Shown piece after piece: positions 1 through 32,009 of a stretch of DNA of 32,009 nucleotides (positions are counted from its first letter, which is position 1; every line of letters begins with the position of its first letter). Location: assembly GCA_021323835.1 (NCBI GenBank), contig JAJPKI010000194.1, positions 1-32,009 of the forward strand, in the 5' to 3' direction. This DNA is from Verrucomicrobiota bacterium. GTDB taxonomy: Bacteria > Verrucomicrobiota > Verrucomicrobiia > Limisphaerales > UBA11358. A program made the position numbers and the translations under genes. The notes under the pieces were generated by a model that ran no database searches, had not been told where the DNA came from, and worked only from the letters and a program-made list of their open reading frames with translations.

Positions 1-127
1 TGATAATCAATTATTTCTGATTTTCCGGCGATTTTTGAAATAAATTTTACATCTCACATTGGTCGTCAAGCTATCAATTCTGCTAGGCTTGCTGCCAATC
101 GGAATCAAGAGTAGCTTTCACAAAAGC

Positions 128-2851
128 ATGTCAGGCGTTCGTGTAATTATTATTATTTTTCTTGCGGCAATTTTACCACTGCTAAATCTCAACCGCACAG
201 CGGGTGAGACAATACAAACTAACCCAACTTCGCCTTTGCGAATTGCCATTGGTCAAGCACTACGTCCCGAAGAAGAAAATCATGTGGTTGAAGTGGAAGG
301 CACGGTGACCTTTGTCGGCAGACAAGGGCGCGCCACATATTTTGAAATCAGTTCGGAAGCGGGATATATGCCGGTGACGGTGATTCATGGAGCCGGTTAT
401 TTAACGGATTTACTGTTGAAGAGCCATGTGCGTGTGCGAGGTTTTTGCACAGCTGTGCACAGCAGCACGGATGGAAACATTGTTGGCAGCTTGTCGGCGA
501 CCAACGTAAATGACATTGTGATTTTGCAGTTGCCCGAAGAAATGTGGCAACAATTTCCGCTTCGCACAATTAACGCATTGACCCAAACGAATCTTATTGG
601 GCAAATCGTCCATTTGCGGGGTAAGGTTCAATCCGTGGAATCCGGCCGCTCACTGTTGCTCGTGGATGAAACCGGTCAAACAACAGTTGAATCGAGACAG
701 GCGGTTCCAGAAATGGTTGGTATGGATGTCGAAGCGTTATGCGGATGGCATTTGCGCGGGACAAATAAAATTTTTCAATGCGGATTTTTCCGGCCGGTCA
801 CTGAAACGACAAATCAGACCTCCCTGCCACATTTGACGACGACTGAGCAAATCCGTTGGTTGAAGCCGGACGAGGCAAAACGACAGTATCCCGTTAAGGT
901 GCGAGGCGTGATTACTTTTCTGATGACGCGCCGCGGCGGAATAGTTGGTGGCGATCTCCAGGATGGAACGGGTGGCATTTTTTTGTGGGAGATGTGGAAT
1001 GTAAATTCGGCCATGACCAATTCTGGATTAAAAACAGGAGACTTTTGCGAGATTGAGGGTGTGACTTCGGCGGGCGATTTTTCTCCAATCATTCTTTGTC
1101 GCAAACTGACGATTCTTGGCGAGGGTCAATTTCCCGAACCTGCCCGCCCCAATTGGGATGAATTAATCGGGGGCGGATTCGACGCTCAATGGGTAGAAAT
1201 CCAAGGAAATGTATTGTCAGCGACAAACAGTGATATGGAAATTGGGATGAAAGATGGACGCATTGCGTGTTCACTTCGAGGAAAAGGCGTAGAGCCTTAT
1301 CTTGGTTCAATCGTGCGGGTGCGTGGAACCGTATACGCCTACCATGACAATGCTCGTCATATTACAAACGTATTGATTAACATTCCTTCCCAACAATTCG
1401 TTTCGGTGGAAAAACCAGCACTTGAAAATCCATTTTCAATTCCGGCCACACACGTCAGCGACTTGTTCACTTATAATCCAAATGAATCTGCTTTTCGGCA
1501 GGTTAAAGTCGCGGGGCAAATCATTCATGTGCGCGACGGCGTTTATTTTGCGATGGATGGAACAAACGGTATGCGAGTGGTTCCAAGGGACGGGGCAAAA
1601 ATTAGCGTTGGTGATATGGTCGAAGCCGTTGGATATCCCAATATTGACAGCCCTTTTAACAAACCATTGCTCACTCTGCGCGATGCCGTCGTTCGCAAAA
1701 CAGGTCAGGCATCGTTGCCGGCAGCCATAAAAATTGCGCCGGATGATTTTCTAAATCGCGAACATGATTCAACTTTGGTGAAGATGGAATCCCGTTTGCT
1801 CGGTGTCAGTCCGTATCAAGCCGAACAAATTCTTGAATTGCAAAACGGCACAACAGTTTATCGCGCGCGATTGGACACAGCTTCGGGACAACTTCCGCAA
1901 TTGCGGATTGGAAGTCTTCTGGCCGTGACCGGAGTGTATGCCGTTAGCAGTGACAAATCTGTTCCGTTTGAATTGCTGCTCAATTCTCCGGCTGACATTC
2001 GGATTTTGGAATTGCCATCGTGGTGGACAGCTCAACATACGCTTCTTGTGGTTACAGGTATGGCGTTCGTAATTGTTCTGTTTCTCATTTGGAATGGTGT
2101 CTTGCGTCAGCAGGTCGGCAGGCGCACGATGGAATTATCCTCGGCCAACCAATCGCTCAAAAGCGAAATCACTGAACGCAAGCGGGCGGAAAATGAATTG
2201 GTGCAAACGCGCCTACAACATCTGGTAGAAAAAGAGCGCACACGCATTGCTCGTGATTTGCACGATGATTTGGGAAGCCGCGTCACGCGAGTTGTTTTGT
2301 TGCTCGATGAACTTGCTTTACAAAATCATTTGCCGATTTCGGAAGCTCCTGAACATCCGAAGGGAATTTCGACGGCAGCACGTGAAATCATCCAGTCCTT
2401 GGATGAAACAGTTTGGGCCGTCAATCCGCACAACGACACGTTGCCACATCTGTTTAACTATCTCAGCGATTTCGCCGTCAAATTTCTAAAAGTTGCTAAC
2501 GTGCGATGCCGTCTTGATTTTCCAATTCATCCGCCGGAGCGAATTATTTCCACCGAAGAGCGGCATAATTTATTTCTCGCTGTTAAGGAAGCTCTCAACA
2601 ACGCCGTCCGTCACGCGCAAGCGACGGAAGTTCAACTGCGCGCGACCGTTGGCGAAGAATCTTTGGTTCTAATCATTGAAGATGATGGCTGCGGTTTTGA
2701 ATCTGTCGCCTTTTCTCCATCGGCTGACGGTCTAAAAAATATGCGGCAACGGATGGAAGAAATTGGCGGGCGATTCGACATCACGAGCAAGCCAAAAGTC
2801 GGAACGCAAGTGACATTGACGTTTTTTTGGTCACCGCAAAAACAAATTTAA
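128..2851 (+). CDS. Sensor histidine kinase (HisKA_3 + HATPase_c, NarX/LiaS class) with a large extracytoplasmic N-terminal domain
   Basis: ORF 59..2851. ATG at 128 gives the signal-anchor MSGVRVIIIIFLAAILPLL; a TTG at 59 is an alternative start. Second TM segment is TLLVVTGMAFVIVLFLIWNGVL, followed by a coiled coil (SANQSLKSEITERKRAENEL). H-box is ERTRIARDLHDDLGS. ATPase motifs are KEALNNAVRHA, IIEDDGCGF and GLKNMRQRMEEIGG. Confidence 0.85.
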   Translation: MSGVRVIIIIFLAAILPLLNLNRTAGETIQTNPTSPLRIAIGQALRPEEENHVVEVEGTVTFVGRQGRATYFEISSEAGYMPVTVIHGAGYLTDLLLKSHVRVRGFCTAVHSSTDGNIVGSLSATNVNDIVILQLPEEMWQQFPLRTINALTQTNLIGQIVHLRGKVQSVESGRSLLLVDETGQTTVESRQAVPEMVGMDVEALCGWHLRGTNKIFQCGFFRPVTETTNQTSLPHLTTTEQIRWLKPDEAKRQYPVKVRGVITFLMTRRGGIVGGDLQDGTGGIFLWEMWNVNSAMTNSGLKTGDFCEIEGVTSAGDFSPIILCRKLTILGEGQFPEPARPNWDELIGGGFDAQWVEIQGNVLSATNSDMEIGMKDGRIACSLRGKGVEPYLGSIVRVRGTVYAYHDNARHITNVLINIPSQQFVSVEKPALENPFSIPATHVSDLFTYNPNESAFRQVKVAGQIIHVRDGVYFAMDGTNGMRVVPRDGAKISVGDMVEAVGYPNIDSPFNKPLLTLRDAVVRKTGQASLPAAIKIAPDDFLNREHDSTLVKMESRLLGVSPYQAEQILELQNGTTVYRARLDTASGQLPQLRIGSLLAVTGVYAVSSDKSVPFELLLNSPADIRILELPSWWTAQHTLLVVTGMAFVIVLFLIWNGVLRQQVGRRTMELSSANQSLKSEITERKRAENELVQTRLQHLVEKERTRIARDLHDDLGSRVTRVVLLLDELALQNHLPISEAPEHPKGISTAAREIIQSLDETVWAVNPHNDTLPHLFNYLSDFAVKFLKVANVRCRLDFPIHPPERIISTEERHNLFLAVKEALNNAVRHAQATEVQLRATVGEESLVLIIEDDGCGFESVAFSPSADGLKNMRQRMEEIGGRFDITSKPKVGTQVTLTFFWSPQKQI

Positions 2852-2904
2852 TGACATTTTTCTGAAACGCTATGCGCATTTAAACAATTCTTGTCGACCA
2901 CCTT

Positions 2905-3537
2905 ATGCCCATCACAGTTTCCATTGTCGAAGACGAATTAAAAACGCGCGAAAGTCTGTTGCGGCTTTTAAGTCGCGCGCCCGATGTGCGTTGTCTTGGC
3001 AATTATTCCACAGGCGAGGAAGCGTTGCGTGATATTCCTGTAGAAAAACCAAATGTGGCTTTGGTGGATATCAATCTACCTAAAATGAGCGGCATTGAAT
3101 GCGTCGCGAAGTTGAAAATCAAACTCCCCAATCTTCGTGTCTTAATGCTGACTACTTATGGCGACAGTGACCGGATTTTTGATTCTTTGCGCGCAGGAGC
3201 GACTGGTTATTTATTGAAGAATGCAGGTTATGCCGGATTGATTGAGGCAATTAACGAAGTCCATGCTGGCGGTGCGCCAATGACGGCGCAAGTAGCGCGA
3301 CAAGTCGTGGAACATTTCCATCGCATTCAAAAGCCGTCTTCCGACATGGAAAAATTGACCGCGCGCGAGCAGGAAATTCTTGGGCTATTGGTCAAAGGTT
3401 TTCTTTACAAAGAAATTAGTGAACAGCTAAAAATTTCAATGCCAACAGTCGCCATGCATTCCCGGCATATCTACGAAAAACTTCACGTCCAGTCGCGTGC
3501 GCAAGCCACGGCAAAATTTTACGGACAAGAAATTTAG
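2905..3537 (+). CDS. Response regulator, NarL/LuxR family (receiver + LuxR-type HTH)
   Basis: Receiver motifs: SIVEDE acidic pocket, VALVDINLPKMSG phospho-acceptor Asp, LMLTT, and GYLLK Lys. C-terminal HTH is LTAREQEILGLLVKGFLYKEISEQLKISMPTVAMHSRHIYEKL. Starts 53 nt after the kinase gene. Confidence 0.92.
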   Translation: MPITVSIVEDELKTRESLLRLLSRAPDVRCLGNYSTGEEALRDIPVEKPNVALVDINLPKMSGIECVAKLKIKLPNLRVLMLTTYGDSDRIFDSLRAGATGYLLKNAGYAGLIEAINEVHAGGAPMTAQVARQVVEHFHRIQKPSSDMEKLTAREQEILGLLVKGFLYKEISEQLKISMPTVAMHSRHIYEKLHVQSRAQATAKFYGQEI

Positions 3538-3565
3538 TCAATTGGCGCCTTCTTAGTGTCCTCTG

Positions 3566-3586
3566 CCTATACAAACTGATAATAGA
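3566..3586 (+). promoter_or_regulatory. Copy 1 of conserved 21-nt box CCTATACAAACTGATAATAGA
   Basis: Identical 21/21 to the copy at 7014..7034 and 19/21 to the copy at 5824..5844. Intergenic, ending 124 nt before the ATG at 3711. Contains a GATAAT -10-like hexamer. Confidence 0.5.
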
Positions 3587-3710
3587 CGGTTGGTGATAAA
3601 GTGTTACAACCTTCTGTGACACCTGTGCTCTGACACAAATGGCTACAAGCCGGAGTTATTGTTAATTCCCGCTGATGCACAGAAACAAGGAAACATTAAC
3701 CAAATAAAAA

Positions 3711-4823
3711 ATGAAAATTGATCGAACAATAAAATCCGGTATGACGGCTGGTATTGTAGCGGCATTGATGTTAGGCGGAGTTCATATCGTTCGCGCCAAC
3801 AGCGACAATATTGATGTTGAAAACAATGGCTCTCATAAAACCTACGCCGTTCAAACATTCACTGTTTCAGGTGTGGCTTCTTACACACTCAATGGCGGTG
3901 AAGACAGCGGCAATAGCCAGGAGTATATGGAACGTCTTTACTCTGGTTGCAGTCGGGTTGAACATGACACTGGCCAAACCATCGGCAGTGGTTCCGCCAC
4001 ATTTGATGGATATTTGAAGGTCAATTCACCGATTGACACATGTATCGTCCTGCAATTCTTCGGGTCGGGCGGCCCTTATAGTTTTCTTAGAGTTTACAGC
4101 AGTTATAATTGGAACGGCATATACTATACCGATGGGTGCATTAGCAAAGGAAGTTCGCCCGTCCTAGCTCCTCATATTTATGGCACGTCGGCTCACGTCA
4201 CCGGCGCCATTGATTTCAATGCTGGCACATTGACCTATTGGATTAATGGTTCACAGGTAAGCCAAACGACTCTCGATACATCTCAAACTTATAACATTAA
4301 GTTCGGCAATTACGGTGGAAACACCCAACAGCCGAACGGCAACACAGTGGAGTGGGACAATGCCCGTTGGTGGACTGGTAGTGGCGGCGGTGGTGGATTC
4401 AGCGGCAATTATGAGTTGCGCAACAATGCCAGCCTTTTGTCCTTGAACGTTTCGGGAGCTTCGACGGCCAATGGCGCGGCGATTATTCAGTGGCCATACC
4501 AAGGGGCTAACAACTCATTGTTTTATTTCACCGCGACTGACAGCGGCTATTATCAAATTGTTAATGTCAACAGCGGCAAGGACGTTGTTGTGCAGGGAGC
4601 GTCCACAGCCAATGGAGCGCTTATCATTCAATATCAGTTCGGTTCGTCGCAAAATGACCAATGGCAGCCGCAGCAAAACGGCGACGGCACCTACACATTT
4701 GTCAACCGCCGCAGCGGTTTGGTTCTCGAAGATCCAGGTTCCAATGGGTCACAAGGCACCCAAATGGATCAATGGTCTGGCAACGGCGGTCAGAACCAGC
4801 ATTGGAAATTGTTTAGTCATTAA
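3711..4823 (+). CDS. Secreted protein: N-terminal jelly-roll (ConA/PL7-like) domain + C-terminal ricin-B (beta-trefoil) lectin domain
   Basis: Signal peptide MKIDRTIKSGMTAGIVAALMLGGVHIVRA. Gly linker GSGGGGGFSG. The C-terminal ~130 aa carry repeated QxW-type motifs (IIQWPY, NDQWQP, MDQWSG, NQHWKL) and repeated G(A)STANGA(A/L)IIQ units, typical of ricin-B/CBM13-like lectins. The N-terminal fold call is weaker (YNIKFGNYGG resembles the PL7 YFKAG.Y strand). Confidence 0.8.
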   Translation: MKIDRTIKSGMTAGIVAALMLGGVHIVRANSDNIDVENNGSHKTYAVQTFTVSGVASYTLNGGEDSGNSQEYMERLYSGCSRVEHDTGQTIGSGSATFDGYLKVNSPIDTCIVLQFFGSGGPYSFLRVYSSYNWNGIYYTDGCISKGSSPVLAPHIYGTSAHVTGAIDFNAGTLTYWINGSQVSQTTLDTSQTYNIKFGNYGGNTQQPNGNTVEWDNARWWTGSGGGGGFSGNYELRNNASLLSLNVSGASTANGAAIIQWPYQGANNSLFYFTATDSGYYQIVNVNSGKDVVVQGASTANGALIIQYQFGSSQNDQWQPQQNGDGTYTFVNRRSGLVLEDPGSNGSQGTQMDQWSGNGGQNQHWKLFSH

Positions 4824-4843
4824 TAGCAGAGATTCATACCACG

Positions 4844-4879
4844 ACAACGCGCGATTGGCGAAGGCCGGTCGCGCGTTGT
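4844..4879 (+). terminator. Stem-loop, candidate intrinsic terminator after the lectin gene
   Basis: ACAACGCGCGA (4844-4854) pairs perfectly with TCGCGCGTTGT (4869-4879) around a 14-nt loop. Begins 21 nt after the stop codon. The downstream T-tract is weak. Confidence 0.5.
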
Positions 4880-4920
4880 TGACCGATAAATACTCAAAGA
4901 CACAAACGGCTCGTTGCTTT

Positions 4921-5775
4921 ATGAATTATTTTCAAATTTTGAAAACGCATTCCGTTAAATTGCTTTCGTTGTTGGCTGTAACTTTTATTGCAAGTTGCTC
5001 TTCGCAGATGAAAATGAAACGAGTGTCGTTAGCCGGACTGGCAGTGCAGATACCGATTCCTGCGGCCGCAGCCACATCTACAAACATTGTTGTCAATAAT
5101 TTCGGTCCACTTACGGACACCAATGTTCTCCCAATTCTTTTGACTGCAACAATGGTTAGTCCTGTTGACATAGATTTGAAATGGAGCACGCACATTCCTG
5201 ATGTGGACGGATATTTTGTTGATTTCAATTTCGGTTCCGACCGTAGGTTTCAAATTCTCGACATCAAATATCCCAATGAAACTACTTTTCATCATCCGAA
5301 CTTGATGCCAAATACGCGCTTTGCTTACCGCATCCGTCCTTTTTTCGGCAAACCATCCAATGTAGTCAGCTTTGCCACGGGTGATGCTGCGGATGAACTA
5401 TCGGGTGACGATGGAGTGAGGCCGGGGCAAGTTCCCGCCGGTGCCGGCGGCACAAATTCCATGAGGAATCCATTAACACGAGAAAAATCCGCGCCAACAG
5501 ATTTGACGATTACACGCATTGGTCCACGAGTTGCGGATTTGAACTGGAAAGACAATGCCAGTGATGAAGATGGTTATTTTCTGGAAACTTCTTTGGGTTC
5601 AGACCGGGACTTTCATTTCTTTGGGCTCTTGAAAACAAACACCACCTCATTTCGAGCGTCATTGCTTCCCACAAATACAATCTGTTATTTCCGTGTCCGG
5701 GCTTATTGCGAAGGTTCGCCATCCCTGGCGGTCGAGTTGACCACAGGTAATAAATTGATGACACATCCTCATTAA
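4921..5775 (+). CDS. Lipoprotein with two fibronectin type III domains
   Basis: In-frame ATG at 4921 of ORF 4471..5775 gives a lipoprotein signal MNYFQILKTHSVKLLSLLAVTFIASC (lipobox IASC). Two FN3-like units: VDIDLKWSTHIPDVDGYFVDFNFG...YRIRPFFG and PTDLTITRIGPRVADLNWKDNASDEDGYFLETSLG...YFRVRAY. Confidence 0.75.
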   Translation: MNYFQILKTHSVKLLSLLAVTFIASCSSQMKMKRVSLAGLAVQIPIPAAAATSTNIVVNNFGPLTDTNVLPILLTATMVSPVDIDLKWSTHIPDVDGYFVDFNFGSDRRFQILDIKYPNETTFHHPNLMPNTRFAYRIRPFFGKPSNVVSFATGDAADELSGDDGVRPGQVPAGAGGTNSMRNPLTREKSAPTDLTITRIGPRVADLNWKDNASDEDGYFLETSLGSDRDFHFFGLLKTNTTSFRASLLPTNTICYFRVRAYCEGSPSLAVELTTGNKLMTHPH

Positions 5776-5823
5776 CGGGGTTCACGGGCTGGCGATACAA
5801 TCCGTTACACATCAATTCTTATA

Positions 5824-5844
5824 TCTACACAAACTGATAATAGA
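5824..5844 (+). promoter_or_regulatory. Copy 2 of conserved 21-nt box (TCTACACAAACTGATAATAGA)
   Basis: Matches copies 1 and 3 at 19/21 positions. Intergenic, ending 113 nt before the ATG at 5958. Its 3' half forms the left arm of a 10-bp inverted repeat (5837-5846 / 5859-5868). Confidence 0.5.
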
Positions 5845-5912
5845 GTCTAAAAAAAAACACTCTATTATGCGATTTGGTTTCAGTGGTAAATATTATTACT
5901 GGATGCCTTAAC

Positions 5913-5946
5913 GCCGTCGGACGTTAACTGGGAAACGTCCGGCGGC
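5913..5946 (+). other. 13-bp stem-loop immediately upstream of the 5958 start codon
   Basis: GCCGTCGGACGTT (5913-5925) pairs with AACGTCCGGCGGC (5934-5946) with one G-T wobble and an 8-nt loop. The arm 10-mers recur in the hairpin at 10945-10976. Confidence 0.45.
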
Positions 5947-5957
5947 AATAAAAAATA

Positions 5958-6569
5958 ATGCCAATTAAAATTTCCATCGTGGGAAGCGCCGCGCTGGCTA
6001 ACCCGCCAGCTTCGCCGGAAGGGAAGATTGGAATGCAAATTTCCGATAGGTTTGCCTCCGGGGAAGAAGCTGTTCGCATTATTCCAAGCCGGAACATAGA
6101 TGTTGCATTGGTCAATTATGAACTTCCTTGTATGGACGGCTTTGAATGCGCCAGAAAATTAAAAGCCATGCAGCCGGACTTGTCCGTCCTGATGTTTACA
6201 AATGGCATGCCGACACATTCAAGAGACGAAGATTTTATTTTTCCCGCGTTGCATGCCGGCGCCAATGGTTATCTGCCAGGACATTTGCCGCCAATGGAAA
6301 TGATGGATGCGATTCATCAGGTTCATCAGGCGGCTTGCCGCAGCCGTCATTTATTCCTGATGTATTTTGAGTCAGACCGACAGTTATGCCGCTCGGCGAA
6401 GCATTGGGGAAAGATTACGGGACTGTTGGATTCATCCGCCGCGACAATTCACTATGGCAAAAAGTGGCGGAAAGTTGTCATGCCATTTAGAAAATCTGCA
6501 AAGAAATCTTTCACCTCCTCCTTCGTGCCACTCGTAAAGATTCCTAATAAAGCAATTGCAACCGTTTGA
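5958..6569 (+). CDS. Degenerate NarL-family response-regulator paralog (pseudo-receiver, possibly a pseudogene)
   Basis: Clear paralogy to the regulator at 2905: MPIxxSIV, SGEEAxRxIP, VALVxxxLPxMxGxECxxKLK, VLMxT, AGAxGYL, AIxxVH. The acidic pocket is GS instead of DE. The phospho-acceptor is Asn (AAT 6114-6116) instead of Asp, and the conserved Lys is lost. No LuxR HTH is recognisable in frame. Confidence 0.6.
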   Translation: MPIKISIVGSAALANPPASPEGKIGMQISDRFASGEEAVRIIPSRNIDVALVNYELPCMDGFECARKLKAMQPDLSVLMFTNGMPTHSRDEDFIFPALHAGANGYLPGHLPPMEMMDAIHQVHQAACRSRHLFLMYFESDRQLCRSAKHWGKITGLLDSSAATIHYGKKWRKVVMPFRKSAKKSFTSSFVPLVKIPNKAIATV

Positions 6570-6576
6570 AGACAAA

Positions 6577-6774
6577 ATGCAACAAACTCATTTTCTCGTG
6601 AGCGACGAAACCAAAAAACAAGAGAAGCAGCAACAAATCCGTTTTTCCTTCGTGCAATGCGAAGGATTTCGCTGTCTGGCTTATTTAGACAAAGATGGAA
6701 AATGGCGAAATTGGATGAGTGATTATGAATTAAAGGTGGTTAAAGTTTTAGAAGAAGATTGTCCTCCGGCTTAA
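6577..6774 (+). CDS. Small hypothetical protein (65 aa)
   Basis: ATG at 6577 inside ORF 6556..6774, 8 nt after the previous stop. MQQTHFLVSDETKKQEKQQQIRFSFVQCEGFRCLAYLDKDGKWRNWMSDYELKVVKVLEEDCPPA. No family recognised; supported by ORF only. Confidence 0.35.
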   Translation: MQQTHFLVSDETKKQEKQQQIRFSFVQCEGFRCLAYLDKDGKWRNWMSDYELKVVKVLEEDCPPA

Positions 6775-7013
6775 TTTTTCCGTTTTGAATCGAAAAAATT
6801 CCATGCGACTTCAGTTTCGTCTTCTGCTTGCAGTGCCAAAGGACATTGTAACATTCGGCGGCAAACTCAACGGCGCGTATGCCAGAAATGCCGGCCGTTC
6901 TTACACAAAAACTGCCTATGACCGCGCGCGTCGCCGGCCATATAAAAGCGGCAATTTGCTTCATGTCAACAGTTCGATACGAATTGGAAAGCGGTCATAA
7001 GAAAACTTTCATA

Positions 7014-7034
7014 CCTATACAAACTGATAATAGA
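7014..7034 (+). promoter_or_regulatory. Copy 3 of conserved 21-nt box CCTATACAAACTGATAATAGA
   Basis: Identical to copy 1. Ends 72 nt before the ATG at 7107. The 5' half TATACAAAC recurs at 7059-7067. Confidence 0.5.
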
Positions 7035-7106
7035 ACGCTCGGAGCAAACATCTTAAATTATACAAACATTGTCCCATTTGCAGAAACCAGACTCGAAAAA
7101 TCGTTT

Positions 7107-10100
7107 ATGAAAAACCCCATTCAACGCATGAAAAAAACCGGTTCCAGCCCTTTTTCTCTGGCACAACTAATCACTGCAGTGACTATATTTTTAAGTGTAT
7201 GTGCCGCGAACGTGGCTTCGGCGGCCAATGGTCTTTGGACGGGTGCAAATGTCACCACATCCACCAATTGGAACACGGGCGGCAACTGGAGCGGTGGCAG
7301 TGTGCCGTCGGCGGGTTCTTTTTTATATTTTGGAAAAGCTGGGGCTGGAGGCACGTTGTTGACCAACGACATTGCTGTTAACACGTCATTCGCAGGTATC
7401 ACTTTTTCCAACGCAACAGGTGATGCATTCACATTTCAAGGTAACAGTATCACGCTCACCGGCGGCATTACCAATAATTCAAGTAGTAGCCAGTTAATCA
7501 ACTTTGCCATTGTCAACAATGTGAGCAATACCATTAATGGTGGAAGCGCGGCAATGACGCTTGGTGGAGCAATTACCGGAACGGGCGCGTTAACAAATGT
7601 CGGGACAAGTGTTTTATTTTTAACAAACGGCAACGGCAATGCCTTTTCAGGCGGACTGACCATTAATGCAGGGACGGTATACGTTGGCGCTGGCGCCAGT
7701 GGCAACAGCAGCCTTGGCAAAGGCGATGTAACTGTTAATTCCAGCGGAACATTGATTGCCACCAACGCCGACGGCTTTGGATTTACTCCCGCCAGCAAAA
7801 ATACGCCAAACAATTTTTTCATCAATGGTGGAACGGTTACCAAAACGGCCGGTGTCACCGTGTCGCTTGACGAAAATATCACCTTCAGCAACGGCGGCAC
7901 GATTACAACTCCGGCGGGAGACGCCAATAATTGGACGATATTGGGATTTCAAAATGTTAATGCTCAAAGCCTCATCATCACCACGCTTGCTTCCAGCACG
8001 ACGGCAACCATCAGCCAAGGCGGGACCGGCCTTTGGAATCCCAATAAGCATGCCGTCACTTTCAATATCGCTTCAGGCAGCACGCCCAGCGGAGTGGACT
8101 TGCTGTTTTCAGCCGTTTGGGGCGGTAACCAACCGTTGATCAAAACCAACACCGGCACGTTGAAAATGAACGCCGTGAACACTTCCAGTGCTGTGGTAAC
8201 CAATAGTCAAGGCACGCTGCTTGTCAGTGGATCGTTGGCATCCAGCAGCAAAGTGTATAACAACGCCGTGCTATGTGGTTCCGGCACGATTAATGGACCG
8301 ACGACCAATCTCACCAGCAGTGCGCAAATCAATCAAGAGACAAATTATCTTATCTCCGGCACTGTAGGCACGCTGGCATTTGGCAGTAGCTTGGATATGA
8401 GCGCAGGTGGAACGTGTTCTTTGGATTTAAGCACGTCATCTGGTTCGGGGAATGACAAAATTACGGTGACGAGCGGGTTGACGCTGAACAATAATGTATT
8501 TCACATCAAGGCATTGAGCGGCGTGGCGAACTTGGACACGAGCGCCAATTATATTCTTGTGCAGGCTGGTTCTGTTTCCGGAACGCCCAATCCCACTCCA
8601 GTATGGGATGGCACACCGCCAGCCAATAGCAATCAATTTCAAGTTCATGTTGCGGGCAATAATGTCGTGCTTCAGACGATTGTGAATCCAATCATCTTGT
8701 CAGCCACAGCTACTCCAACAACCGTAACCAATAAACAATCAGTATTGTTGACTGTCACTGTAACGAATGGGACTCCTCTTTATACTATCACAGTGAATGC
8801 ATCTTCGATAGGCGCGCCTTCAAGTGTGGCTCTCGCCTTGCAAGGTGGCGGTGTGACGCCTGGAGTTGGATATGTTTATACTAACACTACAGCGGCCACA
8901 AATGCTGCGGGAGTTTACTCATTGCCGGTCAATGTGGCTGATAGCGGGTCCGGAACGGCCAGCAATAACATTGCGTTAACTGTTACCGAATACTTGACAT
9001 GGAATGGCGATGGCAGCGGCAATAGTTTCTGGGACACCACCGGTGACGTGGAATGGCAGAATGCCCGGGTTTATTCGAATGCTTACACGGTGCGTTTTGA
9101 CGATTCAGTAACGGGTGTCAATGCTACCAATGTCAATTTGTTGGAGACTCTTTCACCGAGCAGTATTGTTGTCAGCAATACTGCTGGAACGCCAACGGCA
9201 AATTACACATTCAACGGCAGCACAGCAACGAATGCGATTTCCGGCACAACAAGTTTGCTCAAACAAGGTTCAGGCGCTTTGACTTTGCAGGAAGGCAGTG
9301 ACAGCTTCAGTGGCGGCATTACTGTGGGCGGCGGTTCGTTGCTTGTTTCCGATAATCCCGGCACCGTGGGCATTTTGGGCGGGTTAACGGTCACCAATGG
9401 TGGCAGCGTGATTCTTGATGAACTTGGCTCAATCTCAGGTGGAATAACAATTGGAAACGCTTCCAGTGTGCAAATTGGCGAAAACGACCAATATGGGCAC
9501 ACGTTTAATGGCATAGTAACGATGGATGGCACGCTGATATTTAATAACTCAATCGGAAATGATGTCTCGGTCGGCAATTTAATTAGCGGTTCTTCGACTG
9601 GGAATCTGGTTCAAAGCAATGCGAACAATGTCACGCTTTCGGGCGCAAGCACCTTTGCGGGCAATGTTACTGTTGACAGTGGAACACTCACTGACACAAA
9701 AGTCGGCGCTGCCGATGGCAGCAACGGTGGTTTGGGGGCTGCGGTAGCCGGCAAAACGGTTACCGTCAATCCTGGCGCGACACTTGTTATTCCTCAAAAC
9801 GTGTTTGGCGGCAACTTGATTTCTGAAGCCAACATGCCTTCCATGATTATCAATGGTGGCATTGTGACCAATAATACTAAGTATACGGCCATTGGCGCTG
9901 TGATGCTGAACAATGGGGCTGTTTTGGTTCAAAGCCCATCCAGCGTGAATAGTTTTCAGGGTTATCAATTCCGCGGCACGATTACAGTTGGAGGCTCTTC
10001 GGCTTCAACCATCTCCACCATGAACGGCACGGATAATCATCTGGATACCAACACAGTTTTCAATGTTGCGGATGCAACCGGCGATTCGGGAGTGGATTTG

Positions 10101-10916
10101 ACCGTGTCAACCGGATTGAGAAATACGTCTCCTGATTTTGGCCAAGTTCCGAGTAGTTTAATCAAGAGTGGCGCGGGCACAATGCTATTGACTGCGAGTA
10201 ATAGCTATACCGGCAACACAACCATCAGTGCTGGCGCGTTAGCTTTGAGTGGTGCTGGTTCTATTTCCAATAGTCCTAACATCATTGTTTCCAGTGGAGC
10301 GACGTTTGATGTTTCCGCGCTTTCACCAGCCTTTATGCTCATGCCAAGTCAAACATTGAGCAACAGCACTTCAACGGCTGTTCTCAATGGCAGCGTTGAC
10401 GCAAGCGCTGGAAAGGTTTCGCTGACTTATGCTTCAGGGACGCCATCGTTTAACGTGGCAAGCGGCACGCTGACGCTAGCCTCCGGAACGACATTCAAAG
10501 TTAACAACACGGGAGCGGCATTGGCGGTGGGCAGTTACAAAATTATTTCCAAAGCTGGCAGCGGCTCGGTGAATGGGACTGCCCCATCGTCAGTGACAGT
10601 TGGCGGGGGCGGTGTTTCCGGGACAGCTTCGCTGCAAATCTCCGGTGGCGAACTGTATTTGGTGGTTGCTGCCGGAACGCCACCAACACCTCATATTACT
10701 ACCTTTCATGTAGTCGGAATGACGCTGACGATTTCAGCAACCAATGGCGCGAACAATGGAACTTATGTGCTGTTCGAAAGCACGAATGTTGCGCTGCCTC
10801 TGACCAATTGGACTCCGGTGTTGACGAACGTTTTTGATGGCAGCGGCAATTTAAATTTGTCCACCAACATCGTAAATCCGAACAACAGCCAGCAATTCTA
10901 CATCCTGTCGCAATAA
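7107..10916 (+). CDS. Giant secreted autotransporter-associated beta-strand-repeat protein (surface adhesin-like), 1269 aa
   Basis: ATG at 7107 inside ORF 6879..10916 gives the signal peptide MKNPIQRMKKTGSSPFSLAQLITAVTIFLSVCAANVASA. It is followed by the family-typical opening ANGLWTGANVTTSTNWNTGGNWSGGSVPSAG. Repeated units include LIKSGAGTMLLTASNSYTGNTTISAGALALSGAGSI. Composition is rich in G/T/S/N. An Ig-like middle segment is present, and the C-terminal domain ends QQFYILSQ. Confidence 0.9.
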   Translation: MKNPIQRMKKTGSSPFSLAQLITAVTIFLSVCAANVASAANGLWTGANVTTSTNWNTGGNWSGGSVPSAGSFLYFGKAGAGGTLLTNDIAVNTSFAGITFSNATGDAFTFQGNSITLTGGITNNSSSSQLINFAIVNNVSNTINGGSAAMTLGGAITGTGALTNVGTSVLFLTNGNGNAFSGGLTINAGTVYVGAGASGNSSLGKGDVTVNSSGTLIATNADGFGFTPASKNTPNNFFINGGTVTKTAGVTVSLDENITFSNGGTITTPAGDANNWTILGFQNVNAQSLIITTLASSTTATISQGGTGLWNPNKHAVTFNIASGSTPSGVDLLFSAVWGGNQPLIKTNTGTLKMNAVNTSSAVVTNSQGTLLVSGSLASSSKVYNNAVLCGSGTINGPTTNLTSSAQINQETNYLISGTVGTLAFGSSLDMSAGGTCSLDLSTSSGSGNDKITVTSGLTLNNNVFHIKALSGVANLDTSANYILVQAGSVSGTPNPTPVWDGTPPANSNQFQVHVAGNNVVLQTIVNPIILSATATPTTVTNKQSVLLTVTVTNGTPLYTITVNASSIGAPSSVALALQGGGVTPGVGYVYTNTTAATNAAGVYSLPVNVADSGSGTASNNIALTVTEYLTWNGDGSGNSFWDTTGDVEWQNARVYSNAYTVRFDDSVTGVNATNVNLLETLSPSSIVVSNTAGTPTANYTFNGSTATNAISGTTSLLKQGSGALTLQEGSDSFSGGITVGGGSLLVSDNPGTVGILGGLTVTNGGSVILDELGSISGGITIGNASSVQIGENDQYGHTFNGIVTMDGTLIFNNSIGNDVSVGNLISGSSTGNLVQSNANNVTLSGASTFAGNVTVDSGTLTDTKVGAADGSNGGLGAAVAGKTVTVNPGATLVIPQNVFGGNLISEANMPSMIINGGIVTNNTKYTAIGAVMLNNGAVLVQSPSSVNSFQGYQFRGTITVGGSSASTISTMNGTDNHLDTNTVFNVADATGDSGVDLTVSTGLRNTSPDFGQVPSSLIKSGAGTMLLTASNSYTGNTTISAGALALSGAGSISNSPNIIVSSGATFDVSALSPAFMLMPSQTLSNSTSTAVLNGSVDASAGKVSLTYASGTPSFNVASGTLTLASGTTFKVNNTGAALAVGSYKIISKAGSGSVNGTAPSSVTVGGGGVSGTASLQISGGELYLVVAAGTPPTPHITTFHVVGMTLTISATNGANNGTYVLFESTNVALPLTNWTPVLTNVFDGSGNLNLSTNIVNPNNSQQFYILSQ

Positions 10917-10944
10917 AGGAGAACGACAGGAATCCTCGAATAAT

Positions 10945-10976
10945 GGCCGTCGGACACGACGTTTTGTCCGGCGGCC
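10945..10976 (+). terminator. Stem-loop, candidate intrinsic terminator after the giant gene
   Basis: GGCCGTCGGACA (10945-10956) pairs with TGTCCGGCGGCC (10965-10976) with one G-T wobble and an 8-nt loop, followed by TCTTT. Begins 29 nt after the stop. Confidence 0.55.
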
Positions 10977-11013
10977 TCTTTAATGAAATGGACGATTTTG
11001 ACGGAGATTTTGA

Positions 11014-11898
11014 ATGAAAATAAGAAGATATAAAAGCGCATTTGGTTTTACGCTAATTGAACTATTAGTGGTCATTGCCATCATCGCCATTCTGGCTGCC
11101 ATGTTATTGCCGGCATTGGCTGCCGCCAAACGCAAGGCGCAAAAAATCAATTGTCTCAGCAATGTCAAACAATTGACGACGTCAGCGTTCTTGTATATGA
11201 ACGATTACAACACCACCATCAATTATGGCGGGAAAGATTCCAATGGAAACTATATCACGTGGCTGGACGCGATAGGTCAGAATATATCCCAAGCCTATGC
11301 AGCGCGGCTGTGTCCAACGGCAAACACGCTCGGTGCTGCCCCATCCTATCTTGGCACCGCCGACCATTGTTATATTACGGCAGGTGGGTCAGCAACCAAT
11401 CCGACTAATTGGATGAGTTACGCTATAAACGGCTGGCTATACGATCCAAGTTCTGGAAATCCAAATCCAACGACTTTTGCTCCTGACACTCCGTCAGGTT
11501 CCTATTATCGAAGGGGCGCAAATATTAAACAGTCCGCCATTACACCTATATTCGCAGATGGAATAAAAGAAGACGGCTGGCCAAATAATAATTCAGTTAC
11601 TGTTGATCCTGCTTCCTATGTTGGCGGCGCCGGAAGCGGCACTGCCGATTTATACAATTCAAATGTCAGCCAACAAGGCATGGCGCGGTTTCTTATTGGG
11701 CGGCATAGTTCATTTTCTGCCAGCAGTGCTCCGCGAAATGCTAGCACTGCCACTGCCGGCAAAAGTGGAACTGTCATTCCGTTGCCCGGCGCAATTAACA
11801 TGGGTTTTGCCGATGGTCATGCCGAAACCATCAAACTTTTCAATCTTTGGAGTTTGGCATGGAGCGGAACGAGTTTTTCTCAAGCACAGCCAAAATAA
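11014..11898 (+). CDS. Prepilin-type N-terminal cleavage/methylation domain protein, H-X9-DG class (pseudopilin-like)
   Basis: N-terminus [54 protein letters not shown] is the canonical type IV prepilin leader plus hydrophobic helix. The C-terminal [13 protein letters not shown] matches the DGH signature of the PVC H-X9-DG family. Confidence 0.9.
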
Positions 11899-11973
11899 TT
11901 GTTGAGCCATCGGAAAGTTCAGTGTGGCAATAGTTTATCCAAGTGCTTTTGAGGTTTGTCTAGCGAAGGCGCA

Positions 11974-13701
11974 ATGAAAAGTTTATTTCTTTCAATTTTA
12001 TTTTTATTCGTAATGACCCAAATTATTTTTGCCCAAGCGGATTGGGTTCACTTCGACAATAGCAGCACACTGGTTTATTCCAACGACAATTTAGGCAATC
12101 ATTTGATTGATTATTCTTACGCCGGTTACAAAAGCGGTGGAGTGGCAATTCCAACCAATATGGCCGCGCAACAAACGATAAGCGTTATCAGTGGCGATAA
12201 CACGGCCAACATTCAGAATGCCATCAATTATGTAGGCACCCTGACACCGGATACGAATGGTTTTCGCGGTGTAGGGTTGCTTAACCCGGGCACTTATGAA
12301 ATGGACGGCACGCTGACGTTCAACAGCAACAACGGCGTCGTCCTGCGCGGTTCAGGAACAAATAATACGACCCTGGTTTTTTATGGGACGAGCGGCACGT
12401 CAATTACTCTATCTGGCGGCGGAGTAAACCATATCAGTGGCGCGACTACTCATTACATCACTGATAGCTACGTTCCGCTTGGCGCAACCAATTTTCATTT
12501 GGATAGTGTTAGCGAATTAGGAGTGGGAACGAACATTGTTGTCGAACGGCCATTTATGGCTGCATGGATTACAGCCATTGGCATGAGCAACCTTTGGGGA
12601 ACAAACACGACCTATTACACAGATGCCGAGCGCAAAATAACCGCCATCAACGGCAATCAGGTGACGGTAGACATTCCATTGCCGACGCCGATAGAATCGC
12701 AATGGACAGTTGGCGACGTATGGCGTTACAAAGACGGTCGTGTGCAACAGTGCGGCGTGGAAAACATGACCGTGTCTTCAAATTTTGGATTGACCAATAA
12801 AGCGCAAAACGGCGGCATCCTGGCAATCAGTTTGGGCAACGCGGAAAATTGTTGGGTTCGCAACATTGCCTTTAATGGTTACGGCGGCGCGGTTTCTTGC
12901 GGTGGAAAATGGAATACGGTTCAAGATTGCACCTTTGTCAATGGACCAAATAACGGCAGCGCGCGACCGGGAGCGTTTGAATTTTACAATGCGCAGTTAT
13001 CATTGATTCAACGCATCACCGGCATTAGTGGGTTCGAGCATTTTTTGCAAACTCGCGACGAAGGCGCCGGTCCAAATGTTTTTCTATATTGCAATACGAT
13101 TGGAACCAATTTCGACAGCGGACCGCATCGGTTATGGGCGACCGGTTTATTAACGGACAATGAATCCGGCACGGTCAACAATATCCATGACGTCATTACC
13201 ACTGGCGGTGGCAACGGATGGGGCGCAGGCTTCAGCGTCTTTTACAACTGCCAAAGCACCAATCACACGATTCAATGTCCTGCAGTCACAAATCATTACA
13301 ATTGGTGGATTGGCGGTTCAGGCGCAAACATCAGCGACCTCGTCAACAATCCGGCAACTTTCGATTACGATGGCACAATGGTCGCGCCGCAAAGTTTGTA
13401 TCTGGAACAATTGAAAGAAAGGCTTGGTGTTCAAGCGGTGGAAAATATCGGCTACACGATTGAATCGCCTCGCATTGCGAGCGTGGTTGTTTCGGACAAG
13501 AATTTGCAGGTAACGGCTTCGAACAATTCTGCAAACTCCAACTGGACTTACTGGACATTATTGCAAAGCACAAATCTTTCGCTGCCGTTAAGCCAATGGC
13601 GGACGGATCGAATCGTAATTTTTAGTGCGAATGGCAATTTGACGACGAACATCATCAACGTCGTGACCAACAGCCAAAGTTTTTATATCTTGAAACAATG
13701 A
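11974..13701 (+). CDS. Secreted right-handed beta-helix (pectate-lyase-superfamily-like) protein, putative glycan-active enzyme, with C-terminal FYILKQ domain
   Basis: ATG at 11974 gives the signal peptide [22 protein letters not shown]. The N-terminal pattern [11 protein letters not shown]...[23 protein letters not shown] resembles pectate_lyase_3/GH55-type beta-helix openings. The C-terminal ~75 aa are homologous to the C-terminus of the giant protein. The gene is solid; the enzymatic class is uncertain. Confidence 0.7.
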
Positions 13702-15929
13702 TTTCAAAAACGACATTCTGTTTCTCCGTCGCAATCTTCTGGTTATGCAATGTCATGGCCGGTGATTTAACGCTTTGGTATCTGCAACCGGCAAAAAATG
13801 AGATCACCGAAGGCTTGCCCATCGGCAACGGAAGCTTCGGCGGATTGATTCTCGGTGCGCCGGAAAGAGAGCGAATTGTTTTGGATGAAGACAGTTTGTG
13901 GACAGGCGATGAAAATCCATCCGGCAATTACGAAACGATGGGCGCTTATCAATTTCTCGGAGATTTGTTCGTCAATTTGCCTGAACACAAAACATTTTCT
14001 GATTACCGCCGCGACCTCGACATTTCTAATTCGCTGGCTCACGTCAGCTACACGGCAAACGGCGTAAAATATCAGCGCGAAATTTTTTGCAGTCATCCGG
14101 CGGGCGTGATGGTGGCGCGATTTACGGCGGACAAACCCGGCAGTTATACCGGCAGCATCGAATTGAAAGATTCGCACGGTGCGCAAACCATCGCCGATGG
14201 AAAAGAATTGGTCTTTGCCGGAGTGTTGACCAACGGATTGAAATATGAATGTCGCCTGATGATTTTGCCTGATGGCGGTTCTGTTTCAACCAATGGTTCA
14301 ACGCTCGAATTCACCAATTGCAACGGCTTCACGTTGTTGCTCGCTGCCGGAACGGACTATGCAATGGATTACGCCAAACATTTTCGCGGCGCCGACCCAC
14401 ACGATAAAATTGTCGCCGAATTAAAATCCGCTTCAGAGAAAAATTACGATGAACTGAAATTCGAACACGTCAAAGATTTTCAATCCCTGTTCAATCGCGT
14501 GAGCGTGGACTTAGGTAATTCATCCGATGCACAACGCGCTTTGCCGACCGACCAGCGCAAAATTGCTGCGGGAAAAACCGTTGATCCGGAAATGGAAGAA
14601 TTGCTTTTTCGATACGGCCGCTACTTGATGATTTCCTGTTCGCGTCCCGGCGGTTTGTCGGCAAATTTGCAAGGGCTTTGGAACGATTCCGACAATCCAC
14701 CATGGCATTCGGATTATCACGCCAATATCAACATTCAGATGAATTATTGGCCAGTGGAAGCGGCGAACCTTTCCGAATGCCAATTGCCGCTGTTCGATTT
14801 GATTGCGAGTCAACTTCCGGCATGGCGCGATGCCAGCGATAAATCGCCGGATTTAAAAGCCCCGTCCAACAAAATGACTGCTCGCGGTTTTGCCATCCGC
14901 ACATCGCACAATATTTTTGGCGGCATGGGTTGGAATTGGGACAAAACCGCGAATGCATGGTATTGCCAGCACTTCTGGGAGCACTTTGCATTTACGCGCG
15001 ACACGAATTTTTTGCGAACGCTTGCTTATCCGGTGATGCGCGAAACGTGTGAATTTTGGGAAGACCATTTGAAGACACTACCGGATGGACGACTCGTCGT
15101 TCCAAATGGCTGGTCGCCGGAGCATGGCCCGATTGAAGATGGCGTCAGTTACAATCAGGAAATTGTCTGGGATTTGTTCGACAATTATGTTCACGCGTCC
15201 GACGTTCTGGGTGTTGACGAAAATTATCGGAATAAAATTGCTGCCATGCGCGACAACCTCGTAACGCCGCACATTGGTAGCTGGGGACAATTGCTGGAAT
15301 GGATGAATGAAAAGCGCGGAACAAATGCCGTTCCTAAAAATCCTGAATTGGACACACTGAACGACCATCATCGTCACACATCTCATTTGTTTGGCGTTTA
15401 TCCAGGCCATCAAATCAGCGTCAACAAAACTCCGGCGTTGGCAAAAGCGGCGAAAGTTTCGCTCGACGCGCGCGGCATCACCGGTGACGTGCGGGAATGG
15501 TCTCTCGCATGGCGTTGCGCGCTTTACGCGCGACTGCACGACGGCGAGGACGCGCACAAAATGGTTCAGGATATGTTTGCCGAACGCGACCCGAAGCGGC
15601 ACGAATATTTTACCTGCCCGAATCTCTTTGGTTTTCATCCGCCGATGCAAATTGATGGTGACTTCGGCATCGCTGCCGGCATTTGCGAAATGTTGTTGCA
15701 AAGCCAGGATGGCGAATTGGATTTGCTGCCCGCATTGCCATCGGAATGGCCGACCGGTTCAGTGAAAGGCTTGCAGGGGCGCGGCGGATTTACGGTGGAT
15801 GAAAACTGGAGCGGTGGAAAATTGGTTTCCGCTACCATTCGCAGTGCCTTCGGCGGAACCGTGAAAGTGCGTTACGGCGACGTTATAAAACAATTGGAAA
15901 TCAAACCCAGCGAAGCTGTGAATTTTTAA
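13698..15929 (+). CDS. Glycoside hydrolase family 95 (alpha-L-fucosidase / alpha-L-galactosidase type)
   Basis: Signal peptide is present. GH95-typical motifs: [28 protein letters not shown]...[27 protein letters not shown], and [26 protein letters not shown]. The start overlaps the upstream stop (ATGA at 13698-13701). Confidence 0.9.
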
Positions 15930-15936
15930 CCGACAA

Positions 15937-18552
15937 ATGACAACCTTAACTTCTACACGTTTAATAAAAACAATTCTTACAATTGTTCTGACCGTTTCGG
16001 CGGTTGAAACGGTTTCCGCCGCCGATTCGCCGCCTGCCGCGACGCAGCGCAGCGAAGGCAGGCGCGAAAAAGTTTTGATGGATTTTGGCTGGCGATTTCA
16101 TTTGGGTGATGCGCCGGATGCGGGAAAGCAATTCGATTATCCGGAAGTCAAAGACCTCGCCAAGACACGCGGTGACGAAATCGGAAAGGAAGGAACTTTG
16201 GCCGCGATGTTGCCCGACCCGCCGATAGAGGAATTGGGAATTAACGTTTCATTTGTTCAGCCGGATTTCAATGACAATGACTGGCGACCATTGGATTTGC
16301 CGCACGATTGGGCTGTGGAATTGCCATTCGCCACCAATGGCCTTACCGGCATCAATGGCACCAATGGCACAAGCGATAATGATGTGAATGAAATTAGCGG
16401 CACAGCTGCAAAAGACCTTGTCAGTCATGGTTTTAAAGCGGTCGGCCCTTTGTTTCCGCAAAATAGCATCGGCTGGTATCGCAAAGAATTTAATTTGCCA
16501 GTAGGCGACAAAGGCAAAACTCTTTGGCTCGATTTCGACGGTGTTTATCGCAATTCACTCGTCTGGCTGAATGGCCATTGTCTCGGAAGACATTTGAGTG
16601 GTTACAACAGTTTTCGCTACGACATCAGCCAATTTGCGAATTACGGCGGCAAAAATGTTTTGGTCGTGCGCGTGGATGCCTCGCGGTTTGAAGGCTGGTT
16701 TTACGAGGGCGCTGGAATTTATCGTCATGTGTGGTTGAAAAAAACTGCGGCGATTGCGATTGCACCGGATGGAATTTTTGTATGGAGCGAATTTTCAAAT
16801 AACGTGCCGCAAGGACAGGCATTGATTCAATTGCGGGCGACGGTCACAAACGCGGCACAAAATTCAGCCGACGCTGAAGTTAAAGTTGATTGGGACATCA
16901 TTGCGCCGGATGGCAAAACAATTCGCGAAGGTGGTGCGCATGAAACGGAAGACGTTCAACCGAATTCAGAAACGCAATTCAGCCGCGAAATTGGAATCAA
17001 TTCGCCGGTTTTCTGGTCGCCCGAAAATCCAAAGCTTTACAAACTCATCACGACGGTTGAGAGCAGCGGCAAAATTATTGACCGAAAGGAAACCGAATTT
17101 GGCATCCGCACGATTGCTTTCGATGCAACCAATGGATTTTTATTGAACGGCAAACCGTATCTTATCAAAGGTGTTTGCAATCATCAGGATTTTGCCGGTG
17201 TCGGAACGGCTGTGCCGGATGCGATTGAGTATTATCGCGTGGAAAAGCTGAAAGAAATGGGCTGCAACGCCTGGCGCACCGCGCATAACCCGCCGAACCC
17301 TGAATTGTTGGAAGCTTGTGACCGGCTGGGAATGTTGGTCATGGACGAAAATCGTCGCATGGACACGAACGCCGAAACGCTCGATGACCTTAAAGAAATG
17401 ATTTTGCGAGACCGGAATCATCCGAGTGTCTTTATCTGGTCGCTCGGTAATGAAGAACCATTGGCCGGCGCAAGCTCGGGTGCCGGCATCGCCACGGTGA
17501 TGCAGGACGTTGCTCACAAGCTCGACCCGACGCGGCTTTGCACCGTAGCAATGTATGGAGGCGTGGGTGGCAACGAGGGAATTTCCACGGTGATTGACGT
17601 GCAAGGAATTAATTATCATACGACAAAAATTGACGGCTATCACGCCAAACATCTCTCGCAACCCATTGTTGGCACGGAAACCGCCAGCACAGTCACGACG
17701 CGCGGCATTTATGCCGATGATAAAGAGCAAGGTTACATGAGCGCTTATGGCGATGGACATCCCAGTTGGGGCGCGAAGCCGTGGGATTGGTGGCCGTTTT
17801 ACGCGACAAATTCATTTGCCAGCGGCGGATTTGTCTGGACGGGATTTGATTATCGCGGCGAGCCGACGCCGTATAAATGGCCGTGTATCAATTCGCATTT
17901 TGGTTTGATGGACACGTGCGGTTTTCCAAAGGACATTTATTACTACTATCAATCATGGTGGCAGAATAAACCGGTGCTACATATCACAACACATTGGAAT
18001 TGGCCGGGCGGGAAAGGCAAAACAAATTTGGTGCGCGTCTTTAGTAATTGCAAAGAAGTTGAATTGTTTTTGAACGGCAAAAGTCTCGGCAGACAATCCA
18101 TGCAGCCCAACAGTTATCTTGACTGGAACGTGATTTATGAGCCGGGGACTTTGAGCGCGAGAGGTTTTGATGCACATGGGAAAATGATTGCCGAAAGCAA
18201 AGTGGAAACCACCGGCGCGCCTGCGGCCATTCAACTTTCACCCAGCCAAAAAATTATCAACGCTGACGGTAAAGATTGCAGCATCGTGAATGTTTCAGTT
18301 GTGGATTCAAAAGGACGTGTTGTTCCGGTTGCGGACAATTTAATTCATTTTGAATTGGATGGACCGGGAAAAATCATCGGTGTAGGCAATGGTGACCCGA
18401 GCAGCCACGAACCCGACAAGGCAAATCAAAGAAAGGTATTCAATGGCTTAGCGCAAGTCATCGTGCAAGCAACCGAGAAAGCTGGAACGATTAAATTAAC
18501 TGCAACGGCGACTAATTTAATGACGGCAACGACCACAATTTCAGTCAAATGA
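15937..18552 (+). CDS. Glycoside hydrolase family 2 (beta-galactosidase/beta-glucuronidase-like)
   Basis: Signal peptide ends VETVSAADS. GH2 motifs: DWRPLDLPHDW, VCNHQDFAGVG, NAWRTAHNPPNPELLEACDRLGMLVMDE, and RDRNHPSVFIWSLGNEE (acid/base Glu). C-terminal Ig-like domains are present. Confidence 0.9.
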   Translation: MTTLTSTRLIKTILTIVLTVSAVETVSAADSPPAATQRSEGRREKVLMDFGWRFHLGDAPDAGKQFDYPEVKDLAKTRGDEIGKEGTLAAMLPDPPIEELGINVSFVQPDFNDNDWRPLDLPHDWAVELPFATNGLTGINGTNGTSDNDVNEISGTAAKDLVSHGFKAVGPLFPQNSIGWYRKEFNLPVGDKGKTLWLDFDGVYRNSLVWLNGHCLGRHLSGYNSFRYDISQFANYGGKNVLVVRVDASRFEGWFYEGAGIYRHVWLKKTAAIAIAPDGIFVWSEFSNNVPQGQALIQLRATVTNAAQNSADAEVKVDWDIIAPDGKTIREGGAHETEDVQPNSETQFSREIGINSPVFWSPENPKLYKLITTVESSGKIIDRKETEFGIRTIAFDATNGFLLNGKPYLIKGVCNHQDFAGVGTAVPDAIEYYRVEKLKEMGCNAWRTAHNPPNPELLEACDRLGMLVMDENRRMDTNAETLDDLKEMILRDRNHPSVFIWSLGNEEPLAGASSGAGIATVMQDVAHKLDPTRLCTVAMYGGVGGNEGISTVIDVQGINYHTTKIDGYHAKHLSQPIVGTETASTVTTRGIYADDKEQGYMSAYGDGHPSWGAKPWDWWPFYATNSFASGGFVWTGFDYRGEPTPYKWPCINSHFGLMDTCGFPKDIYYYYQSWWQNKPVLHITTHWNWPGGKGKTNLVRVFSNCKEVELFLNGKSLGRQSMQPNSYLDWNVIYEPGTLSARGFDAHGKMIAESKVETTGAPAAIQLSPSQKIINADGKDCSIVNVSVVDSKGRVVPVADNLIHFELDGPGKIIGVGNGDPSSHEPDKANQRKVFNGLAQVIVQATEKAGTIKLTATATNLMTATTTISVK

Positions 18553-18701
18553 ATGTATTATTTTTCTGTAACGGATTAAACCCCCAAGCAGATTGCTTCC
18601 AGTAAAACTTCCAGTAACTGCATATCAAAACATAAACATGCAGCCGAAATCTGTTCTGGTCAATCCCGGCCATTTCCCATGTGCAGCGAAGGCCACCTAA
18701 A

Positions 18702-19091
18702 ATGAAAGGTGTCCATGAAAAACAGATTCCGGCTGTGCAAACGCGGGAAAATTTTTTACAGCCTGATTCAGAAACCGGCAAACGTGAATCCGATCGGCAA
18801 AAAGCGGCTCAAATTATCCGCGCAAAGAATGACGCCGCGACACGTCCGGTTTCGATTAACCTGACCCTTGCCAAAGCGTATTTGCTTGCTGCTGACCCAA
18901 AGTTGATGGAGCGAACCTGGTCGCTTTTGATGGAAGAATTTTGTTCCATCGGCAAAGAATCCACACGGCTGCGCCGGCGTCGGGCAATAAAAAGTTCAGT
19001 TTATGATTCCATCCGAAATAAAAAATTAATTGAGACAACTGGCGATGACCTTCGGCTTGTTCTCAAATCGGGCGGCAACTTTGAACCCTAG
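18702..19091 (+). CDS. Hypothetical protein; possible N-terminal fragment of a tyrosine integrase
   Basis: ATG at 18702 in ORF 18681..19091. The segment LTLAKAYLLAADPKLMERTWSLLMEEF...RRRRAIKSSVYDSIRNKKLIETTGDDLRLVLKSGG resembles, from memory only, the N-terminal core-binding region of PVC-type integrases. No catalytic domain follows. Its stop shares the tetranucleotide CTAG (19088-19091) with the convergent LysR gene. Confidence 0.35.
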   Translation: MKGVHEKQIPAVQTRENFLQPDSETGKRESDRQKAAQIIRAKNDAATRPVSINLTLAKAYLLAADPKLMERTWSLLMEEFCSIGKESTRLRRRRAIKSSVYDSIRNKKLIETTGDDLRLVLKSGGNFEP

Positions 19092-19990
19092 AATAAATTG
19101 GTCGCCGATTCGCACAAGCCGATGAAAGTTTCTTCCGCCAGATTCAATCGCCTGCCGCGCCAATGTAAAATTCCCCAGCGACGCTGAAGCTTTCGTCGTC
19201 CCAACGGCAGGGCCACGAGCGAGCCTTCGTCAATTTCCTTTCGCGCGACCCATTGCGCCAGAATGCTGACGCCCAATCCAAGTTTCACCAATTCCTTCGT
19301 CGCTTCCATGCTGCCGACTTCGATGACGGTATTGAGCACCATTTGCTCGCGCCGAAAATAATCTTCCACGAGTCGGAACGTGACGCTGTTTTTGCTGTAA
19401 AGAATGAAACTTTGTTTCGGAATTTCCGCGCGCTCGATGCGTTTGGATTGCGCCCATGGATGTTGCGTGCCGACGAGAAAAAATAATTCGTCTGCGAACA
19501 ACGGATGAAATTCCAATTGCGGTTCATTTCCCGGATCGAGCGAAAGCGCCAGGTCAATGCGATGCTGCAACAACGACGAAACCATGCCGCGCGTGTCGTT
19601 CGGCTCGATGCTAATCGCGTGTTCGGGAAAACTTTCTTTGAATTCGCGCAACACCGGCGGAATGATGTGCTGGCAAGCCGTCGTGCTCGCGCCCAAACGC
19701 AATCGCCCTTTTCCCCATTTCCCGAGATGCCCGAGCGACTCGCGCACGCCATTCATTTCGCGCAAAATTTTTTGCGCCGATTGCAAAAGCTGTTCGCCCG
19801 CCTGCGTCAGCGCAATTTTTTTGCCCAACCTGTTCAAAAGCAGACAGCCCACATCGCGTTCCAGCGCCTTCATCGAGTGGCTGACGCCCGATTGCGTCAG
19901 ATGAAGCTCGCGCGCTGTCTGCGTGAAACTGCCCGTGCGCGCCAAAACACAAAACGCGCGCAACTGCCTGCTGTCAATCGGTGCATTCAT
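19088..19990 (-). CDS. LysR-family transcriptional regulator (candidate nitrate-assimilation regulator)
   Basis: An internal ATG (complement of 19988-19990) of ORF 19088..20509 gives MNAPIDSRQLRAFCVLARTGSFTQTARELHLTQSGVSHSMKALERDVGCLLLNRLGKKIALTQAGEQLL. This is the canonical LysR wHTH, followed by a substrate-binding domain of about 200 aa. Divergent from the nitrate operon. Confidence 0.9.
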   Translation of the reverse strand: MNAPIDSRQLRAFCVLARTGSFTQTARELHLTQSGVSHSMKALERDVGCLLLNRLGKKIALTQAGEQLLQSAQKILREMNGVRESLGHLGKWGKGRLRLGASTTACQHIIPPVLREFKESFPEHAISIEPNDTRGMVSSLLQHRIDLALSLDPGNEPQLEFHPLFADELFFLVGTQHPWAQSKRIERAEIPKQSFILYSKNSVTFRLVEDYFRREQMVLNTVIEVGSMEATKELVKLGLGVSILAQWVARKEIDEGSLVALPLGRRKLQRRWGILHWRGRRLNLAEETFIGLCESATNLF

Positions 19991-20038
19991 ATATGAATCA
20001 AATTCATTTTTTCCATGCGCATTACGCGGAGCATTCAT
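19985..20038. promoter_or_regulatory. Divergent promoter/operator with ATTCAT/ATGAAT half-site array (LysR T-N11-A box)
   Basis: Half-sites: ATTCAT 19985-19990, ATGAAT 19993-19998, ATTCAT 20002-20007 and ATTCAT 20033-20038. ATGAATCAAATTCAT (19993-20007) is a perfect 15-bp palindrome containing T-N11-A (T19994...A20006). ATGCGCAT is a palindrome at 20015-20022. All lie in the 58-bp gap between the divergent start codons. Confidence 0.55.
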
Positions 20039-20048
20039 CGCGCCAAAA

Positions 20049-21212
20049 ATGAAACATGGCACGTTCGCCGCTAATCTTTCGCGCAGCGATGAAAATTTGC
20101 CGCGCGTGATTAAAAAAATATCCATCGCAAAAACTGCGAGTCCGCATTCCAAAAAATTGCGACTCGGTTTCGTGCCGTTGACCGATTGCGCGCCACTGGT
20201 GATGGCGCAGGAACTTGGCCTGTTCAAAAAATTCGGACTCGACGTTGTTTTGAGCCGCGAACTCGGCTGGGCGACCATCCGCGACAAAATCATCCATCGC
20301 GAACTGGACGCCGCGCACGCCGTCGCCGGAATGCCGTTCGCCGCGACGCTCGGACTTGGCTCCGTCCAATGCGATTGTCTCACCGCACTCGTTTTGAATT
20401 TGCACGGCAACGCTATCACGCTTTCAAACGATTTGTGGGAACGCGGCGTTCGCGACGGCGAGACGTTGCGGAAAGAAATTCTGAAAACGCGCCGCGAAAA
20501 AACGTTCACGTTCGGCGTCGTCTATCCGTTTTCATCGCACAATTTTCTTTTGCGCGGCTGGCTGGCGCGCGTGGGAATTATTCCCGACCGCGACGTGCGC
20601 ATCGTCGTCGTGCCGCCGCCGCAAATGGTCGCGAATCTTAAGGCCGGACATCTCGATGGCTTTTGCGTCGGCGAACCGTGGAATTCCGTCGCCGTGCAAT
20701 CGCGCGTGGGCTGGTGCATCGCCGCGAGCGCGGAATTGGATTTCGGTCATCCGGAAAAAGTTTTGATGGTTCGCGGCGAATTTGCCGGAAAACGAAACGA
20801 AGAACATCTCGCGCTCATTGCCGCGCTGCTTGAAGCGTGCGAATTTTGCGACGCGCCGGAAAATCACGAGCAGATTGTCGCCACACTCGCGCGTCGCGAA
20901 TACATCGGCGCGACGGAAGCAGCATTGCGCCGCAGTTTCAGCGGCGAATTTGATTTCGGCCACGACCTCACGCGCACCGTTCCCGATTTCACAGTTTTTC
21001 ATCGCTACGAGGCCAACGAGCCGTGCGGGAAAAAAGCCGCGTGGGTCATTCAACATTTGCGCGACAGCGGACTTTGCAAAGACGCGAACGCACTAAATTT
21101 CGCGCTCAGCAAAAAAGTTTTTCGCGCGGACATTTTTGAAAGAGCCGTTCGGCTTCACAATTCCAATCCAACTCCAAAAAATGAAACAGAAAAACAAACC
21201 GTCCTCGTCTAA
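20049..21212 (+). CDS. NrtA/NasS-like nitrate/nitrite-binding protein without signal peptide (cytoplasmic sensor candidate)
   Basis: ATG at 20049 in ORF 19923..21212. The N-terminus MKHGTFAANLSRSDENLPRVIKK has no hydrophobic or Tat signal. The core LRLGFVPLTDCAPLVMAQELGLFKKFGLDVVLSRELGWATIRDKIIHRELDAAH and VVPPPQMVANLKAGHLDGFCVGEPWN are paralogous to the next gene (NrtA) and typical of the NrtA/CmpA/NasS family. Confidence 0.85.
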   Translation: MKHGTFAANLSRSDENLPRVIKKISIAKTASPHSKKLRLGFVPLTDCAPLVMAQELGLFKKFGLDVVLSRELGWATIRDKIIHRELDAAHAVAGMPFAATLGLGSVQCDCLTALVLNLHGNAITLSNDLWERGVRDGETLRKEILKTRREKTFTFGVVYPFSSHNFLLRGWLARVGIIPDRDVRIVVVPPPQMVANLKAGHLDGFCVGEPWNSVAVQSRVGWCIAASAELDFGHPEKVLMVRGEFAGKRNEEHLALIAALLEACEFCDAPENHEQIVATLARREYIGATEAALRRSFSGEFDFGHDLTRTVPDFTVFHRYEANEPCGKKAAWVIQHLRDSGLCKDANALNFALSKKVFRADIFERAVRLHNSNPTPKNETEKQTVLV

Positions 21213-22464
21213 TTTTTCACGCCGCGATTTTCTCGGCAAAGCCGCCAAAGGCATCACGCTCACCGCGCTTTTTGCTGGATTGCCTAAATCATGGGTCGGC
21301 AGCGTTTATGCCAGCGACGCTCCGGAAACGGCCGCGCTGAATTTCGGCATGATTGCGCTGACGGATTGCTCGCCCATCGTCATCGCGCACGAAAAAGGAT
21401 TTTTCAAAAAATACGGCATCAATTCCACCGTGACGAAAGGCGCGAATTGGGCGGCCATCCGCGACAATCTTTCGAGCGGCACGATTCAAGCCACGCACAT
21501 GCTCATCGGAATGCCGATTGCAAGCACGATGGGCCTCGCCGGTTCGCCGAAGAAACCGATGATTATTCCGTGGCTGATGAATCGCAATGGCCAGGCGATT
21601 TCACTCAAGACAGAATGGAAAGGAAAAGTTGGAGCGGACCCGAAAGCCTTGATGCCGTTTGTGAAGCAAGCGCAGTCGCTCGGCGAGCCGTTGACGTTCG
21701 CGATGACATTTCCTCCGGGCACGCACGCGATGTGGATGCGCTATTACCTCGGCGCAGGCGGCATCAATCCCGACAAAGATATTTCGCTCATCGTCGTTCC
21801 GCCGGCGCAAATGGTCGCGAACATGAAGATTGGAAAAATGGACGGCTTCTGCGTTGGCGAACCGTGGGGCGCGCGCGCGATTGCCGATGGAATTGGTTTC
21901 ACTTCCGTTTCCACGCAAGACATGTGGCGCGACCATCCCGAAAAAGTTTGCGCGTTTCTTGCCGAATTTGCCGACAAAAATCCGAACACGGTCAAGGCGG
22001 TTTTGAAAGCATTGAACGAAGCGAGCGTATGGCTCGACGATTTGAACAATCGCCCGGAGCAATGCGACATCGTTTCGCGCCCGACTTACATCAATTGCGA
22101 CGCCAAGACAATTCTCGGACGGTTGCAAGGTCACTACGATTACGGCGACGGTCGCAAAATTGAAGACCCGAACTACATGATTTTCAGCAGCCGCAATTGC
22201 AATTATCCGCAGCCGAAATATGCCAAATGGTTTCTCACGCAATATCGCCGATGGGGACTTGTTCACGGCGCGCCGGATTACGACGGCATCGCGAAGCAAG
22301 TCATGCGCCCGGACATTTACGAAGAAGCGATGAAAGAAATCGGCTACACGCACGGCGGCATGAACAACGACAAGGAAACGCTGTTCGACGGCGCGACGTT
22401 CGACCCGACCGGCGATTTGGAGGCTTACGCAAAAAGTTTTGCGGTCAACAACGTGAAAGGCTGA
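21181..22464 (+). CDS. nrtA: Nitrate ABC transporter substrate-binding protein with twin-arginine signal
   Basis: ATG at 21181 gives MKQKNKPSSSNFSRRDFLGKAAKGITLTALFAGL (Tat motif SRRDFLG). NrtA-family core: LNFGMIALTDCSPIVIAHEKGFFKKYGINSTVTKGANWAAIRDNL and VVPPAQMVANMKIGKMDGFCVGEPWG. Overlaps the upstream gene by 32 nt. Confidence 0.9.
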   Translation: MKQKNKPSSSNFSRRDFLGKAAKGITLTALFAGLPKSWVGSVYASDAPETAALNFGMIALTDCSPIVIAHEKGFFKKYGINSTVTKGANWAAIRDNLSSGTIQATHMLIGMPIASTMGLAGSPKKPMIIPWLMNRNGQAISLKTEWKGKVGADPKALMPFVKQAQSLGEPLTFAMTFPPGTHAMWMRYYLGAGGINPDKDISLIVVPPAQMVANMKIGKMDGFCVGEPWGARAIADGIGFTSVSTQDMWRDHPEKVCAFLAEFADKNPNTVKAVLKALNEASVWLDDLNNRPEQCDIVSRPTYINCDAKTILGRLQGHYDYGDGRKIEDPNYMIFSSRNCNYPQPKYAKWFLTQYRRWGLVHGAPDYDGIAKQVMRPDIYEEAMKEIGYTHGGMNNDKETLFDGATFDPTGDLEAYAKSFAVNNVKG

Positions 22465-22465
22465 A

Positions 22466-23251
22466 ATGAAATCGTTCAAATTGGATTGGCTCGTGCTGCC
22501 GCTCATCGGCGCGGGAATTGTTTTGTTGCTCTGGCAAATTTCTTCCGCGACATGGGCAAAAGAATTGCCGTCGCCGCTCAAAACATGGGAGACGAGCAAA
22601 CCTTACATCGTCGAGCCGTTCGCCAAACGCGGCGAAATGGACCAGGGCATTTTGCGATTCACGTGGTATTCGCTGATTCTCGTCGCAAAAGGTTACGCGC
22701 TCGCGCTGCTCATCGGCACGCCGCTTGGATTTTTTCTTGGACTTTCAAAAACGTTCACAAAAATTTTCGACCCGATAATCCAAGTGCTTCGTCCCGTTTC
22801 GCCGCTGGCATGGCTGCCGCTCGGATTGGTTTTGTTCATGGGCGCGGGAAAAAATGCTTCCGAACTCGGCGCGCTGTTCACCATCGCCATTTGCGCGATG
22901 TGGCCGACGGTTTTGAACACCGCCGTCGGCGTGCGCGCGATTCCGCAGGATTATTTGAACGTCGCCAAAGTTTTGAAACTCTCGCGCACGAAAACACTTT
23001 TCAAAGTCCTGATTCCTGCGGCGCTGCCGTATATGTTCACGGGATTTCGTTTGAGCCTCGGCATCGCGTGGCTCGTCATCGTCGCGGCTGAAATGCTCAC
23101 GGGTCGCCCCGGCGTCGGCGGATTTCTCTGGCAGGAATACAACTCGCTCATCTACGAGCACATCATCCTTTGCATCATCACGATTGGTGTCGTGGGTTTT
23201 GTCCTCGACCGATTGATGAGCTTGGCGGAAAGCAAATTCAAAACAGCATAA
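22466..23251 (+). CDS. nrtB: Nitrate ABC transporter permease
   Basis: 261 aa with about 6 TM segments. The binding-protein-dependent transport inner-membrane signature region is AKVLKLSRTKTLFKVLIPAALPYMFTGFRLSLGIAW. The ATG lies 2 nt after the nrtA stop. Confidence 0.9.
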   Translation: MKSFKLDWLVLPLIGAGIVLLLWQISSATWAKELPSPLKTWETSKPYIVEPFAKRGEMDQGILRFTWYSLILVAKGYALALLIGTPLGFFLGLSKTFTKIFDPIIQVLRPVSPLAWLPLGLVLFMGAGKNASELGALFTIAICAMWPTVLNTAVGVRAIPQDYLNVAKVLKLSRTKTLFKVLIPAALPYMFTGFRLSLGIAWLVIVAAEMLTGRPGVGGFLWQEYNSLIYEHIILCIITIGVVGFVLDRLMSLAESKFKTA

Positions 23252-23256
23252 TTGCA

Positions 23257-24168
23257 ATGGCCTTTCTCGAATTAAAAAATGTCAGCAAAGGTTTTGGTGC
23301 GAACGGAAGTCGCGCTGAAGTTTTGCGCGACATCAATCTGCAAATCGAAAAAGGCGAATTCGTCGCCATCGTCGGATTTTCCGGCGCAGGCAAAACGACG
23401 TTGATTTCGCTGATTGCCGGTTTGCTCAAAGCCGACAGCGGAAATCTGACGCTCAACGATTTAGAAATCACCGCGCCCGGCCCTGACCGCGGAATTGTTT
23501 TCCAAAATTATTCGCTGCTGCCGTGGCTTTCGGTGTTTGAAAATATTTTTCTCGCGGTCGAAGCCGTGAATCCCAATTGGTCGCCGCAAAAGAAAAAGGA
23601 GCACGTCGAAAAATACATCGCGATAGTTAACCTCACACCCGCGCGCGACAAAAAGCCGGGCGAACTTTCCGGCGGCATGAGGCAGCGCGTTTCCGTTGCG
23701 CGCGCGCTGGCGATGAATCCGCAAATTCTTTTGCTCGACGAACCGCTTTCGGCGCTTGACGCGCTGACCCGCGCGACATTGCAGGACGAAATTTCCCGCA
23801 TTTGGTCGGAAGATAAAAAAACCGTCGTGATGATTACCAACGACCCTGACGAAGGAATTTTATTGGCCGACAGGATTATTCCATTGAGCGCCGGGCCGGG
23901 CGCGACGCTCGGGCATGCGATTCAAATTGATATTCCGCGTCCGCGCGACCGTAAAGCCATCAATCACGAGCCGCGCTTCAAGGAAATTCGCCGTGAAATC
24001 ATTGAGTATTTGCTCAATTCAAAAGGCGAGCACCACGCGACGCTGACGAAAAAATTAATTTTGCCGGACATCGAGCCGGAAGATTTGTCGCTGCCGCGCC
24101 ATGCGCTCGGCGGTCGAACAAAACCGATTCGCCGCCGCGAAGTGAAAGAAATCGAGGTGAGCGCATGA
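23257..24168 (+). CDS. nrtC: Nitrate ABC transporter ATP-binding protein
   Basis: ATG at 23257 in ORF 23170..24168. Walker [11 protein letters not shown]-loop, signature [15 protein letters not shown], Walker [13 protein letters not shown]. It lacks the NrtA-like C-terminal regulatory domain of cyanobacterial NrtC. Confidence 0.88.
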
Positions 24169-25046
24169 GCGATTATCTCGTCATAGATAATCTCACGAAG
24201 ATTTATCCGACGCCGAAAGGCGACGCAGTCATCGTCAAGGATTTCAATCTTCGAATCAAAAAAGGCGAATTCGTCTGCCTCATCGGTCATTCCGGTTGCG
24301 GCAAATCCACTGTGCTTTCGATGGTCACCGGACTAAACGAAATCACCGGCGGCGGAATTATTTTGGCCGGGAAAGAATTGGTCGGGCCGGGACCGGATCG
24401 CGGAATCGTTTTTCAATCGCCGTGTTTGTTGCCGTGGATGACGGCGTTTGAAAACGTGATGCTCGGTGTTGACCAGGTTTTTTTCACGGCGGACAAAGCC
24501 GAGCGGAAACAAATCGCGGAATATTATTTGAGTGTCGTTGGCCTTGCCGATTCGATGCACAAAAAGCCTGCGGAACTTTCTCAAGGAATGCGCCAACGCG
24601 TTGGCATTGCCCGCGCATTTGCGCTTTCGCCGAAAATGTTGCTGCTCGATGAGCCGTTCGGAATGCTCGATTCGCTCACGCGGATGGAATTGCAGCAGGT
24701 GCTCATCGAACTGTGGCGCAGAGACAAAAAAACCGCGTTGATGGTGACGCACGACGTGGACGAAGCGCTGTTTCTTGCCGACCGAATCGTTTGCATGACC
24801 AACGGGCCGGAAGCCGAAGTTGGTGAAATTCTTGAAGTGCATTTTCCGCGTCCACGCGACCGCAAAGCCGTGCTGGAGCATCCCGATTACTACAAATTGC
24901 GCGAGCATCTCATCGCGTTCCTCGAAGAGCGCGCGCACAAAAAATTGCCAAAGACGAAAATTGATTTGCCGAAGTCATCACCGCCGCAAAATCCAAACGG
25001 TTCCGCCCATCGCAAAGCTTTGAACGTTTTGCTCAATCACGCTTAA
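24165..25046 (+). CDS. nrtD: Nitrate ABC transporter ATP-binding protein (second ATPase)
   Basis: Walker [10 protein letters not shown], signature [15 protein letters not shown], Walker [13 protein letters not shown]. The start overlaps the upstream stop (ATGA). Confidence 0.88.
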
Positions 25047-25053
25047 TCAACCT

Positions 25054-26583
25054 ATGCCAAACCTAAAAACTAAATCCATGATGCCAACCTTGAAAACTCT
25101 CTCCGCCGGCGCGCTGGTGCTCGCCGCGCTCGAACAAGCCCACGCGCAATACACGCCGCCACCGCCGCCCACGCCGTTTCAGGGATTTCTCAACGAATAC
25201 TTGCGCGCGCAAAATCCCTACATGAATCAATGGGATTTTGGCGGCACCGACCGTTTGCGCTTCGAAGACAAATCCGGTTTTGCCATCCAAGGTCACACCG
25301 GCTCGGTGGATTTTCGCGACCACGGCGCGGACATGGTGAACGATTATTTTTTGAACCGTCTGCGCTTTCATGTCGGCTACACGGAAAAATGGTGGAGCGC
25401 TTACGTTGAACCGCAAAGCAGCGTGGCATTGAGCGACGAGCGCTTCGCTTACGCCAACGCACCCGCGATTCCGGGCACGGTGAAGCGAAAGGAAAACGGT
25501 CCGGAAGCCGACGCAATTGATTTGCATCAGGCGTATTTCACGCTCGGCAATCACAAAGAATTTCCGCTCTCGCTCAAAGCCGGACGGCAGGAATTGTCTT
25601 ACGGCGAAGAACGGTTGGTCGGCGCTTTCGGCTGGAACAATGTCGGACGTTCATTCGACGCGGCGAAAGTCCGCTGGCAGAATGAATTTTTCGGCGCAGA
25701 TTTTTTCACCGGCTATCCGGTAATTCCTGAAAATGGAAAATTTATTGACGTGGACAACACGCATGATTGGTTCTCGGGCATTTATGCCACGAGCACAAAG
25801 ATTCCCACGACAATTCTCGATGTTTATTTTCTTTCGCGCAACGCCGACCGCAAAGCGATTAACACTGAGCCATCGCCGCAATTTCCGCAGCCGACCGCGC
25901 GCGATATTTACACCATCGGCGGACGATTGAAATCCAAGCCCGGCGAATTGGGTAATTTTGATTATTCACTCGAGGGCGCGTATCAATTTGGCGATTTCGC
26001 CGACCCGACAAAACCGGCGCTGACCGCTCCGCGATTGAAACAGGACGCATTTATGTTTGTCGCGCAAGGCGGCTACACCTTCGCTGATTTATGGGCCACG
26101 CCGCGGCTCGGGCTTGAATATGATTATTCTTCCGGCGACGGCAATTCCGCCGACGGCATGCACGGCACGTTCGACAATTTATTTCCAACGAACCACAAAT
26201 TTTACGGCTACATGGATTTCATTTCGCTGCAAAACATTCAGGACGTTCGCGGCGAACTCACGCTCAAACCGACGACGCGTTTGAGCGTCGCGCTCGAAGG
26301 CCATGGCTTCTGGCTCGCGAATACGCACGATTATTTTTACAACGTTGCCGGTGCGCCGCGAACAACGGGCGGCGCCAGTGGTTACGGAATTCATTCCGGT
26401 TACAGTCCTTTCGTTGGAACCGAATTGGACTTGATTGCCGGTTACGCGCTCACACGCTATGCGCAAATCGAAGGCGGTTACGGCCACTTTTTTACCGGCA
26501 AATATATCCAGCAATCACTTGTCAGCGCTGGCGGCGAGCGCGACGCGGATTACGCCTATGTGCAATTTACACTTAATTTTTAG
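25054..26583 (+). CDS. Outer-membrane beta-barrel porin of the alginate-export (AlgE-like) family
   Basis: Signal peptide ends LVLAALEQAHAQ. The family-typical segment is LHQAYFTLGNHKEFPLSLKAGRQELSYGEERLVGAFGWNNVGRSFDAAKVRW. Alternating beta-strand pattern throughout. The C-terminus ends YAYVQFTLNF (terminal aromatic residue). Confidence 0.8.
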   Translation: MPNLKTKSMMPTLKTLSAGALVLAALEQAHAQYTPPPPPTPFQGFLNEYLRAQNPYMNQWDFGGTDRLRFEDKSGFAIQGHTGSVDFRDHGADMVNDYFLNRLRFHVGYTEKWWSAYVEPQSSVALSDERFAYANAPAIPGTVKRKENGPEADAIDLHQAYFTLGNHKEFPLSLKAGRQELSYGEERLVGAFGWNNVGRSFDAAKVRWQNEFFGADFFTGYPVIPENGKFIDVDNTHDWFSGIYATSTKIPTTILDVYFLSRNADRKAINTEPSPQFPQPTARDIYTIGGRLKSKPGELGNFDYSLEGAYQFGDFADPTKPALTAPRLKQDAFMFVAQGGYTFADLWATPRLGLEYDYSSGDGNSADGMHGTFDNLFPTNHKFYGYMDFISLQNIQDVRGELTLKPTTRLSVALEGHGFWLANTHDYFYNVAGAPRTTGGASGYGIHSGYSPFVGTELDLIAGYALTRYAQIEGGYGHFFTGKYIQQSLVSAGGERDADYAYVQFTLNF

Positions 26584-26604
26584 CGACACTGTTCCTCCTG
26601 TCGC

Positions 26605-26630
26605 CGCGCCCGCTCGCAAAAACGGGCGCG
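26605..26630 (+). terminator. GC-rich stem-loop between porin and reductase genes (terminator or attenuator candidate)
   Basis: CGCGCCCG (26605-26612) pairs with CGGGCGCG (26623-26630) around a 10-nt loop. It is preceded by a second small hairpin, GCGACA (26583-26588) / TGTCGC (26599-26604). The T-tract is weak. Confidence 0.4.
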
Positions 26631-26651
26631 CTCTGATTTCCACTAACTGAA

Positions 26652-28433
26652 ATGAAAATTGAGCCGCTCATTCCTGAAACTGCGCCATTCAATGGCGAGC
26701 AACGCCTTTGGCTTAACGGCTATGTCGCCGGATTGCTCGCGGGGAAAAATTTTGTTCCGGCGAATCAAAATGGTTCGGGAAAAAATGCCGCGACGATTCC
26801 GTTGCTTATTTTATTCGGCAGCCAGACCGGCACGGCGGAAAAATTGGCGAAGCAAATTGCAAAAGAATCGAAATCCTGCGGCTGCAATTCGCGTGTCGTA
26901 GATGCCAACGAACATGCAAAAATTGATTGGAGCAAAGAAACGAATTTGCTCGTCGTCACCAGCACTTACGGCGACGGCGATATGCCGGACAATGCGCAAA
27001 ATTTTTGGGAATGGCTGCAAACCGACGCCGCAAAATCGCTCGCACATCTAAATTTTTCTGTCCTCGGGCTCGGCGATACGAATTACGAACATTTTTGTGC
27101 TGCCGGAAAGAAAATTGACGCGCGTCTGGAACAAATTGGCGCGAAACGGATTCATCCGCTCGCCGATTGCGATTTGGATTACGAAGCGAAGGCAAAAAAT
27201 TGGACGAACGATGTGTTGACTGCGTTCGCGCCGGAAAAAAATCTCACGCAAAGACGCGAAGACGCAAAAACCGTAGAAATAATAGAATCTCTTCGCGCCT
27301 CTGGGACTTTGCGTGAGGAATTTTCCAAATCAAACCCATTTCCCGCCCGTCTGCTGACAAATTACAGATTGAATTCCAATGGTTCACAAAAAGAAACGCG
27401 TCATTTCGAAATTTCACTGGAAGATTCCGGCCTGAATTACGAAGTCGGCGATGCACTCGGAATTTTCCCAAAAAATTGTCCCGAACTCGTCGCGGACATT
27501 TTGCGCGCGCTCAATTTTTCCGGTGATGAAATGGTCTCGCTAAATAACAACGGCGAAATTCCAATTCGTAAAGCGCTGAAGGAATTTTATGACATCACTA
27601 AACCGTCGCCGGAACTTTTGAAATATATCGGCGAACGAAATTCTGTTTTAGGCGAATTGCTTTTGCCGGAACGCAAGGACGATTTGAAAAAATTTCTTTG
27701 GGGACGCGAAATCATTGATTTGTTGCTCGCCACGCCCGAAGTAAAATTTTCGCCCGACGAATTTGTCGCGCTGCTGAAAAAACTCGCGCCGCGTCTTTAT
27801 TCGATTTCGTCCAGCCCAAAAACGCATGCCGGGCAAGTGCATTTGACCGTCAGCATCGTTCGCCACGAATCGCACGGACGCAAACGCAAAGGCGTCGCTT
27901 CCACTTTTCTCGCCGACCGTGCGATGGAAAATCCAATTCCAGTTTTTGTGCAAACATCATATGGGTTTCGTCTGCCCGCTAACGGTGAAACGCCAATCAT
28001 CATGGTCGGGCCTGGAACAGGTGTCGCGCCATTTCGCGCATTTTTGCATGAACGTCGCGCTGTTGGCGCGAAGGGAAAGAACTGGCTGTTCTTTGGCGAA
28101 CAGCGCGTCGCGACGGATTTTTATTATCGCGACGAACTGGAAAAAATGTTTTCCGACGCCCATCTCACAAAATTGTCCACGGCATTTTCGCGCGACCAAT
28201 CGGAAAAAATTTATGTGCAGCACCGGATGCTTGAGCACGCCACTGAATTGTGGTCATGGCTCGAAAGCGGCGCGCATTTTTACGTTTGCGGCGATGCCTC
28301 GCGCATGGCGAAGGATGTGGACGACGCGCTGCATAAAATTATTGAAACGGCGGGAAACAAAAGCGCGGACGATGCGAAAGCTTATGTCGCGAAATTGAAA
28401 TCGGAAAAGCGTTACCAACGCGACGTGTATTGA
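26652..28433 (+). CDS. Diflavin (FMN + FAD/NADPH) reductase, CysJ / cytochrome-P450-reductase-like
   Basis: Flavodoxin motif LLILFGSQTGTAEKLAKQIA. FAD motif RLYSISSSP. NADPH motifs IMVGPGTGVAPFRAF and FYVCGDASRMAKDV. C-terminal YQRDVY. An N-terminal extension of about 45 aa carries PFNGEQRLWLNGYVAGLLAG. Confidence 0.88.
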   Translation: MKIEPLIPETAPFNGEQRLWLNGYVAGLLAGKNFVPANQNGSGKNAATIPLLILFGSQTGTAEKLAKQIAKESKSCGCNSRVVDANEHAKIDWSKETNLLVVTSTYGDGDMPDNAQNFWEWLQTDAAKSLAHLNFSVLGLGDTNYEHFCAAGKKIDARLEQIGAKRIHPLADCDLDYEAKAKNWTNDVLTAFAPEKNLTQRREDAKTVEIIESLRASGTLREEFSKSNPFPARLLTNYRLNSNGSQKETRHFEISLEDSGLNYEVGDALGIFPKNCPELVADILRALNFSGDEMVSLNNNGEIPIRKALKEFYDITKPSPELLKYIGERNSVLGELLLPERKDDLKKFLWGREIIDLLLATPEVKFSPDEFVALLKKLAPRLYSISSSPKTHAGQVHLTVSIVRHESHGRKRKGVASTFLADRAMENPIPVFVQTSYGFRLPANGETPIIMVGPGTGVAPFRAFLHERRAVGAKGKNWLFFGEQRVATDFYYRDELEKMFSDAHLTKLSTAFSRDQSEKIYVQHRMLEHATELWSWLESGAHFYVCGDASRMAKDVDDALHKIIETAGNKSADDAKAYVAKLKSEKRYQRDVY

Positions 28434-28435
28434 GC

Positions 28436-30142
28436 ATGAGCAATCTTCCCATCCAACACGTCAACGGCGAGCCGCTCAATGACGAGCAGCGAAAATATCT
28501 CGAAGGATTTTTCGCCGGTCTCGCTGCGCACGGCGTTTCGTTTGGTGATGTCGACCCAATGCCGGTGACGGAAAAAAAAGTTTCGTTCGACGATTTGATT
28601 TTTGAGGAGCGCGTGAAACGCGAATTGCATCCGCTCGACGCTTACGACCAGATTCTCGAAAACGCCGCAACAAATAAAGCGCCGGACAAAGAGGAAATTT
28701 TTCGTTTCAAATGGAACGGACTTTTTTTTCTCACGCCAAATAAAGAAGCGTTCATGGCGCGATTGCGGATTCCCGGCGGCCAATTAAAAACTTTTCAACT
28801 GCGCGAATTGGCAAATGTCGCGAAAGAATTGACGAGCGGCTACGTGCAAATCACGACGCGCGCGAATTTTCAGATGCGTTTGATTCAGCCGAAAGACGCG
28901 CCGGAAGTTTTACGGCGCATTCAATCCATCGGTTTGCACACGCGCGGCGCGGGCGCGGACAACATCCGCAATCTCACGGCGAATCCGACTGCGGGAATTG
29001 ACCCGCACGAATTAATTGACGTGATGCCGTTTTGCCACGAACTCGCGCAAATCATCATCAACGACCGTTCGTATTACGATTTGCCGCGCAAGTTCAACAT
29101 CGCCTTCGACGGCGGCGGACTCATCGGCACGGTTGAAGATACGAACGACATTGGCGCGAAAGCCGTGAAAATCGGCGACGAAATTTTCTTTCGCATCGCG
29201 CTCGGCGGCGCAACCGGACACAAATCGTTCGCGCGCGACCTCGGCGTTTTGGTGAAACCGTCGGAATTGAACAAAGTGATTGCCGCGATTGTTCGCATTT
29301 ATATTGCCAACGGAAATCGCGGCGACCGAAAAAAAGCGCGGCTGAAACATTTGCTCGAAACATGGTCGCTGGAAAAATATCTCGGCGAGGTGGAAAAAAT
29401 TCTTGGCTACAAATTGCAACGCGCTCCGGCGGACTTGAAATTGGAATTTTCAGATTCAAAATTTCCGCATTCGCATCTCGGCGTTCACTCGCAAAAGCAA
29501 AAAGGCTTGAATTACATTGGCGTCGCGATGCCGGTCGGCCAAATCACGCCGAAACAAATGCTGCGCGTTGCGGAGATTGCCGACCTTTACGGTTCAGGCG
29601 AAATCCGACTGACCGTCTGGCAGAATTTTATCATTCCAAATGTTCCCGATGCTTACGTCGAAACCGTAAAAAAGGCGTTGCGCAAAATCGGTTTCGACAC
29701 GCAACAAAGTTTGTTGCGCGGCGGATTGGTCGCTTGCACGGGAAATTCATATTGCAAATTTGCGCAATCGAACACAAAACGCCACGCGCTCGAACTCGCA
29801 GATTATCTCGACAAAAAATTTTCGCTCGACGCGCCCATCAACATCCATCTCACCGGCTGCCCGAATTCTTGCGCGCAACATTACATGGGCGACATCGGTT
29901 TGCTCGGCGTGAAAGTCCGCGGCGAAGACGGCTACCACGTTTTTGTTGGCGGCGGCTTCGGGAAAAATCAGGCGGTCGGACGGCAAATTTTTTCCGGCAT
30001 CACCGTCAACGATTTGCAGCCGACGTTGGAAAAAATGTTGAAAGGTTATTTGCGGCGGCGCGAGGCGGGCGAAACATTTCAAAAATTTACGCAACGACAC
30101 GAGTTGAACACGTTGCAGGCAATTTTCACCAACGACGAATGA
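28436..30142 (+). CDS. nirA: Sirohaem/[4Fe-4S] nitrite (or sulfite) reductase haemoprotein, NirA type
   Basis: ATG at 28436. Two nitrite/sulfite-reductase repeats. Cluster/sirohaem Cys motifs are CTGNSYCKFA and TGCPNSCAQHYMGDIGLLG. The nitrite assignment comes from context within the nitrate cluster. Confidence 0.85.
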   Translation: MSNLPIQHVNGEPLNDEQRKYLEGFFAGLAAHGVSFGDVDPMPVTEKKVSFDDLIFEERVKRELHPLDAYDQILENAATNKAPDKEEIFRFKWNGLFFLTPNKEAFMARLRIPGGQLKTFQLRELANVAKELTSGYVQITTRANFQMRLIQPKDAPEVLRRIQSIGLHTRGAGADNIRNLTANPTAGIDPHELIDVMPFCHELAQIIINDRSYYDLPRKFNIAFDGGGLIGTVEDTNDIGAKAVKIGDEIFFRIALGGATGHKSFARDLGVLVKPSELNKVIAAIVRIYIANGNRGDRKKARLKHLLETWSLEKYLGEVEKILGYKLQRAPADLKLEFSDSKFPHSHLGVHSQKQKGLNYIGVAMPVGQITPKQMLRVAEIADLYGSGEIRLTVWQNFIIPNVPDAYVETVKKALRKIGFDTQQSLLRGGLVACTGNSYCKFAQSNTKRHALELADYLDKKFSLDAPINIHLTGCPNSCAQHYMGDIGLLGVKVRGEDGYHVFVGGGFGKNQAVGRQIFSGITVNDLQPTLEKMLKGYLRRREAGETFQKFTQRHELNTLQAIFTNDE

Positions 30143-31797
30143 TTGCGCCTGCCACAGAAAATTCGCGCACGTTGATTGACGAATTGCTCGTCGAGCAGCG
30201 CACGCTGACAGCGGTGGAACGCTTCTCGCAGCACCACGACCGCAACGGCCATTCAGAAAAAATTTACAGCGCGCTGATGCCGACACGTTCGCCAAATCCC
30301 GGCGAGCAATACGCGTTTCAAGTGAACCTCGACGCCTGCTCCGGTTGCAAAGCGTGCGTCGCCGGTTGCCATTCGCTGAACGGCTTGGACGAAAATGAAA
30401 CGTGGCGCGAAGTCGGATTGCTTCACGGTGTCGCGGAAGAAAAATCATTTCAGCAAACCATCACGAGCGCGTGTCATCACTGCGTTGACCCCGGCTGTCT
30501 CAACGGTTGCCCGGTGAAAGCCTACGACAAAGACCCAGCGACGGGCATCGTGCGGCATCTCGATGACCAGTGCATTGGCTGCCAGTATTGCGTAATGAAG
30601 TGTCCGTATGAAGTGCCGAAGTATTCTGAAAAACTTGGCATTGTCCGCAAGTGCGACATGTGCGTGAGCCGCCTTGCCGTCGGCGAAGCGCCCGCGTGCG
30701 TGCAATCATGTCCGAACGGCGCAATCAAAATCACATTGGTAAATCAGTCGGAAATCAGGACGCAATTTCAAAACGGTGAAGCGCAAAAAAATTTCCTCGC
30801 CGATTCTCCAAATCCAAAAATCACTTTACCGACAACGCGCTACATTTCAAAACGTCACTTGAACGGAACTATTTTTGCCGCCGACCGCGACGTGCCGCGA
30901 TTGGACAATCCGCATTGGCCGTTAATTTTCATGCTGGTTTTTACTCAAGCGGCGGCTGGAATGTTCTTGGCAGCGGCAATCGCGCAAAATCTCGAAACAA
31001 AATTTTTGGAACTCGCGGCGTTTGTAATTTTGAATTTCGGACTGCTCGCCGCGCCGTTGCATCTGGGCAAACCGCTGAAAGCGTGGCGCGCATTTCTGGG
31101 TTGGCGCACAAGTTGGTTGAGTCGCGAAATTATCGCTTTCAACACGTTTGCTCCGCTGGCCGCCGCCGCGACTGCGCTTGCGTGGTTGCCATTTCTCGCA
31201 GAAAAATTTCCGAGACTCGGTGATTTGCTTCAAAAAATTCCGGCAGCATTTTTACCGCTCGAAAAATTTCAGTTGCCGTTGGCGATTTTCGCCGCCGCGA
31301 TTGGCCTGTGTTGCGTTTTCATTTCCGCCATGGTTTATGTGGACACCAAACGCCCATTCTGGTCACAACGACATTCCTTCGGTGCATTTTTTGGGACGAC
31401 GCTCCTGCTCGGCGCGACATTTTCAGCCGCGACCTTTGCATGGCTCGGCAATTTGCATTTTGCGCGGCAATTCGCTGTTGTCGCGCTCGTCGTTCGCGCA
31501 ATGCTTTTCGTCTGGCGGCGATTGGAAATTCGTTTCGCTTTCAGTAATCCGGCAAGTCCGATCCATTTGAACGCCCGCGCCATTCGCGAATTGCTTCCAT
31601 GGACGCCGCGGACGCGAATAATTTTATTTATCGCTTCCACAGTTTTCGGTTTGCTCGCCATTGCGGACATTGCAAATGCGGTGATGATTTGGGCCAGTGC
31701 GACCGTAGTAACAACTTTCATTTCAGAAATTGTCGTCCGCTACGTTTTCTTCCGCGCCGGCGCGGGCAAAAAAATGCCCGGAGGAATTGCCGCGTGA
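30139..31797 (+). CDS. Fusion protein: DmsB-like four-cluster 4Fe-4S ferredoxin domain + DmsC/NrfD-like polytopic membrane anchor
   Basis: The ATG at 30139 overlaps the nirA stop (ATGA). Cys groups: CSGCKACVAGC, CHHCVDPGCLNGCP, CIGCQYCVMKCP and CDMCVSRLAVGEAPACVQSCP. About 8 TM helices follow, including the DmsC-like LHLGKPLKAWRAFLGWRTSWLSREI. No signal or Tat motif at the N-terminus (MIAPATENSRTLIDELL). Confidence 0.85.
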   Translation: MIAPATENSRTLIDELLVEQRTLTAVERFSQHHDRNGHSEKIYSALMPTRSPNPGEQYAFQVNLDACSGCKACVAGCHSLNGLDENETWREVGLLHGVAEEKSFQQTITSACHHCVDPGCLNGCPVKAYDKDPATGIVRHLDDQCIGCQYCVMKCPYEVPKYSEKLGIVRKCDMCVSRLAVGEAPACVQSCPNGAIKITLVNQSEIRTQFQNGEAQKNFLADSPNPKITLPTTRYISKRHLNGTIFAADRDVPRLDNPHWPLIFMLVFTQAAAGMFLAAAIAQNLETKFLELAAFVILNFGLLAAPLHLGKPLKAWRAFLGWRTSWLSREIIAFNTFAPLAAAATALAWLPFLAEKFPRLGDLLQKIPAAFLPLEKFQLPLAIFAAAIGLCCVFISAMVYVDTKRPFWSQRHSFGAFFGTTLLLGATFSAATFAWLGNLHFARQFAVVALVVRAMLFVWRRLEIRFAFSNPASPIHLNARAIRELLPWTPRTRIILFIASTVFGLLAIADIANAVMIWASATVVTTFISEIVVRYVFFRAGAGKKMPGGIAA

Positions 31798-32009
31798 AAT
31801 TAAATTTTCCAAAGCCGACTTTGCGCGAATGGCACGGGCCGTTAACGGAAGATTTGGTTTTGCATCCGGGTGATTTCGGCCTCGGAAAAATTCCCGCGCG
31901 TTTGAAACCCGATGCGACGACGACGATGACCTGCGGTTTTTGTTCGACTGGCTGTGGTATGAAAATTCATTTAAAAAACGGCGAAGCCATCAATTTGAGC
32001 GCAGATGAA
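31794..32009 (+). CDS. Molybdopterin (bis-MGD) oxidoreductase, N-terminal fragment; candidate nitrate reductase catalytic subunit (continues beyond window)
   Basis: Not in the ORF track because it is open-ended. The GTG at 31794 overlaps the upstream stop (GTGA). Translation: MKLNFPKPTLREWHGPLTEDLVLHPGDFGLGKIPARLKPDATTTMTCGFCSTGCGMKIHLKNGEAINLSADE. CGFCSTGCG is the C-x2-C-x3-C start of the molybdopterin-oxidoreductase 4Fe-4S domain. An alternative ATG lies at 31926. No RR motif is present. Confidence 0.75.
   Translation, partial: MKLNFPKPTLREWHGPLTEDLVLHPGDFGLGKIPARLKPDATTTMTCGFCSTGCGMKIHLKNGEAINLSADE

Follow-up and report, generated by a model that had tools for sequence, protein, structure and literature searches.

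What a 21-base sequence repeated ahead of three transcription units does, and which protein reads it, is the question raised by a 32,009-nucleotide stretch of DNA from an uncultured Verrucomicrobiota bacterium (the whole stretch is called the window below). Our analysis suggests, with good though incomplete confidence, that this box is a putative docking site for the neighboring response regulator, fused to a weak −35 element, which would switch on three adjacent sugar-related transcription units. The box is an ordinary kind of signal.

The Repeated Box and Its Neighboring Genes

A pattern search of both strands of the window located CCTATACAAACTGATAATAGA exactly at 3566–3586 (copy 1) and 7014–7034 (copy 3), and a copy with two mismatches (19/21 identical), TCTACACAAACTGATAATAGA, at 5824–5844 (copy 2), all on the + strand. 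Copies 1, 2, and 3 end 124, 113, and 72 nt 5′ of the ATGs at 3711, 5958, and 7107, respectively. The original prediction had reported the same coordinates, identities, and distances. Beyond these copies, no further match with ≤ 3 mismatches was found on either strand of the whole window, and scanning the entire window with a weight matrix at a cutoff of 9 bits returned only the three known sites. The earlier view that chance is an implausible source of the repeat was borne out, because 100 dinucleotide-preserving shuffles yielded no box match at all, against three copies in the real sequence; this confirms that the box is genuine. As also proposed earlier, and in agreement with the gene calls, all three boxes lie between genes and face the same way as the genes that follow them, and alignment of the three intergenic regions detected no extended similarity beyond the box, except for a TA/ATA that immediately precedes copies 2 and 3 on the 5′ side.

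Upstream of the boxes lies a two-component system on the + strand. The gene at 128–2851 encodes a sensor histidine kinase with a C-terminal HisKA_3 and HATPase_c core (Pfam, gene call), the N-terminal sensor region of which (∼690 aa) had neither a Pfam family match nor a PDB sequence match. The gene at 2905–3537 encodes a NarL/FixJ-type response regulator with a receiver domain and a GerE/LuxR helix-turn-helix (Pfam); its phospho-acceptor is D55, its recognition helix spans I177–I189 (ISMPTVAMHSRHI), and its top PDB sequence matches are NarL (the best), VraR, and DevR/DosR. The kinase gene adjoins the regulator gene in every related locus, and the kinase is the partner of this regulator.

Three predicted target units follow the boxes, also on the + strand (Pfam, gene calls). 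Unit 1 (3711–5775) comprises a ricin-type lectin gene (3711–4823) and an fn3-domain gene (4921–5775). Unit 2 (5958–6569) encodes a pseudo-receiver, i.e., a receiver domain in which the acceptor Asp is replaced by Asn and the helix-turn-helix is missing, as seen when it is aligned to the regulator and to homologues in which both the Asp and the GerE domain are present. Unit 3 (7107–18552) contains five genes, encoding a PATR-repeat giant protein (7107–10916), a prepilin-type N_methyl protein (11014–11898), an unknown 581-aa protein (11956–13701), and the GH95 (13698–15929) and GH2 (15937–18552) glycosidases. Unit 3 is probably one operon: its gene order is common to L104, L108, L111, L112, and L125, and the weight-matrix scan detected no box in the short gaps between its genes.

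Conservation of the Box in Related Loci

The comparison set consisted of 20 sites in 11 loci, namely the window, L104, and nine further Verrucomicrobial loci, in which the regulators are 77–91% identical to the 2905–3537 protein (91% in L104 and 77–90% in the nine others). L104 is collinear with the window, with DNA ∼78% identical, and comparison of the orthologous intergenic regions placed its co-oriented boxes at the same three positions. The nine further loci have one to three boxes each, adjoining the regulator gene. The box before the lectin gene (copy 1) has same-position boxes in L104, L111, L112, and L115, and copy 2 has a same-position box in L104; in L108 and L112 its counterparts precede the gene of the second regulator. 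Boxes before the PATR gene (copy 3) are also present in L104, L108, L109, L111, L112, L114, and L125. All 20 sites point to the downstream gene, which encodes the lectin, a second receiver protein, or the giant PATR-repeat protein; in L109 the PATR gene and its box both lie on the opposite (minus) strand, so that co-orientation is kept.

The consensus of the box is CCT-RYR-N-AAACT-S-A-Y-AATAG, and 13 of its 21 positions are invariant or nearly so among the 20 sites. No site of ≥ 20 bits was detected in 1.3 Mb of loci around regulators that are 24–57% identical, and the box is absent beside the regulator of L120, which is 73% identical and has a different helix. The box therefore belongs to this one regulator subfamily.

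Co-variation of the Box With the Recognition Helix

In all 11 loci, four box positions (4, 6, 13, and 15) change in step with the recognition helix of the neighboring regulator. Where the helix carries P180 and A183 (ISM-P-TV-A-MH; the window, L107, L109, L111, L114, and L123), the box is of the TATA..GATA type, and the four positions are A/A/G/T in 10, 10, 10, and 9 of 10 sites, respectively. Where the helix carries two serines (ISM-S-TV-S-MH; L104, L108, L112, L115, and L125), the box is of the TGTG..CACA type, with G/G/C/C in 9, 9, 10, and 9 of 10 sites. When each locus is counted once, the two classes divide 6:0 and 0:5 (Fisher p = 0.002), for 11 loci that are related and hence partly non-independent. 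Four loci (P0022, P0008, P0044, and P0040) were assigned to a class from the protein before the DNA was looked up, and all four matched at position 13. The classes were polyphyletic in a regulator tree built without the helix region, with the window sister to P0002 and P0044 sister to P0040, although this neighbor-joining tree, built on a protein of only 210 aa, lacks robustness. The box type is also independent of the GC content of the locus (0.475 to 0.594).

In the alignment, P180 corresponds to K179 of DosR, A183 to K188 of NarL and K182 of DosR, and R187 to K192 of NarL. The NarL and DosR residues at those positions contact bases in solved complexes (PMC10853779; PMC4082495). This is a clear case of a regulator and its putative site appearing to have changed specificity together.

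Predicted Promoter Architecture and Proposed Mechanism

A −10-like hexamer (TAnnnT or nAnnnT) occurs 18–19 nt 3′ of the box in 20/20 sites. In 18 of these TA starts 19–20 nt past the end of the box (TAnnnT in 12/20), and the remaining two carry GATACT and CAGTAT. This spacing is fixed, whereas the distance from the box to the ATG varies between 33 and 201 nt. Box positions 18–23 read TAGAnn, with TAGA kept in 14/20 sites and TRG in 19/20, and may represent a weak −35 element; the match to TTGACA is poor, and Verrucomicrobia have no established promoter consensus.

On this basis, the lectin promoter would consist of −35-like TAGACG (3583–3588) and −10-like TACAAC (3605–3610) with a 16-nt spacer and a predicted start at ∼3616–3618. 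The candidate pseudo-receiver promoter has TAGAGT (5841–5846), a 16-nt spacer, and TATTAT (5863–5868), within a CTATTAT that is identical in L104, with a predicted start at ∼5874–5876. For the PATR gene, the corresponding elements would be TAGAAC (7031–7036), a 17-nt spacer, and TAAATT (7054–7059), with a start expected at ∼7065–7067. All of these lie on the + strand.

The half-sites of the dyad occupy box positions 3–6 and 13–16, ∼10 bp apart center to center; in copy 1 they are TATA (3568–3571) and GATA (3578–3581) on the + strand, within a proposed dimer site at positions 2–17. Only boxes of the S/S class have a perfect dyad (TGTG-N6-CACA), whereas in the class of the window (TATA-N6-GATA) three of the four positions are symmetric. 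Because the half-sites precede the −35-like positions 18–23 and the 16–17-nt spacer to the −10-like hexamer, the putative dyad center would lie near −42.5, a placement shared with NarL and LuxR activators.

We propose that the box is a composite promoter element, in which positions 2–17 would bind a dimer of the 2905–3537 regulator and positions 18–21 with the next two bases would serve as the weak −35. The kinase, on sensing its signal, would phosphorylate the regulator at D55, and the phosphorylated dimer would bring RNA polymerase to three promoters that are weak on their own, namely those of the lectin–fn3 unit, the pseudo-receiver gene, and the PATR/N_methyl/unknown/GH95/GH2 operon, the predicted products of which form a glycan-related surface and hydrolase set. 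The conserved positions, the −10-like spacing, and the helix co-variation support the original suggestion of an operator or promoter element uniting three units under the adjacent NarL-type regulator.

Several smaller features named in the original prediction are present in the sequence, but the readings given to them do not stand. The three tandem stop codons (TGA TAA TAG) are incidental, being missing from the other box type, CTCACAATAG, and the outer tetramers CTAT...ATAG are likewise incidental and are not the conserved dyad. The repeat of TATACAAAC at 7059–7067 is not conserved in relatives. At copy 2, ATAATAGAGT (5837–5846) does recur inverted as ACTCTATTAT (5859–5868), which is simply the −10-like hexamer in CTATTAT.

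Alternative Explanations

The regulator might instead act negatively, as a repressor sitting on a real −10 formed by the internal SAYAAT, which had been read as a −10 in the window (GATAAT). This hexamer does exist, and in 20/20 sites its variants (GATAAT, CACAAT, or CATAAT) retain two bases of a −10 hexamer, A in second place and T in sixth; moreover, the evidence linking regulator and box is silent on the direction of regulation. Its first and third bases, however, co-vary with the regulator helix, which is unexpected for a sigma-contacted element, and a better-placed −10-like hexamer lies at a fixed 18–19 nt 3′ of the box in all sites, which repression would leave unexplained, so the internal GATAAT is unlikely to serve as the −10. 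There is no conservation 17 nt upstream of it, and two-component regulators beside glycan-use genes usually activate. We consider repression unlikely. The two conserved blocks, with their fixed spacing and strict orientation and a first block that fits the sigma-70 −35 consensus poorly, could also form the promoter of a dedicated alternative sigma factor encoded elsewhere, linked to the regulator only indirectly. This part of the original prediction was unsupported: no sigma or anti-sigma gene occurs among the scanned window genes, none is on record among the genes called in the related loci, and a −35 element is far shorter than the 21-bp first block. Boxes turned up only next to members of this regulator subfamily, and the box type follows the adjacent recognition helix in 11/11 loci, pointing to the response regulator and making a sigma factor very improbable.

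If some other transcription factor bound the box, it could be the second receiver protein or one encoded elsewhere; the former would suit L108 and L112, where this protein includes a GerE helix-turn-helix. In the window and L104, its counterparts retain neither the acceptor Asp nor the helix-turn-helix, and L109, L111, L114, and L125 have boxes with no second receiver gene nearby; because boxes occur where that protein is absent or lacks the helix-turn-helix, it is most probably not the binder. Since the co-variation is with the helix of the first regulator, we give very little weight to any other factor. The most remote of these explanations seems to be that the box has no regulatory role and is a REP- or MITE-like dispersed repeat, a product of local gene conversion, or an RNA motif acting in cis. 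Within one genome all copies do share variant bases, as gene conversion would give, but 21-nt conversion tracts at three non-homologous promoters would not follow a protein helix across 11 loci. The three copies in 32 kb have a single orientation, the box is kept across loci with unalignable flanks and GC contents of 0.475 to 0.594, and there were neither Rfam matches nor a consistent fold (z-scores of −1.9 to +0.8, with differing structures).

Comparison With Known Systems

The proposed activator site resembles the NarL 7-2-7 sites of Escherichia coli yeaR and ogt, the geometry of which is similar to the half-site spacing of the box. NarL activates yeaR from a 7-2-7 site centered at −43.5 (PMC10853779), compared with a predicted center of about −42.5 here. 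Shared features are the regulator architecture (receiver and GerE/LuxR helix-turn-helix), a dimer site (here proposed) of ∼16 bp with inverted half-sites just upstream of and abutting the −35, and predicted recognition through helix residues equivalent to K188, V189, and K192. In contrast, the box bears no relation to the TACYYMT heptamer, NarL has S, K, V, and K where the recognition helix here carries P/S, A/S, M, and R/Q, boxes of the window's class have an imperfect dyad, and the predicted targets are glycan and surface-protein genes in Verrucomicrobia.

LuxR-type boxes, in the 1999 account of Egland and Greenberg, are reportedly 18–20 bp long, bind GerE-type dimers, are centered near −42.5, and overlap the −35 of a weak promoter. 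The G-type box starts with CCTGT, like the lux box. Unlike the near-perfect palindromes of the lux and tra boxes (CTG-N10-CAG or TGTG-N8-CACA), it reads TGTG-N6-CACA followed by an asymmetric AATAGA tail, and LuxR-type regulators have an autoinducer-binding domain where the regulator here has a receiver domain.

The DosR (DevR) box of Mycobacterium tuberculosis is the operator of a NarL-family response regulator, and K179 and K182 of DosR, which contact bases (PMC4082495), align with the variable P180 and A183. It differs in sequence, organism, and regulon, and DosR binds as a tetramer built from two C-terminal-domain dimers (PMC4082495). The hybrid two-component systems that control polysaccharide utilization loci in Bacteroides belong to another phylum and use a hybrid kinase with AraC-type output, whereas the system here is a classical two-protein system with NarL-type output and a sensor domain without a match. 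They share with the present locus a membrane sensor kinase and a regulator encoded beside genes for lectin-like proteins, surface proteins, and glycoside hydrolases, which the pair would be expected to induce (see also PMC11253607).

Identification of the Box and Its Gene Cluster

A single co-directional gene cluster on the + strand occupies the left 18.5 kb of the window. It starts with a histidine kinase (128–2851), which has a HisKA_3/HATPase_c core in Pfam and an unmatched sensor region of 690 aa, and a NarL/FixJ-type response regulator (2905–3537), in which Pfam recognizes a receiver domain (Response_reg) and a GerE domain. These are followed by genes for a ricin-type lectin (3711–4823), an fn3-domain protein (4921–5775), a receiver-only protein or pseudo-receiver (5958–6569), a PATR-repeat protein of 1269 aa (7107–10916), a prepilin-type N_methyl protein (11014–11898), an unknown protein of 581 aa (11956–13701), a GH95 glycosidase (13698–15929), and a GH2 glycosidase (15937–18552). 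The best PDB matches of the regulator were NarL, VraR, and DevR, and a regulator of identical sequence was found on only two metagenome contigs. Judged by the relatives of this regulator, the organism belongs to the Verrucomicrobiota. The N-terminal sensor of the kinase (∼690 aa, 128–2200) had no Pfam match above the cut-off, only faint OB-fold-like matches, and a sequence search of this region against the PDB returned no match.

The 21-nt box, CCTATACAAACTGATAATAGA, occurs exactly at 3566–3586 and 7014–7034 and with two mismatches at 5824–5844, always on the + strand. The distances from the ends of its three copies to the start codons (ATGs at 3711, 5958, and 7107) of the lectin, pseudo-receiver, and PATR genes are 124, 113, and 72 nt, respectively. 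No other match with ≤ 3 mismatches was present on either strand of the window, and none appeared in 100 dinucleotide-preserving shuffles. When the three intergenic regions were aligned, they had the box alone in common, plus a TA immediately 5′ of copies 2 and 3. The pattern search, the shuffles, and the intergenic alignment thus bore out the original prediction of a discrete repeated box in every detail.

Several other features of the region were recorded. In the pseudo-receiver, the acceptor Asp is replaced by Asn (VALVNYELP vs. VALVDINLP in the regulator), the acidic pocket is lost, and there is no helix-turn-helix; the second-receiver homologues of two related loci, L108 and L112, retain both the Asp and a GerE domain. 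The pseudo-receiver is a degenerate paralogue that the box would control, with a possible role in feedback modulation. A long ORF at 4471–5775 overlaps the lectin gene by ∼350 nt in a different frame; in the gene calls, the fn3 protein begins only at 4921, which leaves no overlap. The 445 nt that separate the pseudo-receiver gene from box 3 (6570–7013) are 80% identical to the related locus L104, which is at least the coding average of 78%, and contain two small ORFs (6577–6774 and 6803–7000), the second of which is conserved in L104 over its initial 36 residues and has a divergent frame thereafter; this segment may represent a small gene or encode a non-coding RNA. Near 19 kb, the GC content rises from 0.45–0.50 to 0.52–0.56, and 19000–32009 is an unrelated cluster without the box, which encodes a divergent LysR regulator, two NMT1-type binding proteins, an ABC permease, two ATPases, an alginate-export-type porin, a sulfite or nitrite reductase flavoprotein and haemoprotein, and an Fe-S/DmsC-like protein.

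Conservation of the Box in Related Loci

A protein search yielded a dense series of regulators with 77–91% identity, and their contigs were then fetched. The locus with the 91% identical regulator, L104, is collinear with the window at ∼78% DNA identity, and each of the three corresponding intergenic regions carries a box, in the variant forms CCTGTGCAAACTCACAATAGG, CCTGCAAAAACTCACAATAGC, and CCTGTGTAAACTCATAATAGA. In nine more loci, between one and three boxes adjoin the regulator gene and lie upstream of a lectin, second receiver, or PATR gene; in L109, the PATR gene and its box are both on the opposite strand. In total, 20 sites were collected from 11 loci, with the consensus CCT-R-Y-R-N-AAACT-S-A-Y-AATAG-a. 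Across these sites, 13 of the 21 positions are invariant or nearly so, the flanks cannot be aligned, and the orientation is co-directional with the downstream gene in every case (20/20). The genes for the regulator and its cognate kinase adjoin the box sites, as expected for the operator of a NarL/FixJ-type regulator.

The exact 20-mer of the box had no match in 185,579 GTDB species genomes. The 19-mer had 21 single matches in the JGI metagenomes, compared with an estimated ∼15 expected by chance; these were judged to be chance matches because their GC contents (0.22–0.52) and contexts were unrelated and no flanks were shared. The loci of regulators with 47–57% identity (L024–L052) contained no box, and had only the kinase core and the regulator in common; a 14-mer search of these loci found no internal repeat comparable to the box. 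No site scoring ≥ 20 bits was present in 1.3 Mb of other fetched loci. The locus L120, in which the regulator is 73% identical and has a different recognition helix, contained no box, and a motif of its own was not found by eye.

Predicted Promoter Geometry

All 20 sites were aligned on the box. A TA begins 19 or 20 nt past the end of the box in 18 of the 20 sites, and in 12 of the 20 it forms TAnnnT, as in CTATTAT, CTATATT, CTTAAAT, and CTAATAA; the two sites without the TA carry GATACT and CAGTAT at the same place. A putative −10 hexamer starts 19–20 nt past the box in all 20 sites. The start codon, by contrast, lies anywhere between 33 and 201 nt past the box. Because the former spacing is fixed and the latter is variable, the box is tied to the −10-like element and not to the start of the coding sequence. 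In the window, box-aligned spacing places the candidate −10 hexamers at 3605–3610, 5863–5868, and 7054–7059 (+ strand), and transcription is predicted to start at ∼3616–3618, ∼5874–5876, and ∼7065–7067.

If the hexamer is set as −12 to −7, box positions 18–23 (TAGAnn) would fall at −35 with a spacer of 16–17 nt, and the midpoint of box positions 9/10 would lie at ∼−42.5. With −10 and −35 elements predicted in this way, the layout corresponds to an activator-dependent promoter. The 7-2-7 site through which NarL activates yeaR is centred at −43.5, and class II sites of CAP are centred at −41.5 (PMC10853779). A scan with the sigma-70 consensus called none of these promoters, because the −35 element is weak.

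Two half-box copies had been pointed out in addition to the full copies. The inverted half at copy 2 (5859–5868) is present, but corresponds to the −10-like CTATTAT. The 5′ half, TATACAAAC, does recur at 7059–7067, where transcription from the PATR promoter is predicted to start, but neither L104 nor L107 conserves this copy; it is either a chance occurrence or an extra half-site specific to the window. Separately, TGACACCTGTGC (3617–3628), which contains a CAC-N2-GTG dyad, is conserved at the predicted transcription start in four of five lectin leaders (window, L104, L111, and L112), which makes it a candidate for a second operator or a leader element. In most of the 20 sites, the spacer that separates the box from its −10-like hexamer contains a semi-conserved GGAnAAA or A-tract, located at 3593–3600, 5851–5858, and 7041–7048 in the window (∼7–14 nt past each box).

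Co-variation of the Box and the Regulator

The boxes fall into two variants: the A-type, with A4, A6, G13, and T15 (TATA-N6-GATA), and the G-type, with G4, G6, C13, and C15 (TGTG-N6-CACA). The recognition helices of the regulators likewise fall into two classes, named after residues 180 and 183: P/A, which reads ISM-P-TV-A-MH followed by SR or LQ, and S/S, which reads ISM-S-TV-S-MH-LQ. All six P/A loci (window, L107, L109, L111, L114, and L123) have A-type boxes, and all five S/S loci (L104, L108, L112, L115, and L125) have G-type boxes, so that class and box type agree in 11 of 11 loci (Fisher p = 0.002). Position 13 is G in 10/10 P/A sites vs. C in 10/10 S/S sites. Four regulators (P0022, P0008, P0044, and P0040) were assigned to a class by their protein sequence before the DNA of their loci was retrieved, and all four predictions were correct at position 13. 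The left half of the box in L115 is mixed (TATG).

Positions 4/15 and 6/13 are candidate dyad partners, and the half-site centres are 10 bp apart, which would suit a helix-turn-helix dimer. The dyad is symmetric in the S/S class (TGTG-N6-CACA) and 3/4 symmetric in the class of the window (TATA-N6-GATA), and several sites are asymmetric; pairing of positions 4–15 and 6–13 was rejected because the pairs are broken in many sites. Two features that had been read into the box lost their significance here: the outer CTAT/ATAG repeat has a centre different from that of the co-varying dyad, and the tandem stop codons TGA TAA TAG are incidental, being absent from G-type boxes (CTCACAATAG). In an alignment to known structures, P180 of the regulator corresponds to K179 of DosR, A183 to K188 of NarL and K182 of DosR, M184 to V189 of NarL and N183 of DosR, and R187 to K192 of NarL. 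Base contacts have been reported for K188, V189, and K192 of NarL (PMC10853779) and for K179, K182, and N183 of DosR (PMC4082495).

A neighbour-joining tree of the regulators, built without the helix columns and not robust given the short protein, leaves the two classes unseparated: the window regulator and the S/S protein of L104 form one sister pair, and P0044 and P0040 form another. With the classes mixed in this way, the specificity seems either to have undergone more than one switch or to have passed between lineages. The GC content of the loci (0.475–0.594) does not follow the box type. Between the window and L104, 4–6 of the 21 box bases differ, which is about the background rate; the same substitutions occur at all three promoters, and are thus not explained by drift. 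One metagenome sample (3300032805) contains both L109 (P/A, A-type; GC 0.573) and L112 (S/S, G-type; GC 0.594), which are similar in GC content.

Interpretation and Alternative Explanations

Based on the 20 conserved sites in 11 loci, the fixed spacing, and the co-variation with the helix, the proposal that the box is an operator of the adjacent regulator is supported. We consider it probable that the box serves this regulator at three activator-dependent promoters. The pseudo-receiver is very unlikely to be the binder, because its versions in the window and L104 have Asn for the acceptor Asp and no helix-turn-helix, and because the gene is absent from four box-carrying loci. A dedicated sigma factor had also been suggested; no sigma family was found among the window proteins scanned, and the sequence blocks are unlike the −35 (GGAAC-like) and −10 (CGTC-like) elements of ECF promoters, so that an ECF-type promoter was rejected. 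If the regulator were instead a repressor acting on an internal −10 element (GATAAT or CACAAT) within the box, the fixed downstream hexamer would have no explanation, and the regulator-specific bases would fall inside the element contacted by sigma; we regard this as quite unlikely.

No Rfam match at E ≤ 1 was found in 2800–7300, and the folds of six sites were no better than those of shuffled sequences and differed between sites; a cis-regulatory RNA, lacking an Rfam match and a stable or shared fold, was therefore rejected. The copy number, orientation, and position of the box are at odds with a REP- or MITE-like repeat: the 32-kb window contains three copies, each on the + strand, the 1.3 Mb of other loci contain none, and there is no stable or shared fold.

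With the box as an operator of the adjacent regulator, a small regulon would be defined, comprising the lectin, the pseudo-receiver, the PATR surface protein, and the GH95 and GH2 hydrolases, in a kinase–regulator subfamily that is widespread. To our knowledge, promoters and regulator sites are almost wholly uncharacterised in the Verrucomicrobia, which are mostly uncultured, and the box provides a concrete, testable operator and promoter layout for them. In kind, the box is an expected neighbour of a two-component system; the concerted re-coding of regulator and operator, which is directly testable, adds to this otherwise modest finding. It is conceivable, and put forward only tentatively, that there are two re-coded, mutually exclusive regulator–operator pairs, in which P180/A183 reads TATA..GATA and S/S reads TGTG..CACA, that these arose by more than one switch with the whole regulon in step, and that paralogues would be insulated if present in one cell. 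Such coexistence would represent a natural case in which re-coded operators keep duplicated two-component regulons for glycan sensing insulated from each other, and if the reading is true, a recognition rule of two residues and two bases would follow for GerE-type helix-turn-helix domains. In this natural pair of specificity variants, four operator bases changed along with two or three helix residues; the pair could serve to probe how DNA-binding domains of the NarL/LuxR type recognise their sites, or to build orthogonal regulator–promoter pairs.

Comparison with Known Systems

In the searchable literature, the motif strings of the box matched only unrelated human primers, and among the literature on two-component systems, PATR, and glycoside hydrolases in Verrucomicrobia, nothing describing this regulon was found. 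The NarL site of Escherichia coli consists of TACYYMT heptamers in a 7-2-7 arrangement, whereas positions 2–8/11–17 of the box read CTATACA/CTGATAA or CTGTGTA/CTCACAA; neither matches TACYYMT, and the box was therefore not assigned to this site family. The lux/tra box is a near-perfect palindrome of 18–20 bp, and its regulator has an autoinducer-binding domain. In contrast, the regulator described here has a receiver domain, the spacing is different, and the box is asymmetric beyond its 4-bp dyad and has an asymmetric tail, so it was not considered a lux/tra box. In mechanism, the box looks like the site of a NarL/LuxR-family activator abutting a weak −35 element.

Follow-up and report, generated by a model that had tools for sequence, protein, structure and literature searches.

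A CysJ-like NADPH diflavin reductase (hereafter RED) and a NirA-family sirohaem/[4Fe-4S] nitrite reductase (NirA), encoded side by side in the 32,009-nucleotide stretch of Verrucomicrobiota DNA analysed here (the window), begin with the same short sequence motif, predicted to form a helix on a flexible tether. This helix is related to that through which E. coli CysJ self-assembles, and hence probably ties the electron donor and the electron acceptor into one complex. The reading we favour, with a probability of about 0.55, is that a CysJ-type assembly helix on a tether brings acceptor enzymes to a core formed by the NADPH flavoprotein, such that the pair would constitute a dedicated NADPH:nitrite oxidoreductase. 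The data on the two proteins argue that together they form an NADPH-dependent nitrite reductase.

RED (593 aa; identified by Pfam, NCBIfam and phmmer) occupies positions 26652..28433 of the forward strand, and NirA (568 aa; identified by NCBIfam, Pfam and its match to 2akj) positions 28436..30142 of the same strand. The TGA stop codon of RED at 28431-28433 is followed by GC and then the NirA ATG at 28436, bearing out the coordinates and the 2-nt gap reported in a first-pass annotation of this DNA. Upstream of RED, also on the forward strand, is a nitrate ABC transporter (19923..25046) comprising two NrtA-like binding proteins, an NrtB permease and two NrtC/D ATPases; TIGR01183 ntrB and TIGR01184 ntrCD exceed their cutoffs, while the binding proteins match SsuA/NMT1-like families weakly. 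The operon also contains a forward-strand gene for an outer-membrane porin of the Alginate_exp family (25054..26583; Pfam PF13372, E=1.8e-62). Downstream, a DmsB-like 4Fe-4S dicluster protein fused to a DmsC-like membrane anchor (30139..31797, forward strand; Pfam Fer4_11 and DmsC) is encoded by a gene whose start codon overlaps with the stop of NirA (ATGA), and in most related loci a molybdopterin subunit gene comes next after this fusion. A motif-HMM scan of the DmsB/DmsC-like fusion protein did not detect the shared motif, and promoter and terminator scans returned a number of sites not above that in shuffled sequence. The gene order of RED followed by NirA is conserved in 72 of 77 Verrucomicrobiota loci, and the adjacency of the two is conserved across phyla, with no third gene constantly accompanying the pair in the loci examined.

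The domains of RED follow the order seen in CysJ (by Pfam, Flavodoxin_1 at residues 53-178, FAD_binding_1 at 223-419 and NAD_binding_1 at 451-557), and the protein matches the E. coli CysJ structures 6efv and 9c91 at E about 1e-119 (phmmer). It scores 639.8 bits against TIGR01931 cysJ, below the equivalog cutoff of 668.15, and 510.7 against NF008197 (CysJ), below the cutoff of 838; it exceeds the cutoff of 432 for NF004859 'sulfite reductase subunit alpha' with a score of 502.2, mainly over residues 195-593. Its partner gene is not cysI, nor is its context one of sulfur assimilation, as the partner passes a NirA-family model and the operon contains nitrate-transport genes. Two NIR_SIR and two NIR_SIR_ferr Pfam domains are found in NirA, which scores 720.8 bits against NF007126 'NirA family protein' (cutoff 523), with residues 12-566 aligned to profile positions 5-589, N-terminal extension included. 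Its score against NF007125 ferredoxin--nitrite reductase is 398.8, under the cutoff of 594, and that against the CysI model is 150 bits, where the cutoff is 757. These Pfam and NCBIfam results, and the nitrate-assimilation operon, agree with the first-pass description of a CysJ-like diflavin reductase beside a sirohaem protein of NirA type rather than CysI type.

Spinach NiR (2akj) matches NirA from residue 84 at E=2.5e-82, and the cysteines that ligate the [4Fe-4S]-sirohaem (Cys434, 440, 475 and 479) do not vary among 40 sequences. At the anion site, NirA has PRKFN at residues 217-221, the same in 82/82 homologues, which aligns with PRKWN of 2akj (the K-x-N pattern of plant NiR K224/N226), whereas the counterpart in E. 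coli CysI is PRKFK at residues 213-217. Published structural work on NiR and SiR is the basis for taking Asn, where SiR has Lys217, as setting specificity for nitrite rather than sulfite. Judged by these residues, the NirA of this pair carries a nitrite-reductase-type anion site, K-F-N rather than K-F-K, upholding the earlier assignment of the haemoprotein to the nitrite type. The CysI-like N-terminal 80 residues, with their h-Leu40 and h-Ile65-Lys73 contact elements, were not found in NirA, in which similarity to CysI starts at residue 216-247.

The motif common to the two N-termini, [FL]-[STN]-x-E-Q-x-x-[WY]-L-x-G-[FY]-x-A-G-L, is present in RED as PFNGEQRLWLNGYVAGLLAG (residues 12-31, nt 26685-26744) and in NirA as PLNDEQRKYLEGFFAGLAAH (residues 13-32, nt 28472-28531); the first-pass annotation had given both sequences exactly, although its nucleotide coordinates were 3 nt early. 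In a longer form, the RED N-terminal motif is IPETAPFNGEQRLWLNGYVAGLLAG (residues 7-31; 26670..26744, forward strand), with conservation, the AF2 helix and the CysJ alignment as evidence, and that of NirA is NGEPLNDEQRKYLEGFFAGLAAH (residues 10-32; 28463..28531, forward strand), with conservation and the AF2 helix as evidence. By BLASTP, the two N-terminal segments are identical at 11/19 positions (E=3e-6), and when the full-length proteins are compared the motif is the sole significant segment (E=0.002). The hhalign comparison of the two motif family profiles gave a probability of 98.3% and E=2e-14, the latter somewhat flattered because four shared columns served as anchors. The similarity is above chance, and in NirA the motif lies outside the region common to NirA and ferredoxin-dependent NiR. 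AF2 places a helix at residues 15-29 of RED, with a disordered linker after it, and at residues 16-31 of NirA, with pLDDT of about 75-80. The RED tether (residues 32-48; 26745..26795, forward strand) is of low complexity, with pLDDT <50 at residues 31-48, and in homologues is not conserved in sequence and is 13 to 23 residues long; the NirA tether (residues 33-52; 28532..28591, forward strand) has pLDDT <50 at residues 33-43 and low values up to about residue 50, and its length is 17-36 residues in Verrucomicrobiota, and longer in other phyla. Both proteins are predicted by these models to start with a helix (about residues 15-31) and then a disordered stretch, the linker, of some 15 residues.

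Across related Verrucomicrobiota loci, the motif is present in all 77 visible NirA N-termini and in 61/61 visible N-termini of the adjacent RED homologues, with its columns strongly conserved in both families. Matches to the motif HMMs at E<0.01 among the 9091 ORFs of 85 loci were only to RED, NirA, NasA-class proteins and one NirA-like fragment, and the NirA-motif HMM retrieved 58 RED ORFs from this set at the same threshold. In a set of 150 cluster representatives, only the nearest NirA clade has the motif. In other metagenomes, motif-bearing NirA homologues adjoin a motif-bearing CysJ-family flavoprotein in 10/10 cases (the loci named for this comparison being L085-L090 and L092-L094), and the same arrangement occurs in Methylobacterium (L001); a plasmid collection held a single close NirA relative, also from Methylobacterium. 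Two ferredoxin-type NirA relatives without the motif (L091 and L098) both lack a motif-bearing flavoprotein neighbour. This co-occurrence, in ten of ten diverse loci and 72 of 77 from Verrucomicrobiota, fits the docking or oligomerisation handle originally suggested for the motif, and inside one phylum it could partly reflect shared ancestry. A motif-profile search of a 5.8-billion-protein collection yielded no new motif-carrier family, its matches being only fragments of 29-74 aa that come from NirA and RED N-termini and are truncated or frameshifted.

The identity of the motif emerges from comparison with E. coli CysJ. Residues 10-29 of RED align in register with CysJ 25-44 (BLASTP; E=0.003, 16 bits and 7/20 identities, a weak match), NCBIfam cysJ profiles start aligning at RED residue 10-14, and the motif HMM matches the CysJ N-termini of E. 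coli, Skermanella and Sphingobium at 14-23 bits. In the alignment, CysJ Y39-F40 stand opposite RED Y24-V25, and NirA F25-F26 fall at this position through the RED-NirA alignment. Residues 1-52 of E. coli CysJ are enough for octamerisation, with Y39, F40, Q22 and Q47 critical, and this peptide assembles homo-octamers alone when fused to SUMO without the flavoprotein domain (bioRxiv 10.64898/2026.04.08.717228). By this alignment, the RED copy of the motif probably corresponds to helix two of the E. coli peptide, although RED, which is also under the cysJ equivalog cutoff, has one N-terminal helix and not the helix-turn-helix of E. coli CysJ.

The E. coli NADPH-sulfite reductase CysJ/CysI (alpha8beta4) resembles the pair in having adjacent, co-oriented genes for a diflavin reductase and a sirohaem/[4Fe-4S] haemoprotein, and CysJ and RED share three domains preceded by an N-terminal segment with a G-[YF]-x-x-G face and a flexible tether. 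However, the haemoprotein here is NirA-type (K-F-N), lies in a nitrate operon and bears its own reductase-type helix, whereas CysI has none: the motif HMMs did not match the CysI N-termini of E. coli or Skermanella, and E. coli CysI contacts the CysJ FNR domain through its own unrelated 80-residue N-terminus (PMC11195156). Hence the shared helix is not required for a CysJ-type system, and the initial description of the pair as assembled like sulfite reductase was mistaken, since there the motif is on CysJ only. Neither is the motif peculiar to this pairing, the flavoprotein copy being in all probability the ordinary CysJ N-terminal assembly segment. The first-pass annotation had regarded occurrence in lone CysJ homologues as counting against its proposal, and for the reductase half this is what was found, as CysJ carries the motif in E. 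coli and Skermanella while the partner CysI does not; this identifies the motif, and does not dismiss it. The NirA motif was also considered as a homologue of the CysI N-terminus (KLTDAERMK...YLRGTI), and this was rejected, given the lack of motif-HMM matches on CysI N-termini and that the cryo-EM paper has that segment packed on the haemoprotein itself, with other residues contacting CysJ.

Nor is the motif limited to the two partners. A third carrier is the cytoplasmic nitrate reductase NasA of sister loci, which has two degenerate copies at its C-terminus, as NirA-like and RED-like segments in tandem. Where NasA is fused to NirA, the motif is retained at the junction and the separate RED retains its own copy; where NasA is fused to RED, the motif is retained internally and the separate NirA retains its own. 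A broader reading, which we put forward tentatively, as possible rather than probable, is that the helix of about 20 residues is a portable assembly tag for the whole pathway (diflavin reductase, nitrite reductase and cytoplasmic nitrate reductase, each bearing it on a flexible tether), with one helical-bundle hub distributing NADPH electrons to both nitrate-assimilation steps. The alpha8beta4 E. coli sulfite reductase would then be a special case, in which the tag is kept by the donor only.

Each protein starts with one and the same predicted module, a helix of about 16 residues in which a Gln is invariant and which has an aromatic residue and a G-[FY]-x-A-G (GxxxG) face; a disordered linker, about 15-25 residues long, joins it to the catalytic body. 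If such a helix does recruit acceptors to the flavoprotein core, the NirA helix would pack in the same helical-bundle core as the RED helices, and we infer both this hetero-association and its stoichiometry. The tethers would hold acceptor and donor together while the FMN domain swings, delivering electrons along a path from NADPH to the FAD and then the FMN of RED, and on to the [4Fe-4S]-sirohaem of NirA. In the sister operons, NasA would enter the core through its two C-terminal copies.

The helix might instead act in parallel homo-oligomerisation, self-assembling its own protein only, with electrons transferred through a distinct interface, transient or CysI-like. On its own, the CysJ peptide of E. 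coli does give homo-octamers, and each family keeps residues of its own (RED has W and N5 where NirA has Y and F8). At least two loci (L012, with 8 kb visible upstream, and L079, with about 7 kb visible on the upstream side and 2.3 kb on the downstream side) have NirA with the motif and no reductase within the visible flanks, which also weighs against the favoured reading. We nevertheless consider this unlikely, as the motif tracks a motif-bearing flavoprotein and is absent in ferredoxin-dependent NirA relatives, NasA tails join one NirA-like and one RED-like segment, and fusion junctions keep the motif while the separate partner keeps its own copy. Equally unlikely is a docking peptide, the NirA or NasA helix binding not other helices but a globular flavoprotein site (for example in the FNR, connection or FMN domain) or a third protein shared by the enzymes, with the RED copy an intramolecular or competing ligand. 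The helix-plus-tether layout would be suitable, the extended IPExAPF segment ahead of the helix, the best-conserved part in RED and the NasA tails, looks like a linear motif, and the E. coli haemoprotein N-terminus does bind the FNR domain; yet the FNR-contacting CysI residues sit in a different, unrelated segment, the CysJ peptide assembles on SUMO without a flavoprotein domain, and no conserved third gene occurs with the pair in the loci examined.

It is very unlikely that the terminal amphipathic helix and its flexible linker form a targeting or encapsulation signal, sending the pathway enzymes to a compartment or membrane, as roughly 95 loci examined contained no shell or encapsulin genes, and the motif reaches both Alphaproteobacteria and the soluble E. 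coli SiR, where it forms octamers. This holds despite the match in layout (a terminal helix, about 18 residues long, and a linker of poor conservation, recurring on several enzymes of the pathway) and despite Verrucomicrobia being known to possess microcompartments. That the motif is an evolutionary leftover without present function, such as a copy of the adjacent gene's 5' end left by duplication, is scarcely credible: local duplication could have copied the segment between adjacent genes, and the pairwise match spans just 19 residues, but its columns stay near-invariant across phyla and in both families, whose members are 50-86% identical overall, and it is kept inside fusion proteins.

Ferredoxin-dependent NirA of plants and cyanobacteria (2akj, 3b0g) is alike in its core from about residue 55, its four cluster cysteines and its K-x-N site, whereas the NirA described here adds the N-terminal helix and tether and has, in place of dependence on ferredoxin, a diflavin reductase gene directly upstream. 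A point against the favoured reading is that the characterised Bradyrhizobium NirA (625 aa) was presumed to be ferredoxin-dependent, its donor not being directly tested, and Flp was needed for growth on nitrate and not nitrite, with the gene neighbouring nirA not discussed (PMC4724949). P. aeruginosa NirA (PA4130) is reported to be a nitrite reductase that depends on ferredoxin; its predicted operon includes PA4129, and no diflavin partner is mentioned (PMC8092218). Both proteins of the pair pass the families NF007126 and NF004859, whose names the public annotations of close homologues bear, but these are annotation families without a stated function for the pair, and no published account of the RED/NirA pairing, the shared motif or the electron donor was found in the literature searched. 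In the NasN-type nitrate reductase/sulfite reductase flavoprotein fusions of Mycobacterium, a CysJ-type module likewise serves a nitrate-assimilation enzyme, with two motif-like helices at the junction, before the flavodoxin domain; there, however, the acceptor is fused and not non-covalently tethered, and the nitrite reductase is NirBD, without the motif. The docking domains of PKS/NRPS systems and the encapsulation peptides of microcompartments, being short terminal helices on flexible linkers that gather pathway enzymes, are a functional analogy only, as their sequences are unrelated and there is no shell or megasynthase context here.

Should the pair be an NADPH-dependent nitrite reductase, the annotations 'ferredoxin-nitrite reductase' for this widespread bacterial NirA family and 'sulfite reductase subunit alpha' for its neighbour would both be corrected, and the tag may be useful for engineered multi-enzyme redox complexes. 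The finding also bears on a 50-year question concerning E. coli sulfite reductase, that of how a CysJ-type flavoprotein assembles and engages its partner, by providing natural variants in which the assembly helix is on the acceptor enzymes.

The CysJ-like NADPH diflavin reductase (RED; 26652-28433, 593 aa) and the NirA-family sirohaem protein encoded after it (NirA; 28436-30142, 568 aa) carry the same short N-terminal motif, as the first-pass annotation had stated, although its nucleotide coordinates lay 3 nt too early. RED residues 12-30 align with NirA residues 13-31 at 11/19 identities (BLASTP E=3e-6), which is the sole significant similarity between the full-length proteins, and a Pfam search of both left the motif outside domain coverage. 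The RED copy appears to be a single-helix version of the ordinary CysJ assembly segment, because NCBIfam cysJ profiles cover RED from residue 10-14 onwards, RED 10-29 aligns to E. coli CysJ 25-44 (BLASTP E=0.003), a combined motif HMM matches genuine CysJ proteins of Skermanella (22.8 bits), E. coli (16.1 bits) and Sphingobium (14.2 bits) at the N-terminus, and residues needed for the CysJ octamer fall in register. In E. coli, CysJ 1-52 is necessary and sufficient for octamer formation, including as a SUMO fusion, with Tyr39, Phe40, Gln22 and Gln47 being critical (10.64898/2026.04.08.717228, a 2026 preprint). In the BLASTP alignment RED Tyr24-Val25 lies opposite Tyr39-Phe40, and by way of the RED-NirA alignment NirA Phe25-Phe26 takes the same position, each pair sitting between both glycines of a GxxxG pattern. 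The same HMM had no match on the N-termini of the CysI partners of the tested CysJ proteins. The unusual part is the second copy, on the acceptor protein NirA.

AlphaFold2 predicts the same layout for both proteins, with an N-terminal helix, a disordered linker and then the body. In NirA (40-sequence alignment, mean pLDDT 89), the helix spans 16-31 (pLDDT 75-80), the linker is below pLDDT 50 at 33-43 and low to about 50, and the body starts at about 55; homology to ferredoxin-dependent nitrite reductases begins only past this extension. In RED (mean pLDDT 75), the helix spans 15-29, the linker 31-48 is below pLDDT 50, and the first flavodoxin strand is at 50. Linkers differ among homologues in both sequence and length; in Verrucomicrobiota they run to 17-36 residues for NirA and 13-23 for RED, and some other phyla have far longer ones. 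RED combines the Pfam domains Flavodoxin_1, FAD_binding_1 and NAD_binding_1. Its match to E. coli CysJ structures has an E-value of about 1e-119, and its score is slightly under the cysJ equivalog cutoff (640 vs 668 bits). NirA exceeds the cutoff of NF007126, 'NirA family protein' (721 vs 523 bits), and is below those of both the ferredoxin-nitrite reductase and CysI models. Its anion site reads PRKFN, as in 82/82 homologues, the counterpart of PRKWN in spinach nitrite reductase, whereas E. coli CysI has PRKFK, of which K215 and K217 are anion ligands (PMC11195156). This replacement argues that the hemoprotein is of the nitrite type.

Conservation was assessed at 80 Verrucomicrobiota loci (NirA identity 50-86%) from a scan of species-representative genomes, with every ORF classified. 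The motif is present in all 77 visible NirA N-termini and all 61 visible RED N-termini. RED lies directly upstream of NirA in 72 of the loci with a visible NirA N-terminus, one locus has a NasA::RED fusion (NasA being the cytoplasmic nitrate reductase of sister loci) with the motif internal, and four have no RED in view; of these four, L012 (8 kb upstream) and L079 (about 7 kb upstream and 2.3 kb downstream) are genuine exceptions within the flanks in view. With Q as position 0, NirA conserves [LF]-4, [STN]-3, E-1, Q0, Y3, L4, G6, F7, F8, A9, G10 and [LVI]11, and RED conserves I-10, P-9, A-6, P-5, F-4, [TSN]-3, E-1, Q0, R1, W3, L4, N5, G6, [FY]7, L8, A9, G10 and L11. Scanned over 9091 ORFs, the NirA-motif HMM recovers 58 that encode RED at E<0.01, and the two motif profiles align with 98.3% probability (E=2e-14), an E-value that is somewhat optimistic because four shared columns served as anchors for the alignments. 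Separately, at one locus a small ORF lies between RED and NirA (L080, 2317-2619), in which a second N-terminal motif of the NirA type (INNDQKLYLDGFMMGLQSKGVSFGDF) runs into a fragment like the RED C-terminus. This ORF may be left over from a duplication or be an artefact of assembly.

Searching NirA against 1.84 billion cluster representatives limited the motif to the nearest NirA clade, at roughly at least 38% identity, and did not find it in classical ferredoxin-NirA, Sir-like or CobG-like representatives. The first-pass annotation had asked whether the motif goes with adjacency of the two genes. Across diverse metagenomes, 10/10 motif-bearing or motif-degenerate representatives (L085-L090, L092-L094) adjoin a flavoprotein of the CysJ family, which may or may not have a flavodoxin domain and whose N-terminus reads IP-x-x-APF-x-x-x-QR-x-W/Y-L-N-G-x-L-A-G. 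Likewise, Methylobacterium bullatum (L001) has a motif-bearing NirA beside a CysJ-family flavoprotein that also bears the motif. No flavoprotein neighbour was found by context look-up at the two motif-less relatives, L091 and L098, the latter sitting in a sulfate-assimilation cluster. Outside Verrucomicrobiota the partner often lacks the flavodoxin domain (L001 10776-12371; L085 3839-5428; L087 2159-3790; L090 8959-10596), and in such partners the FAD/NAD module is separated from the motif by a Cys-rich segment (QQDCGQCGYNC...), which in L001 weakly matches Pfam 'FeS' (PF04060). L001 and L088 also have an extra Pyr_redox_2 protein ahead of NirA.

The pair belongs to a nitrate-assimilation operon occupying a single strand from 19923 to the window end, on a contig that looks like Verrucomicrobiota, with PATR repeats, N-methyl pilins, GH95/GH2 genes, and close homologues named Verrucomicrobiae or Verrucomicrobiota. 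Profile matches place a pair of NrtA-like binding proteins, an NrtB and two ATPases of the NrtC/D type from 19923, and Pfam identifies an Alginate_exp-family porin (25054-26583) before RED and, after NirA, a protein at 30139-31797 in which a DmsB-like Fe-S part is fused to a membrane anchor resembling DmsC. The RED stop codon (28431-28433) is 2 nt from the NirA ATG (28436), and the NirA stop is overlapped by the ATG of the DmsB/DmsC-type gene at 30139 (ATGA). Most related loci have a molybdopterin subunit 3' of this fusion, a position before which the window ends; together the two suggest an assimilatory nitrate reductase that is anchored in the membrane and may be linked to quinol. A motif-HMM scan did not find the motif on either the Fe-S/DmsC protein or the Mo subunit, which would make up the nitrate reductase of window-type loci. 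The NrtA-like ORFs, of SsuA/NMT1 type (19923-21212 and 21136-22464), are in tandem, with a listed overlap of about 75 nt, and a long antisense ORF (19088-20509) overlaps the first. The outer-membrane porin gene, with the ABC transporter on one side and the reductase genes on the other, may encode a nitrate/nitrite channel; a weak match to the same family adjoins the nitrate-reductase cluster of L091. Between the porin gene and RED, the 68 nt of intergenic DNA contain a perfect 8-bp GC-rich hairpin (26605-26630; cgcgcccg ... cgggcgcg, 10-nt loop) that has no T-run, and may therefore be a processing or attenuation element.

We infer that the helices of RED and NirA associate with one another, in keeping with the docking or oligomerisation handle suggested by the first-pass annotation. 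RED would be the NADPH-dependent electron donor of NirA, and the two partners' tethered helices would together form a helical-bundle core like that of the CysJ octamer, keeping NirA reachable by the mobile FMN domain. This would differ from E. coli sulfite reductase, in which CysI binds the CysJ FNR domain via an unrelated N-terminal segment (PMC11195156). Homo-oligomerisation only is a rather improbable rival reading, and docking of the motif onto a globular surface or onto some third protein is an equally improbable one.

The hetero-association of RED and NirA would extend to NasA in some relatives, where a tail would hold the nitrate reductase likewise. In loci where a cytoplasmic NasA adjoins the RED-NirA pair, its C-terminal tail has two degenerate motif copies (L002 about 13870-14067; L005 about 6270-6465; L017, L027 and L073, by motif HMM), as in ...DDFTSEQKKFLDLFLIGIS...IPETAPFTPSQREHINRMLAQF. 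The first is NirA-like (DDF[ST]xEQKxxL) and the second RED-like (IPETAPF[ST]xxQRxHIN), with the RED HMM giving 15-22 bits (iE 3.5e-5 to 6e-3). A 1272-aa NasA::NirA fusion (P0204; L086 4703-8521) retains the NirA-type motif at its junction, and a separate RED that bears its own motif comes after it; a NasA::RED fusion of about 1300 aa (L024 912-4817) retains the RED motif internally, at the junction, alongside a NirA that keeps its own. In a mycobacterial NasA::CysJ fusion, two helices resembling the motif lie at the junction, and the nitrite reductase there is NirBD. A targeting or encapsulation signal is a very improbable rival reading, and a functionless relic is less probable still. The overall pattern is of a tag on every separately encoded soluble redox partner, and at the joint of fused partners.

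Databases already list the two genes under existing annotation families, NirA as 'NirA family protein' and RED as 'sulfite reductase subunit alpha'. Open-access papers and bioRxiv yielded no description of an NADPH nitrite reductase made up of these two proteins, of the shared motif, or of its occurrence on NasA; the closest NirA to have been characterised, that of Bradyrhizobium, was presumed to be ferredoxin-dependent (PMC4724949). At two loci, a NirB/NirD-type nitrite reductase directly adjoins the NirA-flavoprotein pair (L089 329-3148 and 7001-10551; L090 7001-13672). These clusters bring together two different assimilatory nitrite reductases, raising the question of a division of labour between them.

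Follow-up and report, generated by a model that had tools for sequence, protein, structure and literature searches.

The window, the 32,009-nucleotide stretch of DNA that was analyzed, is an entire contig, and the 3' part of its last gene lies beyond the contig end in the present genome. A divergent LysR-type regulator (~19088-19990, reverse strand; Pfam HTH_1 and LysR_substrate) and a second NrtA-like protein (ORF 19923-21212, forward strand; Pfam NMT1_2) form a gene pair that is also present in locus L003, and a role in regulating the cluster, or in sensing, is probable for both. The genes that follow are all on the forward strand. A nitrate ABC importer (21136..25046) consists of an NrtA-like binding protein, the permease NrtB and the ATPases NrtC and NrtD, with an NMT1_2 match and profile scores of 224 bits for TIGR01183 (vs 209) and of 293 and 325 bits for TIGR01184 (vs 292). 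The NrtA-like binding protein of this operon has a canonical Tat signal (SRRDFLGKAAKG..., motif SRRDFLGKAA), and it thereby provides a positive control from within the operon for the inspection of twin-arginine signals described below. Within the operon, an outer-membrane porin of the Alginate_exp type (25054..26583; Pfam PF13372, 211.9 bits), also found in 23 of 49 related loci, is followed by a CysJ-like diflavin NADPH reductase (26652..28433; Flavodoxin_1, FAD_binding_1 and NAD_binding_1), which scores 502 bits against NCBIfam PRK06214 (cutoff 432), and by a sirohaem/[4Fe-4S] reductase of the NirA family (28430..30142; Pfam NIR_SIR and NIR_SIR_ferr), which scores 720.8 bits against NCBIfam PRK09567 (cutoff 523). 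The NirA family takes in sulfite reductases too; in the present context, the NirA-like protein would be the assimilatory nitrite reductase and the CysJ-like reductase its electron donor. The ORF coordinates confirm that, from 26652 onward, overlapping or near-abutting stop and start codons chain four genes, being those of the CysJ-like and NirA-like proteins, a fusion protein and a molybdoenzyme subunit.

The fusion gene (30139..31797), whose ATG overlaps the nirA stop codon (ATGA), encodes a protein of 552 residues with an N-terminal extension, a four-cluster ferredoxin domain of the DmsB type, a linker and a DmsC/NrfD-type anchor of eight TM helices. This is the architecture proposed in the sequence-only reading, a DmsB-like four-cluster ferredoxin fused to a DmsC/NrfD-like anchor of about eight TM helices, and it is seen in the Pfam and NCBIfam matches, the cysteine groups and the hydropathy profile alike. 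The extension (residues 1-55, 30139..30303; TLIDELLxEQRxLTAVERF...) is hydrophilic, conserved in the family alignments and family-specific, and it is without a signal peptide, RR motif or TM segment. The FeS domain (30304..30783) is matched by Fer4_11 of Pfam (residues 109-198, 79 bits) and by DmsB of NCBIfam (residues 57-202), the score of the fusion protein against NCBIfam NarH being only 44 bits. Its four [4Fe-4S] cysteine groups are C67/70/73/77, C112/115/120/124, C145/148/151/155 and C172/175/187/191, and all 16 cysteines are invariant in 110 homologues and are also kept in 15 divergent family members, with anchor identities as low as 31%. The anchor domain (30913..31758) is matched by DmsC of Pfam (PF04976, residues 258-538, 51.8 bits, cutoff 22.3) and by E. 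coli DmsC with a probability of 97.7% (hhalign). Its TM helices, assigned from hydropathy, are at residues 261-281, 289-307, 331-352, 378-399, 414-435, 441-460, 490-510 and 514-535, and no hydrophobic segment is found in the hydropathy profile upstream of residue 260. In the AF2 model (pLDDT 81.9) the anchor resembles ActC and PsrC and the FeS part resembles FdnH, which is also the closest PDB sequence match for the FeS domain (PDB entry: 1kqf_B). Many of the fusion proteins carry the JGI label "formate dehydrogenase iron-sulfur subunit".

The last gene (31794..32009) is the 5' end of a Mo-bisPGD catalytic subunit, cut after 72 residues by the contig end. As read earlier, it starts with a GTG at 31794 that overlaps the fusion stop codon (GTGA), and it contains the C-x2-C-x3-C motif of molybdopterin oxidoreductases (the FS0 motif, C47-x2-C50-x3-C54), with a Molybdop_Fe4S4 score of 22.8 bits, barely over the cutoff of 22.7. 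The motif is indeed not preceded by a twin-arginine signal, but the residues ahead of the first cysteine number 46 and not 44; an extension of about 45-46 residues ahead of the FS0 motif is conserved in 67 homologues. The fragment is 93% identical to the homologue of locus L001 and 80% identical to that of L003, and the traits described in the following are transferred to it from full-length homologues, whose neighboring fusion proteins share 68-81% identity with the one of the window. The nitrate reductase Cys-Met motif, TRQCM[AS][TS][AS], is present in 67/67 full-length subunits, as in NasA, NasC and NapA, whereas formate dehydrogenases have U/C-H or C-Q at this position. When compared with NapA of D. 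desulfuricans, C140, M141 and M308 correspond to C205, M206 and M361, and the Arg that is the counterpart of R354 is shifted by one column. The closest solved structure is a periplasmic NapA. The highest-scoring NCBIfam match is Fdh-alpha, and the equivalog cutoffs are reached by the full-length subunits neither for this profile (482-496 of 666) nor for NasA_Halo (456-467 of 1000) or NasC (409-429 of 1100). In a neighbor-joining tree built with few references, from which cyanobacterial NarB, B. subtilis NasC and D. desulfuricans NapA are absent, the family is monophyletic (100%), its sister (100%) is a Mo enzyme of Cetobacterium, and both then join the proteobacterial NasA/NasC proteins with 56% support, with NapA, FDH and DmsA outside this group. 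The homologues are thus placed in the cluster of cytoplasmic nitrate reductases and not in a non-nitrate clade. These features point to a Cys-ligated Mo site of the Nas/Nap type, with nitrate as the putative substrate.

The fusion family occurs in at least 589 species genomes, chiefly of Verrucomicrobiota and Planctomycetota, the cultured carriers including Oceaniferula spumae NT6N, Rubritalea profundi, Cerasicoccus and Verrucomicrobium sp. BvORR034, and the Mo gene directly follows the fusion gene in 67 of the 70 loci with room for it, with a 4-bp overlap in most. Of the 49 loci flanked by 8 kb or more on either side, all 49 have the Mo gene, 41 have NirA, 38 have CysJ, and 33-34 have NrtC and NrtD; CysJ and NirA occur together in 38, NirA alone in three, neither in eight and CysJ alone in none, such that 11/49 loci have the fusion/Mo pair without CysJ. 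MobA/Moco genes are also among the co-located genes. The survey shows that the link with nrt and nir genes holds family-wide, including distant members in which NirBD replaces NirA/CysJ: L100 has the order nrtABCD-nirBD-fusion-Mo plus Moco genes, and in L098 and L099 an MFS transporter is followed by the fusion and Mo genes.

The absence of a twin-arginine signal from the FeS and Mo subunits, noted before for this window, holds at both N-termini and extends to the family. A Tat-like N-terminus is found in 0/110 fusion proteins and 0/67 Mo subunits, an RR motif followed by an h-region is absent from all 67 catalytic subunits, and none of the 110 fusion proteins has a signal or additional N-terminal TM segment, the maximum 13-residue hydropathy of the N-terminus being 1.42. 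The mean number of Lys and Arg residues in the 110 sequences is 15.2 on the FeS-domain side of the membrane and 2.3 on the opposite side, and by the positive-inside rule this bias places the FeS side in the cytoplasm in 110/110 homologues; none combines a periplasmic FeS domain with an export signal. In E. coli DmsC, the single control of this comparison, whose own bias is modest, the corresponding numbers are 5 and 8, in the reverse direction. Together, the Tat absence and the charge bias support the prediction that the FeS domain and the catalytic module stay in the cytoplasm, unlike in DmsABC, and that the anchor has the opposite orientation to that of E. coli DmsC.

The predicted quinol site (31060..31128, forward strand) is on the TM2-TM3 connection, a loop and an amphipathic helix, at the predicted cytoplasmic face (H308 LGKPLKAWRAFLGWRTS325WLSRE330). 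The hhalign alignment matches H65 and E87 of DmsC with H308 and E330, and S82 corresponds to S325 by register; H65, S82 and E87 are listed as residues of the DmsC quinone site (PMC8076601). H308, S325 and E330 are invariant in the 110 sequences and also in divergent members, whose anchor identity falls to as little as 31%. This conservation could reflect a structural role instead of quinol binding; nevertheless, the invariance of residues of the DmsC quinol site strongly suggests that the enzyme is quinol-linked, in agreement with the earlier proposal of electron supply from the quinol pool. The sequence-only reading had offered a second donor, the CysJ-like reductase, and this part fares less well, because CysJ tracks NirA and not the fusion/Mo pair.

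The best reading of these data is a Nas-type catalytic subunit set in a complex of the SoeABC or DmsABC design, and it is probable that the two polypeptides form a membrane-bound quinol:nitrate oxidoreductase for assimilation, with the catalytic and FeS modules on the cytoplasmic face. Nitrate, having probably crossed the outer membrane via the porin of the operon, would be taken in by NrtABCD and reduced to nitrite at the Cys-ligated Mo-bisPGD site. The electrons would come from (mena)quinol, oxidized at the DmsC-type site of the inverted anchor (H308, S325 and E330), and would reach Mo via the ferredoxin domain of the fusion, with its four [4Fe-4S] clusters, and then FS0. Nitrite would then be converted into ammonium by NirA, driven by the CysJ-like NADPH reductase. 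With quinol as the donor and this direction of electron flow, protons would be released by quinol and consumed by nitrate reduction on the same cytoplasmic side, and therefore the step would be non-electrogenic, without coupling to the proton-motive force, which should fit the expectation for an assimilatory enzyme. Nas enzymes of the ferredoxin type are adapted to donors of low potential, so it is not certain that a Nas-type site would work with menaquinol.

It is possible, but unlikely, that the anchor is a mere tether or scaffold and that the electrons are supplied by NADPH via the CysJ-like reductase or by a soluble carrier (ferredoxin or flavodoxin). The CysJ-like gene, two genes upstream, is in the same translational chain as the pair, it is present in most of the well-covered loci, and actinobacteria have assimilatory nitrate reductases that are driven by a diflavin reductase (NasN). 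However, CysJ never occurs without NirA, yet the pair occurs without CysJ, also beside NirBD or just a transporter, and a tether would have no need for an 8-TM domain of the NrfD fold with quinol-site residues invariant in such divergent members. A quinol:nitrate oxidoreductase with a mainly dissimilatory role is rather improbable; it would serve nitrate respiration or act as a sink for electrons, and energy would be conserved before this step, at NADH dehydrogenase. A quinol-fed membrane-bound nitrate reductase is a respiratory design, the pair is without a nearby nitrite reductase in 8/49 loci, and nitrate respiration is known in some Limisphaera strains; but this respiration is ascribed to NarGHI homologues, with NarB/NirA drawn as assimilatory (PMC13608581), most pairs sit in, and are translationally coupled to, an operon for uptake and nitrite-to-ammonium reduction, and the predicted same-side proton chemistry would yield no energy at the nitrate step. 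It is very doubtful that the Mo enzyme acts on another substrate, as a formate or other dehydrogenase feeding the quinone pool or as a reductase of chlorate, selenate or sulfur compounds. The Fdh-alpha top score with no equivalog cutoff reached, the JGI label and the sulfite reductases of the NirA family would suit such a function, but the FDH Sec/Cys-His motif is replaced by Cys-Met in 67/67, the NapA pocket residues are kept, the family lies outside FDH as sister to a nitrate reductase-like enzyme, and it is steadily co-located with nitrate ABC or MFS transporters, two unrelated types of nitrite reductase and MobA/Moco genes. Finally, an ordinary periplasm-facing respiratory reductase like DmsABC or PsrABC, exported by a cryptic or hitchhiking route, is scarcely credible: the DmsB and DmsC families classically face the periplasm (PMC8076601) and E. 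coli DmsB, itself signal-less, hitchhikes on DmsA, but the Mo subunits and fusion proteins lack the N-terminal features of export, the charge bias of the FeS side is strongly cytoplasmic, the operon brings nitrate into the cytoplasm, where nitrite is reduced, and the catalytic subunit is of the Nas and not the DmsA type.

The preferred quinol:nitrate oxidoreductase combines properties of several known systems. SoeABC of Allochromatium vinosum and Aquifex aeolicus likewise has a Mo-bisPGD subunit, a four-cluster FeS protein and an NrfD-like anchor without Tat signals, and it is proposed to be a cytoplasm-facing sulfite:quinone oxidoreductase in which the SoeC anchor should be inverted and have its quinone site on the N-side (PMC8076601). 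However, its catalytic subunit belongs to the SoeA/Sre-like clade, its three polypeptides are separate and it works in the opposite direction, with oxidation of sulfite and reduction of quinone; the present anchor belongs to the DmsC Pfam family. E. coli DmsABC, the founding complex iron-sulfur molybdoenzyme, shares the 16-Cys DmsB-like FeS protein, the homologous anchor and the H65/S82/E87 residues, but there the B and C subunits are separate, DmsA has a Tat signal and DmsAB faces the periplasm, whereas the present system has B and C fused, a reversed charge bias, no Tat signal and a Nas-type catalytic subunit. NasA, NasC and NarB share the cytoplasmic Cys-ligated Mo-bisPGD subunit, FS0, the R-x-C-M-[AS] motif and the operon partners (nitrate transporter, nitrite reductase and MobA), but the known enzymes are soluble and are fed by ferredoxin, flavodoxin or NAD(P)H modules; the identity to proteobacterial NasA/NasC is 32-33%, and the conserved N-terminal extension is extra. 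In a 2020 phylogeny, the canonical four-cluster and membrane-anchor subunits are associated with no member of the Nas/Aio/Nap clade (PMC7331816). NarGHI also passes electrons from quinol oxidized in the membrane via a four-cluster FeS protein to nitrate reduced in the cytoplasm, but NarG falls in a remote, Asp-ligated clade, and NarI, a dihaem cytochrome b, oxidizes quinol at the periplasmic face, so that NarGHI is electrogenic, whereas the present anchor has no haem and its quinol site is predicted at the cytoplasmic face.

Outside the family, the closest catalytic subunit that was found is the Cetobacterium somerae sister in the tree (WP_185892582, 44% identity, 100% bootstrap); it likewise lacks a signal peptide, and the gene of an FeS partner is adjacent. 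Its gene is followed by genes for a 4Fe-4S dicluster protein and an FAD oxidoreductase, in an operon that we take to be of the clostridial NarABC type; these partners, a ferredoxin-like protein that is small and soluble and a flavoprotein, imply a pyridine nucleotide donor, and both the anchor and the N-terminal extension are absent. ForCE of Bacillus subtilis is a menaquinone-linked cytoplasmic formate dehydrogenase of the FDH/Nas super-clade with a noncanonical partner (PMC8808070), and it is similar in being a cytoplasmic enzyme wired to the menaquinone pool, but it differs in its DUF1641 partner ForE in place of an NrfD-like anchor, its C-Q motif and its substrate. MK-7 is the only quinone of cultured Limisphaera (PMC13608581). 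No published description of the fusion/Mo pairing was found, and it is apparently undescribed; if the proposed function is true, it would be a widespread route from the respiratory quinone pool into nitrate assimilation.

The open reading frame at 30139–31797 (+ strand) encodes a single polypeptide of 552 residues, the ATG start of which lies within the nirA stop codon (ATGA), and in which a DmsB-type ferredoxin module is followed by a DmsC-type membrane anchor. In the first part of this fusion protein, the 4Fe-4S dicluster domain Fer4_11 of Pfam is found at residues 109–198 (79 bits), and the top NCBIfam match is DmsB (residues 57–202). The four cysteine groups of this module are complete (C67/70/73/77, C112/115/120/124, C145/148/151/155, and C172/175/187/191), all 16 FeS-domain cysteines are unchanged in the alignment of 110 fusion sequences, and DmsB, FdnH, and PsrB are the leading matches of the four-cluster module. 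The second part belongs to the DMSO-reductase anchor family (Pfam DmsC, PF04976; residues 258–538, 51.8 bits versus a cut-off of 22.3), and the hydropathy profile shows eight transmembrane helices between residues 261 and 535, with no hydrophobic stretch upstream of residue 260. A sequence search of the PDB with the fusion protein finds matches to FeS subunits only, so that there is no solved DmsC homologue for comparison at the sequence level.

The gene for the molybdopterin catalytic subunit (Mo subunit) starts at GTG 31794 (+ strand), overlapping the fusion stop codon (GTGA), and its first 72 residues are encoded before the window ends. The fusion and the overlapping Mo gene described in the sequence-only reading are borne out by the open reading frame, the Pfam and NCBIfam matches, the hydropathy, and the start/stop overlap; the cysteine motif noted there is also present (C47-x2-C50-x3-C54), preceded by 46 residues and not by 44. 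The Molybdop_Fe4S4 score of this fragment (22.8 bits) is barely above the Pfam cut-off (22.7). As the window is the whole contig, full-length Mo subunits have been taken from homologous loci instead of the native gene.

The genes upstream of the fusion gene are all on the same strand and comprise nrt genes, a porin gene, and the genes of CysJ-like and NirA-family proteins. NrtB and NrtC/NrtD exceed the cut-offs of TIGR01183 and TIGR01184 (NCBIfam), the CysJ-like diflavin reductase matches PRK06214 (502 versus a cut-off of 432), and the NirA-family protein matches PRK09567 (721 versus 523). The CysJ-like (26685–26741) and NirA-like (28472–28528) proteins have in common a short motif near their N-termini, PxNxEQRxxLxGxxAGLxA, with identity at 11 of 19 residues (E = 8e-07), through which the two may dock or oligomerise as a CysJI-like NADPH nitrite reductase. 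A LysR-type regulator gene (minus strand, ~19088–19990) and a second NMT1_2 (NrtA-like) open reading frame (19923–21212) are divergently oriented, and this pair is also present in L003, a homologous locus from another genome; the additional NrtA paralogue might act in the cytoplasm as a NasS-like sensor of nitrate/nitrite. Region 59–18552 has a gene content typical of a polysaccharide-degrading verrucomicrobium, with enzymes of the GH95 (fucosidase-like) and GH2 families, a histidine kinase, a response regulator of the LuxR type, Ricin-B and fn3 proteins, a 1345-residue PATR-repeat protein, and a prepilin-type N-methylation protein.

The full-length homologues of the Mo subunit have 725–824 residues and the domains Molybdop_Fe4S4, Molybdopterin, and Molydop_binding. 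All of their 25 matches to NCBIfam equivalogs are below the respective cut-offs, including Fdh-alpha (482–496), NasA_Halo (456–467 versus 1000), NasC (409–429 versus 1100), the NapA models (310–339 bits versus 904–931), and dmsA_ynfE (126–136 bits versus 778). Since no cut-off is reached, the active-site motifs and a tree have been used for the identification. The best match to a solved structure is the monomeric NapA of D. desulfuricans (E = 2e-103), followed by cytoplasmic formate dehydrogenases. At the Mo-ligand region, TRQCM[AS][TS][AS] is found in 67 of 67 subunits, to be compared with R-[LH]-C-M-[AS]-S of NasA, NasC, and NapA, and in the alignment with NapA, its C140, M141, and M308 are matched by the same amino acids, with an arginine one column off R354. 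The reference motifs at the Mo site are U-H in FdhH, C-H in FdsA, and C-Q in ForC-like enzymes; a formate dehydrogenase identity is rejected, as methionine follows the cysteine in all 67 subunits and neither Sec/Cys-His nor C-Q occurs.

In a bootstrapped neighbour-joining tree with 12 references from plasmid and E. coli records (leaving out cyanobacterial NarB, B. subtilis NasC, D. desulfuricans NapA, and SoeA), the anchor-associated Mo family is monophyletic (100%) and is the sister group of an enzyme of Cetobacterium somerae (100% support, 44% identity). Downstream of the latter gene are the genes of a 4Fe-4S dicluster protein and an FAD oxidoreductase, an operon that we take to encode a clostridial-type cytoplasmic nitrate reductase. 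Together these then join proteobacterial NasA/NasC, weakly (56%), the identity of the Mo family to NasA/NasC being 32–33%, and outside this grouping are NapA (E. coli, Azospirillum), the formate dehydrogenases, and DmsA, the outgroup (23.6% identity). The Mo subunit of the proposed nitrate reductase is thus set apart from the formate dehydrogenases by motif and by tree, and from NapA and DmsA by the tree. Two of the tree references, L090 (Pantoea, 212–3672) and L091 (Cytobacillus, 221–3663), are plasmid genes annotated as ‘fdhF’, which, given their C-Q motif and DUF1641 neighbour, belong to the menaquinone-linked ForCE type (PMC8808070) rather than to classical FdhF.

The Mo gene begins directly 3' of the fusion gene in 67 of the 70 loci with at least 2.3 kb of downstream sequence, with an overlap of 4 bp in most of them, as in the window. 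Considering the 49 loci with 8 kb or more of flanking sequence on each side, the Mo subunit is encoded in all 49, NirA in 41, CysJ in 38, NrtC/NrtD in 33–34, and MobA and MOSC in 15 each, such that the proximity to nirA and nrt genes seen in the window recurs across the family. A porin gene is present in 23 of these 49 loci; in the window it encodes an Alginate_exp (AlgE-like) outer-membrane β-barrel (25054–26583) between nrtD and cysJ, which might be a porin dedicated to nitrate/nitrite in PVC bacteria. NirA and CysJ occur together in 38 of the 49 loci, NirA alone in three, and neither in eight, and CysJ without NirA in none; the fusion/Mo pair is thus also found without both. Members at 52–62% identity have the same operon. 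In the distant locus L100 (5155–11770), nrtABCD is divergent from nirB-nirD-fusion-Mo, which is followed by Moco biosynthesis genes, and in L098 (6582–11870) and L099, the order is MFS transporter-fusion-Mo; in these distant members, the identity of the anchor is just 31–32%. The presence of NirBD, or only of an MFS transporter, beside these distant pairs indicates that the nitrite reductase partner is interchangeable. The fusion/Mo pair thus holds the fixed position of the nitrate reductase in assimilation operons with a swappable nitrite reductase. In one locus (L078, 11981–17056), two tandem Mo-subunit paralogues, ~65% identical to the L003 subunit, are encoded 3' of one fusion gene, which may be due to duplication or to an assembly artefact.

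The lack of twin-arginine signals noted in the sequence-only reading extends to the family: an RR motif followed by a hydrophobic region is found in none of the 67 Mo subunits, and a Tat-like or hydrophobic N-terminus in none of the 110 fusion proteins. The NrtA-like binding protein (21136–22464, likely start ATG 21181) has a canonical twin-arginine signal, SRRDFLGKAAKGITLTALFAGLP (SRRDFLGKAA), and this in-operon control shows that the organism uses the textbook motif. A cryptic Tat signal in the Mo subunit is rejected, as the IPRRLHPD sequence of L003 is 10 residues from the cysteine motif and has no h-region. The FS0 cysteine motif is preceded by a hydrophilic extension of 40–50 residues, which is conserved in 67 of 67 Mo subunits (window 31794–31931; homologous loci L001–L100), with the consensus [LF]LR[QR]WxGPLT...FGLGxVPxRLxPDATT and with RR in eight of the 67, and which has no counterpart in the Cetobacterium, NasA, and NasC references. 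This extension may be the vestige of a Tat or chaperone-binding peptide, as in NarG; alternatively, it could serve as a docking arm.

The loops of the fusion protein on the side of the FeS domain have a mean of 15.2 Lys+Arg residues (minimum 11), compared with a mean of 2.3 (maximum 6) on the opposite side, and the sign of this bias is identical in 110 of 110 sequences. In E. coli DmsC, of which the N-terminus and the quinol loop are on the periplasmic side, the 13 Lys/Arg residues are split 5 to 8 in the reverse sense. From this charge bias only, the anchor is predicted to be inverted, with the FeS domain and the Mo subunit in the cytoplasm, in agreement with the cytoplasm-facing module that had been proposed.

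The profile alignment of the fusion protein with E. coli DmsC (hhalign; 97.7% probability, 255 columns) places H65 and E87 of DmsC at H308 and E330, and S82 corresponds to S325 by register; S62, H65, S82, and E87 are the quinone-site residues of DmsC (PMC8076601). H308, S325, and E330 are unchanged in 110 fusion homologues, and the HLG[RKQ]P...SW[LM]SRE pattern and the 16 cysteines are kept in 15 divergent family sequences, with anchor identities down to 31%. The AF2 model of the fusion protein (pLDDT 81.9, >90 in the transmembrane domain) has the NrfD fold; its anchor matches ActC of alternative complex III and PsrC (Foldseek, TM-score 0.64 on target), and its FeS part matches FdnH. These data suggest that the anchor is a haem-free, eight-helix domain of the NrfD/DmsC type with a predicted quinol site.

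It is possible that CysJ or ferredoxin, and not quinol, feeds the FeS domain, but this alternative is weakened by the conservation of the quinol-site residues in the anchor and by the gene neighbourhoods, where CysJ tracks NirA and the fusion/Mo pair occurs without both. CysJ as the obligatory donor is rejected, because the pair is also present in loci without CysJ, such as the NirBD locus L100. The simplest mechanism would be a quinol route, in which menaquinol (MK-7 is the sole quinone of cultured Limisphaera; PMC13608581) would be oxidised at the cytoplasmic-side site of the anchor and the electrons would reach Mo by way of the four clusters and then FS0, with NirA being served by CysJ and NADPH. 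As the quinol protons would be released on the same side as protons are consumed, this step would not be electrogenic. Within the limits of sequence analysis, the interpretation as a quinol-linked, cytoplasm-facing nitrate reductase is supported.

The fusion protein and the Mo subunit appear to have the architecture of a complex iron-sulfur molybdoenzyme (CISM), with an FS0-containing Mo-bisPGD subunit, a 16-cysteine four-cluster module, and a DmsC/NrfD-type anchor. The proposed mechanism, with electrons passing from quinol in the membrane to nitrate in the cytoplasm, is shared with NarGHI, but neither an Asp-ligated NarG nor a dihaem NarI is present here. The construction is that of DmsABC and PsrABC, but DmsABC differs by its Tat signal, its periplasmic AB module, and its DmsA-clade catalytic subunit. 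NapA likewise differs by its Tat signal and by its NapA-family membership, being outside the Mo clade. With NasA/NasC/NarB, the Mo subunit shares the cysteine ligand in R-x-C-M-[AS], the NapA/Nas pocket residues, the predicted cytoplasmic location, and the operon partners (nitrate transporter and assimilatory nitrite reductase), whereas the curated NasA and NasC equivalog cut-offs are not reached and the Mo family is a separate clade. According to the standard view, the assimilatory nitrate reductases of bacteria are soluble enzymes that receive their electrons from ferredoxin, flavodoxin, or NAD(P)H, whereas the Mo subunit would have an anchor-fused partner, encoded just upstream in 67 of 70 loci. 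The closest precedent for the orientation is SoeABC, for which a cytoplasm-facing arrangement with an inverted anchor has been proposed (PMC8076601); the lack of a Tat signal, the inverted NrfD-like anchor, and the N-side quinone site would be shared, but SoeABC has a SoeA-type catalytic subunit and a SoeC-type anchor, whereas here a Nas-like Mo subunit is combined with a Pfam DmsC anchor. The SoeA family is not among the 25 NCBIfam matches of the Mo subunit, and the Nas-like placement is relative to the tree references used.

Members of the FDH/Nas/Aio/Nap clade have been described as not being tied to canonical four-cluster or membrane-anchor subunits (Wells et al. 2020, PMC7331816), a rule that is broken by the fusion/Mo family, which is common. 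No such case is listed in the NrfD review (PMC8076601) or in the 2023 survey by the authors of PMC7331816, and no published description of this architecture has been found in the full-text literature, where subscription journals are poorly covered and absence is not proof. Genome-based surveys of the nitrogen cycle tag the Mo subunit as NarB or NasA and overlook the membrane partner; for example, the enzymes are shown simply as NarB and NirA in the Limisphaera genome paper of 2026 (PMC13608581).

The relatives of the fusion protein number in the thousands. PF13247 and PF04976 occur together in all of the best 120 relatives (identity down to 49%), which are named "DmsC/YnfH family molybdoenzyme membrane anchor subunit" by NCBI, in Limisphaerales and Verrucomicrobiae MAGs. 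In a scan with one genome per species, at least 589 genomes carry the fusion, and the best 80 of these carriers are nearly all Verrucomicrobiota, including the cultured Verrucomicrobium sp. BvORR034, Cerasicoccus, Rubritalea profundi, and Oceaniferula spumae; the best 80 also contain a MAG of Pedosphaera parvula and, from the Planctomycetota, Schlesneria. With the anchor domain alone as the query, 1,703 clusters at 50% identity are matched (638 of them at E ≤ 1e-10); many are proteins of 520–600 residues matched from about residue 250 and are thus fusions too.

The fusion/Mo pair therefore appears to combine and orient known modules in a new way and for a new physiological role. A Nas-type enzyme with a CISM anchor would come as a surprise to the specialist, even if the parts and the precedent of an inverted anchor are already known, and we infer the quinol donor. 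On balance, we lean slightly towards the view that PVC bacteria (Verrucomicrobiota, Planctomycetota, and others) have a third, unrecognised class of assimilatory nitrate reductase, a cytoplasm-facing, haem-free, menaquinol-fed CISM composed of a Nas-type Mo subunit and a DmsB-DmsC fusion, the anchor of which is inverted. With several cultured carriers, this hypothesis is directly testable. If quinol-dependent, the complex would be the second example, after SoeABC, of an inverted NrfD-type anchor and would provide a natural single-chain FeS-anchor module for the study of electron transfer from quinol to clusters; if the N-terminal tail of the Mo subunit is a vestigial Tat or chaperone peptide, it would be the record of a periplasmic enzyme flipped to the cytoplasmic side. 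The reductant cost and the oxygen/redox regulation of nitrate assimilation would then, given quinol dependence, have to be modelled differently in the carriers, Verrucomicrobiota and Planctomycetota, which occur in abundance in soils, lakes, and oceans. If such a third class exists, the cost of nitrate assimilation in these bacteria would be met by any respiratory dehydrogenase, and nitrate assimilation and the terminal oxidases would be direct competitors for quinol.
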